Shown here one piece after another: positions 1-64,000 of a stretch of DNA of 64,000 bases. The stretch covers positions 6,418-70,417 of the forward strand of contig DATDYF010000037.1 in NCBI GenBank assembly GCA_035289105.1. The letters are read 5' to 3'. The first letter of the stretch is position 1; each line of letters opens with the position of its first letter. Position numbers and translations under genes: made by a program. The DNA comes from Candidatus Nanoarchaeia archaeon. Its GTDB lineage: Archaea; Nanobdellota; Nanobdellia; Woesearchaeales; JACQSR01. The notes under the pieces are model-generated. The model was not told the origin of the DNA. It searched no databases and saw only the letters and a program-made list of their open reading frames with translations.

Positions 1-1
1 C

Positions 2-889
2 GTCTCGGTTGTTGTAATAGACAGCTATGGGGCAACTGACAGCCAGATACTAACAATTACAGTATTGGAATCAGGAAATCATGACCCAGTGCTTAATCCA
101 ATTGCAAATATAACTGTCACAGAGGGCGAGACTGCAATAATACAGCCAAGCGGCTCTGATTCAGACGGAGATTCGCTGACATTTAGCTATACATCGCCAT
201 TCAACTCTCAGGGAAGATGGTCTACAGATTACACAGACGCAGGGGGATATATGACAATCGTGAGTGTAACGGACGGCAAGGGTGGATTTGACAGCCAGGA
301 AGTGTTCGTTACCGTCCTTGAGTCTGGAAACCATGCTCCAACATTGGAGGTTGACGACATAGACGGCTTTGCTGGTGACTTAATAGAAGTAAACCCTGCT
401 GTAAGCGACCCAGATGGAGATTCTGTTACAGTAACAATTTCAGAGCCTGTAGGAAATGATGGCGTGTGGCAGACTGCTGATGGAGATGAGGGCCAATACA
501 CTGTTATAGTTACTGCTTCAGACGGCCAGCTTCAGGTAAGCAGGACAATCACAATTACACTCGAAGAGAAGAAGCTGAACAGGCTGCACATAAGCAGGAT
601 TAAGTTCAGCAGCGAGATTGTAAGGCCCGGAGAGCCTCTTGATGTCTACGTAACTGTAGAGAACGACGGAAGCATAACAGAGAAAGACCTCCGAGTTTCA
701 TTGTTGATGCCGGACATCGGGGAATGGGCAAAATCAAGAAGCTTTGACCTTAAGCCCGGAAGGGAAGCAACACAGAAAGTTACGGTTGAAATTCCGCCTG
801 ACATTGAACAGGGAGAATACGATGTCAGGGTAGTCATAAGCAACGACCGAAACAGAAGGGTTAAGGTAAGGCCGGTAGTTATCGAGTAA
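2..889 (+). CDS. Cell-surface protein, C-terminal portion (5' end upstream of window). Tandem cadherin/Ig-like repeats plus a CARDB-like domain.
   Basis: The reading frame is open from the first bases of the window. Repeated modules 'SGSDSDGDS..TDGKGGFDSQEVFVTV' and 'SDPDGDSVTV..ASDGQLQVSRTITITL' are present. The C-terminal 'DVYVTVENDGS..YDVRVVISNDRNRRV' resembles the CARDB adhesion fold. Confidence 0.55.
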   Translation, partial: VSVVVIDSYGATDSQILTITVLESGNHDPVLNPIANITVTEGETAIIQPSGSDSDGDSLTFSYTSPFNSQGRWSTDYTDAGGYMTIVSVTDGKGGFDSQEVFVTVLESGNHAPTLEVDDIDGFAGDLIEVNPAVSDPDGDSVTVTISEPVGNDGVWQTADGDEGQYTVIVTASDGQLQVSRTITITLEEKKLNRLHISRIKFSSEIVRPGEPLDVYVTVENDGSITEKDLRVSLLMPDIGEWAKSRSFDLKPGREATQKVTVEIPPDIEQGEYDVRVVISNDRNRRVKVRPVVIE

Positions 890-891
890 GG

Positions 892-899
892 TTTATATA
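892..899 (+). promoter_or_regulatory. TATA box (tttatata) about 24 nt upstream of the polB ATG. Implies a leaderless transcript.
   Basis: AT-rich octamer at the spacing expected for archaeal promoters. Confidence 0.35.
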
Positions 900-922
900 G
901 AATACCCCTTATTCTCTACCCA

Positions 923-3355
923 ATGGTAAGGATACGCTTTTTTCCCTTCGATGTAACATACAGGATTGTGGACGACAAGGCAGTAATACACCTGTACGGC
1001 CGAACTGCAGATGGAAATGACATCTGCATTATTGACGACAATTTCAGGCCATATTTTTATGTTTTTTCTGGAGATTTGGAGAAGGCAAAGTTAAAAATCG
1101 AGCAATTGAAGGTTGAGCGGGAGAGGATTGTAGCATTTGTTACCGGCTCCGAAATTGTTAAAAAGAGATATATGGGAAAGGATGTTAAGGCTCTAAAGGT
1201 TTACACAAATATTCCGGGAGCTGTTCCAATCATTAAAGATACTGTAAGGCAATGGAGTTTTATCGACTCTGTTCATGAATACGACATTCTTTTTGGGCGC
1301 AGGTATCTCATTGACAAGGGGATAATCCCTTTTTTATCCTATGAAGTTGAGGGTGACTTTGCTGCGGTTAAGTCGAAAGTGCCTGTTTTCAGGGCTGAGA
1401 GCATAGAGCAGCGCAGCGAGGATGTTCTTGAGGGGCCAAGGATTCTTTCATTCGACATAGAAACGTATTACAGCGAACGCGAGATAATGCCTGAGAAATT
1501 CCCGATTATCATGCTTGCATTTTACGGCCAGAATTTTAGGAAAGTCTTCACATGGAAAAGGTTTAGCACATCCGACGATAGCATAGAATTTGTTGAATCG
1601 GAAGCCGAGCTGCTTGAAAAGTTCAGGGAAACTATAGAGCATTACAAGCCCGAAATCATCACAGGATACTTTTCCGATGGATTTGATTTCCCGTACATTG
1701 AAAGCCGGGCTAGAAAATACAAGATAAAGCTGGATTTGGGTTTGGATTACAGCGAGCTTAGAATTAACAGAAAAGGGGATGTAGATGCAAAGATAACTGG
1801 AATCAACCACGTTGATGTATTCCGGTACATTCAGCGTATTATGGGGAGGTCTTTGGAGACAGACTCTTACAGCCTTGATGCCGTTTCATTCGAGCTTCTT
1901 GGCGAGAAAAAGCTGGATGTTAATCTCGACGAGATGTCGAAGGCTTGGGACGAGGGCAGCCAAGAGATAGAGAAATACTGCCGCTACAATCTTCATGATG
2001 CAAAGCTAACCTATGAGCTATGCAACAAGCTTCTGCCGAATATGGTAGAGCTTGTCAAAATAATTGGGCTCCCAATCGACGATGTCATCAGGATGGGCTT
2101 TTCTCAGCTTGTTGAATTGTATCTTTTAAGGCAGGCACCCAGGTTCAACGAGATTGCTCCAAACAGGCCGGAGCACGAGGATATAAACAGGCGCAGGGAA
2201 GACACATACAAGGGGGCATTTGTGTTTGAGCCAAAGCCGGGCTTATACAAAAATATTGCGGTGTTTGATTTCAGAAGCCTTTATCCAAGCATAATAAGCT
2301 CCCACAACATTTCATCTGCTACTTTGAATTGCAGTTGCTGCGGGGATGAGAAAGTTCCGTTGGAGGGGAAAGAATACTGGTTTTGCAGGAAGGAAAAGGG
2401 TTTCCTGCCATCGGTAATTGGCGACCTTATCGAGCACAGGGTGCGGATAAAAGAAATGGTAAGAAAGCAGAAAGATGTGCTCCTCACGGCAAGGGAGAAT
2501 GTGCTTAAATTGCTGGCAAACTCGTTTTACGGCTACTTTGGGTTTTTCGGAGCTCGATGGTATTCACTCGAGTCTGCACAGTCAACAACTGCATATGGCA
2601 GATTTTATATACATAAGGTAATTGACAAAGCAGAAAAGGAGGGCTTTACGGTTTTGTATTCTGACACAGATTCGATATTTTTGCTTCTCGACAGGAAAAC
2701 AAAAGTTGACGCAGAAAAATTCATGGAGTCTATAAACCTCGAGCTTCCGGGGCTGATGGAGCTTGAATATGAAGGTTTATATCCTTCCGGAATATTTGTG
2801 CCGACAAAGGAAGGGACCGCGGGCGCAAAAAAGAAATATGCGATGATTTCTGAGAATGGAATTTTGAAAATCCGCGGGTTCGAGACGGTAAGGAGAAACT
2901 GGAGCCTTGTTGCAAAGGAGCTTCAGGAAAATGTGCTAAGGGTCATTCTTCAGGAAGGAGATATAGATAAGGCATACAATCTGGCAAAGCAGACGATAAG
3001 AGATTTGCGGGAGAAGAAAATTGCCATGGAGAAAGTCATCATCAAAACGCAAATAACAAAGGAAGTTGGGAGCTACGAGGCAATAGGGCCCCATGTCGCA
3101 ATTGCACAAAGGCTTGAGATGCAGGGCAAGAAGGTTGAGCCGGGCTCCATAATTAGTTACATAGTTACTGAATATGGAGCTAAAATTAGGGACAAGGCGA
3201 AGCTTCCAGAGGAGGTTAAAGAAGGAGAATATGATGCTGAGTATTATATTAATAATCAGGTGATACCGGCCATTGAGAAGATTTTTGAGGTTCTTGGGTA
3301 TTCAAAGGGGGCCATTGAGGGCAGGGAACAGGGCACCTTGGGAAGATTTTTTTAA
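923..3355 (+). CDS. polB: Family B DNA polymerase (archaeal PolB)
   Basis: Exo I motif FDIET. Motif A DFRSLYPSII. Motif B KLLANSFYGYFG. Motif C LYSDTDS. Length 810 aa. Confidence 0.93.
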   Translation: MVRIRFFPFDVTYRIVDDKAVIHLYGRTADGNDICIIDDNFRPYFYVFSGDLEKAKLKIEQLKVERERIVAFVTGSEIVKKRYMGKDVKALKVYTNIPGAVPIIKDTVRQWSFIDSVHEYDILFGRRYLIDKGIIPFLSYEVEGDFAAVKSKVPVFRAESIEQRSEDVLEGPRILSFDIETYYSEREIMPEKFPIIMLAFYGQNFRKVFTWKRFSTSDDSIEFVESEAELLEKFRETIEHYKPEIITGYFSDGFDFPYIESRARKYKIKLDLGLDYSELRINRKGDVDAKITGINHVDVFRYIQRIMGRSLETDSYSLDAVSFELLGEKKLDVNLDEMSKAWDEGSQEIEKYCRYNLHDAKLTYELCNKLLPNMVELVKIIGLPIDDVIRMGFSQLVELYLLRQAPRFNEIAPNRPEHEDINRRREDTYKGAFVFEPKPGLYKNIAVFDFRSLYPSIISSHNISSATLNCSCCGDEKVPLEGKEYWFCRKEKGFLPSVIGDLIEHRVRIKEMVRKQKDVLLTARENVLKLLANSFYGYFGFFGARWYSLESAQSTTAYGRFYIHKVIDKAEKEGFTVLYSDTDSIFLLLDRKTKVDAEKFMESINLELPGLMELEYEGLYPSGIFVPTKEGTAGAKKKYAMISENGILKIRGFETVRRNWSLVAKELQENVLRVILQEGDIDKAYNLAKQTIRDLREKKIAMEKVIIKTQITKEVGSYEAIGPHVAIAQRLEMQGKKVEPGSIISYIVTEYGAKIRDKAKLPEEVKEGEYDAEYYINNQVIPAIEKIFEVLGYSKGAIEGREQGTLGRFF

Positions 3356-3396
3356 GGCAAGCTTAATAAATCAAATATCTACCTCCTTATCTGAAT

Positions 3397-3602
3397 GTGC
3401 CTGTAGCGCAGCCTGGATTTAATACAGAAAGCGCGGCTGCCTCCTAATGAACGCAGAGTTCAAAAGAAAGCAGCAGGTCCGGGGTTCGAACGCAAGGGAC
3501 TGCACCCTTCGCACACCTGCAGTCAAGTGGCATCTACGATGCCACGAACTTTTGGTGATGAGAGAAATATGCAATCCCTTAACGAAAGTCCTCGCAGGCA
3601 CG
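3397..3602 (+). tRNA. tRNA-Arg(CCU) with multiple introns. Includes a canonical 37/38-region intron (about 22 nt) and a non-canonical T-loop (59/60) intron of about 98 nt. The D-loop region is unusually long.
   Basis: Acceptor stem GTGCCTG/CAGGCAC (7 bp perfect). U8 A9 present, D-stem GCGC with 'AGCCTGG' D-loop. Anticodon stem GCTGC (3436-40) pairs with GCAGC (3470-74). Loop is C-U-CCU-A. Variable loop AGGTC. T-stem CGGGG/CCTCG with TTCGAA...T loop split by the intron at 3491-3588. Discriminator G, then TTTTTTT (3603-3609). Confidence 0.55.
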
Positions 3603-3649
3603 TTTTTTTCTCCCAAACAATTAAAAACCAGAACATATTCCCCTTCTTT

Positions 3650-3985
3650 ATGGAAGAGAAGAAATCAGATATTTTAATCGCGCTTCATAGGATTTTTGAG
3701 GGAAAGCCGGATGCTTACTTAAGTACGAAAGAGGCGGGTATTCACTTATACATTTTTCCTTATAGACATGAGGTAGTTGTTGGAGGGGTAAAAATAGACC
3801 TTCAAGAGACGTTCCAGTTAAATGATAATTATGCATTTGTTGTTATGGGCGGTGATAAAATGATTATGGGGGGGCATCTGGAGATGGACCCAACTAACAT
3901 CGAAGGGTACGCAAAAAGAGTAGAAGCGGAGTTATTGGGGGAAGGATTTAACGGAATTGAAGTAATTCTGCAAAAACCGGATTGA
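3650..3985 (+). CDS. Hypothetical protein (112 aa)
   Basis: Start moved to an internal ATG because the upstream part of ORF 3527.. overlaps the tRNA intron. No recognisable family. Confidence 0.45.
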   Translation: MEEKKSDILIALHRIFEGKPDAYLSTKEAGIHLYIFPYRHEVVVGGVKIDLQETFQLNDNYAFVVMGGDKMIMGGHLEMDPTNIEGYAKRVEAELLGEGFNGIEVILQKPD

Positions 3986-3989
3986 AATT

Positions 3990-4784
3990 CTATGCAATTC
4001 CCTTCAGCAAAAACCCAACCAGATAAGCAACTCCTGCCGCAAGTCCGCCTACAATCAGCATCTCCAATCCCGATTTCCACCATTCTATGTGCGTTACGTA
4101 AGAGCGGAATGCCCCGACAATGAATAAGACAATGAAAGTTAAGATTATTGAGGTAATGAAAGCGTAAGCAAGGAAAGAAGGGAATGCTATTGACAGGACA
4201 AAGGGAAGCAAAGGGGTAAAGCCTGCAATAACAAATGCAAAAAAGGTTGAAGATGCGCTCTTGATGGGAGTTTTTGTCTCTTCGATTAATCCAAGCTCCT
4301 CGCTCATCATTGTGTCCAGCCAGACCTTCTTGTTTGAGGTGATGATTTTAACAAGCCTGTCTAAGTTCTTTCCCTTGAATCCTTTCTTGGCATAGACTCC
4401 GCGGATTTCCGCTATTTCGCCTTTGGGGTAATTTTCAACCTCCCATTCTTCCCTGCTTCTTTCCCTCTTGTAGAAATCAGACTCTGATTTTGTGCTTAGG
4501 TAATTTCCAATCGCCATTGATATGCCGTCGCCAAAGAGGTTTGCAAATCCCAAAATGAGAACAATTGCAGATGAGAGAGAAGCGCCTGCCACTCCAGAAA
4601 CAACTGCAAAAGTAGTAATAATGCCATCTAACGCCCCATAAACCAAATCCCCAATATATCTGCCGCCTCTCCTGTGCTCCTCGAGATGCCTTTTAATTGC
4701 GGCTTCTGTATGCGCAGATTTTGCCTCCCGGATATCCTTCTTCAGAAACGCCTCTCTTGCCTTTTCAAGCCTTTCGGTGAGCAT
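3990..4784 (-). CDS. VIT1/CCC1-family iron/manganese transporter
   Basis: Motif 'GALDGIITTFAVVSG'. C-terminal polytopic TM region. Length 264 aa. Confidence 0.85.
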   Translation of the reverse strand: MLTERLEKAREAFLKKDIREAKSAHTEAAIKRHLEEHRRGGRYIGDLVYGALDGIITTFAVVSGVAGASLSSAIVLILGFANLFGDGISMAIGNYLSTKSESDFYKRERSREEWEVENYPKGEIAEIRGVYAKKGFKGKNLDRLVKIITSNKKVWLDTMMSEELGLIEETKTPIKSASSTFFAFVIAGFTPLLPFVLSIAFPSFLAYAFITSIILTFIVLFIVGAFRSYVTHIEWWKSGLEMLIVGGLAAGVAYLVGFLLKGIA

Positions 4785-4827
4785 GGAGTATTATCTATTT
4801 TAGTGTATTTAAAGGTTAACTAAGAAA

Positions 4828-5238
4828 TCAGGAAATCATCATAACAGGTTTTCTCTTGGGCCTAATCTGCTCCCACGGAAACAAAAGGCTGGCTTCATAG
4901 TCTTTTAGGTGTTGAGCAAGCCTCCTATGGTAATTCTCCAAAGCTCCAAGCAATTCTATAATCGGACCTTCTGTAATTTCTAAGCCAATAAAATTGTTTT
5001 CCCACCTATTTATCCCAAACTCGTCTGCTTTGCAAATGATACCTTCCAGTTCCGTTTCAATCTCATCCGGAACGGGTATCCCCCAGTATTTAATGTCTCC
5101 TAACGGGGATCTCAATCCAAAGCGGTCGATATGCTGAAAATCAAAAGCTTCGACTTTTCCACCATGGAGGTATTTTTCTCTTATCCCCTTAAAATCCTGC
5201 GCCAGTTTTAATGCTCCAGCAACGTAATCAGCTACCAT
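4828..5238 (-). CDS. Hypothetical protein
   Basis: 136-aa ORF with no recognisable motif. Confidence 0.45.
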   Translation of the reverse strand: MVADYVAGALKLAQDFKGIREKYLHGGKVEAFDFQHIDRFGLRSPLGDIKYWGIPVPDEIETELEGIICKADEFGINRWENNFIGLEITEGPIIELLGALENYHRRLAQHLKDYEASLLFPWEQIRPKRKPVMMIS

Positions 5239-5366
5239 GTAAATGGGGAATGATTTTAGGTTTATAATCTTTTTGGTAAATTTTATTTATTTTCTTTTAT
5301 CACAGCCTGTGCTGCCAGTGGCAGAACAACAACCTATTTAAAATCAAGCTTATAGCAGAGTATATT

Positions 5367-5735
5367 GTGAAGGATATAACTTACCCAACAGTCGAGAGAA
5401 TAATCGAGTATAACTATCTTGCGCTTACATTAATCAAGGTGAAAAGAGCGGATGAACCGAAGGTGCTGGACAGGGGGAAACTGATTGATGTTTTAGCTCG
5501 ATGCCAGGATGCCGAAGGCGATATTTATGATAAGGCCGTGTGCTTGCTGACGGGGCTTGTGCAAAAACACCCTTTTGCAAGCGGAAATCGAAGGACTGCG
5601 TTCATTGCAGCGAAGGGTTTTTTGGTGGGCAATGGCGCCCCATTTCGAATCAAGGATGAGCCAAAAATGGCGAAAGTGCTGCTTGGCATCAGAGAGGGTT
5701 ATTATTCCAATAATGAGGTTAAGGAGTTGGCTTAA
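5367..5735 (+). CDS. Fic/Doc-family toxin (death-on-curing-like)
   Basis: Fic/Doc motif 'HPFASGNRRTAF' matching HxFx(D/S)GNxR. GTG start. 122 aa. Confidence 0.8.
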   Translation: MKDITYPTVERIIEYNYLALTLIKVKRADEPKVLDRGKLIDVLARCQDAEGDIYDKAVCLLTGLVQKHPFASGNRRTAFIAAKGFLVGNGAPFRIKDEPKMAKVLLGIREGYYSNNEVKELA

Positions 5736-5737
5736 AA

Positions 5738-5860
5738 ATGGTAAAATCAGAGAGTTTAAGCGATAGGGAAAGACTGGAGATTTTGTCTGAAGAGTTGGAG
5801 AAGTTCGAGAATTTAATCAGGGGTCACAGGAAACTTCTTAAAGCAATAGGCGAACTTTAG
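5738..5860 (+). CDS. Small ORF (40 aa) directly downstream of doc. Possible antitoxin-like partner.
   Basis: ATG 3 nt after the doc stop. Encodes MVKSESLSDRERLEILSEELEKFENLIRGHRKLLKAIGEL. Overlaps the ppdK 3' end by 4 nt. Below the 60-aa ORF-track cutoff. Confidence 0.3.
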   Translation: MVKSESLSDRERLEILSEELEKFENLIRGHRKLLKAIGEL

Positions 5861-8472
5861 AGCCCCTTCAGCACAGCCTGGGCAGCAGCAAGCCTAGCTA
5901 TTGGCACACGATAAGGAGAACAGCTTACATAGTCCAACCCTATTTCGTGGCAGAATTCAACGCTGTTTGGGTCTCCGCCGTGCTCTCCGCAGATTCCGAA
6001 TTCCATAGGCTTTACCTTTCTTGCCTTCTCGACGCAGAGCTTCATCAGTGAGCCAATGCCAAACCTGTCAATTTCCTGGAACGGGTCTTTTTCAAAGATT
6101 CCTGCCTCGATGTATTTTGGGATAAACTTGCCTGCATCATCCCTTGAAAAGCCATAAGTAGTTTGTGTGAGGTCGTTAGTTCCGAAAGACATAAATTCAA
6201 CATGAGGAGCAATTTCATCTGCCGTAACGCATGCCCTTGGCAGCTCTATCATTGTGCCAATCTTGTAATGGACCTTTACGCCTGACTGCTTGATTAGCTT
6301 TTCTGCCGTATTTACAATAATGTCCTTTAGGATTTCAATTTCCTTTGAGTTTGCAACAACCGGGATTTCAATCTCCGGCAAGGCTTTCTTTCCTGATTTA
6401 TTGACATCAATTGCGGCCTCTATTATTGCAGTTGTCTGCATCTCGGCAATTTCAGGGTAAACTAATGCCAATCTGCATCCCCTGAAGCCAAGCATAGGGT
6501 TGAATTCAAACAGGTTTGCGATGGTTGACTTTAATTTTTCCACCGGAACTTTCATTTCCCTTGCCAGTTCGTTTATTTCCTTCTCTTCCTTTGGCAGGAA
6601 TTCGTGAAGTGGGGGGTCAAGCAGCCTAATCGTAACAGGCAATCCACTCATCACCTTGAAAATTCCTATAAAATCTGATTTCTGGTAAGGCAAAATCTTT
6701 GCAAGTGCCTTTTTCCTTCCGGCCTCATCATCCGCAAGAATCATCTCCCTTACTGCTTTAATCCTTTCACCCTCGAAGAACATGTGCTCCGTCCTTGTAA
6801 GCCCGATTCCTTCAGCACCGAATTTTAATGCAACTTCAGCGTCTTTGGGCGTATCAGCATTTGTCCTTACCTTTAATTTTCTCTTTTCATCTGCCCATTT
6901 CATTAAGGTCTGGAAGTAGCCTGAGATTTCAGGATCCTTGACTGGAACTTGTCCCAGATAAACCTCTCCTTCGGAGCCATCAAGGGTAATCCAATCAAGC
7001 TCGTTAACTTTAACTCCATTTGCCATGAAGTATTTTTCCTTTTCATTGATTGCAATATCTCCGCATCCTGCAACACAGCATTTTCCCATTCCTCTTGCTA
7101 CAACTGCTGCATGAGATGTCATTCCTCCTCTCGCGGTTAAAATCCCCTGTGCTGCATTCATTCCCTCTATGTCTTCTGGGGAAGTTTCAGTTCTTACAAG
7201 AATTATTTTATTGCCTTCATTTGCCAATTCCTTAGCCCTTTCTGCTGTGAATGCGACCTGACCAACTGCTCCTCCCGGGGATGCAGGAAGGCCTTTTCCG
7301 ATTATCTTTGCCTTTGATTTTGCAATCGGGTCGAGCTGCTTATGCAATAACTGGTTTAATTGATTTGGGTCAACGCGAAGCAACGCAGTATCCCTGTCTA
7401 TCAATCCTTCCTTATCCATCTCGACTGCAATCCTTATGGCAGCCAATGCAGTCCTTTTTCCAGTTCTCGTCTGGAGCATGAATAATTTCCCTTCCTGGAT
7501 TGTGAATTCTATGTCCTGCATATCTTTGTAATGGTGCTCAAGTCTCTTGTAGATAGATTCAAGCTTCTTGTAGGCTTCCGGCATCTTTTCCTTAAGCTTT
7601 GAGATTGGCTCCGGAGTTCTTATTCCTGCAACTACATCCTCACCCTGGGCATTGATGAGGAATTCGCCATAAAATTTGTTCTCGCCAGTTGAAGGGTCTC
7701 TGGTAAATGCGACTCCTGTAGCTGAAGTGTTTCCCATGTTGCCGAAAACCATAGTTTGAACGTTAACTGCGGTGCCGAGCAGCCCTTTAATGTCATGGAT
7801 TCTTCTGTATGCAACTGCGCGCTTTCCCATCCAAGAATTGAAGACAGCGTCAATTGCCATCTGAAGCTGTTTTTTCGGGTCGTCGGGGAATGAAGTTCCT
7901 GTATGCTTTTTGATTATTTTTTTGTATTCCTCAACAACTTTTTTAAGGTCGGAAGCGTCAAGCTCTGTATCATAAGCAACCCCTTTTGTTTCCTTGATTT
8001 TATCCAGAACCTCCTCAAAGTGCTTATGCTCAACCCCCATGACAACATCGCCGAACATATTGATGAATCTCCTGTAGGAATCGTAAGCGAAGCGCTCATT
8101 GCCTGTTTTTTTTATTAAACCCCGGATTGTTTCATCATTTAATCCTAAATTTAGAACAGTGTCCATCATGCCCGGCATTGAAACCTTTGCTCCTGAACGA
8201 ACGGAAACAAGCAAAGGGTTTTCCTCGTCGCCAAAACCTGCCTTCATGTCCTTTTCAAGGCGCTCTAGATTTTTATGAACTTGATCGAGAACCTCTTTTG
8301 GATAAGTCTTGTTGTTTTTATTGTAAATGTCACAAACCTCAGTTGTTATTACAAATCCAGACGGCACCGGTATCCCTAAAGAAACCATCTCTGCCAGATT
8401 CGCCCCTTTGCCGCCAAGCAAGTCCTTCATCTGGCCATTGCCTTCGTCGAAATAATAGACATACTTTTTCAT
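5857..8472 (-). CDS. ppdK: Pyruvate, phosphate dikinase
   Basis: N-terminus 'YVYYFDEGNGQMKDLLGGKGANLAEM'. Central phospho-His region 'GGMTSHAAVVARGMGK'. C-terminal PEP-utilising barrel 'CGEHGGDP'. 871 aa. Confidence 0.93.
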   Translation of the reverse strand: MKKYVYYFDEGNGQMKDLLGGKGANLAEMVSLGIPVPSGFVITTEVCDIYNKNNKTYPKEVLDQVHKNLERLEKDMKAGFGDEENPLLVSVRSGAKVSMPGMMDTVLNLGLNDETIRGLIKKTGNERFAYDSYRRFINMFGDVVMGVEHKHFEEVLDKIKETKGVAYDTELDASDLKKVVEEYKKIIKKHTGTSFPDDPKKQLQMAIDAVFNSWMGKRAVAYRRIHDIKGLLGTAVNVQTMVFGNMGNTSATGVAFTRDPSTGENKFYGEFLINAQGEDVVAGIRTPEPISKLKEKMPEAYKKLESIYKRLEHHYKDMQDIEFTIQEGKLFMLQTRTGKRTALAAIRIAVEMDKEGLIDRDTALLRVDPNQLNQLLHKQLDPIAKSKAKIIGKGLPASPGGAVGQVAFTAERAKELANEGNKIILVRTETSPEDIEGMNAAQGILTARGGMTSHAAVVARGMGKCCVAGCGDIAINEKEKYFMANGVKVNELDWITLDGSEGEVYLGQVPVKDPEISGYFQTLMKWADEKRKLKVRTNADTPKDAEVALKFGAEGIGLTRTEHMFFEGERIKAVREMILADDEAGRKKALAKILPYQKSDFIGIFKVMSGLPVTIRLLDPPLHEFLPKEEKEINELAREMKVPVEKLKSTIANLFEFNPMLGFRGCRLALVYPEIAEMQTTAIIEAAIDVNKSGKKALPEIEIPVVANSKEIEILKDIIVNTAEKLIKQSGVKVHYKIGTMIELPRACVTADEIAPHVEFMSFGTNDLTQTTYGFSRDDAGKFIPKYIEAGIFEKDPFQEIDRFGIGSLMKLCVEKARKVKPMEFGICGEHGGDPNSVEFCHEIGLDYVSCSPYRVPIARLAAAQAVLKGL

Positions 8473-8495
8473 TTTGACATTGGAGAAGGGGGGTG

Positions 8496-8503
8496 TTTAT
8501 AAA
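8496..8503 (-). promoter_or_regulatory. TATA box (tttataaa) about 25 nt upstream of the ppdK start
   Basis: Position relative to the ATG at 8472. Confidence 0.35.
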
Positions 8504-8514
8504 TGTTAACCTAC

Positions 8515-8592
8515 TTATTTAGAATACTTCTTCACCAATTCCATCGCAGTTTTGCCGTCAATTTTTTCCTTGGAACTGCATTAGCAAGGATG
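8515..8592 (-). pseudogene. Diverged copy of the gatE 3' end (encodes ..IDGKTAMELVKKYSK*). att-like remnant.
   Basis: Runs of identity to the gatE 3' end at 10362-10440 with about 70 percent identity over about 70 nt. Begins with the shared agaatacttcttcac. Confidence 0.6.
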
Positions 8593-8597
8593 GACAA

Positions 8598-8768
8598 TTA
8601 CCCCAATGTTTTCAAGTCCTCTTCCAGGTCTTTAATGGAGTATTCAGATTTGAAGCCCTGCTCGACCAGATATGATTGCATTTCCCAAACAGTTAAGTTG
8701 GCAATCTTTGCGGCTTTGCTTAGTGAAATCTTTCCCGCAATATAATCGTCCTTTGCTTTCTTCTTCAT
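8598..8768 (-). CDS. UPF0175-family small protein (antitoxin-like partner of PIN/DUF3368 toxins). No adjacent toxin, so orphan.
   Basis: 56-aa ORF MKKKAKDDYIAGKISLSKAAKIANLTVWEMQSYLVEQG.. with the UPF0175-like 'LSxAAxxAxxxxxEF' pattern. Below the ORF-track cutoff. Confidence 0.5.
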   Translation of the reverse strand: MKKKAKDDYIAGKISLSKAAKIANLTVWEMQSYLVEQGFKSEYSIKDLEEDLKTLG

Positions 8769-8983
8769 GAAATCGCCATATCCAAGGCTTAACAGCTTTC
8801 TATACTCGCGGACAAGATTAATTGAGCGATTGTTGTCCGCTCGTAATAAGCAAAGAGCATTGTTTATTGCTCAATTGTTTACACTCTTTGCTATAAGCAT
8901 GGTGAACCTGTCAAGGGTTTCCTCTCTGCTTAATTTAAATGTTTCGGTTGAGAGTGTTGAATTTCTTAGAAGGCGGTTCCGAC

Positions 8984-9035
8984 TCAGGAAGGATACCTCT
9001 TCACCAATTCCATCGCCTTTCTGCCGTTGGAATGG
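8984..9035 (-). pseudogene. Second diverged gatE 3'-end fragment (encodes ..NGRKAMELVKRYPS*)
   Basis: Shares 'cttcaccaattccatcgcc' with the 8521 fragment and 'ccatcgcctt' with the gatE 3' end at 10390-10399. Confidence 0.55.
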
Positions 9036-9097
9036 AAAGATTTATAAATTCTATGATTATTCTAATTAACACAGATTTAAATGTAGGTTAAACTGAA

Positions 9098-10357
9098 ATG
9101 ACACAGATTAAGGATGCCCTGAGGGAGTTTAATCCCTGGTGGGAAGGCAAGTTTAAGGTTGAGTTCAAGGAGAGAGAAATACTTTCCAAAATGGAGAAAT
9201 TCCTCAAGCTGCCCCAAATTATTGCGCTAACCGGATTAAGGAGGGTTGGAAAGACTACCCTTATGCTGAAGATTGGAGAAGAGTTCGTAAACAAGGGCCT
9301 TGAGCCAAGGAGGGTACTGTACTTTTCCTTTGATGAATTTAGAAAAACAGGCCTAAGGGAGGTTATTCAGGCATATGAAGAGATGATGGAAGCAAATGTC
9401 AGGGACGGCAAATTTTTGTTATTGCTGGATGAGGTTCAGAAACTGGATGGATGGGAGGACCAAATTAAAGGCATTTATGACTTGTACGGCAAAGGAATGA
9501 AAATCATCATATCCGGTTCGGAATCACTTTTCATCAAGAGAAAAACGAATGAAACTCTTGCGGGCAGGATATTCTCATTTAAGGTTGGTCTCCTGACGTT
9601 TAGGGAGTTCCTAATCTTTCGGGGGGCCAGATTAGAGCCAGTAGGGCTCTACGAGAGAGAGCTAAATAGGCTCCTAGAAGATTACATCATTACCCTCGGA
9701 CTCCCGGAATTAGTCCATGTTAGGGATAAGGAGATTATAAAAAAATATGTCAAGGAGGGCATTATAGACAAAGTTGTTTACAGGGATATGCAGCAGATGT
9801 TTAGAATAAAAGACATATCAAAAATAGATTCTATTCTAAATATGCTTCTTGAAGAACCGGGCCAGCTGTGGGATCTTTCTGAACTTGCAAGCGAGCTTGG
9901 AATATCACGGCAAACACTTTCCACATACCTAACTTACCTTGAGGAGTCCTTTCTTGTTAAAAAGCTATACAACTACTCAAAAAACAGGAGAAAGGTTGAA
10001 AGGAAACTAAAAAAATATTATCCAACCATAATCTCGCCTGACCTCTTATTCAGGGATGACAGCTTTTCCAAATCAAAGGTGTTTGAATGGCTGATTGTCA
10101 TGCAACTCGACCCTGATTTCTTCTGGAGGGACACATTCAAGAACGAAGTTGATATAGTCATGTTTGACAAAGAAAAAGCCATGCCGGTTGAGGTAAAATA
10201 CGGAAAAATAGAACATGGGGGGCTTTTGGCATTTGCGAAGAAGTTCAGTGTAAGTGAGGGAAAAATTGTCTCCAGGAGTTCAGAGGAAAAAAGGAAAGTC
10301 AATGGCATGGTTGTTAATGTAGTCCCGGCAGTTAAATTCTTACTTAGAAAAACCTGA
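9098..10357 (+). CDS. AAA+ superfamily ATPase (COG1373 / AAA_14-DUF4143 type)
   Basis: N-terminus 'NPWW' with Walker A 'GLRRVGKTT'. Walker B 'LLLDEVQ'. C-terminal DUF4143-like region. 419 aa. Confidence 0.8.
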   Translation: MTQIKDALREFNPWWEGKFKVEFKEREILSKMEKFLKLPQIIALTGLRRVGKTTLMLKIGEEFVNKGLEPRRVLYFSFDEFRKTGLREVIQAYEEMMEANVRDGKFLLLLDEVQKLDGWEDQIKGIYDLYGKGMKIIISGSESLFIKRKTNETLAGRIFSFKVGLLTFREFLIFRGARLEPVGLYERELNRLLEDYIITLGLPELVHVRDKEIIKKYVKEGIIDKVVYRDMQQMFRIKDISKIDSILNMLLEEPGQLWDLSELASELGISRQTLSTYLTYLEESFLVKKLYNYSKNRRKVERKLKKYYPTIISPDLLFRDDSFSKSKVFEWLIVMQLDPDFFWRDTFKNEVDIVMFDKEKAMPVEVKYGKIEHGGLLAFAKKFSVSEGKIVSRSSEEKRKVNGMVVNVVPAVKFLLRKT

Positions 10358-10361
10358 CACG

Positions 10362-11789
10362 TCATCCAGAATACTTCTTCACAACCTCCATCGCCTTCTT
10401 TCCGTCAATCTTTCCCCTGAATTTCTGCATTACAATGCCCATTAATGCGCCCTGGGATGCGCCTTTGTTTTCATCGCAGATTTTCTTTATTTCTTTCTCT
10501 ATGTCTTCTCCTGATTCCTTTGCGTATCTGCCAATGTCGAATTCTCCTTTGGCATAATCGATAAGAACATCAAATACAACGTCTTTTGAGATTTTTCCCT
10601 CATTGAGGTAGGAGAAAATTTCTTCGTATTCTTTGTCAGCAAGGCGGTTTATCTCAATTTCAAATTTCCTCTTTATTTCCTTCGGGGCAGAGATTAATGT
10701 CTCAACGATAAATGCAGGCTTTACATTCTTGTTCTTTTTTGCGATAGAGGCAAACAAGGCGAGCTTTCCAGACTTTGCAAGCAACTGCGCAAGGTCTTTT
10801 CTTATGCCAAATTCCTTCTCTATATTTTCAGCGGATTCTGCCAATGAAACGGGCTTTTCAACTTCAATCATTTCCTTTGTTACCTGAATTGGAGGAATGT
10901 CTGTTTCCGGGTACATTCGAGCAGCACCAGGCATCGGCCTCAAGAAAGATGTTGTGAAATCCGGCTCTGCCTTCCTCACTTCGTTTTGAATGCTCTTTTT
11001 TTCCCTGAGCAGTTTCTGCTGCCTCTCAACCTCAAAATCGATAACCTTTGGAATCGACCTTAAATCCTGAAATCCCTTTATTTCTGTTCTTGCGCCGCCT
11101 TTTATTGAGATATTCACGTCCTGCCTTATTGTTCCAAGGCCGCGCTTTACATTTGGGACAGAACGCAAGATCATGCCAATTGCCGATGCTGTTTCCTTTG
11201 CGTGCTCCGGGTCGACAATATCAGTTTCTGTTGCAATTTCCAGCAGAGGAATTCCAAGCCTGTCCAAGCGGTATTTTGTGAAATCTTTTGCATCCTCGAT
11301 TTTTTTAGCCGCCTCTTCTTCTAAGCATAACGATGCCACCCTCACATTGCCTTTTGATGTTTTAATATACCCATTTCTTCCGACAAGCGCAGTCCTTTGA
11401 AATGCGGATGTGTTTGAGCCGTCTATTACTATTTTTCTCATGAAGTGTATTTCATCCTCAACTTTGCAGTTCAGAAGCTTAGCGATTACCAATGCCGTGC
11501 GCAATGCCTCGGGGTTAACATTATGGGGAGGCTCTTCGTCAAACTCCACAAGGCAGGTATCTTCAGAATGGGAGTCATAAACAAATCCCTTGCCTTTTTT
11601 CATTTCATACAGTGCTGCAACATCAATTTCGCCTGTTTCTCCAGCGGACGCCCTGAGATAGCGCTCGAAACGAGTGTTAGCCTCTCTGGAGCTGTTAAGT
11701 GTATTGCAATTGCAGAATAACTTTTTTCCTTCAAGTTGCTGGTGAATTTCAAGGCCGCAACGGAAGCCGAGCTCTTTGTAGTCTTTCAT
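10362..11789 (-). CDS. gatE: Glu-tRNA(Gln) amidotransferase subunit E, compact form
   Basis: 'GLEIHQQL..KLFCNC' N-terminus. YqeY-like tail 'IDGKKAMEVVKKYSG'. Translationally coupled to gatD by a 4-nt overlap. Only 475 aa, shorter than the typical 620 aa. Confidence 0.72.
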   Translation of the reverse strand: MKDYKELGFRCGLEIHQQLEGKKLFCNCNTLNSSREANTRFERYLRASAGETGEIDVAALYEMKKGKGFVYDSHSEDTCLVEFDEEPPHNVNPEALRTALVIAKLLNCKVEDEIHFMRKIVIDGSNTSAFQRTALVGRNGYIKTSKGNVRVASLCLEEEAAKKIEDAKDFTKYRLDRLGIPLLEIATETDIVDPEHAKETASAIGMILRSVPNVKRGLGTIRQDVNISIKGGARTEIKGFQDLRSIPKVIDFEVERQQKLLREKKSIQNEVRKAEPDFTTSFLRPMPGAARMYPETDIPPIQVTKEMIEVEKPVSLAESAENIEKEFGIRKDLAQLLAKSGKLALFASIAKKNKNVKPAFIVETLISAPKEIKRKFEIEINRLADKEYEEIFSYLNEGKISKDVVFDVLIDYAKGEFDIGRYAKESGEDIEKEIKKICDENKGASQGALMGIVMQKFRGKIDGKKAMEVVKKYSG

Positions 11790-13036
11790 TCCGCACTTCT
11801 ATCTGAGATTTCTCCCCTAAGATTTTCTGCCATCAATGACGCCGCCTCTTTTTTCTTGTAATTCCCCAGAAGCCAGGCAAGCTTGATGAATGCCGTTTCA
11901 GGGAGCGTGTCTTCGCAGTATATCACGCCAGCATTAGCCAACTTCACGGCATTTGAATAAACATGCGAGTGGGTTCTGCCGTATATGCATTGGGAAGTCA
12001 TCGCAACCAAAGTGCCTGATTTTATTAAATCAATTATTCCTTCCATTATAGGCTTATTGACTTCAAGCCCAACCGGAGCGTGGCCCAGCCCTGTGCCCTC
12101 TATTACTAATCCTTTGTAGCCCTGATAGACATCAAACTGCTCCCTTTTCATGTTTGTGTGTATCTTGATTAATGCAATCTTGTCCTCCATCTTTGGATTT
12201 ATCCGCCATGCCTCAGCAGACCTTTTTTTATGCTCCCTTAGAAACTCTATCTTTCTTGTTTTGTAGTTTATCCTTGCAATGGGAATGTCGTTTACGGCCT
12301 TGAATGCGTCCCTTCTTGAGGCATGCATTTTCCTGGTCTTTGTTGGGGGCAAAATAACACAATTATTATCATCCATATTTTCATGCATGCAAATTGCAAT
12401 GCCGGCAAAATCTGTCTTTGCGACAAACTCTGCTGCGCAGATAAGATTCATTGCAGCATCCGAAGAGCCACGGTCAGAAGAGCGCTGGGCTCCGACTAAA
12501 ATTACAGGTATTGGGATTTCACACATAAATGCAAGGGCTGCTGCTGAATACCCCAAAGTATCCGTGCCATGGGTTATTATTATGCCGTCAACATTCTTTT
12601 TCAGCTCTTCCTCAACAGCATGCGCCATCTTCTGGTAATGCTCAAAGCGCATGTCATCAGACCACATCTGCGCAATAAGCTTGGAGTCCACGTTTGCAAT
12701 ATCCTTCAGCTCCGGAAACATGGAAATTATCTCTTCCGGGCTGAACCTCGCAATTACTGCGCCTGTTTCATAGTCCACCTTAGATGCAATTGTGCCGCCT
12801 GTATGGAGGATTGTTATGCTCTTTTTCGACTTTTCTCTTGCAATATGCCTTGCCTTCTCTTCAGAAACAGCTAAATGCTTTGACAGCAAGGAAATCTTCT
12901 TGATTCTGTCCTTTGATATGCCGATGTTGTAGCCGGATTTGAGCTTAAGGACAACGTTGCCCTCGCTTGGCATAAGTGTGCCTTCGATAGTTTCATCTGA
13001 TGTTTCAACCAACACCCTGTCTCCAGCCTCATGCAT
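11786..13036 (-). CDS. gatD: Glu-tRNA(Gln) amidotransferase subunit D (asparaginase-like)
   Basis: Asparaginase motif 'HTGGTIAS' and 'ITHGTDT'. 416 aa. Operon with gatE. Confidence 0.85.
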   Translation of the reverse strand: MHEAGDRVLVETSDETIEGTLMPSEGNVVLKLKSGYNIGISKDRIKKISLLSKHLAVSEEKARHIAREKSKKSITILHTGGTIASKVDYETGAVIARFSPEEIISMFPELKDIANVDSKLIAQMWSDDMRFEHYQKMAHAVEEELKKNVDGIIITHGTDTLGYSAAALAFMCEIPIPVILVGAQRSSDRGSSDAAMNLICAAEFVAKTDFAGIAICMHENMDDNNCVILPPTKTRKMHASRRDAFKAVNDIPIARINYKTRKIEFLREHKKRSAEAWRINPKMEDKIALIKIHTNMKREQFDVYQGYKGLVIEGTGLGHAPVGLEVNKPIMEGIIDLIKSGTLVAMTSQCIYGRTHSHVYSNAVKLANAGVIYCEDTLPETAFIKLAWLLGNYKKKEAASLMAENLRGEISDRSAE

Positions 13037-13384
13037 GGTTTTACCGCATGGCTGTGTTTATATAAATGTTTTGTCATTTGTCCTCAAACTCTGATGACGG
13101 ATCAGCAAAGTTTATCAGTTCCAGGCGTTCAAGCCAGTCTTCATTCTTTTTGTTCATTTTAATCACCTCGTTAAAATTTCCTAGAAACTTAGAGTTTCAG
13201 TGTGGAACAATATTTGGTCAGTGAGCAGACTATCAACAACAAGAAGCGGTATGAATCACAATCTTATTATCTGCCATGGAATAGGGTAATGTATATCTGG
13301 TATATAAACATTTGTATAGTGAAGTATTATAAGTAATGAAGGCAAGTATCGATAAATAATTTAAAGTTAGTGTAGGTTATCGTA

Positions 13385-14008
13385 TTGATGGGAGAAAAAT
13401 ACAAAAAGACTAAGGAAAATTATGATAAGGGGATAGATTGGCATATCCAAAAGAGCCTTTCTTATAGCTGGGTTACTCAAATCGATAGGTTTGTCAAGAA
13501 ATTGAAGGGGAATAGGGTATTAGATGCAGGTTGTGGTGGTGGAAGGGACATTAAAGAATTTATTAAGAGGGGCATAAAAGTTGACGGCATTGATTATTCC
13601 AGGGAAACAATTAAAAGGTGCAGAAAGGTGTTCCCTCAAGTGAAATTCTATGTTGGCGATTTAAGAAAGATGAATTTACCAAACAGAGAATACGATGGTG
13701 TTTGGGCATGCGCTTCCATCTTAAATCTTAAGAAAAAAGACATCCCTAAAGCCCTGTCTGAATTTAAGAGGGTCTTAAAGAAAGGTGGCAAATTGTTTGT
13801 TTCTGTTAAGGGGGGAAAAGGAGAAAGGCTGATAAGAGACCAGGCAGGAGAGAGATTCTTTAGTTTTTTCTCAAGCGGTGAAATAAAGGGGTTATTAGAA
13901 AAATCGGGCTTTAAGGTCGCTTATCTTGAAATTATTTCTGATGCCAAATTAAAAATGTTTGACCCCCTTAAGCCAAATTGGATATGCTTATATGCGGAGA
14001 GTTCTTAG
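13385..14008 (+). CDS. Class I SAM-dependent methyltransferase
   Basis: Motif I 'VLDAGCGGGRD'. 207 aa. Confidence 0.75.
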   Translation: MMGEKYKKTKENYDKGIDWHIQKSLSYSWVTQIDRFVKKLKGNRVLDAGCGGGRDIKEFIKRGIKVDGIDYSRETIKRCRKVFPQVKFYVGDLRKMNLPNREYDGVWACASILNLKKKDIPKALSEFKRVLKKGGKLFVSVKGGKGERLIRDQAGERFFSFFSSGEIKGLLEKSGFKVAYLEIISDAKLKMFDPLKPNWICLYAESS

Positions 14009-14011
14009 ATT

Positions 14012-15142
14012 ATGGTTTCGGTTAACAAATATTACTCATATACTGTAGGCAATCTCCCCATAGGATGCAGGCATTGCGTTAGAGGCGAAAAGCTTGTGCT
14101 TTTTGTAACCGGAAAATGCCCGAGAAGGTGCTATTTCTGCCCTGTTTCGGACAAGAAGTTCGGGCAGGATTTTGTGTTTGCGAATGAAAGGATTGCAGAA
14201 TCAGAAGGGGATGTATTGCTTGAAGCCGAGCTGATGAACGCAAAAGGCGCTGGAATTACAGGTGGAGACCCCCTGATGAGGATTGAGAGGACATTGTCTT
14301 TAATAAAGAGGCTGAAGAAGAAATACGGCAGAAAATTCCATATCCACCTTTATACGTCATTAAACCTTGTTTCCGGGGATTCATTAAAACAACTGCATAA
14401 TGCCGGACTGGATGAGATAAGGTTTCATCTTGACCTTGATTCGGATAGACTATGGCAAAGAATTCTGCTGGCAAAAAAATTTGACTGGGATGTGGGGGTA
14501 GAGCTTCCGATTGTTCCCGGCAAGGAAAAAGAGCTGAAAAGGGTTATTGATTTTATACATGATAAGGCTGATTTTTTAAACCTTAATGAGCTTGAGGTTG
14601 CAGACAACAGGCAGTCAAATCTTCTTGAAATGGGATTTATCCCAAAGGACAGATTAAGCTATGCAGTCAAGGATTCCCTGCAACTTGGGCTGAAGCTGTT
14701 AAGGTATGCAAAGAAATATGATATGAAAGTCCATCTCTGCACCGCCAAATTAAAGGATGCTGTCCAGCTGAGCAGGAGAATAAAAAGGGAATCGAAGGGT
14801 GTAAGAAGGAAGTTTGACATTGTGGACAGGGAAGGGATTCTGACAAGGGGCGCATTGTACCTGAAAGAGCTTTGCCCTGGGTTTGATTACAGGAAAAGGC
14901 TGGAGAGCATAAACAAGAAAAGACTTATCGGAAAATTAAAACCGAAACTGCAGGGCATTAAGAAAAGGCTGGGACTGAAGGATTCGGAAATACATTTGGA
15001 CGAGATAAAGCCAAGGATCTTATTATCATCAAAAAATGCAAAAAAACACAAAAGCTATCTCATGAAGCTTGGGCTTCTTCCCGCAATTGTGAAAGAATAC
15101 CCTACAGCAGACCAGCTTGAGGTCGAGGTTGAGTTTTTGTGA
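14012..15142 (+). CDS. Radical SAM domain protein
   Basis: CxxxCxxC cluster motif 'CPRRCYFC'. 376 aa. Confidence 0.75.
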   Translation: MVSVNKYYSYTVGNLPIGCRHCVRGEKLVLFVTGKCPRRCYFCPVSDKKFGQDFVFANERIAESEGDVLLEAELMNAKGAGITGGDPLMRIERTLSLIKRLKKKYGRKFHIHLYTSLNLVSGDSLKQLHNAGLDEIRFHLDLDSDRLWQRILLAKKFDWDVGVELPIVPGKEKELKRVIDFIHDKADFLNLNELEVADNRQSNLLEMGFIPKDRLSYAVKDSLQLGLKLLRYAKKYDMKVHLCTAKLKDAVQLSRRIKRESKGVRRKFDIVDREGILTRGALYLKELCPGFDYRKRLESINKKRLIGKLKPKLQGIKKRLGLKDSEIHLDEIKPRILLSSKNAKKHKSYLMKLGLLPAIVKEYPTADQLEVEVEFL

Positions 15143-15175
15143 AGCTTTTTAAGCCCAAATAAATCCGCTTATTTC

Positions 15176-16393
15176 ATGCCTGAGAATAAATCATGGGTGA
15201 ATGTGCTTCTGCTTGAGAATATTCATCCTGCCGCAATTGCTTTGTTCAGGAAAGAAGGCTACAAAATAGAAGTGGTTTCGAAAAGCCTGGACGAGGAAGA
15301 ATTAAGCAGAAGGATAAAGGATGTTTCGGTATTAGGCATAAGGTCAAAGACAGAGATTACAAAGAAAATTCTTGAGAATGCCAATAACCTCATGGCGATA
15401 GGGGCATTCTGCATAGGCACAAACCAGCTAGATTTGGATAGCTGCTCGAAAAAAGGGGTGGCTGTGTTTAATGCGCCCTACAGCAACACCAGAAGCGTCG
15501 TTGAGCTTGCAATTTCAGAGATTATAATGCTGATGAGGGGGGCCTTTGACAAAAGTGTTAAACTTCATCACGGCGTTTGGGACAAGTCAGCAGAGAACTG
15601 CCATGAAATTCGGGGAAAAAAGCTGGGGATAATCGGTTACGGCAATATTGGCACACAACTTTCAGTTCTTGCAGAATCGCTTGGCATGGAGGTTTATTAT
15701 TATGATGTTGTCGAGAAGCTTGCATTGGGAAACGCAAAGAAATGCAGCTCGATGCATGAGTTGATGAAGAAGGCGGATATTGTTACCGTGCATGTGGACG
15801 GGAGGAAAAGCAACACCAATCTGATTGGGGAAAAAGAATTCAAGCTGATGAAAGATGGCGTTATATTCCTTAATCTGAGCAGGGGCTTTGTGGTCGACAT
15901 TAAATCTCTTGCAAAACACATTAGGGACGGAAAGGTTGCAGGGGCTGCAATTGACGTTTTTCCCCATGAGCCGAAGAGCAATTCTGAGATTTTTGAATCC
16001 GAGCTGAGAGGGCTGCCAAACGTAATCCTGACGCCGCACATCGGCGGAAGCACGGAAGAGGCGCAGCACAACATAGGGGATTTTGTCGCATCAAAGGCAA
16101 TAGATTTTTTGAATAACGGGAATACTGTGTTGAGCGTCAATTTTCCCAACATACAGCTCCCGATGCTTCAGGACGCCCACCGCCTGATTCACATCCACGA
16201 TAATGTTCCCGGGGTTCTTTCCGAGATTAACGGGATGCTTGCGAAGAACAACATCAACATTCTCGGGCAATACCTTAAAACAAACGAGCAGATAGGCTAT
16301 GTCATAACCGATGTCAGCAAGGAATACGACAAAAAGGTGATCCACGACCTCAAAAATGTCAAGCACACAATAAAGTTCAGAGTTCTCTATTAA
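15176..16393 (+). CDS. serA: D-3-phosphoglycerate dehydrogenase
   Basis: 2-hydroxyacid DH NAD-binding motif 'GIIGYGNIGTQ'. Catalytic 'TPHIGGST'. C-terminal ACT-like extension. 405 aa. Confidence 0.82.
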   Translation: MPENKSWVNVLLLENIHPAAIALFRKEGYKIEVVSKSLDEEELSRRIKDVSVLGIRSKTEITKKILENANNLMAIGAFCIGTNQLDLDSCSKKGVAVFNAPYSNTRSVVELAISEIIMLMRGAFDKSVKLHHGVWDKSAENCHEIRGKKLGIIGYGNIGTQLSVLAESLGMEVYYYDVVEKLALGNAKKCSSMHELMKKADIVTVHVDGRKSNTNLIGEKEFKLMKDGVIFLNLSRGFVVDIKSLAKHIRDGKVAGAAIDVFPHEPKSNSEIFESELRGLPNVILTPHIGGSTEEAQHNIGDFVASKAIDFLNNGNTVLSVNFPNIQLPMLQDAHRLIHIHDNVPGVLSEINGMLAKNNINILGQYLKTNEQIGYVITDVSKEYDKKVIHDLKNVKHTIKFRVLY

Positions 16394-16394
16394 G

Positions 16395-17468
16395 ATGAAA
16401 AAGATATTTTTCACTCCAGGGCCAACTCAGCTTTATGATTTTGTCCCGGAAATGATTGAGGATGCCATTAGGAAAAATATTCCTTCACTCTCCCACCGAG
16501 GAAAAGAATTTGAGGAGATATTCAGGCATACTACTTCCTCCATAAAGCATTTGCTAGGCATCCCTGACAATTTTCACATTTTCTTCCTAAGCTCAGGCAC
16601 CGAGGCAATGGAAAGGGTGATTGAAAACTGCGCGGAGAAATGCAGCTTCCATTTTGTTAACGGGGCATTTTCGGAGAGGTTTTACCAGACTGCATTGGAG
16701 TTGAGAAAATCAGCAGTAAAAATTGAAGCCAAAGCTGGAAAGGGATTTGATTTTTTGAGTGTAAAGATACCTGATGAAACAGAGCTAATCTGCTTTACGC
16801 ATAATGAAACCAGCACAGGCGTTGCTATAAATATGGATGGTGTTTATAGGATTAAAAGAAAAAACCCTGAAAAGATTATTGCAGTTGATATTGTATCCTC
16901 TGCTCCTTACGTTAATATCGATTATTCCCTCATTGACTGCGCTTTTTTTTCTGTTCAGAAGGGATTTGGGATGCCTGCCGGATTAGGCGTTATTATTGTG
17001 AATGGCAGATGTATTGATAAATCCAGATGCTTAATGGAAAAAGGATGCAATATCGGGAGCTACCACAGTTTTGTTTCCCTTCTAAAGCACGCAGAGAAAA
17101 ACCAGACTCCGGAGACGCCGAACGTTCTTGGAATTTACCTGCTTGGCAAGGTTTGTGATGAGCTGAATAAGATTGGCATTGAAAAGACAAGGAAGGAAAC
17201 AGAAAAAAAGGCGGAAATGGTTTATGATTTCTTTGACAACCATCCAAAATACAAGCCTTTTGTTGAAGACGAACATCTGAGGTCAAAGACTGTGATTGCA
17301 ATAAGCACCGCAAACAGCAGCGAAGTTATAAAAACCCTTTCCAAGCAAGGTTTTATTGTGGGCTCTGGATACAAAGATTTCAAGGAAAAGCAGATAAGGA
17401 TTGCGAATTTTCCGATGCACAAGATTGAGGATGTTAATGGGTTGCTAAAGGTTCTTGGTACAATTTAG
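16395..17468 (+). CDS. serC: Class V aminotransferase, phosphoserine aminotransferase-like
   Basis: 'FTPGPT' N-terminus typical of SerC/AGXT family. Starts 2 nt after the serA stop. Confidence 0.68.
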   Translation: MKKIFFTPGPTQLYDFVPEMIEDAIRKNIPSLSHRGKEFEEIFRHTTSSIKHLLGIPDNFHIFFLSSGTEAMERVIENCAEKCSFHFVNGAFSERFYQTALELRKSAVKIEAKAGKGFDFLSVKIPDETELICFTHNETSTGVAINMDGVYRIKRKNPEKIIAVDIVSSAPYVNIDYSLIDCAFFSVQKGFGMPAGLGVIIVNGRCIDKSRCLMEKGCNIGSYHSFVSLLKHAEKNQTPETPNVLGIYLLGKVCDELNKIGIEKTRKETEKKAEMVYDFFDNHPKYKPFVEDEHLRSKTVIAISTANSSEVIKTLSKQGFIVGSGYKDFKEKQIRIANFPMHKIEDVNGLLKVLGTI

Positions 17469-17802
17469 AATATAAACTCAGCTTTGCGAAGCAAACATAA
17501 TCACGGGTGTCTCCATACTCTGCATCGGGGAAATAAGGCCCATCCGAAACCTCGACAGACCTGAAATCTTCAAACCTCCTAATTAAGTTTATATACGCCC
17601 TTAATGCCTTCAGATGAGATATGTAAGATTCCCTCAAATCTTCATGCTCTCCCGGATTAAACGAAAGCATATGCAAAACGCTAAGAAGGTCGCTTGTTAT
17701 CCCCTTAAAATTCGACTTTCCATCTACCCTATACTCTGCTTGTATCCGCTTTACAAGGTTTAAGTATCTCTTGTTCATTTTCTCAAGGATTTCATGCTGC
17801 AT
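17434..17802 (-). CDS. Hypothetical protein
   Basis: 122-aa ORF convergent with serC. No motif recognised. Confidence 0.4.
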   Translation of the reverse strand: MQHEILEKMNKRYLNLVKRIQAEYRVDGKSNFKGITSDLLSVLHMLSFNPGEHEDLRESYISHLKALRAYINLIRRFEDFRSVEVSDGPYFPDAEYGDTRDYVCFAKLSLYSKLYQEPLATH

Positions 17803-18316
17803 TTCTTGCCCTTCTTATTCTTTGATAATGCTGCCTGATTCTGTTTGCCGCGCCGCCCACAGCGCCCATGAGAAATCCTGTTGAGCGCGTTTCATGAATG
17901 TTTGTCCATTTGTTTGCAGCGTAAGTGTGAAATGAATTATAGCCATTTTTTACGGTATTTAGGAAATGGTTTCCGCCATTATATTCAACAATCTTGTCTG
18001 CCAAATCCCAGCCGACAACAGCAGCGACTGCAACCTGAATAATGCTTCTCATTGTTTCGCTTTGAACGACTTGGTTATTCTGCGCCTGCCTTCCAGCATA
18101 AACCCCTGCTACAACTGGAGCTGCCATTTCAACCATAGATTCCAACTCAGAAGATTTAGCACCAACTATTTCGGCAGCAACCCTCATGCCACCATACATC
18201 ATAGCGGTATTTGCAACAGCCCTTACCCTTGCATTATTTTGATACTGGCCTCTGCAGTATTCTGCTCCCCTTACCGCATAATCAACGCCGTGGGCAATTA
18301 ATTCTAGTATTGGCAT
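17792..18316 (-). CDS. Hypothetical protein
   Basis: 174-aa ORF. Ala/Gly-rich. No family recognised. Confidence 0.42.
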   Translation of the reverse strand: MPILELIAHGVDYAVRGAEYCRGQYQNNARVRAVANTAMMYGGMRVAAEIVGAKSSELESMVEMAAPVVAGVYAGRQAQNNQVVQSETMRSIIQVAVAAVVGWDLADKIVEYNGGNHFLNTVKNGYNSFHTYAANKWTNIHETRSTGFLMGAVGGAANRIRQHYQRIRRARNAA

Positions 18317-18426
18317 ATCTCAGGAGAAGAAGTTGCAGTTTTTAAATCTTTATATTTTAACTTCTTTATAGTGGTTACAATATATTTTAAGCATAAAGAA
18401 TAAAATTAACAAAAGAGGTGATTTGG

Positions 18427-18699
18427 ATGAAAATAACACTCAACAAGAACCAGTCCGGATTGACCCTGGGTATATTGTTCGGAGCAGGGCATTTGCTTTG
18501 GGCCATTGGCGTAGGGGCCGGCGTTGCGCAGGGTTTAGTAAACTACTGGCACAATGTTCACTTTTTGACAGACATGCACACCCTAGGGGGATTCAGTTTA
18601 GCTACATTGGCGATTGGCACAATAGGCGCGTTCATCTCAGGCTGTATAATCGGCTGGATTTTTGGGGCGCTGTGGAACTGGGTTGGGAAGAAGGTTTAG
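18427..18699 (+). CDS. Small Gly-rich integral membrane protein
   Basis: Two predicted TM helices (GILFGAGHLLWAIGVGAGVA.. and LATLAIGTIGAFISGCIIGWIFGALW). SD-like 'aagaggtga' upstream. Confidence 0.45.
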   Translation: MKITLNKNQSGLTLGILFGAGHLLWAIGVGAGVAQGLVNYWHNVHFLTDMHTLGGFSLATLAIGTIGAFISGCIIGWIFGALWNWVGKKV

Positions 18700-18758
18700 G
18701 GTCAGGATACAGAATTAAAAGAAGCAATCGTAAATTAAGTAAATAATTGCAAGTAAAA

Positions 18759-21185
18759 TCATCCAAAATAATTAGGCAGTTCCTTTTCCATCTGCTTTGC
18801 CTTTGCGGCTGAGAAATGGTCTCGGATGTCTTGGTATACTTTCTCGATTTCCTTGTCAACAGATGGCCTTACTTTATCTAATGACCTTTCGAAATGCTTT
18901 TTCTGGACTTCCTTGGCGTTTATGTTTTCCCTCAATGCGATTATTGCCGCTTCCCTGCAAACTGCTTCTATGTCAGCTCCGACGTAACCCTCTGTATTTT
19001 CTGCGAGGTAATATAAGAATTTATCAGGTCCGCTCAGTTCTTTTATTGGTCTCTTTTTCTTTGTACTAGATACTGCCCTTTCTGAGACCGGTTCATCTGC
19101 TGCCATTTTACTTAGAATATTATTTAAGATACCTTCATTGATTTGAGGTTTATAGTCTTCCGGTAGGCTATTAAAATCGATGGGCATCCCTTTAATGTGT
19201 ACCCTAAATATTTCCATCCGGGTATTAATGTCAGGCGCAGGCGTCAGTATAATCCTGTCAAATCTCCCGGGCCTCAATAATGCAGGGTCAACTATGTCAG
19301 GCCTGTTTGTTGCCGCAATTATAACAACATCGTGCATTTCCTCGAGACCATCAATTTCCGTAAGAAGCTGGTTGACAACTCTTTCTGTAACATGGGAGTC
19401 AGATGCTATTCCCCTTCTTGGCGCCAATGAGTCTATTTCATCAAAGAAGATTATGCATGGTGATACCTGCCTTGCTTTTTTGAACACTTCCCTAACTGCT
19501 TTTTCCGATTCTCCAACCCATTTTGACAACAATTCTGGCCCCTTAACCAAAATAAAGTTTGCCTCTGATTCATTTGCAACCGCTTTTGCCAATAATGTCT
19601 TTCCTGTTCCGGGAGCTCCATACAGCAAAATTCCCTTTGGCGGCCTCACACCCAGCCTCTTGAAAGCCTCTGGATTCTTTAGCGGCCATTCAACTGCCTC
19701 CTTTAATTCCTGCTTTACATCCTCAAGGCCCCCAATATCATTCCATTTGATGTTTGGAATTTCAACAAGCACTTCGCGCAATGCAGAGGGCCTTACAACT
19801 TTTAATGCGTCCATGAAATCACGCTGGGTTATCTTTAGCTTTTCAAGCAATTCTGCAGATATAGGCTCATCTTCCTTCAGCTTAAGCTCCGAGTAATTGT
19901 TCCTTAGCACAATCATTGCAGATTCCTTGGCCAGAGCTGACAAATCAGCACCAACAAATCCATGAGTGATTGCCGCTAAGTCCTTAAGGTTTACAGTTTT
20001 TGTAAGGGGCATGTTTCTAGTGTGAATCTTCAGTATGTTTAGCCTGCCCTCCTTGTCCGGAACGCCTATCTCAATTTCCCTGTCAAATCTTCCCGGCCTT
20101 CTTAATGCAGGGTCTAGTATGTTTGGCTGGTTGGTTGCTGCAATAACAACTACTTTTCCTCTTGACTGCAATCCATCCATTGATGCAAGAAGCTGCGCAA
20201 CAACGCGCCTTTCAACCTCGCCCCTTGTATCTTCACGCTTTGAGGCTATCGCATCTATCTCGTCAATGAAAATTATCGATGGGGCATTCTTCTGTGCTTC
20301 CTCGAATTTTTTCCTAATGTTTTCTTCAGACTGACCATAATATTTACTCATTACTTCGGGACCATTTATCAGCAAGAAATGCGAATTCGTCTCGGAAGAT
20401 ACAGCTTTTGCCAGCAATGTTTTTCCTGTTCCGGGCGGCCCGTGCAGTAAAACGCCTTTTGGAGCTTCAATTCCCAAACGCTCAAATATCTCTGGATGCT
20501 TTAATGGCAGCTCAACCATCTCGCGAATCTTCTTGATTTCTTCCTGCAGGCCGCCAATGTCTTCATAAGAAACTTCAGGAACAGCCTCTTCCTTGATTTC
20601 AACCGCCTCCGGGTTGAAGATAACTTCTGTCTGGTTTGTTATTATGGCTGCCTGTTTCGGGTTGGTGTCAGAAACAACAAACTTAATGTCGCCAAATCCG
20701 AATCCCATTAGGTTTTCATCAAAAAGGTTGAAGACATCGTCAAAGAAAGGCGATTCTGACATCGTGGTTCTTCGCCTTTTTGCCCCGCCCAACGAGATTA
20801 TGTCCCCTTTTACAACAGCCCTGCCAAGCAATCCCTGCTTGAAAAGCTCAGGAGATGCCCTTATGACAATGCCCTTTCTTGCAGGGGCTATGACTACACG
20901 CTTGCATTCCTTTACATCCGCCTTTTTTACGGTGACGACCTCGCCAATTCCTGTCGTTGCATTCTTCCTTATGATGCCGTCCATCCTTACAATGCGCAAG
21001 CCTATATCTCCGGGGTATGCACGGTCCGCGATTGCAACCGTAGAACGCTCCCCTTTTATGTCAACTATATCGCCGGGGTGGATGCTTATCTCATTCATCA
21101 GGGCTGAATCTATCCTGACTATGCCCTTGTTTACGTCATCCTGTATTGCTTCTGCTACCTTTAGTTTTATGTCTTTAATCACCAT
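18759..21185 (-). CDS. cdc48: CDC48/VCP-type AAA+ ATPase (two AAA domains)
   Basis: Two Walker A '[14 protein letters not shown]' sites, two Walker B 'IIFIDEID'/'IIFFDEID' sites, N-terminal CDC48 double-psi barrel region. 808 aa. Confidence 0.93.
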
Positions 21186-21277
21186 TTTCTCGGCTAGAGA
21201 GACCCGAATACCACTTTTAAAGGTTTCGAATCGGTAACCGATAACCTTAAATATCAGTCGATATTATATATTATCAA

Positions 21278-21817
21278 ATGAAAAGAAGAAATATCAACAT
21301 CAAGGAAAAAATAAAAGCGCATTTTTATCTTTACCCCACTGCTAAGCTTAGGGTAAGGCAGATAGAGAAAGAACTTAAGCTCCCTTTGCCTTCAGTTATT
21401 CGCTATGTGAAAGAATTAACCGATGAGGGATTCCTGAAAAAGTCAAGAATAGGCAATGTCGTCTTTTATTCTGCTGACAGAACTGCAAAAGCATTCCTTT
21501 TGGAGAAAAGATTGTTTAATATTAAGTCGTTGCATAACTCTGGCTTGGTTGATTTCTTAGTTGAGGAGCTTAGCAATCCCGCAGTAGTACTCTTCGGATC
21601 ATATTCTAAAGGGGAAGATATAGAAAGTAGCGATATTGACTTATATGTAGAGACCCCATCTAAAAAAGAGGTTAATCTTGAAGAATTTGAGAAGGTATTA
21701 AAAAGAAAGATAGAGGTTTTGGTCTACAAATCAATTGACGAAATAAAAAACAAGGATTTAACAAATAACATAATAAACGGGATTATGGTAAATGGTTTTG
21801 TTGAGGCAATAAAATGA
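21278..21817 (+). CDS. Minimal nucleotidyltransferase (MNT) with N-terminal wHTH
   Basis: Motif 'GSYSKGEDIESSDIDLYV'. Stop overlaps the start of the downstream HEPN gene. Confidence 0.8.
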   Translation: MKRRNINIKEKIKAHFYLYPTAKLRVRQIEKELKLPLPSVIRYVKELTDEGFLKKSRIGNVVFYSADRTAKAFLLEKRLFNIKSLHNSGLVDFLVEELSNPAVVLFGSYSKGEDIESSDIDLYVETPSKKEVNLEEFEKVLKRKIEVLVYKSIDEIKNKDLTNNIINGIMVNGFVEAIK

Positions 21818-22236
21818 AAGAGTCAACGTGGGATGAATGTTTGTCAGAAAACTCCGCCACCCCTTCAACCAGGGACCGAAAAAAAGCCGAATCTCTTCTG
21901 AGAACCTCGGAAGGAAGGGTTAGGTTTTTTGAAATGCAAAGCATCGAGCCGGGAACTGCGAATTATGTTTTTGAAGGGTTGTACAGCTCAGTGCTTGAAA
22001 TGCTGCATGCATTTCTCATTAATGAGGGCTATAAAGTATCGAACCGCATATGTTTGGGATATTACTTAAGGGACAAGTTAAAAAGAGATGATTTATTTAG
22101 GGCTTTTGATGATTTAAGGTACAAGAGAAACTCCCTTGTTTATTACGGCAGGGAAATGGACTTTGAAACGGCAAAACAAGCGATACAAAATTGCAAAAAA
22201 ATGATAAGGGAAGTTAAAGCTTTTGTGAAAATATGA
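21814..22236 (+). CDS. HEPN domain protein (partner of MNT)
   Basis: Translationally coupled to the NTase. 'RYKRNSLVYYG' region homologous to the HEPN at 40916-41368. Confidence 0.7.
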   Translation: MKESTWDECLSENSATPSTRDRKKAESLLRTSEGRVRFFEMQSIEPGTANYVFEGLYSSVLEMLHAFLINEGYKVSNRICLGYYLRDKLKRDDLFRAFDDLRYKRNSLVYYGREMDFETAKQAIQNCKKMIREVKAFVKI

Positions 22237-22284
22237 ATGCTTGGTGCTGCTTTTCATTCCCAATTTCGAGGCTTAACAAGCCTA

Positions 22285-22400
22285 TTATCCCCGAATCATA
22301 GATTTTTTCCAGGTTATGTGCCATTTTTTTGCGAGAAAATTTGGTTTTTCTAGGTTAGGCGTAATTTCAACAATATGTTTCTTAAGAAAGGACAACTATT
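22285..22400 (-). pseudogene. Frameshifted remnant of a third MNT-type nucleotidyltransferase
   Basis: About 100 nt (22285-22385) is about 85 percent identical to 41597-41698 inside the intact NTase gene. The reverse translation 'KKHIVEITPNLEKPNFLAKK' then shifts frame at an A-run and stops. Confidence 0.5.
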
Positions 22401-22460
22401 GCTCATTTATTTTTGCCCGTGAGTATAGGATGAATTGTTAGGACCTTAAAAATGTCAGAA

Positions 22461-22608
22461 TTTTCCACTAGTCTGGGACTAGTGGCAAGCATTGCTTCAT
22501 CATAATTCGAGAGCTGAAAATTCTGAGCATGCTCAAGAACCACCGGTCTTGCAAGGGAGTAATTGCGTTCGCAACATTCCACCGGTCTATGACCGGTGGT
22601 TCTTGACA
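22461..22608. mobile_element. MITE/PATE-like palindromic element, copy 1. Hairpin CCACTAGTC-tgg-GACTAGTGG at the left. Internal box CAAGAACCACCGGTC. Hairpin CCACCGGTC-tat-GACCGGTGG plus GGTTCTTGACA at the right.
   Basis: Same architecture and near-identical right end as the approximately 140-bp insertion at 53812-53953 that disrupts relE. Confidence 0.42.
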
Positions 22609-22661
22609 GAAGTGCAGATTCTGCCACAAATCTTTTTAAACAATCAACGAACAAACTAAGC

Positions 22662-23312
22662 ATGGCCGTTGCACTTTTTGATGTTGATGATACAATAGTA
22701 GATGGGGCTTGTGCAATTATTTATGCCAAATATCTATATAAAAAGAAGGCATTAAACTTGAGTTTTTTGGTAAAAGTCCATTTATACCTTTTGTACTATA
22801 TGCTTTTAGCCAGGCTCAACAGGCTTAATATAAAAAAGATTGAAGAAAAATGGTTTAAAGAACTAAGCAGCAAAATATCTGTTGATGAGGCATTGCATTT
22901 AGGCAGGCAATGTTTTGAAGAAGAAATAAAACCAAAGATATACAGGGAAGTCTTGCCCATAATAAAAAAGCATGCTGAACGCGGAGATAGGATAGTTCTT
23001 ATTTCCAATAGTCCAAAGTTCCTAATTGAGCAGCTGGCTAATCACTTGAATATCAAGGAATTTTATGGAACAGATTTTGTATGTGAAAATAATAGGTTCA
23101 AATCAATAAAACAGCCATATTGCTTTGGGGAAGGGAAGGCTAAAATTATAAAAAAATCAAGTTTAGATTTGAAAAATAGCTATGCATACTCTGACAGCAT
23201 TCATGACCTGCCGCTTCTTGAAATGATTAAATATCCCAATGTCGTAAATCCAGACAGGAGATTGAGGAATATAGCTTTAAAAAGGGAGTGGCCTATCCAC
23301 AATTTCAGGTGA
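22662..23312 (+). CDS. HAD-IB family hydrolase
   Basis: Motif I 'ALFDVDDTI'. Motif IV 'SDSIHDLPLLE'. Start placed at the internal ATG after the palindromic element. Confidence 0.72.
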   Translation: MAVALFDVDDTIVDGACAIIYAKYLYKKKALNLSFLVKVHLYLLYYMLLARLNRLNIKKIEEKWFKELSSKISVDEALHLGRQCFEEEIKPKIYREVLPIIKKHAERGDRIVLISNSPKFLIEQLANHLNIKEFYGTDFVCENNRFKSIKQPYCFGEGKAKIIKKSSLDLKNSYAYSDSIHDLPLLEMIKYPNVVNPDRRLRNIALKREWPIHNFR

Positions 23313-23380
23313 AAGTAAGAGAGCCATCGGAAAAATAGATAAAGGGGCAAATAAAGAAATTAAACACCCTCTAAAATCTC

Positions 23381-24868
23381 CTATAGCAAATAAACCAAAA
23401 CGAAGCCAGCAATAACCAAGGCTATAAACAAACAAGTTTGAGGCTTTTTAAATTTCCAAAGAAACCATGGGAGCCCATGCTTAAAGGAAAATTGTATAAA
23501 ACTTAATGTGCTCGGCACAAAAGCTTTATTGAGATGCATTCTTGCTAATTTCAAAAGATTGTAGGTCTTACTATATAATTTTACATACAATTTTTCGAAT
23601 TTCTTCTTAGGCAGCTTTGTTGGTAGGATAATATTCACGTTATTATAGAGATCATAATTCTTGGTTGTGATTTTGTTTTTTTGTTCTTGATAAAGATCCG
23701 AACCAGGTAATGGGGTGAGTATAGAAAACATTGGATAAAATAAGTGACTATTTTCTTTGTCGAGTTTTTTAACATAATTTAGTAAGGCTTTGAAATCGTT
23801 TTCTTCAAACTCAGGAAGAATAATAAATGATCCAAAAGTTATGATCCCATTATCCGCAAGAATTTTTGTTGCTTTCTCATTATTTTCAATAGTGTTTCTT
23901 TTATTCATCTTGTTGAGAGCTTCAGAACTGATGGCTTCAAAGCCAACAAACACTTCCAAAAGTCCTATTTCCCTCCATTTTCTAATAAGGTCAGGATTTC
24001 TGGCTATCGTATCTGATCTGGCGATAAAATAATATTTCTTTTGTATCCCTTTTTCTTTTATAAGCTGATATATTTTTTCTGCTCTTGTTGTATTTTCAAG
24101 AAAATTATTATCGCAAAAGACTATATATTTTTCAGGCATTTGTTCCAGTTCATTGACGACTTTCTCGGGGCTTTTCACTCTGTATTTTTGCTGGCTAAAT
24201 TTCCATACCGAACAAAAATTACAGTTATAGGGACAACCCCTTGTCGTATCAATGGTGCCAACTGAACGCCAATAGAAACTACTGTATTTTTTTCTATACT
24301 TGTCAACTAGGTGTCGTGCAGGTGCTTTTAACTCTTCCAATGGCATTAAGTCTCTGACCGGGTTATGGATTTCTTTGCCATCCTTCACAAAAGAAATATT
24401 TTTTACTTGTGACACCTCCCCTCCTTTAACCAATACACCAACAAGTTCTTGAAACGCTAACTCACCATCGCCTCTAACAACAAAATCAACTTCAGATTCG
24501 CTTAAGAACTCATGAGCAAGGAAGGTTGCTACGTGGCCTCCTACAACCACTTTTATTCCACTATCAAATTTCTTTATTTCTGTAATTAGATCTTTAATTA
24601 AATTCACATTAGTGGTATAATTGCAGCTTGTTCCAATAATCTCTGGTTTGAATTTTTTGATTGCTTTTGTGAGATTTCCATCAATTCTCATATCGAGAAT
24701 ATCAACTTCATGACCATGATCTAAGAGATAAGCAGCGAGATACTCTAAACCCAAAGGTTCAAGAACATTTGACTCATCAAATCCAGGAACTAAACTTTTT
24801 TTAGAAGTTACGCAATCCGGCTGCACAAGTAGGACTCTCAAAATAACACCTCTTAATATGCAGCTCAA
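23381..24868 (-). CDS. B12-binding domain radical SAM protein
   Basis: N-terminal cobalamin-binding fold (VLLVQPD..LGLEYLAAYL). Radical SAM 'GCPYNCNFC'. 495 aa. Confidence 0.83.
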   Translation of the reverse strand: MSCILRGVILRVLLVQPDCVTSKKSLVPGFDESNVLEPLGLEYLAAYLLDHGHEVDILDMRIDGNLTKAIKKFKPEIIGTSCNYTTNVNLIKDLITEIKKFDSGIKVVVGGHVATFLAHEFLSESEVDFVVRGDGELAFQELVGVLVKGGEVSQVKNISFVKDGKEIHNPVRDLMPLEELKAPARHLVDKYRKKYSSFYWRSVGTIDTTRGCPYNCNFCSVWKFSQQKYRVKSPEKVVNELEQMPEKYIVFCDNNFLENTTRAEKIYQLIKEKGIQKKYYFIARSDTIARNPDLIRKWREIGLLEVFVGFEAISSEALNKMNKRNTIENNEKATKILADNGIITFGSFIILPEFEENDFKALLNYVKKLDKENSHLFYPMFSILTPLPGSDLYQEQKNKITTKNYDLYNNVNIILPTKLPKKKFEKLYVKLYSKTYNLLKLARMHLNKAFVPSTLSFIQFSFKHGLPWFLWKFKKPQTCLFIALVIAGFVLVYLL

Positions 24869-25017
24869 CTACCCTTTATATATTTTTCCCTGTGAGGAGT
24901 TTTAGGATTTAATATCTATTACGGTTCGGAGATGCTGGATAAAACCGAAATCTTTATATAGAAAAAAATTGATAGCGGTATTTTAACGGCCCAATTAGGG
25001 ATAAAAAGGGGAGAATA

Positions 25018-25158
25018 ATGAAAAAAGTGTGTTCCGTCCTACTGATTTCTGTTCTTATGATTCTCTCTGCGCTGGCCGTCACTGCGAAAGACTGTGAATG
25101 TGATACTGTTGTTACAAATATTGCAATACCCTCCGATCTAATTTCAAAAAGACACTAA
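25018..25158 (+). CDS. Small secreted ORF (46 aa) paralogous to the N-terminus of the giant protein. Possibly a 5' cassette or gene remnant.
   Basis: Signal peptide then 'AKDCECDTVVTNIAIPSDLI', compared with giant protein 'IKDCECGDTVVADYTFSSDLV'. SD 'aaaggggag' precedes the ATG. TATA 'ctttatata' about 60 nt upstream. Confidence 0.4.
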   Translation: MKKVCSVLLISVLMILSALAVTAKDCECDTVVTNIAIPSDLISKRH

Positions 25159-25161
25159 AAA

Positions 25162-25437
25162 ATGGCACGAAAAAACGATTATGACTGGATAAAAATAGTT
25201 GCCTTGTTCATATCGGTTGTTGTGGTGCTAATCATAGCAATAAGCATACGGAATGGGCTAACATCGGATAATATACTTTCAGGGGCAATTACCTTTAAGG
25301 GGCCCAACCCCCATTTATATACTGGACCTAATCCTTTCGGGGAACCTGTTGATATGGAAGCAGCTGTTGCTAGTTATTGTGGCAAAGGTATCTTAGATGC
25401 GGCCCTTGAGGCAAATATTTGTGGAGTGCCACAATGA
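25162..25437 (+). CDS. Small membrane-anchored protein (91 aa). Overlaps the start of the giant gene.
   Basis: Starts 'MARK' within 'aaaatggcacgaaaaa'. The same start context 'aaaatggcacggaaaa' recurs at the giant gene. One TM helix. Confidence 0.42.
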   Translation: MARKNDYDWIKIVALFISVVVVLIIAISIRNGLTSDNILSGAITFKGPNPHLYTGPNPFGEPVDMEAAVASYCGKGILDAALEANICGVPQ

Positions 25438-28400
25438 AAATGGCACGGAAAATAAGGATTTTGTTGCTCGTTTCTTTGATTACCATCATTTCGGCATTTA
25501 GCGCATCAGCAGCAGACTGCGGAAATGGCATCAAGGATTGCGAATGCGGGGATACTGTTGTAGCAGATTATACGTTTAGCTCTGACCTTGTCTGCGACGG
25601 CTCTTCAGGCCCTGTTAGCGGCCTTGTTGTGGGGAGCGATGTGCAGTTGAGCTGTGCTCCTGATGTTAAGATTGAGTGTGCTCCTGGAGTCAAGGATGGA
25701 GGGTCTTGCGAAACTGGAATTTCTATTTCTGCCAGCAACGATATAAGCATAACAGGCTGCACAATCATCGGATGGGATCGCGGAGTAAGGATAGGCAGCG
25801 GCTCTAGCAACATCAATATTACCCTAAACAAAATCTTGCACAACATTCAAGGCATTTTGGTTACGGGAGCCGGAAATAACATCACAATCAGTTATAACAC
25901 TGTATCAGGAAATGGGGTTGAATCTTCCCCTGGGGAAGGAGGGGTTTTGGGAAATTGCGGCGATGGAATAGACAATGATGCAGACACACAAGTGGATTGC
26001 GCGGACAGCGAATGCTCTTTTGATGTCCTGTGCGGAGGGCCTGGGCAGGGATACTTCGGCGGCAGCATCATGGTCTTGACTGTCCACGGCCAGGACAATA
26101 TCCAAATCATCGGGAACACAATTAACGACACTTTTGTATTCGAAAACAGGGGCGCCATTCATATCGGAGGCAGTAATGGCAATATTTCCAATCTTGTAAT
26201 CAGCAACAACACTATATATAATGTTCCCCTCTTCCCGGGAATATCTTTCTCCTTTGTCGGGATTATCAATTTGACGATAAGCAACAACTCGTTAACCAAT
26301 GTCGGAATAGGACTTGGATTTGGTTTTGCTGCGCCAGTTGAAAATGGCATCATCTCGGGAAACAGCGTGACCTGTTCAGGATTGAGTGCTACTCTTGGAG
26401 ATATCGGCATGATGGTAGCGGGAACAGCGGATGTCACCGGTAATATGGTTAATGACTGCGACATAGGCATATTTGCTACATTCGCAGGTCTTGCCCCGGG
26501 ATTTGTGCCCTCTCCAATATCCATTGACGCAAACACAGTAACTTCAAATTTCGGCACTGGAATCTGCACAGACATAGCCTTTGCCACTCTTGAAAACAAC
26601 GTGATATCCAATGGCATTATTGGAATTGCAGACCTCCTTGAGGAGTTTGACCCCGGCAACTGGCAGTCTGGAATAACAATACTCTTTAACTCTTATGCCG
26701 CTGTCCAGAAGGAAATATGCCGGGTTAGATCGCCTCTTGTTGGAGGATGCTTGCAGTTTGCAGAAGACGCATTGGCCGGAACGGTTAATCTGGATGCTTT
26801 GTGCGGTACAGGAGAGCCGCCGTTCTTTTGCCCTATTCAATTTAATTTCATTGTTGGCGGGCAGTTGTATGATGCTCCGGGAGGGGTTGTATATGTTTTC
26901 AAAGAATCAGAAGCCCAGGCTTGCGGCATAGACACCAGCGACGGTGTCCAGGATTATGAGTCGGGTTTGCCTTTCGGCTGTCAGGCTATAACTCAGACTT
27001 GGACTTGCAATGGAATTGCTGGTGGAACATGCAGCATAACGTTAGGTGATCCAGGGCCGGCAGGATATGTTGCGATTGCTTTCGATCATCCTCCAGGCTC
27101 ACAACCGCCGCCTAGTGTAGCTGGTGCTGCCGTATTCGGCGAATCATTATGCGGGGGCCAAGTTGATATCAATGAATTTGGCGGGGAAACCAACTGCGGA
27201 GACGGCATAGACAACGACAATGATGGAAGAATTGATTGCCAGGATGGTGATTGCCAGGGGTCTCCAAGTTGCCCAGGCTGTGTAGTTACCATGAACTGGG
27301 TTGACGAAAACCAACAGCCAGTTAATGCGCCATATGGGAATATTTTATTGCTTTCCTACGATGAAATTAACAATGATTGCGGTATCGACCTCAGTCAGGG
27401 AGTTACTACGGACATCTTCCAGGTATTCGGAAACCCATGTATTACCCAGGTACAAATTTGCGGATTATTCAGCGGAGAATCATTGTCAGACGGGCAATGC
27501 GTCAGCCAGGTTAACATAGCCGCTGGCGACCAAATTGTTGCAGTTGCAATTGGCTCTTTTGGCGCTGAGGAAATCCAGAGTGTGCAGGATTCATGCGAAA
27601 ACGGCTTGGATGATGACGGCAATAACCTTGTAGATTGTGCTGACCCGGCTTGCGCCCCTGCAAGGAATTGCGGACCTTCAAACTCCTTGGTTGGAGGGGG
27701 AATATTTGGGCCACAGGCATGCGGAGGCTCAGCAACAATCGGTCCCCTTGGAGGTCCAGAAGGGTGCCCTCTCACGTTTACTGCATTTGGTGAAAACAAC
27801 AACCCAGTTCCTGACGGTTCGTATATATTTACCTTGGAAACAGCTGTTATTAGCACCATTCCCTACGAATCACCTCAAGGATCGGGCAATTTTATCCTGA
27901 TAGATCCTTCAGATGGCATCGACTTTGATGAATGGTTTGGATTGCTCATCGCAGCTCAAAATGGGCCTCCGCCTGGATTAGACGGTGGGTGTATCTCGCC
28001 CCAAGGCCAGCCAATCCCAACCAGTGGCGGAACCTGTCAGGGAAGTTTAGGGGAACTTTTCCCCGGGAATCCTAATGCACCACACACCGTGGTTGTGCTC
28101 TACGATGACTTTATGAATCCAACACAAATAATTTCACAGAACTATAACTTCCTTACTTGTGGTGGACAGGTTATTATTGGAGAAAGCGGTCCTGAAGTTG
28201 GCGATTGTACAATTACCTATAGCTTTGTCGATGGCCAATCGCAGCCTATCGATGCTCCGAATGGAGGGGTTGTCATATTTAGCCAGAACGCGCTGCAGGC
28301 ATGCGTTGGTACATTTCCGCCCCCGGAGCCAGGAGAAGAGGATTGCAATGCTATCTTTAATCCGTCAGATGGGGTCATGGGCGGTGAAATTAGATGCGCC

Positions 28401-31400
28401 TTTACCTGCCCCGGTGCAAATGTAGGTACCTGTCCCATTAATCTATTTCAGGGAACTCCTGGAATTCCAGGTGGAAGCTGTACCTCCACTATTCTTGGTT
28501 CAGCAAGTCCCGATTACATGATAGCAATTGCTTTGGATACATTTAGTGGGCCGCCTAGCCTTTTTGGCACAGCAACCTTTACAGATGCTGAGTGCGGAAC
28601 AGAGATAATTCCTGGCCAGGTTACGATAGTGGCCGTAGGCGGACCCCCTCCAGGTGCGCTTCAGGTGCTTGTCCTGGAAGGTTCAAACCCCCCAGTAAGC
28701 CCGCCAGGTGCAATAGTCCTTGCCTTTGACGCCACTCAGCTTGAGGCCTTTTTGGGAACTGCTGTTCCTTATGATTTGTCTCCCACGCAGATGCAGAATT
28801 TATTTGCAGATTTAGACCTTGGGCCGGGAGCCGGACAATCTGGCTTTATAGGCGGATGTTTCGGCGAACAGGGGCCTTCACCAACAGGTGCAAATGGCAT
28901 GTGTGATTTGTCATTATTCTTCGGAGATCCAACAGGCCCTGTTGTTGTATTGGCATTCTTGAATTTAGATTTTCAGGCGCCAGATCCTAATTTTATTAAG
29001 ACAAGAGGAGTATACATCGATGGGCCGCCGCCCTCTCCAATCACCATCATCTTCCCCGCCCTTAACCTTTTTGTAGAGAGCGTTACTGCTGCCTCGCCAA
29101 TGGTCTCAGTTACTGCAGGGGCAACAGATGACACAATTGCATACCTTACCCTTTTCGATGGAAGTCCATTCGCCGGTGCAATCCGTATTGAAACAAGGGC
29201 AGTTGCCTTAAGGGTAAATGCTCCAATAACGGAAGTATTTGAAGTGCCGGACAGCCCCTCCACAACCGGAGGAAGCCTTCATGCATTCTTTGCGCAGGTT
29301 TCACCGATTAACGACCTCTTCCCGCAGGATAATGTAAAAGCAGAGGTAAGGCCAAGCATCCTGGCATCTGTAACTAGCAGCAGCAGCACAAAATCCAACT
29401 CTGTCCGTGATTTCTCCTTCACAACAAGTGTTGATGATTACGTTCCTTCCGCAGCCGATTCATTGGTTATCATCGTTCCTGATTTCGGCAAGAGCAAAGC
29501 AGATTATAGCGCCATTGCAGAAAAGCTTGCGCAATCAGAAAAACGGGTATTTGTCATTGACCCTGTTGGGTATAAGGGAACAACCAGTACGGTAACCACC
29601 AGCGACCCCCTCTTCAAAGGGAACAACCTCCGAAAATGGAAAGAGAAGGACCGATTATTGCCTATTTCTGCACAGTTGTGCGCTCTTATTCCTCAATTGA
29701 AGGCCGAAACTGGCCTTGCCAGTGCAACAATCATCGGGGATGGCATGGGCGGGGCAATAGTTAACACCCCGGAATTGGTCTGTTCAGCGCAGGCAAATGC
29801 TTTGGTTTCTACGGGGGCTTACTGCAAGCCGGTCACTTTCAGCGAAGGCGGCCCAAAATCCGCTGTTCCGTATTTCAATCTTAAGGACGGAAAAACCCCA
29901 TGTGAACTGCCCCCTTCATCAGTGCCCTCTTTGGTTTTGCAAGGTGATGAAGAGAAGCCGCAGGGGGATTTGTGGTTCTTCAAGTTCAAGAACAAGAAGC
30001 CAGTTACCTACGGCCTTATCCAGGGCGCCCAAGATTCATTCATAACAAACAGTTTCGCCGGAACACCGGAGTTTGATAATGCAGAGATATACATCAAATC
30101 CTTTATCGAAAAGGAGACAGGCGGTGCATATACTCAGTTGGAGAACGACCTTAACTTGAGGCCGGAGCTTGTCCATCTTTTATTGGAAGATGTCAGGGCA
30201 AATGATGATGCGGTAAAGCCCAAAGACACTCTTGTTTCCAATGATGGCTTCAATCTTTTCGCCATTGAAAGCGCAGACTTAAGCAGCACCCCCACAGGAT
30301 GGGCTGTTGGCTCTGTTGTGGATATCGAAGATGTCAAGGACGACTTTGCCAACTTCATGACCAACGCCCTGAAAATCAGCGCAGGCGAAGCAACTCAAAA
30401 GGTATTTGTTAAGGGAAGCTTTGAAAATCCCGATTCAGGCCAGCTTGTTTTGAACTACAAGGTTCTTGCCCCAAGCACCAACCCGGTTGACAGCTCCGCA
30501 AAACTAAGGCTGGACTTCAAAGACATGCAAGGCAACTCGCTTGCCTGCATTGAATTCCATTCCACAAACCTTCCGGTAAGTTCCACATGCAGCTTTGCCA
30601 TTGCGGTCTCCTCAGGAAACGACGGCAGGATACAGGAGATAAGCAACATCCCAGTCTCCGAGATACTAAAGTCTGTTGGGGCCTTCACAACCAAGATATT
30701 CTCAGTTGACATCGAAATCAGTTCTGACAGTCCCTTTTATTATGATGATGTCGAACTCCTGCTTGAAGAAGATGTTTTGGAGGTGAATGAAGCAGACTTT
30801 TTGGATTTAACTTCTCACACAGCCACCTTCACATCGCCAATTATAAACATAAATGCGGGAGAGCAATTAACATCCATCCTGCCCCTGTTCGTGGCAGAAG
30901 ATGGCGCATCAATTACCGCTGATGTTCTTGATGAATTTGATATTCCCATAATTTCAGGAATTGAGCTTAATTCTGCAGCTAATCTTATGGCATTCCACGA
31001 AACGCTCAAGGGGCTGGATTCATTAAAAGTGCGGTTCAACCTTGATCCGGGAGTTACGCTGTACAAATACTATGTTGTTGCCAAGCCTGTTGATGTGTTT
31101 GATACAAACATTAATGGGGTGGAGGTAAACTCGCTCTTGCTTGACGAGCAGGGCTCCCATTCCGATTACAGCGTTGCATTTAACCTGAACAACCCTGGTG
31201 ACTTTGACTTAATTTCAGCCGGGGAAACATTAAGCTCCGATGCCATCTCATTCGGTGTTGGTGAAATCTACAATCGCGTGGTAAAAACGGATAATTCAAT
31301 CACAAGGAGCGATGCTAATAATGGAATCACTGAAACCGATGTTAGTAGCTCATCAGGCACTGTTGATTCATTTATAACCTTGTTTGATTCGAGTGTCGAT

Positions 31401-34400
31401 ACGATAACCCAGGATATTAACTTTGGGGCTGGGTGCCATGTTGAGGTGGATGATGTCGTAATGACATCGGCTTTCACAACCAACAAGCTTATAGATATTG
31501 TATGCCCTAATGAAGAATTTACACTGACGCCCTTTTACGGCGCTTCAAATATAGAGTTGAATGAAGTAAAGGTAGACCCTGTCGATGCTACAAAAGACAC
31601 TGTAGGGGATTTGGACAAGCTGGAGGTAAGGGATGACAGCGCACTTACGAAAACAGCCGGAGAGTCTGTTCTTGAGGAAGGATATGACTTTTCCTTGCTC
31701 CAGGACTTCCTGCAAAATGACATTTATCAGTTCCTCCTGGATAACGGAATAAACGATTCGCTTACCCAGTTTTTCAAAAATCAGCTGGATAAGTCAGCAG
31801 ATGGTGTACTCAAGAGAGACCAGGTTTTAGAAACTGCATTCCTTGGCTTGTTGGGCGGGGATAATAATTTCTCAACAATAATGGATACTGAAGTGCAGTT
31901 CACGGCTACAGGCATCAGGCTTATCACAAGGACACAGGGAAATTCAATATTGTCCAGAACCATTGGCATTTCAAGCTCATTAAACTCAGACAGGTTTTCA
32001 ATAAAGGGGCCTGGATTGGCAGAAGGCAAATGCACCTCAACAAGGGCAATCGTCCTGGAATCTAGCCTGATTACGCCTAAAGGCCTTTCTGTCTCGGATT
32101 GCGTTGATATTTTTGTAAGGGGAGAATCAAAGGACCTGGCACAGGACGTTAACAGCATTGACCAGCTTGCAAAAGAAGCCGTTAGCCCAAGGCTTGATAA
32201 GGAAATGGTTGATACTGTGCTTGATTCAGCCAAAGATAACGTAACGCCCAGGCGCGGCGTTATCTCAATAGGCGGCAGCTTTGACATGAGGGATTCAACA
32301 ATATCCGCCTTGGATGACTTGGGCTTTATTGGAATCTCTGTTGCCGGAAACAGCTTTGTTGAAAACTCTGAAGTTTTGGACTTCCAATACTTTCAAAGTT
32401 CAGCGGGATGCAATTTCATTGGCTCAGTATTTGAAAGCAGCGCAATTGACCTTCTTGAGGAGGAAAATAGGAATGCGGCAGAGAACAGAAACAGCGAACA
32501 GCTGGACTTCGCCAGGCAATTCCACGGCGTTTCATGCTCAAGTGTTGATACCGGGCCTGCCAATGCCTTGGACCAAAGCCCCTCAGGCAATTATAAGCCT
32601 TCAGATGTTGCCACAAGCAGCGTAGCTGAGGCCACGCTGAAGATATTTGAGATGGACGACCCTTGTGTTTTGAGTGTGGCAGAGGGAGGCAGTGTTTGCG
32701 ATAAAGTCCTTGCTGACTTGAATGCAAGGGATGTGCCGATAACCATAAGGTCATTTGGCGAGGCAGCAGACCAGCTTAACTTGGCAGATATTGCATTTAA
32801 CCAGGATCTTACTAATATCAAGGTGTCCGAAATTGGAAAAATCCCAAGTTCATTATCCTCCATTACATTCAAGGGCATACCATTAGACCAGATTATGGCA
32901 ACAGACATTCTTGACGAAATAAACAACAATCAAAAAATTGACGAGGTTAACGCCATAAGGACTAATATAGAAAACACAGGGATAGACAATAACGCTGATG
33001 AATTGCTGACGGAGGGCGAGGAGATAGCGCAGCCCGGCCTGCTCGATGCAAATTTAGCTCCAGTCTCGTACAGCGGCTTAATGGTTGAAACACCGGTAGA
33101 AGACCTTGATGTTTGCCTGTTAAGCCTGCCTGACGGAACCGGCATATGCGATGTCCGCATAGACCAGGACACCATAATTGAGGATTTGGGCATAACCTTG
33201 TGCGGCCTGAAAAGAAATGGAGTCAGCATATGCAATATTATAACTGATGACCTGAATGATAACCCCACTTTAGATACAGTGGGATATGAGGCAGAGTACC
33301 AGGTTTCAAAGAACGGCGATGTTGACGTATCAGAGCTTTCATTGGGGGATTTGGCTATCGGCGACAGGGGCGATTCTGTGCCGTTTACTGCATTGGACAC
33401 CTCAATCAATAATGTAAAGTTCTGTGACCTCCAGCTTGAAGGGGTCTCCGTTTGCAATGTAGTTGCAGGCAAAACAGCTGTGGAGCAGGCAACTGACTTT
33501 ACAGGATTGGATGCCTTCGACATTATTCAGAAGCTGGAAAATATTCCCGACATCAGGGAATCTGATTACACTGGCTCCTTTGATTACCTTATGGAGAATC
33601 TTAACTTCTGCGCAAATTATGCTGGTTATATTGACGCTGAATTAAGGAAAGAGAATAATCTCGATTACCTGAGGGTTGATAAGTCATTTAAGTTCGGAAA
33701 TGTGGCCAAGCTCCACATCGATGGCATGTGCAGTGTTCAGTTGGACCAAACAAGCCTGTGCGATTTGGAAGGAAACGATGTATACGGGCCCGTCATACAA
33801 AATTCAGCGGCCATAAGCGATTCCTGCAATAATGCTGCTGGAGACTTTGGGTCATGCGTAACAAACCTCAAGGAGCTTAATTCATGCCAGCTGACAATAG
33901 GCGGAGTTTCGGTATGCAGCGTGGAGGTTTCAAAAGGGCTCATTAACGACCAAACTGTTTATGCCGGATTTAACATAACCAAGCTGCAAATTAATGGGCT
34001 TTGCGCGCTGGCTTACAAGGGAATAAGCATTTGCGACACTTCAATAGATAAGGTGTTCAACTTTACAGAATCCCAGGGCACGCTTGAAGCAGCTACCGGC
34101 GAAGAATTGATATCTGCGTGCGACCTGACCTTTAACGGCATTAACCTGTGTTCTGGCCATCAATTTGATGATGAGTTCTGCGACCAGGCAAAAATAGACG
34201 GCGTAAGCGTATGCAACAGCAGATGGGACAACAGGCTTGTTGATGATGAACTAATCACCGAAGCTGCGCAGGGCCAGGTATTTAATGATGCCCGAGATGG
34301 AGGAACATTCGGCGATGAGCAAAAACAAAGGCTTCTAAGGCCGAGCGTTTGCGACTTGGAGATAAATGGCACCACATTGTGCGATGCCGTTGCTCTAGTA

Positions 34401-37400
34401 ACATTTACCAACACAGTGCTGCCTGGCGAATCACCTGCAGACTTTGTATTGGACCACACCGTACTTGAGTTTGTTAGTATGGATGAAACCAAGGTTAACC
34501 TTCTATTGATAGAGCTCGGGGAGAAATGCAATGAGCTGTTTATCAATGTAACTGATATCATCAACAAAACAATACCTAACATAGAGCATAAGGGAGTTCC
34601 GCTGTCAGAAATGACTTTATGCGATGATGTTGAAATCAATGGCTTAAGCCTGTGCGATGCCAATTTAGTATTGATAAACGATAGCGACATCCTTGATGTG
34701 GTGCTAAATGGGGATGTTGTAGGCCAGATGGATTTAAGGGCCCTCCTCACAAACCTCGTCTTTGCCTTAACTTATGATGTAGGTGGAGAAACATTCAATG
34801 ATGCGACTGGAACAATAGGGGACATATTGGACCTGAGGGAAGTAAGGCTTGGCTCTTCCAACCTTCTCGATAACGTGCTCCTTTCTTCCAATTCCATAAG
34901 GAATAGCGAAGTTGATGTGCTGACAAGGCTATTTATGGATTACTCAATAGGCACCCTCTCGAAACCGCAAAGGACTCTAACATTCGACAATAAGAAGGCA
35001 ATTGAAGTGTTGGATATAACATTAAACTCTTATGACCAATTCAACCTGGATTGCGCTATAGCGAAGGAGATTCAGAGCAAGGTAGATTTGGAGGGCACTG
35101 AAATTGATTCTCCGATAAGCAAGGTTGAGTTGTGCGATGTGTTTGGCATTCCTACACCCTTAAGCAATGCGCAATTTGGAATCAGCTCCTACTCACCGCC
35201 TATTGGAAGTCTTAAGGAGGGCAGCCTAACGGTTAATCTTAACAGCGTAGAGTTTAGCGATTTCACTCTTGAAACGCTGTATAACCTTACTGAGTTCGAT
35301 TCAGAAACATGTGATATTCACAACAATGAATTTACGGATGCAGCTGTATCAATCAATTGCGAATTAAGCGCAACGGGAAATAACTTCTTTGGCAAGGACC
35401 TTAGCGATGGCGGTGACTTAATCCTTGGGTCGCCTGGCGCATTAGTAGTAGCTGTACCGGATGATGACGATAAAGTTGAAATATCCGGAAACAGGTTTAA
35501 TTTCAACCACATGGGAGGCCCTGGATTGGTGGGCGCAGCAGAAGTTGATGTATCTAAAAACGATTTCGTGGACCCATTGTTTAACGCACAATACATAACT
35601 GATTCCAGGAATTATCTGGAGCAGTTCATTGTAAAAGAGAACCTCGACACTGTAGATATAAACGACAACGTGCTTGTTGATAGAGTTGAAAGCAGGATAA
35701 GCAGGGATGAAGCCAAGGAGCTCGCTAATACCGCTGACAAATACAATCTTGTTGACGACAGGTATGCGGATTTAGCTTCGGATAGGTCAGAAATAGCAGA
35801 GCTTAATAGGGCATTAAGCCAGCTTAATGATATAGACATTGAAAGCATCCAGCTGACAAATGAAATTGCCGATATGTTTGGCATAGATATATCGAGAGTT
35901 GAAACATTGCTTAATAGGGAATTAACACCGATAGATATTTCAAACCTCGATGTGGATAACACCCTAAATATAGAGAGGAATTACTACAGGGGCTTTAACA
36001 GTGTTAGGGCATATTTGCCCGAGCTAATAATCCCGGGAAATCTCAACTTTGCTACAGAGACCTCAGTGTTTATTTATCCAAAGAAGCGCGTATCCTTCGT
36101 TGGCAACGCCATCGTTGACAATCCGCCTATAAAAATAAAATCAAAAGAGGCGATTGACATCTCTAAGGTATTATTGCTGAATAACTTCAGGGCTGGCTGT
36201 GAAATTGATGATGCAGCCGGCATGAGAAACTGCGCCGATGTTGAGTTATCAACCATGGCGGAACCGCCAGAGATTTCAGGTGCAACCGCTGCGTCATTGG
36301 ATAGGGATGAGGATACTGTGCCTAACCATGTTGACAACTGCCCATTCACCCCAAATACTGGCCAGGAAGACACGGACTTTGACACTTTAGGGGATATGTG
36401 CGATAACTGCGATGATTTCAACCCTGACCAGTTTGACAGGGACCTTGATGGGATTGGAGATGTATGTGATAATGATAGGGATGGCGACGGCATTGCCAAT
36501 CCGGCAGATGCCTGCCCAAATGCCTTCGATCCGGGCAATTCAGCGGAAATATGCAGTGGTTGTGTTGATTTGGATGCAGATACATTCTACGCCTTTGATG
36601 CGGATGAATGCACTGGGGGCAATGACTGTGATGACAGCAACGCAGCAGCAAACATCTTTAGATTGGAGGCATGCAATAATCTGGATGACAATTGTAACGG
36701 CCAAACTGACGAATCCGTGCTCCAGAGATGCGGTGCTAGCGATGTAGGAGAATGTACTTTTGGAGTTGAAGCTTGCTCAGCAGGAAGCTACATTGGATGC
36801 ACTGCAATATTGCCCACTGCAGAGGTTTGCGATGGCTTGGATAATGATTGCGATGCAATAGTGGATGAAGGGATTGCTCCACAGCAGTGCGAAGTTACTG
36901 ATGCTGGAGAATGCAGATTTGGATTAAGGAGCTGTGAAGGAGGCGCATTCAGTTCTTGTGTGGGCAACATTGATCCAGTAGCAGAGATATGCGATAGCCT
37001 TGACAATGATTGTGATGGGCAAGCAGATGAAAGCGCTGCAGGCGGAGACCTTACAGAGGTTTGTGGCACAGATGTAGGCGCATGCCAAACTGGCGTGAGA
37101 ACGTGCTCTGCAGGAGGATTTGGAGTATGTGTGGGAGAAATTGCTCCCGTAGGGGAGACATCCTTGGCCTGCAACAACATAGATGATAACTGCAATGGAG
37201 TAATAGACGATGGTTATGATAGGGATGATGATGGCTTTACGAGCTGTGATACGCCAAAACCAGACTGCAACGACAACGATCGGTCAATTAATCCGGATGC
37301 GCCTGAAAGATGCAACGATGGCATAGACAACAACTGTGATGGCAAAGTAGACTTTGGCGATACAGTTAACTGCCCTGCTGCCGATAAGGTATCTGTTGAG

Positions 37401-38453
37401 CTGCACACAATAGACCAGGCAAAAACTAATTATTGCGGTGCAGGAAGGGGCAGCTGCAAGGAGCCGATACAAGGTGCTAGGGTAAAAGTCTTTGACAGGG
37501 ATAACGCTGACTTCCAGAGCGCGTTCACCAAGAATCCAAGCGGCACTTTATACGATGTGGTCTATGAGTCTGACATTGGCTTGATTGGCAGCTGCATTAC
37601 TGACAGCAGCGGCAGTTGCCTTGCAGTGGAGCAAGGTGCTGGCACTTACCTAGTTATAATCAAATATGTAGACGAGGAAACAAACTCAAATATATATGTA
37701 GGCAGGCCAAAGTCCCCATCTGACTTCGTTGATGTGAATGGCGACGGCAAAAGGGATATGGCAACAAAAGAAATACAAATAATTAAAGTCCTCGAAAAGG
37801 GCGGCAGGATTACCTTTAGGGGAGGAAGCAAAATCGTTGTTACAGGCTCAGAATTAGTGGTTATTTCAGCTGATAATGTGATTTGGATGAATGACAGGGA
37901 AGTTTATCCGTTCATATTCACTTCAGATGCTGACTGGACTGTGGATGTCTGCATGCAAATACCTGCGGGCTACCGAATAGAAGGTGTGCTGGATGAGAAT
38001 GGAAACGTAGTAACTACGGCAAATTGCGCGCAAACGTTTGTATCCGGCGAGGCTAAAGTAGTTATTTTCTCAGTAGTTGAAGTAGGCAGTCCGGAGCCTA
38101 ATTTCGGATTCACATTAACTACAAAGCATAATGGAAAAACTCAAACGGCAAAGGGGACAATAAATGGCATAAGGCAAAAAACGAAAACCCAATTGCAAAA
38201 GCAAATATCAACTAAAGTTAAGGCAGCTAAACAGGAAATAGCTAATCGCCAAGCAAAAAGCCAAACAAAAGAGACAGCTTCTCCACTAACCTCCAGAGCA
38301 GTAATCTCCAGGGCAGCAATGAGTTCAGCAACAGCATCAGAGCCTGTTGCGCCAAATGGAAATCTGACTTTCATATTCGCAATTTCTTCTATAGCCCTGC
38401 TTGTGTTATTGCTGGCAGTTATATATATCTACAAGGAAAGGGCAGCAAGATAA
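25419..38453 (+). CDS. Giant secreted cell-surface protein (4344 aa). Contains signal peptide, parallel beta-helix, three CGDGIDND Cys motifs, C-x9-C repeat array, TSP3-like Ca-binding repeats, MopE-like Cys-rich repeats, CarboxypepD_reg-like domain and a C-terminal TM anchor.
   Basis: Single uninterrupted 13035-nt ORF. N-terminal 'KIRILLLVSLITIISAFSASA'. PbH1-like 'ISNNTIYNV/ISNNSLTNV/ISGNSVT'. 'NCGDGIDNDNDGRIDCQDGDC' appears three times. 'DTDFDTLGDMCDNCDDFNPDQFDRDLDGIGDVCDNDRDGDG'. 'CDGLDNDCDAIVDE/CDSLDNDCDGQADE'. 'GARVKVFD..TDSSGSC..GTYLVI'. C-terminus '..LTFIFAISSIALLVLLLAVIYIYKERAAR'. Confidence 0.9.
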   Translation: MWSATMKMARKIRILLLVSLITIISAFSASAADCGNGIKDCECGDTVVADYTFSSDLVCDGSSGPVSGLVVGSDVQLSCAPDVKIECAPGVKDGGSCETGISISASNDISITGCTIIGWDRGVRIGSGSSNINITLNKILHNIQGILVTGAGNNITISYNTVSGNGVESSPGEGGVLGNCGDGIDNDADTQVDCADSECSFDVLCGGPGQGYFGGSIMVLTVHGQDNIQIIGNTINDTFVFENRGAIHIGGSNGNISNLVISNNTIYNVPLFPGISFSFVGIINLTISNNSLTNVGIGLGFGFAAPVENGIISGNSVTCSGLSATLGDIGMMVAGTADVTGNMVNDCDIGIFATFAGLAPGFVPSPISIDANTVTSNFGTGICTDIAFATLENNVISNGIIGIADLLEEFDPGNWQSGITILFNSYAAVQKEICRVRSPLVGGCLQFAEDALAGTVNLDALCGTGEPPFFCPIQFNFIVGGQLYDAPGGVVYVFKESEAQACGIDTSDGVQDYESGLPFGCQAITQTWTCNGIAGGTCSITLGDPGPAGYVAIAFDHPPGSQPPPSVAGAAVFGESLCGGQVDINEFGGETNCGDGIDNDNDGRIDCQDGDCQGSPSCPGCVVTMNWVDENQQPVNAPYGNILLLSYDEINNDCGIDLSQGVTTDIFQVFGNPCITQVQICGLFSGESLSDGQCVSQVNIAAGDQIVAVAIGSFGAEEIQSVQDSCENGLDDDGNNLVDCADPACAPARNCGPSNSLVGGGIFGPQACGGSATIGPLGGPEGCPLTFTAFGENNNPVPDGSYIFTLETAVISTIPYESPQGSGNFILIDPSDGIDFDEWFGLLIAAQNGPPPGLDGGCISPQGQPIPTSGGTCQGSLGELFPGNPNAPHTVVVLYDDFMNPTQIISQNYNFLTCGGQVIIGESGPEVGDCTITYSFVDGQSQPIDAPNGGVVIFSQNALQACVGTFPPPEPGEEDCNAIFNPSDGVMGGEIRCAFTCPGANVGTCPINLFQGTPGIPGGSCTSTILGSASPDYMIAIALDTFSGPPSLFGTATFTDAECGTEIIPGQVTIVAVGGPPPGALQVLVLEGSNPPVSPPGAIVLAFDATQLEAFLGTAVPYDLSPTQMQNLFADLDLGPGAGQSGFIGGCFGEQGPSPTGANGMCDLSLFFGDPTGPVVVLAFLNLDFQAPDPNFIKTRGVYIDGPPPSPITIIFPALNLFVESVTAASPMVSVTAGATDDTIAYLTLFDGSPFAGAIRIETRAVALRVNAPITEVFEVPDSPSTTGGSLHAFFAQVSPINDLFPQDNVKAEVRPSILASVTSSSSTKSNSVRDFSFTTSVDDYVPSAADSLVIIVPDFGKSKADYSAIAEKLAQSEKRVFVIDPVGYKGTTSTVTTSDPLFKGNNLRKWKEKDRLLPISAQLCALIPQLKAETGLASATIIGDGMGGAIVNTPELVCSAQANALVSTGAYCKPVTFSEGGPKSAVPYFNLKDGKTPCELPPSSVPSLVLQGDEEKPQGDLWFFKFKNKKPVTYGLIQGAQDSFITNSFAGTPEFDNAEIYIKSFIEKETGGAYTQLENDLNLRPELVHLLLEDVRANDDAVKPKDTLVSNDGFNLFAIESADLSSTPTGWAVGSVVDIEDVKDDFANFMTNALKISAGEATQKVFVKGSFENPDSGQLVLNYKVLAPSTNPVDSSAKLRLDFKDMQGNSLACIEFHSTNLPVSSTCSFAIAVSSGNDGRIQEISNIPVSEILKSVGAFTTKIFSVDIEISSDSPFYYDDVELLLEEDVLEVNEADFLDLTSHTATFTSPIININAGEQLTSILPLFVAEDGASITADVLDEFDIPIISGIELNSAANLMAFHETLKGLDSLKVRFNLDPGVTLYKYYVVAKPVDVFDTNINGVEVNSLLLDEQGSHSDYSVAFNLNNPGDFDLISAGETLSSDAISFGVGEIYNRVVKTDNSITRSDANNGITETDVSSSSGTVDSFITLFDSSVDTITQDINFGAGCHVEVDDVVMTSAFTTNKLIDIVCPNEEFTLTPFYGASNIELNEVKVDPVDATKDTVGDLDKLEVRDDSALTKTAGESVLEEGYDFSLLQDFLQNDIYQFLLDNGINDSLTQFFKNQLDKSADGVLKRDQVLETAFLGLLGGDNNFSTIMDTEVQFTATGIRLITRTQGNSILSRTIGISSSLNSDRFSIKGPGLAEGKCTSTRAIVLESSLITPKGLSVSDCVDIFVRGESKDLAQDVNSIDQLAKEAVSPRLDKEMVDTVLDSAKDNVTPRRGVISIGGSFDMRDSTISALDDLGFIGISVAGNSFVENSEVLDFQYFQSSAGCNFIGSVFESSAIDLLEEENRNAAENRNSEQLDFARQFHGVSCSSVDTGPANALDQSPSGNYKPSDVATSSVAEATLKIFEMDDPCVLSVAEGGSVCDKVLADLNARDVPITIRSFGEAADQLNLADIAFNQDLTNIKVSEIGKIPSSLSSITFKGIPLDQIMATDILDEINNNQKIDEVNAIRTNIENTGIDNNADELLTEGEEIAQPGLLDANLAPVSYSGLMVETPVEDLDVCLLSLPDGTGICDVRIDQDTIIEDLGITLCGLKRNGVSICNIITDDLNDNPTLDTVGYEAEYQVSKNGDVDVSELSLGDLAIGDRGDSVPFTALDTSINNVKFCDLQLEGVSVCNVVAGKTAVEQATDFTGLDAFDIIQKLENIPDIRESDYTGSFDYLMENLNFCANYAGYIDAELRKENNLDYLRVDKSFKFGNVAKLHIDGMCSVQLDQTSLCDLEGNDVYGPVIQNSAAISDSCNNAAGDFGSCVTNLKELNSCQLTIGGVSVCSVEVSKGLINDQTVYAGFNITKLQINGLCALAYKGISICDTSIDKVFNFTESQGTLEAATGEELISACDLTFNGINLCSGHQFDDEFCDQAKIDGVSVCNSRWDNRLVDDELITEAAQGQVFNDARDGGTFGDEQKQRLLRPSVCDLEINGTTLCDAVALVTFTNTVLPGESPADFVLDHTVLEFVSMDETKVNLLLIELGEKCNELFINVTDIINKTIPNIEHKGVPLSEMTLCDDVEINGLSLCDANLVLINDSDILDVVLNGDVVGQMDLRALLTNLVFALTYDVGGETFNDATGTIGDILDLREVRLGSSNLLDNVLLSSNSIRNSEVDVLTRLFMDYSIGTLSKPQRTLTFDNKKAIEVLDITLNSYDQFNLDCAIAKEIQSKVDLEGTEIDSPISKVELCDVFGIPTPLSNAQFGISSYSPPIGSLKEGSLTVNLNSVEFSDFTLETLYNLTEFDSETCDIHNNEFTDAAVSINCELSATGNNFFGKDLSDGGDLILGSPGALVVAVPDDDDKVEISGNRFNFNHMGGPGLVGAAEVDVSKNDFVDPLFNAQYITDSRNYLEQFIVKENLDTVDINDNVLVDRVESRISRDEAKELANTADKYNLVDDRYADLASDRSEIAELNRALSQLNDIDIESIQLTNEIADMFGIDISRVETLLNRELTPIDISNLDVDNTLNIERNYYRGFNSVRAYLPELIIPGNLNFATETSVFIYPKKRVSFVGNAIVDNPPIKIKSKEAIDISKVLLLNNFRAGCEIDDAAGMRNCADVELSTMAEPPEISGATAASLDRDEDTVPNHVDNCPFTPNTGQEDTDFDTLGDMCDNCDDFNPDQFDRDLDGIGDVCDNDRDGDGIANPADACPNAFDPGNSAEICSGCVDLDADTFYAFDADECTGGNDCDDSNAAANIFRLEACNNLDDNCNGQTDESVLQRCGASDVGECTFGVEACSAGSYIGCTAILPTAEVCDGLDNDCDAIVDEGIAPQQCEVTDAGECRFGLRSCEGGAFSSCVGNIDPVAEICDSLDNDCDGQADESAAGGDLTEVCGTDVGACQTGVRTCSAGGFGVCVGEIAPVGETSLACNNIDDNCNGVIDDGYDRDDDGFTSCDTPKPDCNDNDRSINPDAPERCNDGIDNNCDGKVDFGDTVNCPAADKVSVELHTIDQAKTNYCGAGRGSCKEPIQGARVKVFDRDNADFQSAFTKNPSGTLYDVVYESDIGLIGSCITDSSGSCLAVEQGAGTYLVIIKYVDEETNSNIYVGRPKSPSDFVDVNGDGKRDMATKEIQIIKVLEKGGRITFRGGSKIVVTGSELVVISADNVIWMNDREVYPFIFTSDADWTVDVCMQIPAGYRIEGVLDENGNVVTTANCAQTFVSGEAKVVIFSVVEVGSPEPNFGFTLTTKHNGKTQTAKGTINGIRQKTKTQLQKQISTKVKAAKQEIANRQAKSQTKETASPLTSRAVISRAAMSSATASEPVAPNGNLTFIFAISSIALLVLLLAVIYIYKERAAR
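33108..34670 (+). repeat. Array of about 11 degenerate C-x9-C repeats (consensus C-D-L-x-h-x-G-h-S-h-C-D/N) inside the giant protein
   Basis: VCLLSLPDGTGICD, LCGLKRNGVSICN, FCDLQLEGVSVCN, MCSVQLDQTSLCD, SCQLTIGGVSVCS, LCALAYKGISICD, ACDLTFNGINLCS, FCDQAKIDGVSVCN, VCDLEINGTTLCD, LCDDVEINGLSLCD. Confidence 0.6.
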
Positions 38454-38488
38454 GCATTTTATGCAGCACAATCGATGAATAACAACCC

Positions 38489-38497
38489 TTTTAAATA
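38489..38497 (+). promoter_or_regulatory. TATA box (ttttaaata) about 25 nt upstream of the MMPL gene ATG
   Basis: Supports ATG 38519 rather than TTG 38504 as a leaderless start. Confidence 0.35.
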
Positions 38498-38518
38498 CGC
38501 AGATTGAGACTCTTAGCA

Positions 38519-40897
38519 ATGCTGGAGAGATACGTCAGATTTGTTGAGAAGCATGCAAAATTATTGCTTTTCTTAGTCTTTCTTGTAACTTTGTTCTTCA
38601 TTTTCAGCCTTAAGGATTTGTCTTTTGACTCGGGTTCTGAAAGATTTGTGCCGCCTGACGTTCTGGAAAAACATAAGGAAATCATGGATGCATTCAACAT
38701 GAGCAGCAGGCCTTTCTATGTGTTGGTTACAGGAAAAAACATAAGTGTGCTCTCACTAGAAGCACTAAAAGAGGAATATACTCTTTCAAAAGCATTGGAA
38801 TCCGAATTTGGCATTAAAATAATTAACATTGCCTACTTATTCGACTTTCTTTTAAGGCAGGAAAAAAACGAGACCCTGCTCCAGCAGGAAAGCTGGGTAA
38901 ATGTGAGCCAGACTTTTAAGAGCGCTTTGGACGAAGTCAGAAGCATCAAGCCCTTAAAGCAGCAATTCAAGGAATTCTCATATCAGCTTTTGTCAAACGA
39001 CCTGGATAAAAGGGAGCTATTTTCTCCTGCAATTCTAAGAAGAACCCTCTCTGCAAACAAAACATTGTTCATTGTGTTGCCTGAAGAAGTTTATGATGAG
39101 AAAGAGATGCTGCAATTGAGCCTGAATATGCGGGATTTTCTCTCTGGCAAAAGCTTTGATTATATTGATGCAAAGGCATTCTCAGATCTGTACCTTATTT
39201 ACGAATCAGACTCGTATATGCGGAACGAAGCCTTTTACCTCGGAATCTTAATGTTTCTGATAATCGCTTTTATTTTGTTTCTCTACCTCAGGCGTATTTC
39301 TTATGTCATGATTCCGTTGATTATCATAGGGGTCTCTCTGGTTTGGACTTTTGGCACTGCAGCCTTTTTAGGAATAGAGCTTACGTTTCTTGGGACTCTT
39401 ATCGCCCCTGTATTAATTGGAGCCGGAGTGGATTACTCTGTGCACTTTATTAGAAGGTATACCGAAGAAAGGAAAACAAAGGAAAGCACTCAGGCATTTA
39501 GCATTACTCTGGCGCACACCGGAAAAGCCACATTCATGACCGCCGTTATAACAGCTATTTCTTTTGGGTCAAACTTTTTCTCCACACTTCCTCCGCTGAA
39601 AGATTTTGGCATAATTACCGCTGTTGGAATTCTATATGCGTTTATTTTAACCATAGTTCTTCAGCAAGCGCTAATGAGCCTTGTCGAAAGGCCAAAAGAG
39701 CTTGTGTTTGCAGCAAGGGAAAATCCGTGGTCAAAGAATATTCTAAAATTTACCTTGGAGCATTATAAGGGAATATTGCTTGTTACTGTTTTAATTAGCC
39801 TTGTCAGCGGATATTATGCCCTGCAGATAAACAGCTATTTTGACTTTGAAGCTTCGATATCGCAGGAAATTGAATCAAGGAAAACAATCAAGGATATTCG
39901 GGATAATTTTCCCTTCGAATTGCAGATTGGGGCGCTGGTGAGAAATGCAGACGACCCTTTTCTCTTTGAGAAAATTTACAGTTTTGAAGAAGAAATGAAA
40001 AAAAGCCCTTATGTAATCCAAATAGATGGCAGCATAAAAACAGACAACATAAGGAGGGCACTGAAGATGGTATTTGGCTATAACGAAAGCCTTGCTGAAA
40101 AATTCGAATTTAACCTGGAAGGAATCCCCACAACTGTAAATCGGACTCTCGTCCTGGATTTATATCAAGATATTTATTCCAGCAATACAGCAATTAACCC
40201 CCTTTTCAACCTAAGCACCTCTAATTTAATCCATACAGTCCTGCAAAGAACAGATTCCGATAATTACAGCACAGTTATTGTAGCGAAAATGGTGATTCCA
40301 AATACGGAGGCCTTAGAAAAGGGGGTGAGTAATTTTACAAATTCCCTGGATATAGCAAAAATACAGGTGGAGGATTTTTTTGGCTGGGCTTATTATGCAT
40401 TTACAATTGATGAAAACATTGCTGAAAGCAACCAAAAATCAGTGTTTTTCTCAATCCTGACCATATTCGTGGTTCTTCTGCCAGTTTACAGAAAAGTTAG
40501 AGAAATAGTGTACCTTATGCTGCCAATCTTGATTACCATACTCTGGACCATAGGGGCATTGTCAATCCTGGGCATTGCCTTAAACCCTGCAAATGCGATG
40601 GTGGCAGTAATGATAATTGGGTTGGGCTTGGATTATAACATCCACATAGTTGAAAGATACAAAGAAGAAAGGCAGAAATTTTCAAAACTGGAAGCGTTGG
40701 AAAACACGTTAAGCCAATCCGGCTCGGCAATATTTTTTTCTGCCTTGACAACGGTTGCCGCATTTGCAGTAATAGCCATCTCCAGAATCCCAATAACAAG
40801 GGAGTTCGGCCTAATACTCCTGATAGCAATAACCGCTGGCTTTTTGTTCAGCTCCATAATCACGCCTATTTTGCTGTATAGGTGGGATCTGGAATAG
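38519..40897 (+). CDS. RND-superfamily / MMPL-type exporter with two 6-TM bundles and sterol-sensing-like domain
   Basis: Duplicated 'GAGVDYSVHFIRRYTEER' and 'GLGLDYNIHIVERYKEER' motifs following TM bundles. Large periplasmic-type loops. About 790 aa. Confidence 0.82.
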   Translation: MLERYVRFVEKHAKLLLFLVFLVTLFFIFSLKDLSFDSGSERFVPPDVLEKHKEIMDAFNMSSRPFYVLVTGKNISVLSLEALKEEYTLSKALESEFGIKIINIAYLFDFLLRQEKNETLLQQESWVNVSQTFKSALDEVRSIKPLKQQFKEFSYQLLSNDLDKRELFSPAILRRTLSANKTLFIVLPEEVYDEKEMLQLSLNMRDFLSGKSFDYIDAKAFSDLYLIYESDSYMRNEAFYLGILMFLIIAFILFLYLRRISYVMIPLIIIGVSLVWTFGTAAFLGIELTFLGTLIAPVLIGAGVDYSVHFIRRYTEERKTKESTQAFSITLAHTGKATFMTAVITAISFGSNFFSTLPPLKDFGIITAVGILYAFILTIVLQQALMSLVERPKELVFAARENPWSKNILKFTLEHYKGILLVTVLISLVSGYYALQINSYFDFEASISQEIESRKTIKDIRDNFPFELQIGALVRNADDPFLFEKIYSFEEEMKKSPYVIQIDGSIKTDNIRRALKMVFGYNESLAEKFEFNLEGIPTTVNRTLVLDLYQDIYSSNTAINPLFNLSTSNLIHTVLQRTDSDNYSTVIVAKMVIPNTEALEKGVSNFTNSLDIAKIQVEDFFGWAYYAFTIDENIAESNQKSVFFSILTIFVVLLPVYRKVREIVYLMLPILITILWTIGALSILGIALNPANAMVAVMIIGLGLDYNIHIVERYKEERQKFSKLEALENTLSQSGSAIFFSALTTVAAFAVIAISRIPITREFGLILLIAITAGFLFSSIITPILLYRWDLE

Positions 40898-40915
40898 TGC
40901 TGTTTTGTCAAAGAA

Positions 40916-41368
40916 TCAGGGAGACAATCCTTTTTCCTTTATTATTCTATCAATCTTTTTGATGATGCCGTTATGGAAATCCAATATTTCCTTGGCTTCC
41001 TCGACGCTGACGGTTTGGCCGTAATACTTTGAGCCGTTTCTTTTGTATCTGAACCTATCGAGCGTTTCCAGCATTTGTATATTAAAATTGAATTTTGCAA
41101 GATAGGCAAACGAAGCCTGATGGGAGTAGGATTTATAACCTTCTATTGCTAAAACTGCGTCTGCAAAATCCCTAAGCGCGTCATAGACATTCTCAAAGAC
41201 GATTTTTGGGTAGTTCTGGGTCAACAGTGACTTCGAGTCCTTGATTCTGCTATTCATATCCCTAACAAGTGATTTTGCTAAAGCTAAATCGGGCGCTGCC
41301 TTTTTTACTTCGCCAATCTCAAGGTAATAGTCAAAAGGTTTCATAATCAAGGTAACCAAACAGTACAA
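40916..41368 (-). CDS. HEPN domain protein (partner of MNT)
   Basis: 'FRYKRNGSKYYGQ' paralogous to 21814-22236. Overlaps the upstream NTase gene by 38 nt. Confidence 0.7.
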   Translation of the reverse strand: MYCLVTLIMKPFDYYLEIGEVKKAAPDLALAKSLVRDMNSRIKDSKSLLTQNYPKIVFENVYDALRDFADAVLAIEGYKSYSHQASFAYLAKFNFNIQMLETLDRFRYKRNGSKYYGQTVSVEEAKEILDFHNGIIKKIDRIIKEKGLSP

Positions 41369-41861
41369 CCCCGTTTATTAGGTTGGTATAGAGCTCTTTT
41401 GGAATCTTTCCGTTCTGAACCAGCAGGATATGAATGCCCCTATTTAACATTTTCTCAAATATTTTCGTACTAACCGAATATTTTTCGGAAGTTACTACTG
41501 CAATATCTATGTCGCTTTTCAAGACATCCTCTCCTCGAGAGTAACTTCCAAATAGGATTATGGCTTTCGGGTTGTAGTGCTTTCTCAAAAAGTCTATTAC
41601 CCCGGAATCATAGACTTTTTCCAAGTTATGCAACCTTTTTTTTGCGAGAAAATGCGGGTTTTCTAGGTTTGGCGTAATTTCCACAATATGCTTCTTAACT
41701 TCCCTTTTAACCAGGCTTTCCTTTTCCAGCTCCTCAAGGGCATTAAGGACGCTGTTAGGGTTTACATGGATTTCCCTTGCAAGCTCCCTTATATAGAATT
41801 TCCTGGAGGGATTGTCAAAAATCCTTGAGATTATTTTCTGTTTTACATTCATTTTATACAA
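41331..41861 (-). CDS. Minimal nucleotidyltransferase (MNT) with wHTH
   Basis: Motif 'GSYSRGEDVLKSDIDIAVV'. Paralog of 21278-21817. Confidence 0.8.
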   Translation of the reverse strand: MYKMNVKQKIISRIFDNPSRKFYIRELAREIHVNPNSVLNALEELEKESLVKREVKKHIVEITPNLENPHFLAKKRLHNLEKVYDSGVIDFLRKHYNPKAIILFGSYSRGEDVLKSDIDIAVVTSEKYSVSTKIFEKMLNRGIHILLVQNGKIPKELYTNLINGVVLFGYLDYETF

Positions 41862-41899
41862 TTGTATAATATTTTATACAATTGTATATTTAAATGTTT

Positions 41900-42490
41900 C
41901 TATTTCCCAAACCTGAACACATAATAAGTCATAAGGCCAAGATGGGCTTTTTTCTTGCTTGCCTGCTTGAATTTGAAGCCTGCTGACTCGACCATTTTCT
42001 TCCATTCATTGTAAGTTTGGAAAGTAAAGTAAAGATGTGGCTTCTGCTTCCAGAAATTATGCGCAATGTCATTCAGGCTTAGCATAATTCTTCCCAGTCC
42101 TGTCACATATGTCTCCTCTGAAAGAATAAATTCTCCTCCGCCTTTTGTCACGCGATAGATTTCGTTTAATTGAGATGGAACGTCATTGTTGTGGTGCAAT
42201 GCGCCAATTGCAAAGACATAATCGAAAACGTTGTCATGGAAGGGCAATTTTAAGACGTCGCCCTGAACAAAATCAGAGTTGTTTTGGGTAATTATCCTAT
42301 CAATCCCTACAATTTTGGCATCAGGATTTCTTTCTGAGATAACCTCTCCAACTCTTAAATCACCACACCCAAAATCAAGTATTAGCCCTGAAACATCACC
42401 CGGAAAAACATCAGACGCCCTTCTGTCTGCTTTACTTTCCCTTATGCGGAGATAAAAGGGGTTTGAAGCTACTAAACTGTACAGGCTCAT
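41900..42490 (-). CDS. Class I SAM-dependent methyltransferase
   Basis: Motif I 'ILDFGCGDL'. 'AIGALHH' motif. 196 aa. Confidence 0.72.
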   Translation of the reverse strand: MSLYSLVASNPFYLRIRESKADRRASDVFPGDVSGLILDFGCGDLRVGEVISERNPDAKIVGIDRIITQNNSDFVQGDVLKLPFHDNVFDYVFAIGALHHNNDVPSQLNEIYRVTKGGGEFILSEETYVTGLGRIMLSLNDIAHNFWKQKPHLYFTFQTYNEWKKMVESAGFKFKQASKKKAHLGLMTYYVFRFGK

Positions 42491-42521
42491 TAGAAAAGGT
42501 AATTGAAATTAAGCTAAAAAG

Positions 42522-42944
42522 CTATTCCTTCGGCGCTTCCGGCCTTATCTTGGGCAACGGTATTGGCGGAGGCAGATTTACATCCTGGCTTAGGATTAAT
42601 GCCTGAACATTGCATTTTGTAAGAACCGTGTTAAGAATTTCCGTCATTATCTCCTTAGGCACTCTCTTGTCTTTCTTCCAGCCCTCCATTATTTCTTTGG
42701 AGCGCTTAGGGTCGGACATGAACATTGTTGAGCCGCCAAGCATAATGCTTCCAATCTCGGGGTCGTATTTTGAGGTGAATTCAAAAGAAAATTTCAGCGT
42801 ATTCTGCTTTTCCTTTCCAAATGTGACATCCTGCGGCTCTATGTTCACAATGGAAACATTGTTGCTTATGTTAATCTTTCCGCCCTTTCCGATATCCGAT
42901 TTAGTGACATTGATTTTGTTGAATCCAAACCCGACTACTGCCAT
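42522..42944 (-). CDS. Hypothetical protein
   Basis: 140-aa ORF with no recognised family. Confidence 0.45.
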   Translation of the reverse strand: MAVVGFGFNKINVTKSDIGKGGKINISNNVSIVNIEPQDVTFGKEKQNTLKFSFEFTSKYDPEIGSIMLGGSTMFMSDPKRSKEIMEGWKKDKRVPKEIMTEILNTVLTKCNVQALILSQDVNLPPPIPLPKIRPEAPKE

Positions 42945-43009
42945 GAAACCACCTCTGATGCAGGTAATTAGCGTTGTTTAAAAAGATTTGTGTGGTAGGA
43001 TGCAAGAGC

Positions 43010-43264
43010 TTATTTCATTTCAATATTCAAAACACTCCTATTTGCCTCACTTTGGACTACCTTCTCAAAGTCCGAAAATTCTACAGTTGTTGCGAGAAAA
43101 ACCCTGCCAAATAAGTCAGTGTTAGCATACTTATAGGCGCAACTCTCATTACCATTTTCAGCATGAGCATATTTTCGTTGGCCATTCACGATAACCAGAG
43201 CAACTTTGCCATGAGTTATTGGATCATCGCAATATTCGCAAGGGTGATACATTTTTTCTGCCAT
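43010..43264 (-). CDS. Small Cys-containing (zinc-ribbon-like) hypothetical protein
   Basis: 'HPCEYCDD' ... 'ESCAYKY'. 84 aa. Confidence 0.4.
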   Translation of the reverse strand: MAEKMYHPCEYCDDPITHGKVALVIVNGQRKYAHAENGNESCAYKYANTDLFGRVFLATTVEFSDFEKVVQSEANRSVLNIEMK

Positions 43265-43314
43265 TTTTTGTGTGTTGCCAAGCCTTCTTTTTAAAGATTT
43301 CGTTATTCATTAAT

Positions 43315-43863
43315 TTAAAACTTGTATATGCATTTCACAACAGCCTCCCCATTCCTCTTAAGGCTGGAACTTATAGCTAAAAATTCAAGAGTCGGGGCAG
43401 AAGCACACTCCGAAGGCTCGCCACGTTTTGCACAATACATAACGGAAGATAGCTTCATAGCACCTTGCGAGATGACCTTATATTCACGAAACCCTTTAAC
43501 CACATCTTCTATCCCTTTTGCAATCTCCTCATCAATTGTAAAAGAAAGAACTTCAAATTCACCTCCTCCTTTTGTAACCATGTGCCATAGCATATCTCTT
43601 AATACAGGTTCACACATGTCCAAATCGTCTAAGTTTGCCAAGCCCGAGTAATTTTTGGCCTTTTCACCGACAAGAACTCCAAAATATGGGGGGAGTATCT
43701 TTGTGAATAGCTTACCATACTTATCATGGTCGTTTATTACAGCGTAGCACCTTGGCGGAATTACCAAAGCCCCGCGAAAAGTCCACAAATCTTTTTGATA
43801 CGGGACCTCAATTAACTTAAGACCACCACTTTGATTCGCTTCTAAATTTACAGTATCTTCCAT
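43315..43863 (-). CDS. Hypothetical protein
   Basis: 182-aa ORF with no recognised family. Confidence 0.45.
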   Translation of the reverse strand: MEDTVNLEANQSGGLKLIEVPYQKDLWTFRGALVIPPRCYAVINDHDKYGKLFTKILPPYFGVLVGEKAKNYSGLANLDDLDMCEPVLRDMLWHMVTKGGGEFEVLSFTIDEEIAKGIEDVVKGFREYKVISQGAMKLSSVMYCAKRGEPSECASAPTLEFLAISSSLKRNGEAVVKCIYKF

Positions 43864-43972
43864 TCAGTGAGGTGGCGACTTAGTGTTTATAAACATTCCC
43901 TCAAGATTGTGTTTCGGAAATATGCATTGTTCGGAATAATGTATTTAAATAAACTTAAATCTCATACCCCCC

Positions 43973-46243
43973 ATGGAGCCCGCACGCAGCCTAAAAAACG
44001 TGGAATTGGAGGATATTCGCAGAAGGCTAAGCTATATGGGCGATGACCCGGAAACTATCGAAGACAAGATAAGGGAAGCGGAAAGAGCGGAAACATTGTA
44101 TAATGAGGCTTTTAGGTTAAGGCACGGGGAGAACGGCTTAAGTATTGGTAAAATAAGCAAAAGGTTAAACGTTTCATATGGAACAGTTTGGGGCTGGTTG
44201 TATGGCGGAGCGAAACCTGCCGGATTAAAGGGGGTAACCCCAACTTTCAATATTCCTCAAGGCAAATCTGCGGAGTTTGCATATGTCTTGGGGGTATACG
44301 CTGCTGTTGCCCAATGCGGAAAGGATTGCGGATATTTTAAGAGCAAAAAAAGCGGAGGTTTTTTGGTGCACAGCAAAACTGAGGCGCACCTGCACCCTTT
44401 AAAGGAGTCTCTTGAATCCATATTAAACAGCAAGGCGGATATTAAAGAAGAACAAAGGAAGGGTGGCAATTATAGGTTTCTGCGTTTCCCTTATGAGCTC
44501 CGGAGATATTTGAGCTTTATGTCCGATAAAAACCAGAATGTTATATGGGAACACCTTTTTTCGGATGAAGAAAAGATTTCTTTTATTAACGGATTTTTGG
44601 ATTACCGTGGAGAATTTCGCGAAAAACCCGCCCCATTTGTATTAATAGAAAAGCAGAATGGTTATTCTTTAATTGAGGATATTGGCCTGCTCTTTTCATC
44701 GCTTGGCATAATACCCTCCATTCATTATAAAACGATGCTTTGCATCCTGGATAGTGGCGATATTCATAAGCTGGTTAAATACAGGCCAGCCGATGCAAGG
44801 GCTCAAAAGTTAGGGGACATCACCCCTGCACCAACCCCGGAACAAGATGCTATCGGGGTTTTCTCAAGATTTCAAGAGCTCCATGGAGCTAATGGCAAGA
44901 TGCCTTTGTATAGGATTGCAAAATTACTGGACGTCAATTATAGCACTATAGCAAACTGGAACAAGGGTGCCCTGCCACATAGGGTCCGCAATTATCGAAG
45001 ATTATTGGAAATAAGAAAAAGTAGGGGGGATGTTGATGTAATTGGCTTTGTTTATAGGAATATCAAACAGGATTCAGAATTTGCAAGGGATGTGGCATTA
45101 AGAAGAAGCCATAATGAAGTACTCAACAGCTACAATCAGATTCTAAGGGATGCTGAGCCAAGGGCCCACCCAGAACTGATATATTTAGGGGGTGAAAAAT
45201 TGAAGAAGGCAATAACTCAATTAAAACGGCAAAAAGCAGTTGCCAAAATAGAAGCAGTACAAGAAGATAAAGTTGATAAAACCGAAGCAAGGCGCTATGA
45301 AGGTGGAGCAGATGAAACCCAGGGCAGGCTAAAACTCATAAGAGAAGCTCACCAAAAGTACTTGTTAAATAAAGCATCCCGGGAGCAGTCCCAAGTTTCA
45401 TTAGGCCCGCCCTTAAAAAGCGATGAAATACTTGCATATGCTAAAGTTATTGCAGGGGATGGGTTAAGGGTTTCTTCAAACGGGGGAGATAGGCTTAACG
45501 AAGTCATAAACACATACATCCGTTCCAATGATTATTTTACTCCAAACGAGGCTTATTTGTTTGTGTCAGAATTGTTATGCATTAGGACAAGGAATGGTAG
45601 CCATAAAGACATAAAAACAGGCATGAAATCGCTAGAGGCAGTAATGAACAGGAAAGAATTTGATAGTTATTTTTATCGCAACGGAAATGGAGTGTACTAT
45701 GAGAAACTTGCAAAAGGGGAAATATTGTCAAAACTTTCAGGGCTTCTCTCAAATTCAGATAATGGTTCAAAAATATATGGCATTAACAATCCAAATTCCG
45801 ATTATACATTCGCTGAGGGGGGAATAGAACTTTTTGCTGATGACGAATCAGATGGCGCATCTTTATTGGGCGCTGCCGATGGAAAAGACAAATTAGCCGA
45901 TGCCAATGTTAGGCAGGAAGATAGGGGAAATCGAAAATTATACTGGGCAGCAATACGGGAAAAAGACGAGGGACCGCCAGGAAATAACGAATTTTATGCC
46001 ACTCCCGGAGAGGAGGCGAAAGGAATTAATAAACTGTTAGGCCATCTTCTAATGTACGCTGTAAGAGAACTGGATGGAGATAACTTAACTAAAAGGGAAG
46101 ATGCACGTGAATGGTTTGAGAGTACTGATGAAAAATTTCTTTTTTCGTTCTTGAATATTTGCGATTACCTAGACCTTAACCCTGATTACGTTAAGAAGCA
46201 AATATATAGCCCTTCGAGGGGAAACCTCCGTTTTGTAGATTAG
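43973..46243 (+). CDS. Large hypothetical protein with HTH motifs and degenerate LAGLIDADG-like dodecapeptide pair
   Basis: 'AEFAYVLGVYAAVAQCG' and 'KISFINGFLDYRGEF' resemble the two LAGLIDADG motifs. HTH-like 'LSIGKISKRLNVSYGTVWGW' and 'LYRIAKLLDVNYSTIANW'. 756 aa. Confidence 0.55.
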   Translation: MEPARSLKNVELEDIRRRLSYMGDDPETIEDKIREAERAETLYNEAFRLRHGENGLSIGKISKRLNVSYGTVWGWLYGGAKPAGLKGVTPTFNIPQGKSAEFAYVLGVYAAVAQCGKDCGYFKSKKSGGFLVHSKTEAHLHPLKESLESILNSKADIKEEQRKGGNYRFLRFPYELRRYLSFMSDKNQNVIWEHLFSDEEKISFINGFLDYRGEFREKPAPFVLIEKQNGYSLIEDIGLLFSSLGIIPSIHYKTMLCILDSGDIHKLVKYRPADARAQKLGDITPAPTPEQDAIGVFSRFQELHGANGKMPLYRIAKLLDVNYSTIANWNKGALPHRVRNYRRLLEIRKSRGDVDVIGFVYRNIKQDSEFARDVALRRSHNEVLNSYNQILRDAEPRAHPELIYLGGEKLKKAITQLKRQKAVAKIEAVQEDKVDKTEARRYEGGADETQGRLKLIREAHQKYLLNKASREQSQVSLGPPLKSDEILAYAKVIAGDGLRVSSNGGDRLNEVINTYIRSNDYFTPNEAYLFVSELLCIRTRNGSHKDIKTGMKSLEAVMNRKEFDSYFYRNGNGVYYEKLAKGEILSKLSGLLSNSDNGSKIYGINNPNSDYTFAEGGIELFADDESDGASLLGAADGKDKLADANVRQEDRGNRKLYWAAIREKDEGPPGNNEFYATPGEEAKGINKLLGHLLMYAVRELDGDNLTKREDAREWFESTDEKFLFSFLNICDYLDLNPDYVKKQIYSPSRGNLRFVD

Positions 46244-46295
46244 AAGGTTTTTCCAGGCAAACATTAAAAAATACGCTTTATTACTCCATCTTCCC

Positions 46296-46448
46296 ATGAA
46301 ATACAAACTCGTCTGCTTTGATGTTGACGGCACGCTAATAGACGGAGTTGAATTCAGCTGGACTCATCTACATAATTACTTCAATGTCGATATTAAAGAT
46401 TTGCGAATCGCCATAAATCGAATTAAGTCTAAATCTTTATATACTTAA
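46296..46448 (+). pseudogene. Duplicated 5' fragment (50 codons) of the HAD hydrolase gene at 47299
   Basis: 46292-46400 is about 90 percent identical to 47295-47403, including the 5 nt upstream of the ATG. Encodes MKYKLVCFDVDGTLIDGVEFSWTHLHNYF.. then diverges and stops. Confidence 0.5.
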
Positions 46449-46496
46449 AACTACTACCTAACAGTAAGGAAATCCTTTTGGAAATCCCATGTCAAA

Positions 46497-47267
46497 ATGA
46501 TTGATTCTGCAAGAAAACATCTGGAAGAGGGCATTTCTAGAATTATTAATACTGATTCCATTGACAAAAAAATCGAAGATACTGCATCGTTATATGTCGA
46601 ATGCTTTGAAATGGAATTAGAGAAAATCAAGAAATTCGGGCAGCAGGAGAGGGTCTCTTATATTACCGGGCTAAGAAATGGGAGGCTTCAGGGCACAGAC
46701 AAAGGATTAAGGGAGGCTAGAAAAAGGACAAATGAAAAAGTTTCTTCTTTGCTTAATGCGCTGTACGATGGTGCAAAAAATATGGAAGAGGAACCGAAGC
46801 GAGAGATTTATGCACCAGTCAATAAAATAAGGGGGATGCTGATGCTGCGCGAATCCATCACAGGAGGGAAGGAAAGCCCTATTGAGAAAGACCTGGAGAA
46901 ACGCATTCCTGAGATTTCGGTAAAATCACAGGGAAAACATGCCGATGTCAGATACCTCACTGATTTGTACACAGCGTGCTATTCAGACTGCTTTGGCAAT
47001 GCAATAGAAAGCATCAGGGCCATGGCTGAAGTAAACCAAAAAGCCGTTTATGACATAGGCGAATCATTCGGCCGGGTACAATATTTCTTCAAAGAGAGGA
47101 ATAGTGCAATGCTAAGCTTATCTGAACAGATAAAACAATTGCTCACCGAAGTTGATGTCGCAGTCAGAAACCTTCAGCCTGAACAAAAACAAAAAATTTA
47201 CATGGCGACAAACAGCATCAGGCTAGCCCTAAGCCCTGATAAATATTGGCCGGTAAGCAGACAATAA
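46497..47267 (+). CDS. Hypothetical protein (cargo between the duplicated HAD 5' ends)
   Basis: 256-aa ORF with no recognised family. Confidence 0.5.
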   Translation: MIDSARKHLEEGISRIINTDSIDKKIEDTASLYVECFEMELEKIKKFGQQERVSYITGLRNGRLQGTDKGLREARKRTNEKVSSLLNALYDGAKNMEEEPKREIYAPVNKIRGMLMLRESITGGKESPIEKDLEKRIPEISVKSQGKHADVRYLTDLYTACYSDCFGNAIESIRAMAEVNQKAVYDIGESFGRVQYFFKERNSAMLSLSEQIKQLLTEVDVAVRNLQPEQKQKIYMATNSIRLALSPDKYWPVSRQ

Positions 47268-47298
47268 GGCTTAAAAGCCAAACGCCTATTCATTTCCC

Positions 47299-47952
47299 AT
47301 GAAATACAAACTCGTCTGCTTTGATGTTGACGGCACGCTAATAGGCGGAGTTGAATTCAGCTGGACCCACCTCCATAATTATTTTAGGGTTGATTTGAGG
47401 GAACGTGAAGACTGGAAGGAAAGATTCTATAAGGGGAAGATAACCTACCTTGAGTGGGCACTGCATGACATAGGAATGTGGATTGAGAAGGGAGCAAAGA
47501 AGGGGGATTTTCTAAAGGCAATCTCTGTATTCAGTTTAATGCCTGGCGCCAGGGAGACTCTTACCGAGCTGAAGAAAAAAGGCGTAAAGCTTGCAATTAT
47601 ATCCGGCTCTCTTGACTTTATCTTGGAGCATTTCATACCAGACTACAAAGAGATATTTGATGATGTTTTCATAAGCAGGCTTATTTTCGGAAAAGACGGC
47701 AAAATAAAAGAGGTCAAGGCAACGCAGTATGACCAGGACAGGAAGGCAGACGCTTTAAGGCTTGTTGCAAAGAAGCATGGCTTTTCATTGAAGGAATGCG
47801 CATTTGTGGGCGACCATGAGAATGACATCGAGATAATGAAAATTGTGGGCAAGGGAATTGCGTTTGACTGCAAATCAGATGAGCTGAGAAAGATAGCGGA
47901 TGTTGTTGTTAAGAAGAAGGATTTGAGGGAGGTGCTGAAGCATTTGAGCTAA
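47299..47952 (+). CDS. HAD-IB hydrolase, phosphoserine phosphatase-like
   Basis: Motif I 'CFDVDGTL'. 'GDHENDIEIM' motif IV. 217 aa. Confidence 0.7.
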   Translation: MKYKLVCFDVDGTLIGGVEFSWTHLHNYFRVDLREREDWKERFYKGKITYLEWALHDIGMWIEKGAKKGDFLKAISVFSLMPGARETLTELKKKGVKLAIISGSLDFILEHFIPDYKEIFDDVFISRLIFGKDGKIKEVKATQYDQDRKADALRLVAKKHGFSLKECAFVGDHENDIEIMKIVGKGIAFDCKSDELRKIADVVVKKKDLREVLKHLS

Positions 47953-48007
47953 ATTCGTGTATGATTTTTTGGAAAAATTTATATAAACTAACTGTTATGC
48001 GGGTTTT

Positions 48008-48514
48008 ATGCTGAAAGTTATATTTGACACAAACATTTATGGGTTCTTGCTTAAAGAGGTGGATGCTACTGAGATTGAAAGAAAAATAAGCCAGGATAAG
48101 GAATTTGTTGTATATGGCTATCCATTGATAAGGAAGGAGATTCGAGACATACCAAAAGTCACTAAGCTCAGCAAAAAGACTAGAATTCTTTTGTTGGGCC
48201 TTTACGACAGAATAACTGGCAACCATTTTCTTGAACATTCCATAAGGATTACCAGTCTAGCTAGAAAATACTACGATTACTACAGAAAACTTGGGGGAGT
48301 CTATGGGTGGGATACATCTGTTCGAGTTGATTTTATGATAGTTGCATGTGCAAGTTTTCATGGGCTTGATATTGTATACTCTGCAGATAGCAAAACACTT
48401 CTTGGAAAGCATGCTTTGAAAGCTTATAAGCACATAAACCTAAGGGAGAATTGCAGAACACCCAATTTTCTGGAATATGAAGACCTGCTTGGAAAACTCA
48501 GAAGCCTAGTTTAA
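48008..48514 (+). CDS. PIN domain protein (VapC-like nuclease)
   Basis: 'VIFDTNIY' N-terminal acidic motif. Later conserved D residues. 168 aa. Confidence 0.65.
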   Translation: MLKVIFDTNIYGFLLKEVDATEIERKISQDKEFVVYGYPLIRKEIRDIPKVTKLSKKTRILLLGLYDRITGNHFLEHSIRITSLARKYYDYYRKLGGVYGWDTSVRVDFMIVACASFHGLDIVYSADSKTLLGKHALKAYKHINLRENCRTPNFLEYEDLLGKLRSLV

Positions 48515-48749
48515 TTTATGAACAGAAGTTGATGCTTTAATGAACCTGTTGATTTCCCTAACAAAATCCGGGTCTTTCTGGGCCTCCATTATAGCATCCA
48601 ACAATTCTTTCTGCGTCATACGGGGTATAGAAGATATGCCCCTATTTAAAATTTTGCCTGCTAAGGATAGATTTGAGGGAGGTGCTTGGGCACTTGGGCT
48701 GATGGGTTCGCAAAGATTTAAATGCAACCCCTATTGAAAAAGGTAAGGG

Positions 48750-49106
48750 ATGACAAACAAAATCATAAAAACCATTCAAATTATAAGGGATGCAATTCTT
48801 GTTCTCTTTTGCACCCTCGCAGTTTTTGTAATACCAACCACTACAAAAGGTGCACCTATGGGAGATGCTCAAAAAATGATAGTTATCCTATTTGGAGCCA
48901 TAGCCTTTCTTCTGCTTTTGGATTTAATCTTTGCCATAATCAAGAAAGCATTTTGGTTTCAGAAAACAATTAACGGCTTAACACTCATCCCCATGTTTAT
49001 TATAACTGGATTTGGGATTGGCGGGGGAAACATAGCGGTGATTGTCATTGGGTCGCTGTTTATGTTGCTTAGCATTGTAATGCTAATCGGAGTTAAAAAA
49101 CAGTAA
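48750..49106 (+). CDS. Hypothetical integral membrane protein
   Basis: Three or four hydrophobic helices. 118 aa. Confidence 0.5.
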   Translation: MTNKIIKTIQIIRDAILVLFCTLAVFVIPTTTKGAPMGDAQKMIVILFGAIAFLLLLDLIFAIIKKAFWFQKTINGLTLIPMFIITGFGIGGGNIAVIVIGSLFMLLSIVMLIGVKKQ

Positions 49107-49139
49107 ATATTTTAAAGCCAGTTTCGCTACCCTTCAATC

Positions 49140-49715
49140 ATGGAAATAGCAAATTTACAGCAAAGGGTAAGGGAAAACTTCTACCTCAGCGGAACCAGGA
49201 TTGCAGGAGTAATGGAAGGGCGGGAGCCGTACGAATGCAAAGTCAAGAACGCTTGCTCTGAAATCGAGATTGAAGGGGATTTGGCACTGCACCACCGGCT
49301 TTCCATCGGACCCGACCACGTTCTTGTCTGCAAGACACCTCTTCCTGCAGAGGTTTTAAATGGCATTAATGGGCTCCTGTATAGCCAAGCAGGCAATCTT
49401 ACAAATCAAGGGATAGAAGAGCTTAAGGCCATGGCTGGACTTACTGCAACTACTTATATTCTAATTTATCAAACTTCGCAAAGGACAAGCATAGTAATGT
49501 CTTATTCGCCTGTCACAAGGGCGCATAAAAATCTCGAAAAGGTTGCAGGATTCAAAAGCTACGAAGCCGTTTCAGTCCATCCGGTTGAAAGGAAAAAGGA
49601 GGACGATGATGTGCTCCGCGCCCTTATCGATTCCGTAGCTTCAAAGCCATTTTTTTCCGTGGCAAAAGAAGTTAAAAAAAGAAAAGGAATTCTAGAAAAG
49701 CGTCTTGGGGATTAA
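49140..49715 (+). CDS. Hypothetical protein
   Basis: 191-aa ORF with no recognised family. Confidence 0.45.
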   Translation: MEIANLQQRVRENFYLSGTRIAGVMEGREPYECKVKNACSEIEIEGDLALHHRLSIGPDHVLVCKTPLPAEVLNGINGLLYSQAGNLTNQGIEELKAMAGLTATTYILIYQTSQRTSIVMSYSPVTRAHKNLEKVAGFKSYEAVSVHPVERKKEDDDVLRALIDSVASKPFFSVAKEVKKRKGILEKRLGD

Positions 49716-49745
49716 CTTTAAATAATGGGCTGCTAATCCATTCAT

Positions 49746-50489
49746 ATGGCATTTTTAATAGATGTTCACTGCCATCTTGACCTTTGCGAAGATATAGATA
49801 GTGCTGTGGAAAGGGCAAAGGAAGCTGGAGTTTGCGCAATTATAGCAAACGGAACTAATCCTGAAAGCAATCTGAGAGTTCTTGAGCTTGCGAAGAAGTA
49901 TGATATTGTCAAGGCAGCTTTGGGTATTTATCCCTTGGAAGGTCTGGAGTTAAGCGAGAATGCATTTGATGATTTGCTGAAGTTTATAGAAAAGCACAAA
50001 GACCAGATTATTGCCCTTGGAGAGGTTGGGGTCGATTACCACACCATAAAAGACAAAAACGAAGAGCAAAAGGAGAATTTCCTCAAGATAATACGGCTTT
50101 CAGAGAAGATAAAAAAGCCCATGATAGTTCACAGCAGAAAGGCAGAATCAGATGTTTTGGATATCCTTGAGAGCTCAAACGTGAAGAAGGCTGTAATGCA
50201 CTGCTTTAATGGCAACATGAAGCTTGTCAAGAGGGCTGAAGATTTGGGGTATTATTTTTCCATACCAACAAATATTGTCTCTCTAAAGCATTTTCAGGAG
50301 GTTGTTGAGAGGGTGCAGATGGAAAGGATACTTACAGAAACTGATGCTCCATGGCTTTCCCCATTTAAGGGCGGGAAGAATGAGCCTGCTTTCGTGGCGG
50401 AAAGCATAAAAAAGATTGCAGAGACCAAGAAAATGACCCATGAAGAGATTGCAAACGTAGTGTACATGAATTATCAGAGGGTGTTCTAG
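49746..50489 (+). CDS. tatD: TatD-family metal-dependent hydrolase
   Basis: 'IDVHCHLD' and 'HCFNG' motifs. 247 aa. Confidence 0.88.
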   Translation: MAFLIDVHCHLDLCEDIDSAVERAKEAGVCAIIANGTNPESNLRVLELAKKYDIVKAALGIYPLEGLELSENAFDDLLKFIEKHKDQIIALGEVGVDYHTIKDKNEEQKENFLKIIRLSEKIKKPMIVHSRKAESDVLDILESSNVKKAVMHCFNGNMKLVKRAEDLGYYFSIPTNIVSLKHFQEVVERVQMERILTETDAPWLSPFKGGKNEPAFVAESIKKIAETKKMTHEEIANVVYMNYQRVF

Positions 50490-50492
50490 GGC

Positions 50493-50517
50493 AGCTCCGG
50501 AAATCTTCCGGTTTTTT
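50493..50517 (+). terminator. Conserved hairpin AGCTCCGGAAATCTTCCGG (CCGGAA-atc-TTCCGG) plus T6, copy 1
   Basis: Begins 4 nt after the tatD stop. The same 17-mer recurs at 53375 and 54146. Confidence 0.5.
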
Positions 50518-50556
50518 CTGGGAAGAGTTTATATTTATGAAAGTATAACCAACCTT

Positions 50557-51057
50557 ATGAGCGAAATGATCTATGTTTTGATGGATACAGACACGTACAT
50601 TGAGAGCTGTCTAAGCTCAGGCAATCCTTATAAGTTCAAGCATACCCAAGAAACCACTTTTGGAAAGCGTATTGACTTAGGCCTTTGGAAGGAAAAAACT
50701 TTTAGAGAGTTATTTGAGTATCTAACTGATCCAGCCCCCGATACTCTAAACCCTAGAGGTTATAGCGACCTAGAGTCTAAATGCATATTGGAGGTAAAAA
50801 GAAAGGTAGAAGATCTCCTTTCACACAGGGATGATGATTACTTCTTTCCGTTCTGTTTCTATTTTTCCCATATAAAAGAAACAGAAAAGGGGATACAATA
50901 TTTCCACCATTGCGTGGAATTTGACGATAAAGTCAAGAAGTATTTTCCTGATGTTTTAGTCTCTAAGGATTTCGAGGTGGAAGAAAAGGGCGGAGGCCTA
51001 TCACGTGTAAATGCAAAATACGCCAGGCTGGGACTGACACTGAAAATTCTAGGGTAA
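50557..51057 (+). CDS. Hypothetical protein
   Basis: 166-aa ORF with no recognised family. Confidence 0.45.
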   Translation: MSEMIYVLMDTDTYIESCLSSGNPYKFKHTQETTFGKRIDLGLWKEKTFRELFEYLTDPAPDTLNPRGYSDLESKCILEVKRKVEDLLSHRDDDYFFPFCFYFSHIKETEKGIQYFHHCVEFDDKVKKYFPDVLVSKDFEVEEKGGGLSRVNAKYARLGLTLKILG

Positions 51058-51082
51058 ATGAGATTAGGCCATTTGTTTTCTT

Positions 51083-51898
51083 ATGTTCAAAACAAATGAA
51101 ACATTTAAATACGCTCATTGCTGTAATCTGTATATGGACCCCATTATTGAAAAAATTAAACGAGATCCAAAAGAGAGAGATATAATATGCTCGTCTATCG
51201 AAACTTGGAGAAATCATTGGTTCAAGTGCTCGCATGAAGAATCCCTCAAAGGGATAGACGGAAAAGTATACCAAGCGCATAATTGGATTTATGGGCGGGA
51301 AGTTAGGGTTTTTCGAATGGCCGAGGTTGATAAAAAGGTGGTTTCTTTTGTTGCTGCAGGAATTCAGGATTTAATCGGCCAGATAGGGTTGGGTTTCTCG
51401 GTTGCGGACTATGGCGTTGAAAGAAATGCGACTGAAGAGGTCATGCAGGCTATTCAGCCAGATGGCAGGGTCAGTGCTAGTAAACTGGGACAAATCTTAA
51501 TTGCGGAAAGGTTCAGAAACCCGCAATATGGGGGAAGGCCTCATGCAGATGTAATAATAACCGACAGGTATTTGGTAAAGGAAACTGAAACGGACGACTG
51601 GGGCCAAAGCCAATTCAGATACGGTTACATAGTTCTTGGGCTTGCTGGAGATAGGCAAAAAGGGCTTGAATTCATCAGGCGTCTTGCAAAACATGAATCA
51701 GGGCACCTATTTAAGGGAGGGCATTACCAACATCATAATGAGCCACCCCTGACTATTCCAGGTTATAGGGACGTTTCGGATTGCAATATGTTATGGCGAG
51801 CCTCAACCGAATATACCTGTGAGAGGTGCGCTGATGCTATAACCTATTTTTGGAGAGGGCTTGAGGCAAAAACTGGAGAAAAATTTTTTAAGAAATAA
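51083..51898 (+). CDS. Archaemetzincin-like zinc metalloprotease (M54-like)
   Basis: 'HESGHLFKGGHYQHH' (HExxHxxGxxH). Downstream Cys4 'SDCNM..YTCERCAD'. Confidence 0.6.
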   Translation: MFKTNETFKYAHCCNLYMDPIIEKIKRDPKERDIICSSIETWRNHWFKCSHEESLKGIDGKVYQAHNWIYGREVRVFRMAEVDKKVVSFVAAGIQDLIGQIGLGFSVADYGVERNATEEVMQAIQPDGRVSASKLGQILIAERFRNPQYGGRPHADVIITDRYLVKETETDDWGQSQFRYGYIVLGLAGDRQKGLEFIRRLAKHESGHLFKGGHYQHHNEPPLTIPGYRDVSDCNMLWRASTEYTCERCADAITYFWRGLEAKTGEKFFKK

Positions 51899-51913
51899 AT
51901 TATAGAAGAAATT

Positions 51914-52834
51914 TCACTTTACCTTGTTCAAAATCTCCCTGAGCACACCCGCAGAATTGTGCAATGCCGCCTGCTCTTCTTCGCTTAAGGGGAGCTGTAT
52001 CCTTCTTTGGATTCCGCCTTTGCCAATTGCGCAGGGAACGCTCATGCATAAGTCTCCTTCATCATAGTAGTTTTCTATAAAGGTTGAGACCGGAAATACC
52101 CTTTTCTCGTCATGAAGGATTGACTGGACAATTTCTGCGATTACGAGGGCAATTGCAAAATAGGTTGCTCCCTTTCTGGAAATTATCTCATATGCAGCAT
52201 TCTTTGTTTTCTTGAAGTCATCATCCAGCTTTGCCTTGTCATACGCCCAAGTATCTTTGATGTTTAACCCTGCTATCGTAGCTCCGCTTAAGACCGGGAA
52301 TTCCGAATCACCATGCTCACCAAGTATATATGCATGAACACTCTGGGGGCTGACATTGAAATGCTCTGCAAGGTAATACCTATATCTAGCAGTGTCAAGT
52401 GTTGTTCCAGTTCCAAAAACTCTTTCGCGCGGAAAACCTGAATACTTCAATGCAAGGTAAGTCATTATATCAACAGGGTTTGAAACAATAAGAAATATGC
52501 TGTTTGGTGAGGATTTTGCAATCTTAGGTATCATATCATTGAAAATCCCAGAATTTTTTGATACCAAATCAAGCCTCGTTTCGCCTGGATTCTGGTGGGC
52601 ACCAGCAGTTATTACCACTATTTCAGCGCCTGCACAGATGTCATAGGAATCTCCGAATGTTATTTTTACGCCAGGACTGAACTGCAGGCCGTGCTCCAAA
52701 TCCATGGCATGCCCTTCTGCCTTTTCCCTGTGGGGGTCGAATATGGCAATTTCAGAGGCAGTTCTTTTTATGAACAGTGCATAGGCAGTAGTGGAGCCTA
52801 CAAAGCCCGAACCTATGATAGCTACCTTTGACAT
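51914..52834 (-). CDS. mdh: L-lactate/malate dehydrogenase
   Basis: 'KVAIIGSGFVGSTTAY' Rossmann motif. 'GEHGDS' catalytic region. 306 aa. Confidence 0.88.
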   Translation of the reverse strand: MSKVAIIGSGFVGSTTAYALFIKRTASEIAIFDPHREKAEGHAMDLEHGLQFSPGVKITFGDSYDICAGAEIVVITAGAHQNPGETRLDLVSKNSGIFNDMIPKIAKSSPNSIFLIVSNPVDIMTYLALKYSGFPRERVFGTGTTLDTARYRYYLAEHFNVSPQSVHAYILGEHGDSEFPVLSGATIAGLNIKDTWAYDKAKLDDDFKKTKNAAYEIISRKGATYFAIALVIAEIVQSILHDEKRVFPVSTFIENYYDEGDLCMSVPCAIGKGGIQRRIQLPLSEEEQAALHNSAGVLREILNKVK

Positions 52835-52947
52835 TTTTCCTCTTTTTCTGGATTTATAGCTGCTTGTTTTTAAATCTCTTTTGGTTCCGGAAATTCTCTG
52901 GTTTTTCTCGGGTAAAATATATAAAGAGCATTTTTAACCTAACTGCC

Positions 52948-53376
52948 ATGTTAAGCGGCAAAGAGTCAGAGGTGCTTTTGTACCTCCGGGAGGATGCAAG
53001 AAAAAGCCTTGCGGAGATATCAAGGGAGTCTGGAATTCCTGTAGCAACGGTGCATGGCATTGTCAGGAGGCTGAAAAAGAGGGGAATCATAATCAAATAT
53101 GCGTCTCTCATGGATTTTCAAAGGATTGGATATAGCTTAAGGGTAATGATGGCTATAAAGACTGATAGAAAAGCTGAGGTAATGCGGCATTTGTCAAGGC
53201 ACCCAAATGTAAACTCGCTTTCCAAGGCTGCTTCCGGGTGCGATTTCTGCATTGATGCCGTTTTCAGGCATTGCGGGGAGCTGGAACTATTCAAGGAAGG
53301 GCTTCAGAAGTTCAATATAACCTATATCGGAGAGCATAACATGGTTGAGGAGATAAAGGCAGAATCCTCTGTTTAG
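52948..53376 (+). CDS. Lrp/AsnC-family transcriptional regulator
   Basis: HTH 'ARKSLAEISRESGIPVATVHGIVRRLKKRGII' plus RAM domain. Start set at an internal ATG. Confidence 0.78.
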   Translation: MLSGKESEVLLYLREDARKSLAEISRESGIPVATVHGIVRRLKKRGIIIKYASLMDFQRIGYSLRVMMAIKTDRKAEVMRHLSRHPNVNSLSKAASGCDFCIDAVFRHCGELELFKEGLQKFNITYIGEHNMVEEIKAESSV

Positions 53377-53393
53377 CTCCGGAAATCTTCCGG
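53375..53393 (+). terminator. Conserved hairpin AGCTCCGGAAATCTTCCGG, copy 2 (overlaps the TAG stop of the Lrp gene)
   Basis: 17-mer identical to copy 1. Confidence 0.45.
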
Positions 53394-53464
53394 AATTTAT
53401 GGGTTAAGGTTTTTTAAGGGGAGAAGTTTTCATTTCAGCCATGGAAAAGCCTTATACATACCTA

Positions 53465-53482
53465 AGTATACTCTTGTATACT
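53465..53482 (+). promoter_or_regulatory. Palindrome AGTATAC-tctt-GTATACT upstream of the relB-like antitoxin. Candidate autoregulatory operator.
   Basis: Perfect 7-bp inverted repeat 13 nt before the SD 'gaggtgag'. Confidence 0.3.
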
Positions 53483-53494
53483 GAGGTGAGCAAT

Positions 53495-53734
53495 ATGGCT
53501 GCAACTACGATTAAAATTTACGAAGAAACAAAACACGACTTGGACGAGTTTAGGGAATACAAAAACGAAAGTTACGACGAGGTCATTAAAAAAATCGTTT
53601 ACATCGCAAAGGCCTCAAAAAAAGAGCCTAAGCTGAGCAAAGAAGCCATGGAATCCATAGAAAAGGCCCGGGCAAGAATAAGGGCAGGCAGATTTATTAC
53701 CGAAGAGGAAGCCAGGAAGAGGCTTGGATTTTAA
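53495..53734 (+). CDS. RelB/ribbon-helix-helix-type antitoxin
   Basis: 79-aa ORF MAATTIKIYEETKHDL.. with C-terminus 'ARARIRAGRFITEEEARKRLGF'. Its stop overlaps the ATG of the relE fragment (TAATG). Confidence 0.55.
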   Translation: MAATTIKIYEETKHDLDEFREYKNESYDEVIKKIVYIAKASKKEPKLSKEAMESIEKARARIRAGRFITEEEARKRLGF

Positions 53735-54133
53735 TGTACGCGGTGTTTTTTGATGATAAGGCAATCGAATTTCTCGAAAAACTACCTAAAGAGTTAAGCA
53801 AAAGGATTTATACAATGAAATACCACCATTCTATCTGAATGGCGGTATGAGTTGTGCTCAAAAACCACCAGCTAAGGAATGGCGGTATTTCAAGTGTCAA
53901 AAACTCCGTATCGCTATATAATCATGCCACCAGTCTATTGACTGGTGGTTTTTGACAAGAAGACAGTTTCAGCCAAAGAGAATCCTTTTCATTTTTTTGA
54001 GCGGCTTGAAGGGCGGGGTGATTACAAGCTAAGAGTCGGAGACTACCGGGTAATAGCAGATATCAATCAAAAGGAAAGGATAATTGCAGTAACCCTTATA
54101 GGCCACAGGAAAAATATCTATCAGAAACTTTGA
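53734..54133 (+). pseudogene. relE: RelE/ParE-family toxin gene split by an approximately 140-bp insertion
   Basis: N-terminal fragment (53734-53838) 'MYAVFFDDKAIEFLEKLPKELSKRIY'. C-terminal fragment (53945-54133, different frame) 'ENPFHFFERLEGRGDYKLRVGDYRVIADINQKERIIAVTLIGHRKNIY'. Confidence 0.65.
53812..53953. mobile_element. MITE/PATE-like palindromic element, copy 2, inserted in relE. Hairpin TACCACCATTC-tatct-GAATGGCGGTA at the left. Internal box TCAAAAACCACCAG. Hairpin CCACCAGTC-tatt-GACTGGTGG at the right.
   Basis: Splits the relE ORF with a frame change. Shares hairpin and box consensus and the GGTTyTTGACA end with copy 1 at 22461-22608. Exact termini are uncertain. Confidence 0.45.
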
Positions 54134-54145
54134 GTTGAATTTTGT

Positions 54146-54167
54146 CTCCGGAAATCTTCCGGTTTTT
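54146..54167 (+). terminator. Conserved hairpin CTCCGGAAATCTTCCGG plus T5, copy 3
   Basis: Begins 13 nt after the relE fragment stop. Confidence 0.45.
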
Positions 54168-54202
54168 GAGGGGAAACGCTTATTAAAAGATTTTTCCTTC
54201 CT

Positions 54203-54796
54203 TTGTGCATGGATGAAGTGCCCTATATAGGAAAGCAGAAACGCGATTACAGGTTAGGCAAAGGACTGCTGATTGGTGGAACTGCACTGGCAATTATTGG
54301 CGCAATTGCTTACCATGACCTCAAGAAGGGCTATGACAGCGAAAATGCAGGCAGTTCTTCTGTTATCATAAGGGAAGCCCATGAATACAGGGAAAAGAGT
54401 CTTGACGAAAGGTTGAGGGACGCCCTGAACGAGCTTAACAGCAATCCAGAGGGCATGGAAAGGAATTATGGACTGCTTGCAGAAACCGTGGAGGGAAGAT
54501 TGGAGGGCCATCCTGAATATGCAAATAGGCTGATTGTTTCCTCTCTTTCTGTTTTAAAGGACAATATCAGCCCGGAAGCATATGTAGCGATGTTCGAAGA
54601 GATAAAAAAGAAGGTAGAGGAGAACCCCGAATTGATGGACCATTTCGGTGAGAACGCAAATTCGTACATGGAGAAAAAAATCACCGATAAGCTTTATGGG
54701 AAGATGGGAAATGCCCTGCGTGACAGTGCAACAAGGCTAAAAGAAAAGGGAAGGAATCTGCTTGATGCCCTAACCAAGCCTAGGGAGGCAAAGTAA
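54203..54796 (+). CDS. Hypothetical membrane-anchored protein
   Basis: N-terminal TM 'LLIGGTALAIIGAIAY' followed by a helical soluble domain. 197 aa. Confidence 0.45.
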   Translation: MCMDEVPYIGKQKRDYRLGKGLLIGGTALAIIGAIAYHDLKKGYDSENAGSSSVIIREAHEYREKSLDERLRDALNELNSNPEGMERNYGLLAETVEGRLEGHPEYANRLIVSSLSVLKDNISPEAYVAMFEEIKKKVEENPELMDHFGENANSYMEKKITDKLYGKMGNALRDSATRLKEKGRNLLDALTKPREAK

Positions 54797-54797
54797 A

Positions 54798-55073
54798 ATG
54801 TGCTGGGTTTATGTTAAGCGGTTTGTCTTCTATGGCGGGATTGCCGCAATAATCGCTGCGCCCATTGCTTACAAATACGGCTACAATAACGGCAAATTAG
54901 ACTGCACAGTTGCGCAGTTTAATGAATCGAAACTGGAAAAAGTCGCTGACAACCAGTTCGGGGTTACAAATCCGGATGACAATAGGAGATATACCATTGA
55001 TTTTCACAACAAGACCATAATTCCAAATCAGAAGAAACTTGAGGACATTTTCAGGAAGCAAGAGGTCAAATGA
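54798..55073 (+). CDS. Hypothetical small membrane-anchored protein
   Basis: 91-aa ORF with an N-terminal TM. Starts 2 nt after the upstream stop. Confidence 0.42.
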   Translation: MCWVYVKRFVFYGGIAAIIAAPIAYKYGYNNGKLDCTVAQFNESKLEKVADNQFGVTNPDDNRRYTIDFHNKTIIPNQKKLEDIFRKQEVK

Positions 55074-55099
55074 GGCAATGACAACCATTAACTGGGGGG

Positions 55100-56185
55100 A
55101 TGAAAATGGAAGATCCAATAATAAAAAGGATAAAAGAAGAAGGGAGAAGTAAAAGGGCAAAAGCACCAGAGCAAAGAACTTTGACTGGAAGCATAGACCA
55201 GATTTTTTTGCCGGCAAGGGAAAATTCAGGCCAGTTGCAGAAGTTATACATGATTGGCAATCCGATCCATACGCTGAACCCCGATCAAACACCTTACGGA
55301 AGGCCCGGGCTGAAGGAGCTTGAGATTGCTGTGGAGAGGGTGAATGAGGGGCAAAAACAGCTGGAGGTCATAAAAAAGATAGAACGCTCTGAACTCTACA
55401 AGGGCATGATAACACTTTCTGACGGCCTCTTGGGGTTATTTGGAAGAAGGCCTGATAGGTTTAATGACATCTATGGGCTGTTTGAGCACCAGCAGCATAA
55501 TGTCAGGGACTTAAATCACATACTGGCAGCCATGGGGCGCTCTTACGATGAGAATGTAAAGAATACAAGGGCAGACCTAGACGGCCTTTTGGTTAAGACT
55601 CAAAGGGAGATAGAAAGAAGAAAAGTTATGGAGCAGGATGAAATTCCTCCAGAGATTAGAAGATATGACAATGCCATTTCAGCCCTTAAGGACAAAGACA
55701 GGTACAAAGACCCCTCAAGTTATTTTAGCGCTTTGCAAGAGGTTATTGATGCAAAAAGGGTGAGCAGGCAGAAAAGGTTTGAGTTCATCACCACCTCGAT
55801 GGGTGAAGAGCATCATTCTCTGCAGATAGACAAATTAATGATGCAGGAGGAGCTGTTTGAGACGATGCTTTACAGGGTTATGGAAATGGCGTTCAAGACC
55901 GAGCTTTATCAGGAAACCCTTGACCGCGACATTCCGCTCTGGAGATCTACGAGAGACCTCTTCGAGGCGGTTAAGGCAGTAAGCGGCTCCATGCTAATCC
56001 TTGAGAGCTACAACAGGGACCTTAACGAGACATACCTGAGGGCAATATCTGAGATTACAAGAATGGTTGATGGCCACAGAGGCGCAAGGCTCATAGAAAG
56101 CGCAAACCAAGACATGAGAAGGATGATAACTGATGTGAATGCAAGCTTTTACAGGAATGCTTCGCAATATGAGCAGAGAAAGTGA
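55100..56185 (+). CDS. Hypothetical protein
   Basis: 361-aa charged helical protein with no recognised family. Confidence 0.5.
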   Translation: MKMEDPIIKRIKEEGRSKRAKAPEQRTLTGSIDQIFLPARENSGQLQKLYMIGNPIHTLNPDQTPYGRPGLKELEIAVERVNEGQKQLEVIKKIERSELYKGMITLSDGLLGLFGRRPDRFNDIYGLFEHQQHNVRDLNHILAAMGRSYDENVKNTRADLDGLLVKTQREIERRKVMEQDEIPPEIRRYDNAISALKDKDRYKDPSSYFSALQEVIDAKRVSRQKRFEFITTSMGEEHHSLQIDKLMMQEELFETMLYRVMEMAFKTELYQETLDRDIPLWRSTRDLFEAVKAVSGSMLILESYNRDLNETYLRAISEITRMVDGHRGARLIESANQDMRRMITDVNASFYRNASQYEQRK

Positions 56186-56910
56186 TTGACTTAATTGTTC
56201 AAAAGCTAAAGTCCAGAGGGGCGTCAAGAAACCATAATCTTAACAGCCTTATATTGCAATCGCTGAAGGCCCAGAGAAGTCCAAGGCCGGAGTTTGACGT
56301 CAGCAGGTCAATAATTTATTCATTAAAACAGCAATTTAGGCCGCCATACAATTATCCGGCTTTTCCTGCGGAAACCGCATCTCTCGCCCAAGAACTTCAG
56401 CAGGATGCAATCAGGGAGCCCTTGCTCGATGTCAGCCAGATTGTTCCCAGCTATAACGTAATTGTGAATGACGAAAGTTTGCAGAATCCATTCATCATAA
56501 GCTCCTCGCTTGTTGAAATAATCAGGGAACACACTAACAACTATCAGTCCCAAGAGGATAAAGCTAAAGCGATATATGATTGGATGGAAGACAACATCGA
56601 GTATGGAAGGGACGGAAGATACGGATACAAGAACTCCAAAGAGACATTGGAAACGAAGGAAGGAATTTGCGGTGAAATGGCATTCCTCTACATTACGATG
56701 GCAAGGTGCTGCTCGCTCAGAAGCTCGTTTGTGGATGTGGAGGTGGATTTTAAGGGAAAAAGGGTTGAACACGGCTGTGCTATTGTGGATGCAGGCTACA
56801 GAGACGTCCTTGCCGACCCTGCATACCATCAATTTGACATTCAGCATAGGAGGTTCAGGGTGCTAAGCGACAGGGAAGTTCTCGAGATGTTCAATGAGTG
56901 GAGGGGGTAA
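56182..56910 (+). CDS. Transglutaminase-like cysteine protease superfamily protein
   Basis: Cys 'GICGEMAFLY', His 'HGCAIV', Asp 'DPAY' triad spacing typical of the TGase-like core. 4-nt overlap with the upstream gene. Confidence 0.65.
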   Translation: MIDLIVQKLKSRGASRNHNLNSLILQSLKAQRSPRPEFDVSRSIIYSLKQQFRPPYNYPAFPAETASLAQELQQDAIREPLLDVSQIVPSYNVIVNDESLQNPFIISSSLVEIIREHTNNYQSQEDKAKAIYDWMEDNIEYGRDGRYGYKNSKETLETKEGICGEMAFLYITMARCCSLRSSFVDVEVDFKGKRVEHGCAIVDAGYRDVLADPAYHQFDIQHRRFRVLSDREVLEMFNEWRG

Positions 56911-56930
56911 TGCTGCAAAGGGTAAATGCA

Positions 56931-57971
56931 TTAGCCTTTAGACGATTCAATAAACCCATCAATAAGCCCAAACAGCTTTGAGTTGTCTTCCCTCTTAAAC
57001 TTTCTCAAATTTTTTCTGTAGCTCTCCAGGTTTTGCAAAAACGCAGCTAAATCCCCCATTCCAATCTTTTCCCCCGATATGCCGTAACCCAGCTTCTCGA
57101 CATAATAGCCATTGATTATCTGCTCAAACTGGTTTCCGATAACATTGCAGAATATCGGCTTCCCAAGGTAAATTGCCTCGCTTATCAATGTAAACCCGCC
57201 GTTTGTGATTACCGCCTTGCAGCTTGCAAAATCCCTGTAAAAATTCTTTTCATCAATCTGCTTGAATCTAATGTTCCCCTCTGTTGGACGTTCGCCAAGC
57301 CCGTAAACAACAAACTTTTCATCAATGCCTTTCAGCGCAGGCAGGAGTTCAATATTGCTCTGAGAAGTCTGGTAAACAAGCACGTGGCTTCCATATTTGG
57401 TCCTTAGGGCCCTTATATCATCGCGAAGTATCGGTGGCACGAAAAAAAGGTTTTTTGTTGTTATTTTGTTGAAGAAAAAGGTTGTTGCAATGTATATATC
57501 CACCCTTGGGGCAAAAAATTTAACCGCTCTCTTGGTAAAATTGAAAAACCACTTATGCCGCTTTTCTACTTCAATATTTGTGCCTATTAATGCATGCTGG
57601 TTGTCAATGCTTATTGTGGGAATTCTAAATATATTCGCCCAGTAGGTTATGCTCCCCTCAAAATCCGAAATTGCAATATCCGGCCTGTCCTTTATCATGT
57701 AATATGCAATCTTTGAGTTGTATAAGCTCATAAATGGAGTATGCAAAAAACCTAAAAGGAGGGAAAGAAAATGATTTGCCCTGTTGCGCAGGTAAATAAA
57801 ATGGTAATACTGAAGATGATGCAAATCGTATTTTCCTTTAAAAAACTTATAGGCCTTTCCTCCTGCAAAAACCCTGACATCGTGCTTCTTCGACAGATGC
57901 TCCAAAATAGGCTTGCTCCTGATTGCATGCCCCATCCCCTCTCCGTTAATCCCGTAAAAAATCTTTGCCAT
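56931..57971 (-). CDS. Glycosyltransferase (GT1/GT28, MGT/UDP-glucuronosyltransferase-like)
   Basis: N-terminal 'GINGEGMGHAIRSKPI'. C-terminal nucleotide-sugar binding region 'ITNGGFTLISEAI'. 346 aa. Confidence 0.78.
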   Translation of the reverse strand: MAKIFYGINGEGMGHAIRSKPILEHLSKKHDVRVFAGGKAYKFFKGKYDLHHLQYYHFIYLRNRANHFLSLLLGFLHTPFMSLYNSKIAYYMIKDRPDIAISDFEGSITYWANIFRIPTISIDNQHALIGTNIEVEKRHKWFFNFTKRAVKFFAPRVDIYIATTFFFNKITTKNLFFVPPILRDDIRALRTKYGSHVLVYQTSQSNIELLPALKGIDEKFVVYGLGERPTEGNIRFKQIDEKNFYRDFASCKAVITNGGFTLISEAIYLGKPIFCNVIGNQFEQIINGYYVEKLGYGISGEKIGMGDLAAFLQNLESYRKNLRKFKREDNSKLFGLIDGFIESSKG

Positions 57972-57974
57972 GTT

Positions 57975-58631
57975 TCAAAACTTGAGAAAGTTCATTGTCT
58001 TTGCAACGTCTTTCGAGTCAACAACAAATAATGTGTCAGTCCAGCAGGATAAAAGCTCTATGATGTTAACATTGTTCTCCGAAAAAAGGGAAGTTAAGAA
58101 AGCCATCGTGCCCGGCGTGTTTTCAATCTCTTTAGTCGTTTTTATTGTAATAAGTGCAAGATTCTTAGTTTCTTTAATGATGTGCGAAATAAAAAAGTTT
58201 TTCACAAGCTCGCTGTACTTCTCCTGTATGAGGAGCGTATAATTATTTGAACCTTCTATAAGATAGAACTTATCCCTTTCCTTCATCACTTTTGACTGCA
58301 ACGTGCCGACTTTCTCAAATCCTATCTCCTTGTCGAGAACATACACAATTATCCTGTTTTTAATCTCAAGCTCGGATTTTGACAAAAGGTCGCGTATTTT
58401 GTTTTCATGCGAAATCTCTTTCTCCAGCTTCTGGCTTAACCTCCGTGCAGCCACAAGGATAGCTTCCACAGAAGTCTTTTTCTCAATCTTCAGCTCCTTT
58501 GAAATCAGCCTTGCAAGAGAGGAGTAATTAATCAGCCCCTTCTTCAGGCAGCTTTTAACATCGTGGTGCTCCATTACGTACTTGTTCGTCAGCTCTGCTG
58601 TTGTTTCTGCCATGGAGGGAGGTATTAACAA
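57975..58631 (-). CDS. Hypothetical regulatory protein, possibly with ACT-like C-terminal domain
   Basis: 218-aa ORF. Weak resemblance to COG2150-type ACT regulators. Confidence 0.4.
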   Translation of the reverse strand: MLIPPSMAETTAELTNKYVMEHHDVKSCLKKGLINYSSLARLISKELKIEKKTSVEAILVAARRLSQKLEKEISHENKIRDLLSKSELEIKNRIIVYVLDKEIGFEKVGTLQSKVMKERDKFYLIEGSNNYTLLIQEKYSELVKNFFISHIIKETKNLALITIKTTKEIENTPGTMAFLTSLFSENNVNIIELLSCWTDTLFVVDSKDVAKTMNFLKF

Positions 58632-58694
58632 AGAATATATAAATATTACTAAAATGTCCTAAAAAAGACAGATATGTTTAAATGTATTATGATA

Positions 58695-58852
58695 TGCACC
58701 GGCTGGGACTTTCGACATATGAGCGATTTGGGGGATACGAGCGAAGCGAAGTATCCTCCGATTCTCTTTGCTCATTTCTCGGATACGAGAAATGTTTCGA
58801 ACCCAGGCCAAAAGCTTGGAAGGCTTCTATCCTACCGCTAGACTACCGGTGC
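58695..58852 (-). tRNA. tRNA-Gly(UCC) with an 87-nt non-canonical intron in the T-loop (59/60)
   Basis: Minus-strand read is GCACCGG-TA-GTCT-AGCGGTA-GGAT-A-GAAGC-CTTCCAA-GCTTT-TGGC-CTGGG-TTCGAA-[intron 58709-58795]-T-CCCAG-CCGGTGC-A. Acceptor and T stems are perfect. U33 and A37 are present. Anticodon is UCC. Confidence 0.65.
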
Positions 58853-59110
58853 ATGAAGGGAAAGAAAAAGGGGCGATTTAAAAAGCAATCGATTTTAACT
58901 AACTTAGACAACTATTTACTCTAAACTATATACTCTAGAATAGATTTATTTATACGCCTCTTTCTTTACTGAAAGGATGCATGGGAAGAAAAAGGATTTT
59001 AACCGAAACAGACGAGCAAGTCAAAGAAACGCTGGAAAGGATTGACGAGTTAATCGAAAGAAACAAGAGATTACCCCTTCTATTTTGATTTTTTACAGAA
59101 ACAAGGCAGA

Positions 59111-60133
59111 CTACATTAAAAAACTCCTCAAATTCCCCAAAAACCTCCCAAAATCCTCTGCCTTGACATTGGCTCCGCATGCATTCTCATGCCCTCCCCC
59201 ATAGCCCTCTATTCCAACAAGCGATTTCTGGAGAGCATTAAGTATCGGCTTGCTGCTTCTCAGGCTCATTCTTATTTCGCCGCTCTTCTCCCTTCCGACG
59301 ATAACAATTTTTTTGGGATATCTGTACAGCAACTCATTCGACAATTCGCTGGTAAAGCTCCATTTGTCCGCCTGATAGGTAAAGACAATAAATTTGTCCT
59401 TTCCAGCCTTCTTTTTCGCTTCCTGAAGCAGATCTTCATATTTCTTTTCAATATCTTCATATCTATTCTTTAAGAACTTAGACTGTGCGGTATTCGCCTC
59501 CAAAATCTCCTCAGGCCCGGAAATCCTTGAAAGCACTTTCACAGAGACCATGACATCTTTTGTTGGCCCCTTCAGAAGAAAAGAAAATATCCTTGCTATC
59601 CTCCCAATTTTAGTGTCGAACAATGCCTTTCCCGGACTAATCTTTCCAATTTTGAAATCTGGATATTCTTTGTTAAATTCCACAATAAAGTTAGGTATAT
59701 GCCAGTCCCCTACTGTTCCTACAGCCCCAATCCACGCATCCTGCTTTACTGCATTATAGCAAATGCTTGATGTCGGGTCATTCGAAGCAGGGCTTTTAAT
59801 CATGGGATTGATGCATGTTACCCTATTCAGCTCAATAGGCTGATGATGGTCAATCCATACAATTGGGACATTTACCCTCTCAACAAACTCCTCAAGCACA
59901 ACTGCAACATCCAGAACAAACACCTTGTCAGGCCCGTATTCCTCCACTCTCTCGGCAAATTTCGCATCAAGCCTCGGCACAGTCTTGACTACAATTCCCC
60001 TTCCCTCTTTTTTATATCTGTAAAGCAACAGGAAAGAGCACAGCCCGTCAGGATCATCGTCAAAGAAAAATAAGGGCTTTGAGCATTCATCAAGCTCTTT
60101 TCTTATTCTCTCATAATCCTTCTCTGTCAGCAT
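59111..60133 (-). CDS. DHH-family phosphoesterase (NrnA/RecJ-like)
   Basis: 'FFFDDDPDGLCS' (DHH motif I-II region). 'WIDHHQP' motif. 340 aa. Confidence 0.78.
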   Translation of the reverse strand: MLTEKDYERIRKELDECSKPLFFFDDDPDGLCSFLLLYRYKKEGRGIVVKTVPRLDAKFAERVEEYGPDKVFVLDVAVVLEEFVERVNVPIVWIDHHQPIELNRVTCINPMIKSPASNDPTSSICYNAVKQDAWIGAVGTVGDWHIPNFIVEFNKEYPDFKIGKISPGKALFDTKIGRIARIFSFLLKGPTKDVMVSVKVLSRISGPEEILEANTAQSKFLKNRYEDIEKKYEDLLQEAKKKAGKDKFIVFTYQADKWSFTSELSNELLYRYPKKIVIVGREKSGEIRMSLRSSKPILNALQKSLVGIEGYGGGHENACGANVKAEDFGRFLGNLRSFLM

Positions 60134-60134
60134 T

Positions 60135-60392
60135 TTAGATTTCGTCTTTTCCTGTCTGGAGGTTCTTTATGTGGATGGCATTCACTGGGCATGATTTGGC
60201 AGCCTCAAGGTTCTTCTCAAAGTCCTTTTCCTCAATAACTATTGTCTGGATTTTATTGCCATTCTCCCTTGCCCCGCCTATGATGTCCACTTTGCTGTCA
60301 TCCACAAGCTTCCAGAAGTCCTCGGCGCAAGCAACACAGCTTGCAGCCCCAATGCAGGTTTCCCTGCCAAGGGTAATTTTGTATTTTGCCAT
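60135..60392 (-). CDS. fdx: Ferredoxin (single 4Fe-4S cluster type)
   Basis: 'CIGAASCVACAED' ... 'CPVNAI'. 85 aa. Start abuts the stop of the upstream DHH gene. Confidence 0.72.
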   Translation of the reverse strand: MAKYKITLGRETCIGAASCVACAEDFWKLVDDSKVDIIGGARENGNKIQTIVIEEKDFEKNLEAAKSCPVNAIHIKNLQTGKDEI

Positions 60393-60517
60393 TAAACCCC
60401 CAAAAGAAACGCCCCTTTTTAAATATTCTTCTCCCTTTTAAAACCCTTTTAAGGCAATTTGTAACCACCTTTAAATAGTGAAAAAACGAAAGGTTTAAAT
60501 ACCCTAATTACCTTATT

Positions 60518-61699
60518 TTGCCTATGGCCAAGAGGGCAAAGGATAAGGGGGGTTTGGAAGGATTAGTAGCTGGAATAGACAGGGCTAAGCGGGCTTTTGA
60601 GCCAGGTCTCGATAAATTCCTTCTCTGGGGAACGGCTAACGCAGGCGTTGTTTATGGCGCTGCTGAACTTATCGACAGATCCGACCTTTCGGATTCCACC
60701 AACGCTCTTATCATGATGGGCACGGGATTCTTGATTGGAGCAGGTAATTATATTGCGCTCAAATCCAAAAGGACATCACTATTAAGAAAGGTTTTAGGCA
60801 GGGCCAACTCCGCTCTGGATAAAATCAGGCCTTTGTCTTGGATAAAGACTGGAGTTTTTGCCGCTTTATTGTATCATTGTGGTTCTCATTTGGGCCCCTA
60901 CGTTAGTGAGGTTGCTGAAGACATCAATTCAAGAATAAATAGGCAGGCGCATGTTGAGATGGTCAGCAGGTTGCCAACAAGTCAGCCTGGAAAAGGAAGG
61001 CCAGATGTGTACAACAACTTAGATTACAATTCTCTTATCGAGTATGATTTTAGCAGAGTAAAGCTTGCCGATAAGAATTCAACCATCGGGAGAATTCAGA
61101 GAACTTTGAGATGGTTGCCAATATCTAGAGCCGTCGAACAAAAATATGGGATCCCTAAAGATGTGTTGGCTGGCATGATAATGCAAGAGAGCTATGGCGA
61201 CCCTGTCCAGCCTAATGCGGGCAACGACGGAGGCCTAGGTGTCGTTCATATACAGGGAAATGTCGCGAAGATATACGGACTGGATATTCATGGAGATTCA
61301 CACAAGCCAAACGACCCAAGCCACGGCAAGCAGCTAAAAAAAATGTTGGAGCAATGCCGTTACGATCCTAGCCGCATCCAGAAATATGATGAAAGGGGGC
61401 ATTTGATAAAAGTGCTGGATGCAGCCGCACGCATAGTTGCAGAGGGAGCATCAAAACACGGCAACTGGACCTATGGCGTTGAATACTATCGCGGTCCCGG
61501 TCATGTTGGAAAAAATACTGGCTGGAGATATTATCATGCAGTTGAAAAATGGAGGAAAGCCATAAACAACCCAAAAAGCTTGGGCATGGCTGTTGCAGAT
61601 TTCGAGAAGAGAAATGGATATGCTTTGGACGATTATGTGGCTAAATGGAATGCCATGAACAATAATTGGGGGCTAGCAACCTATAAAGGTTCAGGTTAA
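60518..61699 (+). CDS. Lytic transglycosylase (SLT/lysozyme-like) domain protein
   Basis: SLT-like 'AGMIMQESYGDPVQPNAGNDGGLGVVHIQ'. N-terminal hydrophobic segment. 393 aa. Confidence 0.58.
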   Translation: MPMAKRAKDKGGLEGLVAGIDRAKRAFEPGLDKFLLWGTANAGVVYGAAELIDRSDLSDSTNALIMMGTGFLIGAGNYIALKSKRTSLLRKVLGRANSALDKIRPLSWIKTGVFAALLYHCGSHLGPYVSEVAEDINSRINRQAHVEMVSRLPTSQPGKGRPDVYNNLDYNSLIEYDFSRVKLADKNSTIGRIQRTLRWLPISRAVEQKYGIPKDVLAGMIMQESYGDPVQPNAGNDGGLGVVHIQGNVAKIYGLDIHGDSHKPNDPSHGKQLKKMLEQCRYDPSRIQKYDERGHLIKVLDAAARIVAEGASKHGNWTYGVEYYRGPGHVGKNTGWRYYHAVEKWRKAINNPKSLGMAVADFEKRNGYALDDYVAKWNAMNNNWGLATYKGSG

Positions 61700-61700
61700 T

Positions 61701-63554
61701 ATGAACAGCACAATAAGCCAAGGATTGGGAGAGCCTATTCATAGAATGCCTTTTCCTAGCCAAAGCTATATTGCAGGCCAACCACGCAGAATGTACTTAG
61801 GCACTGCAGGGTTGGGCAGCAAAGAGTCTGGCAATCAAAGTTTGGAAAGAATTGCCCTAGTAGCAGCTGCTTCGCTTTTGCCGCCTGCTGCATTTGCGCA
61901 GGAAGTAGCTGTTGTTGAGAATATCCCTGACGATCATGCCTCGATAAGTGGACAGGAAAGCCTTATCGAAAGAATGATAGAAAAAGCAGAGATAAGCGTG
62001 GCAGAAAAAAACCTTCTCGTAAATCTCCGCGAGCCATACATGTCCGTAATGAAGAGGGTCCATAATACCTCGGACGCTATGGAGGTATTGGCAGTCATGA
62101 TGGCCGATTCTAACATAAATTTTGCAACTGAAGAGCGAAAAGACTTCATAGCAATGTTAAGGGGCTATTACAAGGAAAAAGGCGAGAAACTTCTTGATAC
62201 ATACCACCAATTCAAGAAAGATTTGAATTTTTCACCGCTTCAGACTTTCATAGCAGCAGATACAGAAATCCACGGCCACAATGAAAACACCCTTTCGAGG
62301 TCAAAAAATTTCGACTCCACCCTTATTCAATTAGGAAAAATAGAATCCAAGTTTGAAATGCTCTATCGTGGAATCTCAGAGCCGAAGATGACCATTACAC
62401 AGGAAGAGGAAAGCGTCGCCACAGTTAAACCCAGTTATTTCTATATTCAGGTTGCAGCGTATGACGAAAATAAGGCGGAAGATGGGCTTAAACTCCTTCA
62501 TAAGGGAGTTTACAATGGCACCCTTAAATCAAAAAGCCAGATTTACAAGAATGGAGACAATAAGGTTGTTTCCCTAATTGGGCCTTTCATAAAAACAGAC
62601 GAAAAAACAGAAGATAGTGACCTTGCAAAGGCGGTTGAAGAAATATTCAAGTCTGACGAAAAACTGGGCATTGAAACTCTCTGGGTTGTTGAATTCTCCC
62701 CGGATGGAGACCCCCAAAAAAAACACTGGAGATTAAGGTTTGACAGGAAAGATTACCAAGAATCCGAAAATGATGTCTCCGAAAAGCCCGAAACTAAAAA
62801 TCCTGTAGTGTATAAAGACGCTTTAACATGGCAGGAACTTGAAAAACGCGCTATGCAGGAAAAAGCTCAAGACGGAAGGACTATTTTGGACGTAGTTATC
62901 GAAAAATCAAACAAGCACGAGATTGACCCTCTTTTAGTATTATCTTTAATTCAGGTGGAATCAGGATTCAACTATAATGCCACGGGGTACAAATTAAGGA
63001 AAGTTGGCGCTTCAAAATCAGGAAAGCCAATTTTTGCTTATGTTGTTGATGAAAAAGGGGATAGGATTAAGACAGCAATGGGTTACATGCAGATAACACC
63101 CGATACGCTTTATGAGACTTTAGGCATAAAATATGACGGTAGCCTCAAGGCAGAAAAAAAGGTCCGCTCAATTGAGACAAATATCGAAGCAGGGATAATG
63201 TCTTTAAGGTCTATGTACAATAAAATACCGGTAATTGCAGGCGTTACTTCGAAGGGTCTGCTTTTGCATAACGAGCATGGAAATCATTCACCTGACGATA
63301 TTGAAAAAATAGCAATTGCCGCCTACAACTGCGGTGCAGGAAATACAAAAAGAAGAACAGGCGTCTATGGCGCCATCTACAGGGCGCATGCTGAAACAGG
63401 AATAAACCCGAAATTAGGAAAAACATTAAAGGTAAAAACAGATGATATTCTTAACAATTTGCCTCCAGAATCAAAGAGGCACGTGGATAAGGTATTTGCA
63501 CAATACGAACTTCTAAAGGAAACCGCACCTAATAAATACCTCACATCCCGTTAA
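61701..63554 (+). CDS. Lytic transglycosylase (SLT) domain protein
   Basis: 'LSLIQVESGFN' and 'MGYMQITPDTL' and 'AAYNCGAGN' are the three SLT motifs. Starts 2 nt after the upstream gene. 617 aa. Confidence 0.68.
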   Translation: MNSTISQGLGEPIHRMPFPSQSYIAGQPRRMYLGTAGLGSKESGNQSLERIALVAAASLLPPAAFAQEVAVVENIPDDHASISGQESLIERMIEKAEISVAEKNLLVNLREPYMSVMKRVHNTSDAMEVLAVMMADSNINFATEERKDFIAMLRGYYKEKGEKLLDTYHQFKKDLNFSPLQTFIAADTEIHGHNENTLSRSKNFDSTLIQLGKIESKFEMLYRGISEPKMTITQEEESVATVKPSYFYIQVAAYDENKAEDGLKLLHKGVYNGTLKSKSQIYKNGDNKVVSLIGPFIKTDEKTEDSDLAKAVEEIFKSDEKLGIETLWVVEFSPDGDPQKKHWRLRFDRKDYQESENDVSEKPETKNPVVYKDALTWQELEKRAMQEKAQDGRTILDVVIEKSNKHEIDPLLVLSLIQVESGFNYNATGYKLRKVGASKSGKPIFAYVVDEKGDRIKTAMGYMQITPDTLYETLGIKYDGSLKAEKKVRSIETNIEAGIMSLRSMYNKIPVIAGVTSKGLLLHNEHGNHSPDDIEKIAIAAYNCGAGNTKRRTGVYGAIYRAHAETGINPKLGKTLKVKTDDILNNLPPESKRHVDKVFAQYELLKETAPNKYLTSR

Positions 63555-63590
63555 CAACATTTTAATACCCGGAATCTTTACCTTCATTAA

Positions 63591-64000
63591 TGCCCGCCTG
63601 CCTTATCTGCAAGTCTGAAGTTCCTCATTATCTTGAAGACAGGAGGCTTTGCCAAAAGCACGCAAAGCAGGAGAATGTGCTGAATCTGAAAAATCAATTA
63701 TCCGACAAGGATTTCCATTCATCCTCGGGCTCTGTGTTTGTGGGGAGATTCAACTATCCGAACATCAATGTCGGCATCCTTGCGCCTCCAGTCCTTTCAG
63801 AAAACAACTGGCTTCACGATGCTCCGGATTACTGGTCTTCCCGTAATTTTACTATCTCGAGCATTGTTGACTTGCGCTCATCCCTATTAAATAACCGCTT
63901 TCAGTCAAATGTCCTTGATGCAAGAAAATCATCTAAACTACTCTCCCTCTCCCAGGAAATTTCCATGGTGGAAAAGCCTGCAGAAATTGAAGTCAGCTTG
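63591..64000 (+). CDS. Hypothetical protein with N-terminal zinc-ribbon (CxxC..C..H). 3' end beyond the window.
   Basis: ATG at 63591. Frame stays open to the window end. 'MPACLICKSEVPHYLEDRRLCQKH'. Missing from the ORF track because it has no stop. Confidence 0.45.

What the first reader, a model, noticed from the sequence alone, without database searches (positions are those of the whole stretch)
50493..54167. Identical 17-nt hairpin (CTCCGGAAATCTTCCGG) plus T-tract re-used after three different genes
Copies at 50493, 53375 and 54146 are perfect over 17 nt. Each forms a 6-bp stem with a 3-nt loop. Two are followed by T5-6, and each starts 0 to 13 nt after a plus-strand stop codon. Archaeal terminators are usually simple U-tracts. 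A conserved hairpin repeated verbatim suggests a dedicated termination or RNA-stability element, a protein-binding site, or a small dispersed repeat.
Basis: seen in the sequence. Interest (0 to 1): 0.5.

Follow-up and report, generated by a model that had tools for sequence, protein, structure and literature searches.

The report
Operator palindrome of an archaeal Lrp regulator
The repeated "hairpin" is most likely not a terminator but the DNA docking site of a feast/famine (Lrp/AsnC) transcription factor encoded in the middle of the cluster, placed a fixed 16 bases upstream of the TATA box of the next gene; it is an ordinary kind of regulatory site in an unstudied archaeon.

Summary

The terminator reading does not hold. 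Every copy, plus a fourth degenerate copy at 52885-52901, ends exactly 16 nt before a TATA-like box. The next + strand gene starts about 30 nt after that box.

About 26 further instances in other archaeal contigs have the same layout. Roughly a third lie between divergent genes, so no stop codon precedes them. Variant copies carry non-compensatory arm changes.

All four window copies flank the window's only Lrp/AsnC gene (52948-53376), whose closest solved relative is FL11.

In 8 of 11 homologue contexts, a CCGGAA-N3-TTCCGG palindrome lies within 150 nt upstream of the regulator's own transcription unit, often at -61. Chance per locus is at most 0.004.

FL11's published optimal site, CCGAAA-WWW-TTTCGG, differs by one base per arm.

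Best reading: an Lrp-type operator or upstream activating site that controls the regulator's own gene and three neighbouring promoters, one of them a toxin-antitoxin module. This is a new member of a known kind. A secondary terminator role is not excluded.

The parts
50495..50511 (+). Site W1: perfect 17-bp palindrome cT-CCGGAA-ATC-TTCCGG, 5 nt after the TatD stop codon. It is followed by T6 at 50512-50517.
50528..50535 (+). TATA-like box TTTATATT, 16 nt after W1, preceded by the BRE-like GGGAAGAG. The ATG of the 166-aa gene follows at 50557.
50557..51898 (+). Predicted target unit 1: a 166-aa ORF (50557-51057) and a 271-aa ORF (51083-51898). Neither has a Pfam match.
52885..52901 (+). Site W4: degenerate copy TTCCGGAAATTCTCTGG, with non-compensatory changes in the right arm. 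It lies between the divergent LDH gene (51914-52834, - strand) and the regulator gene. The 15-bp core starts at -61 from the regulator ATG.
52918..52925 (+). TATA box TATATAAA of the regulator gene, 16 nt after W4.
52948..53376 (+). Lrp/AsnC (feast/famine regulatory protein) family regulator, 142 aa, with a winged HTH and a RAM-type C-terminal domain. It is the only family member in the window and the proposed binder of the palindrome.
53377..53393 (+). Site W2: perfect copy starting immediately after the regulator's TAG stop. No T-tract follows (AATTTA).
53410..53417 (+). TATA-like box TTTTTTAA, 16 nt after W2. The ATG at 53441 is 31 nt downstream of the start of the box.
53441..54133 (+). 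Predicted target unit 2: a toxin-antitoxin module. The antitoxin carries DUF7557 (53441-53734). The ParE/RelE-type toxin starts at 53734 and is split by an insertion of about 140 nt; its C-terminal ORF is 53945-54133.
54146..54162 (+). Site W3: perfect copy 12 nt after the toxin's TGA stop, followed by T5.
54179..54186 (+). TATA box CTTATTAA, 16 nt after W3, preceded by the BRE-like GGGAAACG. The ATG follows at 54209.
54209..56185 (+). Predicted target unit 3: tightly packed + strand ORFs of 195 aa (membrane protein), 91 aa and 361 aa. None has a Pfam match.

Best explanation
The 17-mer is a double-stranded DNA palindrome, T-CCGGAA-N3-TTCCGG-A, that serves as the operator or upstream activating site of the Lrp/AsnC (FFRP) regulator encoded at 52948-53376.

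A regulator dimer would bind each site. Each site ends 16 bp upstream of the TATA box, about 9 bp upstream of the BRE, and is centred near -54 from the start codon of apparently leaderless genes. From that position the dimer would modulate TBP/TFB recruitment.

Activation in the manner of Ptr2, LysM or Ss-LrpB is the most likely direction. Repression or dual control at high occupancy remains possible.

Four promoters would be controlled:
- the regulator's own promoter, through the weak site W4
- the 166-aa/271-aa unit
- the DUF7557-ParE toxin-antitoxin module
- the 195-aa membrane-protein unit

What is shown and what is inferred:
- Shown: the sequence, its clustering around the regulator gene, the fixed spacing to TATA, conservation of the same palindrome at homologues' own promoters, and similarity to the FL11 optimum.
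- Inferred: that this particular protein binds the site, the sign of regulation, the effector, and that transcripts are leaderless.
For: 1. Fixed promoter geometry. In 17 of 30 tabulated instances from the window and other contigs, the palindrome ends exactly 16 nt before the best TATA-like octamer. The offset is 14-20 nt in 27 of 30. The distance from palindrome start to ATG is 59-62 nt in about half of them.

2. Independence from upstream stop codons. The upstream gene is divergent for W4, L073, L173, L084/L190, L186a, L133u, L219, L223, L225 and L226.

3. Sequence rather than structure. Variant copies change one arm only:
- W4, CCGGAAATTCTCTGG
- L186c, CCGTAAATCTTCCGG
- L084b, CCGGAAATCCTCCGG
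- L133u, CCGGAAACTTTTCGA
The central triplet varies freely: ATC, TCC, ACT/AGT, GAC, GAT.

4. Clustering. The window's only four copies lie within 3.7 kb around its only Lrp homologue.

5. Phylogenetic footprint. In 8 of 11 contexts, a match with at most 2 mismatches lies within 150 nt upstream of the first start codon of the regulator's own transcription unit.
- Positions: window -61; L225 -101 and -61; L226 -112, -101 and -61; L227 -60; L220 -133; L223 operon -61; L133 and L219 -111.
- Composition-matched chance is 0.0005-0.004 per locus, giving a binomial tail of 2e-17. The loci represent only about 5 lineages.

6. Family. The closest solved structures are FL11/PH1519, PH0140 and LrpA. Homologues carry HTH_24 plus AsnC_trans_reg.

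7. Published specificity. FFRPs bind abcdeWWWe'd'c'b'a' sites. The FL11 SELEX optimum, CCGAAA[AAT/ATT]TTTCGG, differs from CCGGAA-N3-TTCCGG by one base per arm (PMC2715240).

8. Published architecture.
- Activating archaeal Lrp proteins use a dimer site just upstream of the BRE at a highly constrained position.
- Most Lrp members autoregulate (PMC2995911).
- Ss-LrpB binds three sites in its own control region (PMC4046817). This resembles the two or three sites in L223, L225 and L226.

9. Contact residues. Homologues that have the palindrome carry Ser at FL11 position 36; the window protein has Ala. The paper pairs Ser36 with G/A at base b, and here b is G. The three homologues without the palindrome have Thr36, and two of them show ATATTGCA-type repeats instead.
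Against: - No binding data exist; the assignment rests on comparative genomics.
- The window protein has Ala, not Ser, at position 36. Its nearest homologue, P0002 (48% identity, Thr36), has only a half-site upstream. The residue-to-base argument is therefore suggestive only.
- The central triplet ATC (or ACT) contains a G:C pair, whereas characterised FFRP sites prefer WWW.
- The perfect sites are the target sites, while the autoregulatory site in the window is the weakest.
- Most element-bearing contigs from other genomes are too short to show whether they encode the regulator.
- Many instances were retrieved with a pattern that forced the CT prefix and a TTTT suffix. Conservation of those flanks is partly by construction.
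- The T-tract that follows many copies is not explained by this model.
Confidence: 0.7

Rival explanations
1. Dual-function intergenic module. The DNA palindrome is a regulator site. In addition, when transcribed from a co-directional upstream gene, the RNA hairpin plus U-tract terminates or stabilises that transcript just before the next promoter.
For: - W1 and W3 are followed by T6 and T5 and lie 5 and 12 nt after stop codons.
- Oligo-T is the usual archaeal termination signal (established knowledge).
- L075, L203, L220 and L225-2281 also lie 5-13 nt after stops.
- A T4-6 tract follows the palindrome in all five genome hits that were found with the bare 17-mer and have this architecture.
Against: - The T-tract is just as frequent when the upstream gene is divergent. 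Among instances not forced to carry TTTT, it is present in 3 of 7 co-directional cases and 3 of 8 divergent cases.
- W2 has no T-tract.
- The hairpin is weak, at -7 to -9 kcal/mol.
- There are no compensatory stem changes.
- In these compact genomes the whole intergenic space is about 65 nt, so proximity to a stop codon is expected anyway.
Confidence: 0.15
2. The palindrome is a transcription-factor site, but for a different DNA-binding protein. Candidates are another wHTH regulator or the roughly 315-aa AbrB/MazE-domain proteins that often neighbour these Lrp genes. The Lrp gene would then be only one of that factor's targets.
For: - The site upstream of the regulator could equally reflect control by another factor.
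- AbrB/MazE-domain genes of about 315 aa recur near the Lrp homologues.
- Many targets are toxin-antitoxin modules whose antitoxins are themselves DNA binders.
Against: - The site has the length, arm size and 3-bp centre of FFRP sites and is nearly the FL11 optimum.
- No AbrB/MazE-PhoU-like gene was seen next to the four window sites.
- The antitoxins downstream belong to unrelated families (DUF7557, VapB, AbrB-like), so none of them can explain a shared site.
- Presence of the palindrome tracks residue 36 of the Lrp homologues.
Confidence: 0.1
3. The element is a small mobile or recombination-related repeat: REP/MITE-like, or a cassette boundary that moves toxin-antitoxin and other accessory genes together with their promoter.
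For: - Identical 17-mers occur in genomes of very different GC content, from 34% to 59%.
- Downstream genes are often toxin-antitoxin or PIN modules and small accessory genes: L075 VapBC, L186 AbrB-like/PIN, L084 with two PIN genes, L047 PIN, and the window's ParE.
- In the window and in L186, a toxin-antitoxin module is flanked by two copies.
- The spacers between palindrome and TATA are also similar between genomes, for example W1 versus L186a with 14 of 16 identical.
Against: - There are no terminal inverted repeats or target duplications, and similarity stops at the promoter module.
- The fixed distance to TATA and to the start codon fits a promoter, not an insertion.
- The same palindrome sits at housekeeping-type promoters: PLP-decarboxylase, the Ldh-DAHP synthase operon and an M20 peptidase.
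- There is no attC-like R'/R'' core.
- No recombinase gene is adjacent.
Confidence: 0.05

Closest known systems
FL11 (PH1519) of Pyrococcus OT3 and its operator
   Same: - It is the closest solved relative of the window regulator (E about 1e-11).
- Its site is a 15-bp palindrome with 6-bp arms and a 3-bp centre. The SELEX optimum CCGAAA[AAT/ATT]TTTCGG differs from CCGGAA-N3-TTCCGG by one base per arm (PMC2715240).
- It autoregulates its own promoter.
- Contact residues Leu24, Thr37 and His39 are shared.
   Different: - Overall identity is only about 20-26%.
- Residues 34-36 differ (P-V-A versus A-E-S).
- The centre here contains a G:C pair.
- According to the review read, FL11 as a lysine-bound octamer covers long stretches of DNA. 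Here the single sites lie upstream of BRE/TATA, an activator-like position.
- The effector is unknown.
Ptr2 (M. jannaschii), LysM and Ss-LrpB (Sulfolobus): activating archaeal Lrp proteins
   Same: - A dimer site lies just upstream of the BRE at a tightly constrained distance.
- Additional upstream sites can be present.
- The regulator's own control region carries sites; Ss-LrpB has three (PMC2995911, PMC4046817).
- L223, L225 and L226 carry two or three palindromes, with starts 11 and 40 bp apart.
   Different: - The half-site sequence differs; Ss-LrpB uses TTGCAA-AAT-TTGCAA.
- Activation is inferred here from position only.
- Toxin-antitoxin modules do not appear among the Lrp targets mentioned in the papers read here.
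Archaeal oligo-T terminators and bacterial-type intrinsic terminators
   Same: A short GC-containing hairpin is followed by T5-6 close to a stop codon, in two of the three window copies.
   Different: - Position is tied to the downstream TATA box rather than the upstream stop.
- The element is present between divergent genes.
- There are no compensatory stem changes.
- Verbatim sequence conservation across genomes is not expected of terminators.

Membership tests
Operator of an archaeal Lrp/AsnC (FFRP) regulator | A 13-15-bp palindrome of the form abcdeWWWe'd'c'b'a': 5-6-bp arms around a 3-bp centre that is not contacted and is A/T-rich. | tested here: met
   The site is CCGGAA-N3-TTCCGG, with constant arms and a variable centre (ATC, ACT/AGT, TCC, GAC, GAT). 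One deviation: the centre usually has one G:C pair instead of WWW (PMC2715240).
Operator of an archaeal Lrp/AsnC (FFRP) regulator | A cognate regulator with an N-terminal wHTH and a C-terminal RAM domain is encoded in the genome, typically next to its sites. | tested here: met
   The 52948-53376 product matches HTH_24. Its homologues match HTH_24 plus AsnC_trans_reg. The best PDB matches are FL11, PH0140 and LrpA. It is the only homologue in the window and is flanked by all four sites.
Operator of an archaeal Lrp/AsnC (FFRP) regulator | The site lies in the regulator's own control region (autoregulation), and this is conserved among orthologues. | tested here: met
   This holds in 8 of 11 homologue contexts, at -60/-61 from the first start codon of the unit in five of them (window, L223 operon, L225, L226, L227). 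Chance is at most 0.004 per locus.
Operator of an archaeal Lrp/AsnC (FFRP) regulator | The position relative to BRE/TATA is constrained (activator class: a site a few bp upstream of the BRE). | tested here: met
   The offset from palindrome end to TATA is 16 nt in 17 of 30 instances and 14-20 nt in 27 of 30. The review statement was read.
Operator of an archaeal Lrp/AsnC (FFRP) regulator | The recognition residues fit the published amino-acid-to-base contact pattern. | tested here: inconclusive
   - Leu24, Thr37 and a hydrophobic residue at 35 fit a=C and d,e=A.
- Ser36 in most palindrome-bearing homologues fits b=G, but the window protein has Ala36.
- Base c=G with His/Tyr39 is not covered by the paper.
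Operator of an archaeal Lrp/AsnC (FFRP) regulator | Direct, sequence-specific binding of the protein to the site. | not testable with these tools
   This needs EMSA, footprinting or SELEX with the purified protein.
Transcription terminator (hairpin plus U-tract) or 3'-end stability element | It lies downstream of a co-directional gene's stop codon wherever it occurs. | tested here: not met
   About a third of instances lie between divergent genes: W4, L073, L173, L084/L190, L186a, L133u, L219, L223, L225 and L226.
Transcription terminator (hairpin plus U-tract) or 3'-end stability element | The stem is maintained by compensatory changes while the sequence drifts. | tested here: not met
   The arms are conserved verbatim. 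Where they vary, the change is on one arm only. No both-side change was seen.
Transcription terminator (hairpin plus U-tract) or 3'-end stability element | A U-tract follows immediately and transcript 3' ends map there. | tested here: inconclusive
   A T5-6 tract follows W1 and W3 but not W2. The T-tract is equally common with divergent upstream genes.
Dispersed mobile repeat (REP/MITE) or cassette recombination site | The repeat unit has defined ends (terminal inverted repeats or target duplications, or an attC-type R'/R'' core) and its placement does not depend on promoter geometry. | tested here: not met
   Similarity is confined to the palindrome-BRE-TATA module. The offset to TATA and ATG is fixed. 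No GTTRRRY-type core is visible on inspection.

The most novel reading that the evidence does not exclude
The palindrome, T-tract, BRE and TATA form a conserved, portable promoter module. Through it a feast/famine (Lrp-type) regulator would directly control toxin-antitoxin and PIN-toxin genes and small membrane proteins across DPANN and other uncultivated archaea. That would couple nutrient sensing to toxin expression. The same module would double as a terminator or insulator for the upstream gene.
Probability: 0.15. Interest if true: 0.55.

Novelty: new member of a known kind. Interest (0 to 1): 0.3.

Why it matters
- The finding turns an apparent "conserved archaeal terminator hairpin" into a predicted regulon for an uncharacterised Lrp/AsnC regulator of Woesearchaeota-like groundwater archaea, organisms for which essentially no transcription regulation is known.
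- The prediction is concrete and testable in vitro: a 142-aa protein, a 17-bp site, four promoters, and fixed 16-bp spacing to TATA.
- The recurrent link to VapBC, PIN and ParE modules hints that feast/famine regulators may control toxin-antitoxin systems in these reduced genomes.
- It is also a caution for sequence-only scans. In compact archaeal genomes a palindrome right after a stop codon is just as close to the next promoter.

Tried and rejected
- Scanning genome contigs with the bare 17-mer returned mostly chance hits. Only L041, L073, L075, L084 and L047 had the promoter architecture.
- The viral-contig scan gave 3 hits without the architecture.
- Rfam gave no match in 49-56 kb, even at E<=1.
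- A profile (nhmmer) search found no weaker copies elsewhere in the window, so this is not a general promoter feature. Most window promoters have TATA boxes without the palindrome.
- The first homology search with the regulator alone found only 2 proteins. A 3-sequence profile was needed.
- L218, L222 and L228 have no palindrome upstream of the regulator homologue. Their proteins carry Thr36, so they are read as paralogues with another specificity.
- An integron attC or cassette reading and a REP/MITE reading were considered and set aside (see rivals).
- An NrpR-type operator (GGAA-N6-TTCC, recalled from memory) was considered and dropped, because the spacing differs and the Lrp evidence is direct.
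- A blastn-short search with the insertion in the ParE gene found no second copy. A regex plus a more permissive blastn then found a related copy near 22.5 kb.

Full report
**Observation.**
- The 17-mer CTCCGGAAATCTTCCGG occurs exactly three times in the 64-kb window, at 50495-50511, 53377-53393 and 54146-54162, all on the + strand.
- None of 100 dinucleotide shuffles reaches three matches, even with two mismatches allowed.
The stem (CCGGAA/TTCCGG), the loop (ATC), the T6 and T5 tracts after copies 1 and 3, and the gaps of 5, 0 and 12 nt after stop codons are all correct.
- As RNA the hairpin is modest: -7.1 to -9.3 kcal/mol, z-scores -1.0 to -3.3.
- A looser search shows a fourth, degenerate copy, TTCCGGAAATTCTCTGG at 52885-52901.
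- A profile built from all instances finds nothing else in the window. Four copies therefore lie within 3.7 kb and none in the other 60 kb.

**Anatomy.**
- Each of the four copies ends exactly 16 nt before a TATA-like octamer: TTTATATT, TATATAAA, TTTTTTAA and CTTATTAA.
- Each octamer is preceded by a purine-rich BRE-like stretch. About 30 nt after the start of the octamer comes the ATG of the next + strand gene.
- Most other genes in the window have a similar TATA box about 30 nt before the ATG, which suggests leaderless mRNAs. They have no palindrome.
- The fourth copy lies between the divergently transcribed lactate/malate dehydrogenase gene (51914-52834, - strand) and a 142-aa gene (52948-53376, + strand). 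No co-directional stop codon precedes it.

**Related sequences.**
- A genome-collection scan with the bare 17-mer gave mainly chance hits. Five hits had the same layout:
  - two contigs of a Candidatus Woesearchaeota MAG (L041, L073)
  - L075
  - two MAGs labelled Methanosarcinales with 56-59% GC (L084, L047)
- A metagenome scan that left the loop free added L145, L173, L148/L185, L190, L186 (three copies), L133/L167 and L203.
- Across 30 tabulated instances, the offset from palindrome end to the best TATA-like octamer is 16 nt in 17 and 14-20 nt in 27. The distance from palindrome start to the ATG is 59-62 nt in about half.
- The loop varies (ATC, TCC, ACT/AGT, GAC, GAT), while the arms are constant.
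- Where arms vary, only one arm changes, which weakens the stem without compensation: W4, L186c CCGTAAATCTTCCGG, L084b CCGGAAATCCTCCGG, L133u CCGGAAACTTTTCGA.
- In about a third of instances the upstream gene is divergent. Examples:
  - L073, a Rossmann-fold gene
  - L173, a MazG-like gene
  - L084/L190, where the element is 6 nt from a divergent start codon
  - L186a
  - the regulator promoters described in the next section
- These facts argue against a terminator or RNA-stability element as the primary function. They point to a double-stranded DNA site read by a protein at a fixed place in the downstream promoter.

**Which protein.**
- The 142-aa gene flanked by the four copies has a winged HTH (HTH_24). 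Its homologues also match AsnC_trans_reg, and several are annotated as Woesearchaeota Lrp/AsnC regulators.
- Its best matches among solved structures are the Pyrococcus feast/famine proteins FL11/PH1519 and PH0140, followed by LrpA.
- It is the only family member in the window.
- I fetched the genomic contexts of ten homologues sharing 32-48% identity. I then searched for CCGGAANNNTTCCGG with up to two mismatches.
- In 8 of 11 contexts, counting the window, at least one match lies within 150 nt upstream of the first start codon of the regulator's own transcription unit:
  - window, -61
  - L225, -101 and -61
  - L226, -112, -101 and -61
  - L227, -60
  - L220, -133
  - L223, -61 from the first gene of an Ldh-APH-DAHP synthase-Lrp operon
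  - L133 and L219, -111 from an NYN-Lrp operon
- Composition-matched chance per locus is 0.0005-0.004, and the binomial tail is 2e-17.
- The loci are not all independent and represent about five lineages. The surrounding intergenic sequence has diverged, so this is a real phylogenetic footprint.
- All ten matches with at most one mismatch in these loci and the window are intergenic. The instances tabulated lie a short distance upstream of a TATA-like box.
- In L223, L225 and L226, two or three palindromes lie between divergent promoters, with starts 11 and 40 bp apart.

**Comparison with the literature.**
- Yokoyama et al. 2009 (PMC2715240) showed by SELEX that archaeal FFRPs bind palindromes of the form abcdeWWWe'd'c'b'a'.
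- FL11's optimum is CCGAAA[AAT/ATT]TTTCGG. The present site, CCGGAA-N3-TTCCGG, has the same length and arm/centre organisation and differs by one base per arm (position c, A to G).
- In FL11 numbering, the contact residues 24, 34-37 and 39 compare as follows:

| Protein | 24 | 34 | 35 | 36 | 37 | 39 |
|---|---|---|---|---|---|---|
| Window protein | L | P | V | A | T | H |
| FL11 | L | A | E | S | T | H |

- Homologues whose promoters carry the palindrome have Ser36, which the paper pairs with G or A at base b (here G).
- The three homologues without the palindrome (P0002, P0044, P0041) have Thr36. Two of their promoters show ATATTGCA-type repeats instead.
- This co-variation is suggestive, not decisive. 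The window protein has Ala36, and its nearest relative, P0002, has Thr36 with only a half-site upstream.
- The review by Peeters and Charlier (PMC2995911) makes two relevant statements:
  - Activating archaeal Lrp proteins (Ptr2, LysM, Ss-LrpB) use a dimer site just upstream of the BRE, at a highly constrained position, and act through TBP.
  - Most Lrp members autoregulate.
- Ss-LrpB binds three sites in its own control region (PMC4046817).
- The architecture found here matches that description.

**Mechanism proposed.**
- A dimer of the regulator binds each 17-bp palindrome, which is centred about 54 bp upstream of the start codon and presumed start site.
- From there it modulates recruitment of TBP/TFB at the adjacent BRE/TATA.
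- Given the position, activation is the most likely outcome. Cooperative occupation of several sites could give repression or a switch, as described for Ss-LrpB.
- Predicted targets in the window are:
  - the regulator's own gene, through the weak site W4
  - the 166-aa/271-aa unit
  - a toxin-antitoxin module, a DUF7557 antitoxin plus a ParE/RelE-type toxin that is interrupted
  - a unit starting with a 195-aa membrane protein
- In other genomes the element precedes VapB-VapC(PIN) modules (L075, L186), solitary PIN genes (two in L084, one in L047), homologous small membrane proteins (L145, L203) and an M20 peptidase (L133).
- At the regulator loci it faces PLP-decarboxylase, serine-dehydratase and Ldh/DAHP-synthase genes. 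That is the amino-acid-related neighbourhood expected for a feast/famine regulator.
- The effector and the sign of regulation are unknown.

**What remains open.**
- The T4-6 tract that follows many copies is not explained.
  - Among instances not forced by my search pattern, it is about as frequent with divergent upstream genes (3 of 8) as with co-directional ones (3 of 7).
  - So it is not simply the upstream gene's terminator. For W1 and W3, though, a secondary terminator role cannot be excluded without 3'-end data.
- The CT prefix and TTTT suffix were part of my scan patterns, so their conservation is partly by construction. The TATA spacing and BRE were not part of any pattern.
- Binding by a different factor (about 0.1) and a mobile-cassette origin of the module (about 0.05) are not excluded.
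- The six near-identical strain contigs show no presence/absence variation.

**Verdict.**
The terminator interpretation is not supported.
- The element is best explained as the operator or upstream activating site of an FL11-like Lrp/AsnC regulator. This makes it a new member of a well-known kind.
- Interest is modest. The prediction is concrete and testable for an uncultivated archaeal lineage, and it carries a possible, unproven link between feast/famine regulation and toxin-antitoxin modules.

Noticed in passing
window 53734-54133 (insertion about 53815-53955) and window about 22530-22615: The ParE/RelE-type toxin gene downstream of W2 is split by an insertion of about 140 nt. The insertion carries inverted repeats TCAAAAACCACCAG...CTGGTGGTTTTTGA. 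A related copy, TCAAGAACCACCGGTC...GACCGGTGGTTCTTGA, lies upstream of the gene at 22662. The two hairpins differ by a compensatory pair (CCACCAG/CTGGTGG versus CCACCGG/CCGGTGG). This looks like a small MITE-like element that has inactivated the toxin.
   Followed up: partly
L222 about 9900-10000; L228 about 9900-9960: Lrp homologues with Thr at FL11 position 36 (P0044, P0041) lack the CCGGAA palindrome. Instead they have repeated ATATTGCA/TGCAATAT motifs upstream, which may be the operator of a sister paralogue clade.
   Followed up: partly
L218 511-1458, L219 19119-20045, L220 12475-13383, L222 8877-9818 and 18820-19737, L223 11375-12331, L225 11444-12388, L226 10455-12363, L228 7636-8595: Genes for proteins of about 305-320 aa with a weak MazE/AbrB-type domain hit recur within a few kb of the Lrp homologues in Woesearchaeota-like contigs. 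PhoU-like hits appear on some adjacent genes. Several additional AsnC-type paralogues are also present. This looks like a conserved cluster of regulator genes.
   Followed up: no
L084 5029-5486 and 6308-6770; L047 about 240-1100 (- strand): In two GC-rich MAGs labelled Methanosarcinales, paralogous PIN-domain genes are each preceded by the same palindrome-TATA module. In L047 the second copy is only a weak profile hit (E=0.12) and was not inspected. The element therefore reaches beyond low-GC DPANN genomes, or those bins are mislabelled.
   Followed up: partly
L145 377-769 (- strand) and L203 (- strand, downstream of 208-224): Small membrane proteins with similar N-termini (...LGILTVWLIFKVTGVI... 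and ...MGVFTLWLILKVTGVI...) in two different metagenomes both carry the element upstream. This may be a conserved regulon member.
   Followed up: no
window 25434-38453: A single + strand ORF of 4339 aa occupies 13 kb of the window. It was not examined.
   Followed up: no
window 48008-48514: A 168-aa ORF starting MLKVIFDTNIYGF... looks like a PIN-type toxin without the palindrome upstream. In near-identical strain contigs this region is called differently: 45-aa plus 107-aa genes in L212 and L214, but 168 aa in L215. That suggests strain-level disruption.
   Followed up: no

Follow-up and report, generated by a model that had tools for sequence, protein, structure and literature searches.

A relE toxin gene of a DPANN archaeon is interrupted by a miniature element that has the ends of IS200-type insertion sequences

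Introduction

In IS608 (ISHp608), the paradigm of the IS200/IS605 family, the target TTAC is read by the tetranucleotide AAAG lying 5′ of the foot of the left hairpin, and insertion always occurs 3′ of the target (PMC5027513). PATEs (palindrome-associated transposable elements), short elements of Haloquadratum walsbyi, have palindromes near their ends that resemble those of IS605-type transposons, make no target duplication, and lack terminal inverted repeats (PMC3119063). A further described group comprises the REP/BIME and REPIN sequences with their RAYT transposases (PMC3333891, PMC2817692). In the matched passages of a 2026 survey of archaeal insertion sequences (ISs), IS200/IS605 is the most widespread family, and MITEs are mentioned once, in the background section. 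A limited literature search returned no prior description of elements such as those reported here in DPANN archaea.

We analysed a stretch of 64,000 nucleotides from a Candidatus Nanoarchaeia archaeon, hereafter the window. An earlier note on this stretch had described a hairpin-ended insertion in a relE gene, with a second copy elsewhere, and had proposed that both derive from the IS200/IS605 family. Our analysis defines the ends of both copies (copies A and B), places them in a large family with TnpA-bearing relatives, and compares them with the systems above.

Results

A 145-nt insertion splits relE behind an intact relB-like gene

The relB-like antitoxin gene (53495 to 53734, plus strand) appears in the ORF list as a 79-aa frame and matches Pfam DUF7557 (E 2.7e-6); it is intact, as the earlier note had stated. 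Its stop codon overlaps the relE start codon (ATGA overlap). The relE 5′ fragment (53734 to 53811, plus strand) has 26 codons ending in KRIY and aligns with residues 1 to 26 of intact 84-aa RelE homologues. The N-terminal part up to 53811 reads MYAVFFDDKAIEFLEKLPKELSKRIY, after which the frame enters the insert and meets a TGA stop inside it at 53836 to 53838. The 3′ fragment, 58 codons plus stop (KKTVSAKENPF...QKL), lies at 53957 to 54133 on the plus strand, in the +1 frame.

Once exactly 145 nt are removed (53812 to 53956, or an equally long stretch displaced by 1 nt), relE again encodes a protein of 84 aa, which matches Pfam ParE_toxin (PF05016) with an E value of 1.3e-8 over residues 4 to 81; this domain is split in the window as it stands. 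Since a deletion of 146 nt shifts the relE frame, one A belongs to the host, and the element occupies 53812 to 53956 or 53813 to 53957. The insertion and frame change had thus been recognised correctly, but the extent previously given, 53812 to 53953, is too short. As a query, the repaired RelE retrieved 815 homologues, many of them exactly 84 aa long with 70 to 81% identity. In an alignment with 12 homologues no gap falls at the junction, where KRIY^KKTVS stands against the consensus KRIYxKIIS (here and below, ^ marks an element boundary or junction). Intact 84-aa relatives of the interrupted gene therefore exist and align gap-free with the repaired gene.

The same insertion is found in an independent assembly, L148 (ENA ERZ28563825), and the contigs L147, L120, and L121 end inside the element. 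Its presence in independent assemblies means that it is not a chimera of this assembly. At the same relB-relE locus, L148 carries a 105-nt variant of the element without positions 53849 to 53888. This 40-nt difference may have arisen by a deletion or duplication between the 12-nt direct repeats that bound it, or it may be an assembly collapse. No empty relE site was found among contigs encoding an identical RelB: each of them either contains the insertion or stops within the element.

Judging by the truncation, the toxin activity of relE was likely lost through the split. ORFs overlapping copy A are at most 34 aa long, except for a 62-aa C-terminal fragment of relE that starts at GTG 53945. 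This fragment is annotated by NCBI as a 'RelE/ParE family toxin' (P0079) in a Candidatus Nanoarchaeia MAG; the public entry represents only part of a gene. TATATAA (53911 to 53917), which lies in copy A about 28 nt before this GTG, is a possible archaeal promoter for a short-leader transcript, in a region that is not kept in the family.

Copy A has subterminal hairpins and internal complements of its termini

Copy A (145 nt, plus strand, as are all its features; family profile E 1.5e-16) lies directly 3′ of the pentanucleotide TTTAT (53807 to 53811). This target is part of relE (codons Ile-Tyr), at an I-Y/F position that is conserved in RelE homologues. The left guide tetranucleotide AATA (53819 to 53822), the position-wise complement of the TTAT in this target, stands 5′ of the foot of the left subterminal hairpin (53820 to 53848; core CCACCATTC / GAATGGCGG), whose arms ATACCACCATTC (53820 to 53831) and GAATGGCGGTAT (53837 to 53848) form 11 of 12 pairs. 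An exact second GAATGGCGGTAT occurs at 53877 to 53888. The 40-nt internal segment (53849 to 53888) set off by these 12-nt direct repeats holds the box GCTCAAAAACCACCAG (53856 to 53871).

Two further stretches are complementary to the termini. The internal complement of the left terminus (53877 to 53892, the 3′ arm of stem P1) pairs with 53816 to 53831 over 16 nt at 94%, and the internal complement of the right tail (53895 to 53904, the 5′ arm of stem P2, TGTCAAAAAC) pairs with 53948 to 53957. An internal box had previously been described as a repeat of the arm sequence; the exact repeat of GAATGGCGGTAT bears this out, while the box GCTCAARAACCACC is also the reverse complement of the right tail. 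The right subterminal hairpin (53927 to 53948), CCACCAGTC-tatt-GACTGGTGG, has CATG before it and TTTTTGACA after it, and the right tail TTTTTGAC (53949 to 53956) forms the right cleavage end.

Hairpins at both ends had been noted earlier and are present in copies A and B alike. That they are subterminal is correct; that terminal inverted repeats are lacking is not strictly true. The miniature termini are imperfectly similar in inverted orientation: ATGTCAGAA-n-CCAC stands against the reverse complement TGTCAAGAA-CCAC (ATGTCAGAA... at one end, ...TTCTTGACAT at the other). In full ISs this terminal inverted similarity is weaker than in the miniature copies. A scan of the JGI metagenome collection with the left hairpin of copy A yielded one further miniature element of another subtype and two chance hits; the exact subtype of copy A was not found elsewhere in that collection.

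Copy B and the remainder of the window

The second copy is real and runs, at 156 nt, from 22452 to 22607 on the plus strand (profile E 3.8e-30), rather than from 22461 to 22608 as first proposed. It is intergenic, 55 nt upstream of an ATG at 22663. On its left flank, the target AAAA (22448 to 22451, plus strand) is the complement of TTTT at 22461 to 22464. The left hairpin, CCACTAGTC-tgg-GACTAGTGG, occupies 22465 to 22485 (plus strand). The centre of the element (22516 to 22548, plus strand) consists of GAAAATTCTGA, which pairs with 22455 to 22465, then GCATGC, then TCAAGAACCACCGGTC, which pairs with 22591 to 22606. The right hairpin, CCACCGGTC-tat-GACCGGTGG (22579 to 22599, plus strand), is followed by TTCTTGACA / TTCTTGAC.

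Beside copy B lies a decayed MNT fragment (22214 to 22395, minus strand), a frameshifted and N-terminally truncated HTH-nucleotidyltransferase. This fragment and the intact MNT at 41331 to 41861 (minus strand) are paralogues, with 65 nt that are 89% identical, and the similarity ends 57 nt before copy B. The intact MNT is followed by an overlapping 150-aa ORF (40916 to 41368, minus strand), which has no Pfam match and might be called HEPN-like on a reading of its sequence.

A search of the window with the family profile returned only copies A and B, both on the plus strand, and the hairpin pattern occurs two to three times in the window as against none in 100 shuffles. As single strands, both strands of both copies fold better than shuffled sequences (z −5.6 to −8.0). 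The window had been said to lack tnpA and tnpB, and our non-exhaustive searches agree: tblastn with the TnpA of locus L083 (see below) found no tnpA in the window, and a Pfam scan of ten ORFs of 346 to 495 aa, all in their size range but 59111 to 60133 (340 aa), found no transposase. Elsewhere in the window lies a single 4344-aa ORF (25419 to 38453). Within it lie two members of a 35-nt direct-repeat family, which from their sequence would encode a DGIDNDNDG-like motif of the calcium-binding type.

Other palindromes are also present. The palindrome CTCCGGAAATCTTCCGG occurs in four copies (50490 to 50535, 52880 to 52925, 53372 to 53417, and 54141 to 54186), mostly with a T run after it. These copies sit in gaps just past the ends of ORFs, one of them overlapping a stop codon, and have the look of terminators or of another small family of repeats. 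A similar ctccggaagatttccgg stands beside a miniature copy in another genome (flank of L119).

The elements recur in many DPANN genomes

We scanned one genome per species with the right-end pattern CCACNNGTC-N3-5-GACNNGTGGTTNTTGA and obtained at least 119 loci, where we estimate that about one would be expected by chance. Among the matches listed, all but three lie in archaeal MAGs, the majority of which bear DPANN labels (Woesearchaeota, Pacearchaeota, Nanoarchaeota, and Micrarchaeota). Some genomes hold many copies: at least eight matches lie in PCYA01, at least six in CAYNHV01, and at least five each in JACPID01 and CAYMCA01. Six CAYNHV01 copies of 165 nt have unrelated flanks and the same sequence, apart from a single base that differs in each of two of them. 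Copy number, which had been named as a check on the proposal, thus supports a mobile element.

Miniature elements span 105 to 167 nt and keep the layout ...GTGGAATTCTGA-GCATGC-TCAARAACCAC-(about 30 variable nt)-CATG-hairpin-TTYTTGACA. Conservation of the right end stops after TTGACA (C 95%, A 92%, then at most 0.34 bit, which is background). In 89 of 122 copies both free positions of the right hairpin are complementary, and at least five pair types occur. All-against-all clustering of 1686 ORFs from the 119 loci gave no recurrent neighbour protein. TnpB-sized ORFs just upstream of the right end at 11 loci were rejected as partners; judged by their translations, they look like regular cellular genes, among them genes for surface proteins and ribosomal protein S2.

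This distribution bears on whether the palindromes could instead be protein-binding or regulatory sites, such as operators or terminators, of local genes. The right hairpin with its T run does resemble a terminator, and other small palindromes (CCGGAAATCTTCCGG) recur after genes of the same region. Against such a role, the whole unit of about 150 nt is repeated in many genomes at more than 100 places of unrelated context, it breaks a coding sequence with the precision of a single base, and its ends are common to transposase-bearing ISs. We therefore regard local regulatory sites as an extremely improbable explanation.

Some of the element-bearing MAGs, including L001, L002, L006, L011, and L016, are titled 'uncultured Methanosarcinales'; these are TPA assemblies, many of them binchicken co-assembly bins. 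The elements being otherwise restricted to DPANN archaea, these labels are probably wrong.

Relatives that encode TnpA are mobile insertion sequences

One locus, L083 (Woesearchaeota RIFOXYB1_FULL_31_16), holds an IS of 680 bp with a 154-aa ORF that matches Pfam Y1_Tnp over its full length (E 5.6e-21). Its left end, TTTAA^TTGTTAATT-CCACTGGTC-ttt-GACCAGTGG, lies 145 nt upstream of the tnpA start. Its right end, CATG-CCACCGGTC-tat-GACCGGTGG-TTCTTGACA, lies 21 nt past the tnpA stop and is identical to the miniature right end. A Y1 transposase gene is thus flanked by the same right end as the miniature copies together with a cognate left end, so that the search for transposase genes called for in the earlier note also speaks for its proposal. 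The family right end also follows the 3′ end of tnpA in L091 and L152. The latter, at 3130 to 3690 of a predicted viral contig (IMG/VR UViG_3300009031_000713), has tnpA and the family right end together with a different left hairpin, GGCCTAG-ata-CTAGGCC; this IS may be chimeric or decayed.

Homologues of the L083 TnpA fall into 97 clusters, most of them located on short contigs; the few that carry a source name are labelled Woesearchaeota, Nanoarchaeia, or archaeon GW2011_AR18. The tnpA genes P0136 and P0216 stand between their own left and right ends at four to five different sites with differing flanks. One IS reads TTTAA^TCGTTAATT-CCACTGGTG..CACCAGTGG ... CCACCGGTG-tag-CACCGGTGG-TGTCAGCGAGCATTTGAC^ and is followed by five different right flanks; another reads TAAAA^TTAGTTTT-CCACCAGTG ... 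TTGACA^ and is followed by four. The TnpA-bearing relatives are mobile ISs of the IS200 group that encode TnpA only, without TnpB.

A different TnpA, encoded at L119, was considered as a partner and rejected. It belongs to a second, unrelated IS200-type element (6920 to 7330; 136-aa TnpA) with different hairpins, namely CCCCAACC-ttta-GGTTGGGG followed by AGAAGGTCAT. Upstream of the miniature copy in L014 another different hairpin is likewise followed by the same AGAAGGTCAT.

The behaviour of the tnpA genes separates these elements from REP or REPIN sequences maintained by a domesticated, single-copy RAYT transposase. In favour of that explanation, the miniature copies look like two extended palindromes, comparable to inverted REP doublets, and JGI labels two of the TnpA homologues 'REP element-mobilizing transposase RayT', which is a generic COG name. 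However, the related tnpA genes have their own ends and occur at four to five sites with different flanks, which is IS behaviour, and the miniature copies have distinct left and right ends, a target on the left only, and a representative inside a gene. An origin of this kind is accordingly very improbable.

The left flank is a specific target and covaries with the guide bases

Across 63 flank/guide pairs from miniature copies and ISs, some of which share one site, the left flank is TTTAA, TTTAT, TTAAT, or TAAAA; copy A has TTTAT and copy B TAAAA. The guide AATT goes with the target TTAA in 24 of 35 cases, AATA with TTAT in all four, including copy A (AATA at 53819 to 53822, TTAT at 53808 to 53811), and TTTT with (A/T)AAA in six of seven, including copy B. 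Overall, guide and target are complementary at 198 of 252 positions, a value reached by none of 10000 permutations, with the left ends of the pairs anchored heuristically by a permissive pattern of our own choice. In a subfamily with the guide TATA, the match between guide and target is partial only. The pairs define a left-flank target of the TTWAW type that covaries with the tetranucleotide 5′ of the left hairpin; the target check called for earlier is thus in favour of the proposal.

No target duplication accompanies insertion: in relE the flank is present exactly once, and beyond TTGACA the right flank shows background composition. An A is conserved at two places, as the element's first base and directly behind TTGAC, leaving a boundary ambiguity of 1 nt. 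Near-symmetry of the elements had suggested mobilisation from the bottom strand, that is, from either strand; this was rejected, as the left flank alone is conserved.

The flanks also bear on another alternative, a MITE of the classical inverted-repeat type whose double-stranded ends would be acted on by a DDE transposase; the imperfect inverted terminal repeats (ATGTCAGAA...CCAC and GTGG...TTCTTGACAT) could be cited in its favour. Such an element would be at odds with the single flank copy left in relE, without target-site duplication, and with a left flank that is conserved while the right flank is random. Moreover, no DDE gene recurs near the copies, and it is a Y1 gene that carries the same ends. 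We regard a DDE-type MITE as extremely improbable.

Miniature copies pair their centre with both termini

The miniature copies carry reverse complements of both termini in their centre. In the stem formed with the right tail, a T in the tail is matched by an A in the box in 48 of 48 copies and a C by a G in 40 of 40, with no discordant case. In 24 copies, which were partly selected by this very pairing and whose arms come in 19 different sequences, the stem formed with the left terminus comprises 9 to 15 perfect base pairs; in the same partly pairing-selected set, the mean is 12.3 with the own partner as against 6.0 with mismatched partners. Since the left ends of different subfamilies were misaligned when 25 copies were aligned with MAFFT, stem conservation was counted per sequence instead. 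The two long stems share sequence with the TnpA hairpins, and the guide bases are hidden within them. None of the three full ISs examined has such internal complements.

Two long stems with extensive compensatory change might also be expected of a structured RNA, either a guide RNA of the TnpB/IscB type or an intron whose splicing would keep relE functional. The right end abuts a variable flank, as omega-RNA scaffolds do, and a TATA-like box lies inside copy A. Yet an Rfam scan of the whole window gave no match, and neither tnpB nor iscB stands beside any copy or in the related TnpA-only ISs. The unrelated flanks of the different copies would offer no exon pairing for splicing, and single-stranded DNA explains the stems equally well. 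An RNA gene thus seems very improbable to us.

Discussion

We conclude with high confidence that copies A and B are non-autonomous miniature derivatives of IS200-type elements (IS200/IS605 family, PATE-like), widespread in DPANN archaea. The earlier assignment to IS200/IS605-derived miniature elements is borne out by the at least 119 loci, by the Y1_Tnp gene with the same ends, and by the target rule. This assignment draws on direct observations, namely the precise insertion, family membership, ends common with TnpA-bearing ISs, target specificity, the absence of duplication, and guide/target covariation.

By analogy with IS608, the chemistry would be single-stranded and mobilisation would occur in trans. 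The miniature element encodes nothing and would keep only what is recognised on one strand, that is, two hairpins and short termini. A Y1 (HUH) TnpA of the L083 type, whose gene may lie in another part of the genome or may since have been lost, would bind both top-strand hairpins in trans and cut after the target and after TTGAC(A), so that the top strand leaves as a single-stranded circle. This circle would then be pasted 3′ of a new TTWAW site in single-stranded DNA without duplication of the target, which the four bases just 5′ of the left hairpin would select by base pairing. Copy A would have landed in this way 3′ of TTTAT in relE, splitting the toxin gene and leaving the upstream relB-like gene intact. 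The scheme predicts an RE-LE circle junction ...GGTGGTTTTTGAC^ACAATGAAATACC and an empty relE site AAAAGGATTTAT^AAGAAGACAG.

In common with IS200/IS605 elements of the IS200 group, the family has a subterminal hairpin near each end, inserts 3′ of a short specific sequence that is not duplicated, carries a guide tetranucleotide complementary to the target, and includes full-length relatives that encode a Y1 HUH transposase. It differs in that the window copies are gene-less and in that the distances between cleavage site and hairpin are short and near-symmetric (11 to 14 nt on the left, 8 to 9 nt on the right). The inverted terminal similarity and the internal complements of the miniature copies are likewise foreign to the classical description.

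Like PATEs, the elements are too short for a transposase, have near-terminal palindromes, and produce no target duplication. In both, the conserved 'terminal oligonucleotide' is really the target, and core deletions between direct repeats known from PATEs can be compared with the 40-nt difference between the window and L148. In contrast, PATEs are haloarchaeal and unrelated in sequence to the present elements of DPANN hosts, and the PATE partner is an IS1341-type TnpB, whereas the partner IS here has TnpA only. Internal complements of both termini, conserved by compensation, and imperfect terminal inverted similarity further set the present family apart from PATEs.

With REP/BIME and REPIN sequences and RAYT the elements have in common short palindromes related to IS200/IS605 hairpins, an association with Y1 transposases, and the look of a doublet. 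They differ in that the Y1 genes here belong to mobile ISs with their own ends, and in having polar left and right ends, a left-flank target, and one copy inside a gene. The relE insertion is a clear-cut further case of an element type already known and not a new mechanism.

The internal complements, kept by compensatory change, correspond approximately to the reverse complement of the RE-LE junction. Tentatively, they might constitute a cis-acting self-synapsis device or a switch of non-autonomous IS200-type elements, a possibility that we consider less probable than its opposite. A single strand would then fold into two long stems that bring the cleavage sites within a few bases of each other, and by turns these stems would mask or uncover the transposase hairpins and the guide bases. 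If so, the miniature copies would be more than deletion remnants and would have acquired the complements, which we put forward with similar reserve.

An abundant family of IS200-derived miniature elements is hereby documented across DPANN archaea. In these very small genomes such repeats break assemblies and inactivate genes, and the gene hit here is a toxin whose antitoxin survives. The natural series of guides and targets (AATT/TTAA, AATA/TTAT, and TTTT/AAAA) supports the target-choice rule of IS608 in a distant lineage.

Follow-up and report, generated by a model that had tools for sequence, protein, structure and literature searches.

From 58,852 to 58,695, on the minus strand of the 64-kb stretch of archaeal DNA analyzed here (the window), lies a genuine tRNA-Gly(UCC) gene with an 87-nt intron in its T-loop. 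With a probability of about 0.9, this gene is functional, its host is a Nanoarchaeia (Nanobdellota, DPANN) archaeon, and the intron is spliced by proteins through a relaxed BHB motif. The window encodes the archaeal markers family B DNA polymerase and CDC48. The DPANN host proposed in the initial annotation is supported by a protein identical to the DHH protein encoded next to the tRNA gene, which belongs to Candidatus Nanoarchaeia archaeon (NCBI), a class within Nanobdellota. Introns between tRNA positions 59 and 60 are a known kind, and the tRNA-Gly intron adds another member. Its main interest is that introns of this type occur commonly in the lineage, are mobile, and cause standard annotation tools to overlook tRNA genes.

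The pre-tRNA body is 158 nt long (58695..58852, minus strand), and this sequence is identical in three independent assemblies with differing flanks. Exon 1 (58796..58852; 57 nt) comprises tRNA positions 1-59, contains the anticodon TCC at 58820-58818, and ends in the T-loop sequence TTCGAA. The intron occupies 58709..58795, between positions 59 and 60. Exon 2 (58695..58708; 14 nt) contributes U60, the 3' strand of the T-stem (CCCAG), the 3' strand of the acceptor stem (CCGGTGC), and the discriminator A; both exons were aligned with orthologues. The gene sequence does not encode CCA. Removal of the intron restores a cloverleaf in which the acceptor stem is fully paired (GCACCGG/CCGGTGC, 7/7) and the T-stem CTGGG/CCCAG encloses the T-loop TTCGAA|T. 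ARAGORN calls the 71-mer spliced in silico as tRNA-Gly(tcc) with a regular cloverleaf. The initial annotation had described this locus as a tRNA-Gly(UCC) with a 59/60 intron and a perfect cloverleaf after removal of 58709-58795, and its coordinates and sequence features all hold. The junction expected in the mature tRNA is ...GGGUUCGAA-UCCCAG..., and the spanning sequence would be GGGUUCGAA-UCCCAGCC. A putative TATA-box-like element, TTTTTAAAT (58876..58884, minus strand), is found 24-32 nt upstream of tRNA position 1 and was assigned from the archaeal promoter consensus. A run of six T residues (58661..58666, minus strand), 29-34 nt past the discriminator, is a candidate archaeal terminator.

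Evidence that the 87 nt are an insertion comes from the close relative L188, where the gene order is the same as in the window: Fer4, DHH (70% identical protein), tRNA-Gly, and a gene of 212 aa. The syntenic site in L188 (5049-5119) is occupied by an intronless tRNA-Gly(UCC) that scores 67.5 bits with the Rfam tRNA model. The spliced window tRNA is identical to it at 68/71 positions, which also bears out the predicted cloverleaf, and both have the T-loop TTCGAAT. One of the three differences is compensatory (A3:U70 versus G3:C70). Across five spliced tRNA-Gly orthologues the cloverleaf is kept, with 98.1% of cells paired and six pairs changed on both sides, a result that none of 500 shuffles equaled. 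Of five orthologues close to DHH, four are interrupted at 59/60, by introns of 16, 31, 87, and 103 nt. The L188 tRNA-Gly sits at the identical site, and those of L189, L192, and L015 are found 1-1.8 kb downstream of DHH. The tRNA-Gly(UCC) genes near DHH thus exhibit intron states of 0, 16, 31, 87, and 103 nt, amounting to presence/absence or replacement at orthologous sites. In L189, an unrelated gene is inserted at the orthologous site, which also holds a tRNA-like 5' fragment, so the locus is subject to rearrangement.

The junctions can form the relaxed BHB motif on which a splicing interpretation depends, as judged from MFE folds and pair probabilities. U54, U55, C56, and G57 (58798..58801, minus strand) are the exon strand of a central 4-bp helix and pair with intron CGAA at positions -6 to -3 (58711..58714, minus strand) with probabilities of 0.70-0.78. 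A(-2), G(-1), and U60 (58708..58710, minus strand) form a 3-nt bulge with the 3' splice site between 58709 and 58708 (unpaired probabilities 0.81-0.95). A58, A59, and intron A1 (58795..58797, minus strand) form a bulge or loop with the 5' splice site between 58796 and 58795 (unpaired p=0.99 for A59 and p=0.87 for intron nucleotide 1). The T-stem, the 3-nt bulge AGU, and the helix UUCG:CGAA are present with the same geometry in the unconstrained MFE folds of this pre-tRNA and of the window's tRNA-Arg precursor, described below. The inner helix of the tRNA-Gly motif is weak (ACAU:AUGU, 58792-58795 with 58715-58718), and the MFE favors an intron hairpin instead, though the fold with the inner helix added is just 0.6 kcal/mol above the MFE. 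Because of this weak helix and the competing hairpin, the motif is a relaxed BHB, similar to the hBH-loop type. A strict 3-4-3 BHB (hBHBh') is not formed: pairing of intron A1 with U(-7) leaves a 5' bulge of 2 nt, and otherwise this bulge has 3 nt opposite one unpaired base. What is found is the relaxed form, in which a loop may take the place of one bulge: the UUCG:CGAA helix of 4 bp is flanked by the 3-nt bulge AG|U60 and by a bulge or loop of 2-3 nt with the 5' site.

The central helix is also preserved by covariation. It is 98.1% paired in 13 T-loop-intron tRNAs that were not chosen by their intron end, in which the pair 57:(-6) is A:U in seven, G:C in four, G:U in one, and other or unpaired in one. 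This count leaves out 25 of 35 T-loop-intron tRNAs because they were found with a pattern that fixed CGAAAG and would have introduced selection bias. Among the 13 is L127, a relative of the window's Gly intron whose T-loop is TTCAAA and whose intron ends in TGAAAG; that is, a T-loop reading TTCA has an intron end of TGAA, not CGAA. CGAAAG is the complement of the T-loop (CGAA to U54-G57 of the palindromic TTCGAA) followed by AG, two of the three bulge bases, the third being U60. The shared ending is therefore a demand of BHB geometry at 59/60. The initial annotation had taken it to suggest a special substrate class or an element targeting the T-loop, an interpretation that is not supported, as the ending follows the T-loop sequence.

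In structural terms, 59/60 in the T-arm corresponds exactly to the canonical 37/38 site in the anticodon arm: each has a 5-bp stem and a 7-nt loop, with position 54 corresponding to 32 and position 60 to 38. In both, the first four loop bases pair with the 3' part of the intron, the 5' site follows the sixth loop base, and the 3-nt bulge consists of the last two intron bases and the first base of exon 2. The two differ in that the host loop is the anticodon loop at 37/38 and the T-loop here, and the inner helix here is weak or replaced by a loop. With the T-loop as host, T-loop formation and modifications must wait for splicing.

In the proposed mechanism, the T-stem would form in the precursor and U54-G57 would pair with intron CGAA (-6 to -3) to make the 4-bp central helix. 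A(-2), G(-1), and U60 would then bulge out of the 3' strand with the 3' splice site, and A58, A59, and the first intron base would stay unpaired on the 5' strand with the 5' splice site. The splicing endonuclease EndA would cut both sites and an RtcB-type ligase would join the exons, yielding a normal 7-nt T-loop (UUCGAAU) and a released intron. For this locus, we infer transcription, EndA cleavage, ligation, and the type of EndA. No tRNA_int_endo domain was found among the window proteins scanned or in precomputed Pfam tables, and neither an EndA nor an RNA ligase gene is present in the annotated parts of the window. EndAs with an L3 loop occur in DPANN lineages including Woesearchaeota and have been linked to increased tRNA gene disruption, and those of the alpha4 type are present in multiple DPANN lineages (PMC5829648).

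The site itself is not new: 59/60 is a listed non-canonical intron position (PMC4090602) and such introns exist in unrelated archaea, DPANN included (PMC3239211, PMC4090602). The closest known case is the pre-tRNA-Cys(GCA) of ARMAN-2 (Candidatus Micrarchaeum acidiphilum), which has a 59/60 intron with a relaxed hBH motif and is cleaved in vitro by the organism's own EndA (Fujishima et al. 2011, PMC3239211). It shares with the window locus a DPANN host, a T-loop intron at 59/60, and a relaxed BHB junction (hBH / BHL), but its intron is 13 nt long, whereas the intron here is 87 nt and has internal hairpins. The ARMAN-2 EndA is of the epsilon2 type, and the in vitro cleavage applies to the ARMAN-2 substrate.

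The window contains a companion gene, a tRNA-Arg(CCU) at 3397..3602 on the plus strand, delineated by sequence and fold. It has a 98-nt intron at 59/60 (3491-3588), a 22-nt intron in the anticodon loop, and a D-loop insertion of ~12 nt. The 59/60 intron is of the same positional type as the Gly intron, as initially noted, and likewise ends in CGAAAG. The bodies of the two introns have no direct similarity above background by BLAST or global alignment. In global alignments the Arg intron is no more than 0.62 identical to any other intron, and background identity is 0.56+/-0.03, reaching 0.67 at most. By BLAST, neither intron has another copy in the 64-kb window.

The Gly intron is structured. 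Hairpin P1, CATTTCTCG-TATC-CGAGAAATG (58773..58794, minus strand), has a stem that is invariant and a loop that is variable in four family members, and its 5' strand can instead form the inner BHB helix, by pairing (ACAT:ATGT) with the 3' end of the intron. Hairpin P3 (58730..58759, minus strand) consists of GGAGGATAC, a 12-nt loop, and GTATCCCCC, as seen by sequence reading and folding. This is the strong hairpin of the initial annotation; it is present, though 8/9 positions pair and one is an A.C mismatch. In L127, the P3 strands are GGAGGATGC/GCATCCCCC, with a compensatory change from A:T to G:C. Four different host tRNAs have the same first 44 intron nt apart from the hairpin loop, but the 3' halves of these introns can hardly be aligned. 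One invariant segment is GAGAAAUGAGCAAAGAGA. A second structured module, CAA-G-stem...stem-C-G-R, occurs in at least 8 of 49 non-redundant introns, compared to 0.28 expected. It is present in the window's tRNA-Arg intron and in L150, the intron of which has the Gly-type 5' module. The 7-mer GCTTCGC is found in 8/49 introns (null maximum 5), an enrichment that may only reflect stable UUCG-like loops. Joint MAFFT alignment and RNAalifold of the 'CAGCTTTTTTGC' intron family recovered the terminal helix alone, so no internal consensus is available for this family. Box C/D, H/ACA, and K-turn readings of the Gly intron and module B were rejected by eye because consensus bases are absent. An IS200/IS605-like element with hairpin ends was also discarded, as the two intron hairpins share no relationship and there is no transposase in the vicinity.

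Judged by its sequence, the Gly intron body belongs to a family spread among different tRNA genes. Members are found at 59/60 in four different tRNAs, namely Gly, Ala, Cys, and the L087 tRNA (Arg(CCU) by eye, Phe(aaa) by ARAGORN), in agreement with the expectation of related introns in different tRNA genes. Other families extend the pattern. The L015 (Gly) and L117 (Arg) introns are 0.87 identical and the L098 and L102 introns, from two different tRNAs of one MAG, 0.85 identical, with a shuffled maximum of 0.67 for both. The window's own Gly family was seen only at 59/60, but T-loop-specific families, as the initial annotation had envisaged, are contradicted by one family that occupies 37/38 in the L124 tRNA-Val and 59/60 in L106, L117, and L015 (tRNA-Gly and tRNA-Arg). 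The L124 intron aligns locally with those of L106 and L117 with scores of 91 and 80 (shuffled maximum 19). In another family, the L085 member lies upstream of the T-arm and those of L098 and L102 lie in the T-loop. Duplicative introns are recognized by similar introns in non-orthologous tRNAs and by one family at differing positions, and both are seen here, the latter in families other than the window's. The introns of Nanoarchaeia/Woesearchaeota behave as mobile elements that are not T-loop-specific.

In a genome-wide pattern scan, splicing restored the T-stem and a 7/7 acceptor in 31/37 archaeal and 0/82 bacterial matches, which speaks against a chance pattern. Introns of 80-110 nt are frequent in Nanoarchaeia/Woesearchaeota tRNAs, and many of these tRNAs have such introns at 59/60 ending in CGAAAG; no description of these modular, hairpin-rich introns was found in the literature searched. 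An 18-mer of the Gly-type module had 62 matches in a metagenome scan, with introns only in L127/L181 and L150; the other matches were attributed to chance and lie mostly around start codons of protein genes. Within the sequences searched, every intron copy found lay in a tRNA gene. Viral contigs gave 63 matches to the T-loop-intron pattern; two of these had the required stems, though both are doubtful, and the Gly-type module was not found.

Thermoproteales offer a precedent. According to summaries of Sugahara 2008 and Fujishima 2010 in PMC4090602 and PMC4033280, this order has non-canonical and multiple tRNA introns and has undergone 'large-scale intron transposition'. As in Nanoarchaeia, these accounts describe introns bounded by BHB motifs, as many as three in one tRNA and at many positions, 59/60 among them, as well as similar introns in unrelated tRNA species, read as transposition. 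The two differ in superphylum (TACK versus DPANN) and have unrelated intron sequences, and those here are modular, hairpin-rich, and long, at 80-110 nt. The five intron lengths at one tRNA-Gly locus, together with families shared between tRNAs and between 37/38 and 59/60, make Nanoarchaeia a second natural system, after Thermoproteales, for gain, replacement, and loss of protein-spliced introns.

Other explanations of the locus were weighed against protein splicing through a relaxed BHB. A self-splicing intron, ribozyme, or assembly artefact has a negligible chance of being the correct explanation: nothing but the presence of an insertion favors it. Group I and group II introns have a ribozyme core of a few hundred nt or more that Rfam recognizes, whereas the Gly intron is 87 nt, far below that size, and has no Rfam ribozyme or intron match even at E<=10. 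An artefact is also at odds with the identical sequence in three independent assemblies and with homologous introns in other genomes. A pseudogene, in which an unremoved 87-bp insertion has inactivated the tRNA-Gly, would account for the failure of standard tRNA finders on the unspliced sequence and for the uninterrupted gene in L188. It is nevertheless very improbable, as the exons are intact with compensatory changes relative to orthologues, the insertion falls precisely at a site able to form a BHB, an intron at the same position is present in four of the five orthologues near DHH, the gene is invariant in assemblies with differing flanks, and it is flanked by the TATA-like box and T-run. 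The interruption could instead be kept because it breaks a T-arm attachment site used by virus or plasmid integrases, following the idea of Randau and Soll for disrupted tRNA genes, as cited in PMC4033280. This published hypothesis and the rearranged L189 locus are in its favor, but no integrase or element border adjoins the window tRNA-Gly gene and viral contigs contained neither a convincing T-loop-intron tRNA nor the Gly-type module, making it unlikely.

Two further readings have slightly more weight. It is doubtful that CGAAAG-ending introns are a lineage-specific substrate class or a mobile family specifically targeting the T-loop. The many long 59/60 introns with this ending, the Gly family in four tRNAs, and the 85% identical introns of L098 and L102 would fit. 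However, T-loop pairing plus the bulge explains CGAAAG, which covaries with the T-loop; one family occupies both 37/38 and 59/60 (score 91 versus a shuffled maximum of 19), another is also found upstream of the T-arm, the two window introns are not significantly similar, and 59/60 introns occur in unrelated archaea (PMC3239211, PMC4090602). A little more plausible, though still improbable, is that the intron body is a functional RNA, for instance a small RNA that is stable and probably circular, or a module that binds proteins, set free by splicing and with the tRNA gene as its expression cassette, which is compatible with protein splicing. The box C/D guide RNA carried by the euryarchaeal tRNA-Trp intron is an example. 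Like it, the Gly intron is long and structured, with a body conserved beyond the needs of splicing. The near-identity of its first 44 nt in four host tRNAs, the compensatory change in P3, and the enriched CAA-G-stem...stem-C-G-R module point in this direction. Unlike the tRNA-Trp intron, the Gly intron, by reading, lacks C (RUGAUGA) and D (CUGA) boxes and an ACA box with K-turn; the Arg intron has one GUGAUGA and no CUGA. Searches of the whole window and of the two genes assigned the intron bodies to no Rfam family, whether the threshold was the gathering score or E<=10. Moreover, introns of 0, 16, or 31 nt suffice in orthologues, so the body is dispensable for the tRNA. Its conservation could stem from recent spread and recombination of selfish modules, and no copy lies outside tRNA genes in the sequences searched.

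Beyond the window, it is conceivable, if speculative, that the long T-loop and anticodon-loop introns of Nanoarchaeia are a modular superfamily of structured RNA elements whose bodies are under their own selection. They might be released by splicing as stable, probably circular small RNAs or protein-binding modules, or might carry signals of an undescribed mobility via EndA and RNA ligase acting in reverse. Candidate modules are the invariant 44-nt Gly-type 5' module and CAA-G-stem...stem-C-G-R, which links both window introns via the chimeric L150 intron.

Protein-spliced T-loop introns also affect annotation. In the unspliced tRNA-Gly, ARAGORN made just a forced 72-nt call (58781-58852) with a mismatched acceptor, and the Rfam tRNA score was 24.8 bits, below the gathering score of 29. 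Because of T-loop introns, both tRNA genes found in the 64-kb window are missed or mis-called by these tools. For the BHB models of tRNAscan-SE 2.0, the training data came from Crenarchaeota, Euryarchaeota, and Thaumarchaeota (PMC8450103). Incomplete tRNA sets have been reported in Woesearchaeales and Pacearchaeales (bioRxiv 10.64898/2026.05.13.725050), and manual curation has been called for (PMC5829648). Some seemingly 'missing' DPANN tRNAs could be T-loop-intron genes. A simple and testable descriptor for them is an intron end that complements T-loop positions 54-57, followed by two bulged bases.

The tRNA-Gly(UCC) gene occupies positions 58852-58695 on the minus strand of the window. An 87-nt intron (58795-58709) separates T-loop positions 59 and 60, and the gene reads GCACCGG TA GTCT AGCGGTA GGAT A GAAGC CTTCCAA GCTTT TGGC CTGGG TTCGAA (87 nt) T CCCAG CCGGTGC A. 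As the initial annotation described, the acceptor pairs at 7/7 positions, the T-stem is CTGGG/CCCAG, the T-loop TTCGAAT is interrupted after its sixth base, and the intron ends in CGAAAG. The intron hairpin described there, GGAGGATAC/GTATCCCCC, is paired at 8/9 positions. The proposed cloverleaf is also recovered: once spliced, the 71-mer is read by ARAGORN as tRNA-Gly(tcc), and its cloverleaf is regular. The putative promoter is a TATA-like TTTTTAAAT, 24-32 nt upstream, and the putative terminator is a T6 run ~30 nt downstream. The intron is a predicted protein-spliced bulge-helix-bulge (BHB) intron at 59/60, a kind that is already known. The 59/60 site is a published non-canonical intron position in archaea (PMC4090602). 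In ARMAN-2, a DPANN archaeon, pre-tRNA-Cys carries a 13-nt 59/60 intron with a relaxed hBH motif that is cut correctly in vitro by the organism's own epsilon2 splicing endonuclease (EndA), and tRNA-Pro has two T-loop introns (PMC3239211).

The companion gene, tRNA-Arg(CCU) at 3397-3602 on the plus strand, has three interruptions: a D-loop insertion of ~12 nt at approximately 3418-3429, a 22-nt anticodon-loop intron, and a 98-nt intron at 3491-3588. The last of these lies at the same 59/60 site and also ends in CGAAAG, as had been reported. For ARAGORN to detect this tRNA, the D-loop must be shortened by at least 10 nt and the T-loop intron taken out. The one tRNA that ARAGORN does call in the window, at 58781-58852 (minus strand), is a forced model of 72 nt, in which intron bases are taken as the T-arm and the 3' strand of a mismatched acceptor. 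The Rfam tRNA model gives the unspliced tRNA-Gly gene 24.8 bits, under the threshold of 29. Automatic annotation would assign tRNA-Gly a wrong 3' end and omit tRNA-Arg entirely. Other phyla supplied the training data for the BHB models of tRNAscan-SE 2.0 (PMC8450103). In 208 complete Nanobdellota genomes surveyed in 2026, tRNAs are still reported missing (bioRxiv 10.64898/2026.05.13.725050). DPANN lineages are reported to carry an L3 loop in their EndAs and to have more of their tRNA genes disrupted, and the authors of that work considered incomplete tRNA sets a hint of unidentified disrupted genes (PMC5829648).

The 158-nt tRNA-Gly precursor is identical across three independent assemblies, two of which have flanks that differ from the window. 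The decisive comparison, which shows an insertion into a real tRNA-Gly gene, is synteny with the intronless locus L188 (GCA_023255615.1). The two loci share the gene order Fer4, DHH, tRNA, 212-aa gene, and their DHH proteins are 70% identical. The L188 tRNA-Gly(UCC) at 5049-5119 is uninterrupted, scores 67.5 bits with the Rfam tRNA model, and differs from the spliced window product at 3/71 positions. Two of these differences compensate each other (A3:U70 versus G3:C70), and the third changes a T-stem U:A to U.G. Its T-loop, TTCGAAT, is exactly the product predicted by joining 58796 to 58708. Other orthologues just downstream of the DHH gene also have 59/60 introns, with unrelated bodies: 16 nt (CACACATTATCGAAAA) in L189/L190, which also have a D-arm intron; 31 nt, ending in TGAATG with a T-loop of TTCAAA, in L192; and 103 nt in L015. 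When the five orthologues are spliced in silico, 98.1% of cloverleaf cells are paired and both partners are changed in six pairs, a pairing matched by 0/500 shuffles. The closest relative is L189, with a DHH protein 75% identical to that of the window. In L189, and also in L190, a tRNA-like 5' fragment, GGGGCCTATTAGTCTAATGGAAGGAAAAC, lies directly after the DHH gene (~1364-1400) and leads into a T-run. The real L189 tRNA-Gly(UCC) (2286-2405), with its D-arm intron and 16-nt T-loop intron, sits 1 kb beyond this fragment, behind an unrelated 203-aa ORF. This arrangement recalls the fragment-plus-insertion model for disrupted tRNA genes (PMC3293823).

Unconstrained folds of the two window precursors agree. 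In each, the T-stem has 5 bp, A, G and U60 form a 3-nt bulge in the 3' strand, U54-G57 pair with the intron CGAA in a helix, and the 5' junction A59|N lies within an unpaired stretch. Relaxed BHB motifs, the absence of which would have counted against splicing, are formed in both predicted folds. In the Gly precursor, the four central pairs have probabilities of 0.70-0.78, the bulge bases are unpaired at p=0.81-0.95 and A59 at p=0.99, and a fold with an added inner helix, ACAU:AUGU, lies only 0.6 kcal/mol over the minimum. In a BHB, each 3-nt bulge is usually cut by EndA just after its second base. By this rule, the predicted splice sites follow A59 and precede U60, in agreement with the intronless orthologue.

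The initial annotation had suggested that the shared CGAAAG marks a special substrate class for the splicing endonuclease. Base pairing with the T-loop explains this end instead. TTCGAA is a palindrome, and the complement of UUCG is CGAA, which with two bulged bases becomes CGAAAG; the end is therefore a structural requirement of the 59/60 site and not a mark of common descent. If so, the intron end should change with the T-loop, and this prediction is met. A scan of archaeal comparison loci gave 35 tRNAs with 59/60 introns, the only conditions being a TTC[AG]A loop, complementarity in both T-stem and acceptor, and a spliced form that ARAGORN accepts. Among these, TTCG loops have the partner CGAA, except for one UGAA (a G.U pair) and one CGAG, and TTCA loops have TGAA in 7/8. 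Of the distinct cases, 13 were obtained without regard to the intron end. In these 13, 98.1% of the central helix is paired, falling to 59-70% when the partner is shifted by one column, and pair 57:(-6) is A:U in seven, G:C in four, G:U in one and other in one. The inner helix is mostly present yet offset, most commonly with one unpaired intron base per side, and the motif is therefore a relaxed BHB. T-arm positions 54-60 match anticodon-arm positions 32-38 one by one, so that 59/60 copies the canonical 37/38 arrangement.

T-loop introns ending in CGAAAG occur in other genomes. A scan of one genome per species with the pattern GGGTTCGAA-N75-105-CGAAAGTCCY gave at least 119 loci, 37 of them archaeal among the matches listed. 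Among these matches, 31/37 archaeal loci have a 5/5 T-stem and 7/7 acceptor after splicing, compared with 0/82 bacterial loci. The archaeal names listed are Woesearchaeota, Nanoarchaeota and Nanoarchaeia, together with one third-party MAG set named 'uncultured Methanosarcinales'. MAGs with this name carry Nanoarchaeia-type T-loop-intron tRNAs at L009, L015, L022, L025, L031, L038, L061, L062, L083, L118 and L121. At least L015 is syntenic with the window, with a DHH protein 53% identical over 339 aa, and the label of these MAGs is probably wrong. One or two additional introns are present in many of the T-loop-intron tRNAs. In L124 (Woesearchaeota YT3_932, minus-strand offsets 6327-7200), adjacent tRNAs Val, Ile and Glu each have a T-loop and an anticodon-loop intron (3/3). 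A literature search of incomplete coverage found no description of long, modular Nanoarchaeia T-loop introns, which is absence of evidence only.

A mobile family targeting the T-loop had also been proposed. Its first half stands, as similar introns occur in different tRNAs. Against a background global identity of 0.56+/-0.03 for unrelated introns and a shuffled maximum of 0.67, identity reaches 0.87 between L015 (Gly) and L117 (Arg), 0.85 between L098 and L102 (different tRNAs of one MAG), 0.74 between L022 (Arg) and L061 (Gly) of one MAG, and 0.73 between the window Gly intron and L087. The L087 host is tRNA-Arg(CCU) by eye and tRNA-Phe(aaa) by ARAGORN on the spliced form. In Thermoproteales, similar introns in different tRNAs were read as large-scale intron transposition (Fujishima 2010, as cited in PMC4033280 and PMC4090602). 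Targeting of the T-loop does not hold, since related introns also occur elsewhere in tRNAs. The tRNA-Val of L124 has a 92-nt intron at 37/38 whose homologues include the introns at 59/60 in L106, L117 and L015 (alignment scores 91 and 80 versus a shuffled maximum of 19), and three more anticodon-loop or upstream introns have relatives among T-loop introns. These examples come from families other than that of the window Gly intron, whose members seen here all occupy 59/60. All intron copies seen in the sequences searched lie within tRNA genes, and viral contigs gave none.

An 18-mer common to the window Gly and L087 introns adds tRNA-Ala(UGC) (L127/L181) and tRNA-Cys(GCA) (L150) from a metagenome scan. 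The first 44 intron bases (58752-58795) are identical in the window, L087, L127 and L150 save for the loop of hairpin P1 (58773-58794). This 5' module, ACATTTCTC-loop-GAGAAATGAGCAAAGAGA, is found in four different host tRNAs, and its 5' strand has two possible partners, the intron 3' end and an internal segment (P1). The 3' half is hardly alignable across the hosts. Hairpin P3 (58730-58759) shows a compensatory change. In this family, the RNAalifold consensus contains P1 and the central helix as well as the T-stem and bulge. Compared directly, the window Gly and Arg introns show no significant similarity in global identity against the shuffled background. They are, however, linked through the L150 intron, which joins the Gly-type 5' module to a CAA-G-stem...stem-C-G-R module (for example, GTCAAGTGGCATC..GATGCCACGAAC) also present in the window Arg intron (3524-3548) and in L022, L025, L034, L043, L104 and others. 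At least 8/49 non-redundant introns carry this module, versus 0.28 expected from shuffling. The module has no Rfam match, nor does it agree with a K-turn consensus. No Rfam family matched any intron body.

The window genes include a family B DNA polymerase, CDC48 and GatD/GatE-like proteins. A protein identical to the DHH phosphoesterase adjoining tRNA-Gly is named 'Candidatus Nanoarchaeia archaeon' at NCBI, and homologues with 52-57% identity are named Woesearchaeota or Nanoarchaeota. Nanoarchaeia are part of Nanobdellota, and so of DPANN. Contigs sharing window genes come from groundwater metagenomes, one of them a Rifle data set. A single ORF of 4344 aa spans 25419-38453 (plus strand); giant proteins of this kind are frequent in DPANN genomes. 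Two small proteins, at 21278-21817 (plus strand) and 41331-41861 (minus strand), have an N-terminal winged-helix-like region and a nucleotidyltransferase domain (NTP_transf_2/Polbeta). The latter overlaps a 150-aa ORF (40916-41368) with no Pfam match, and the two may belong to toxin-antitoxin-like pairs.
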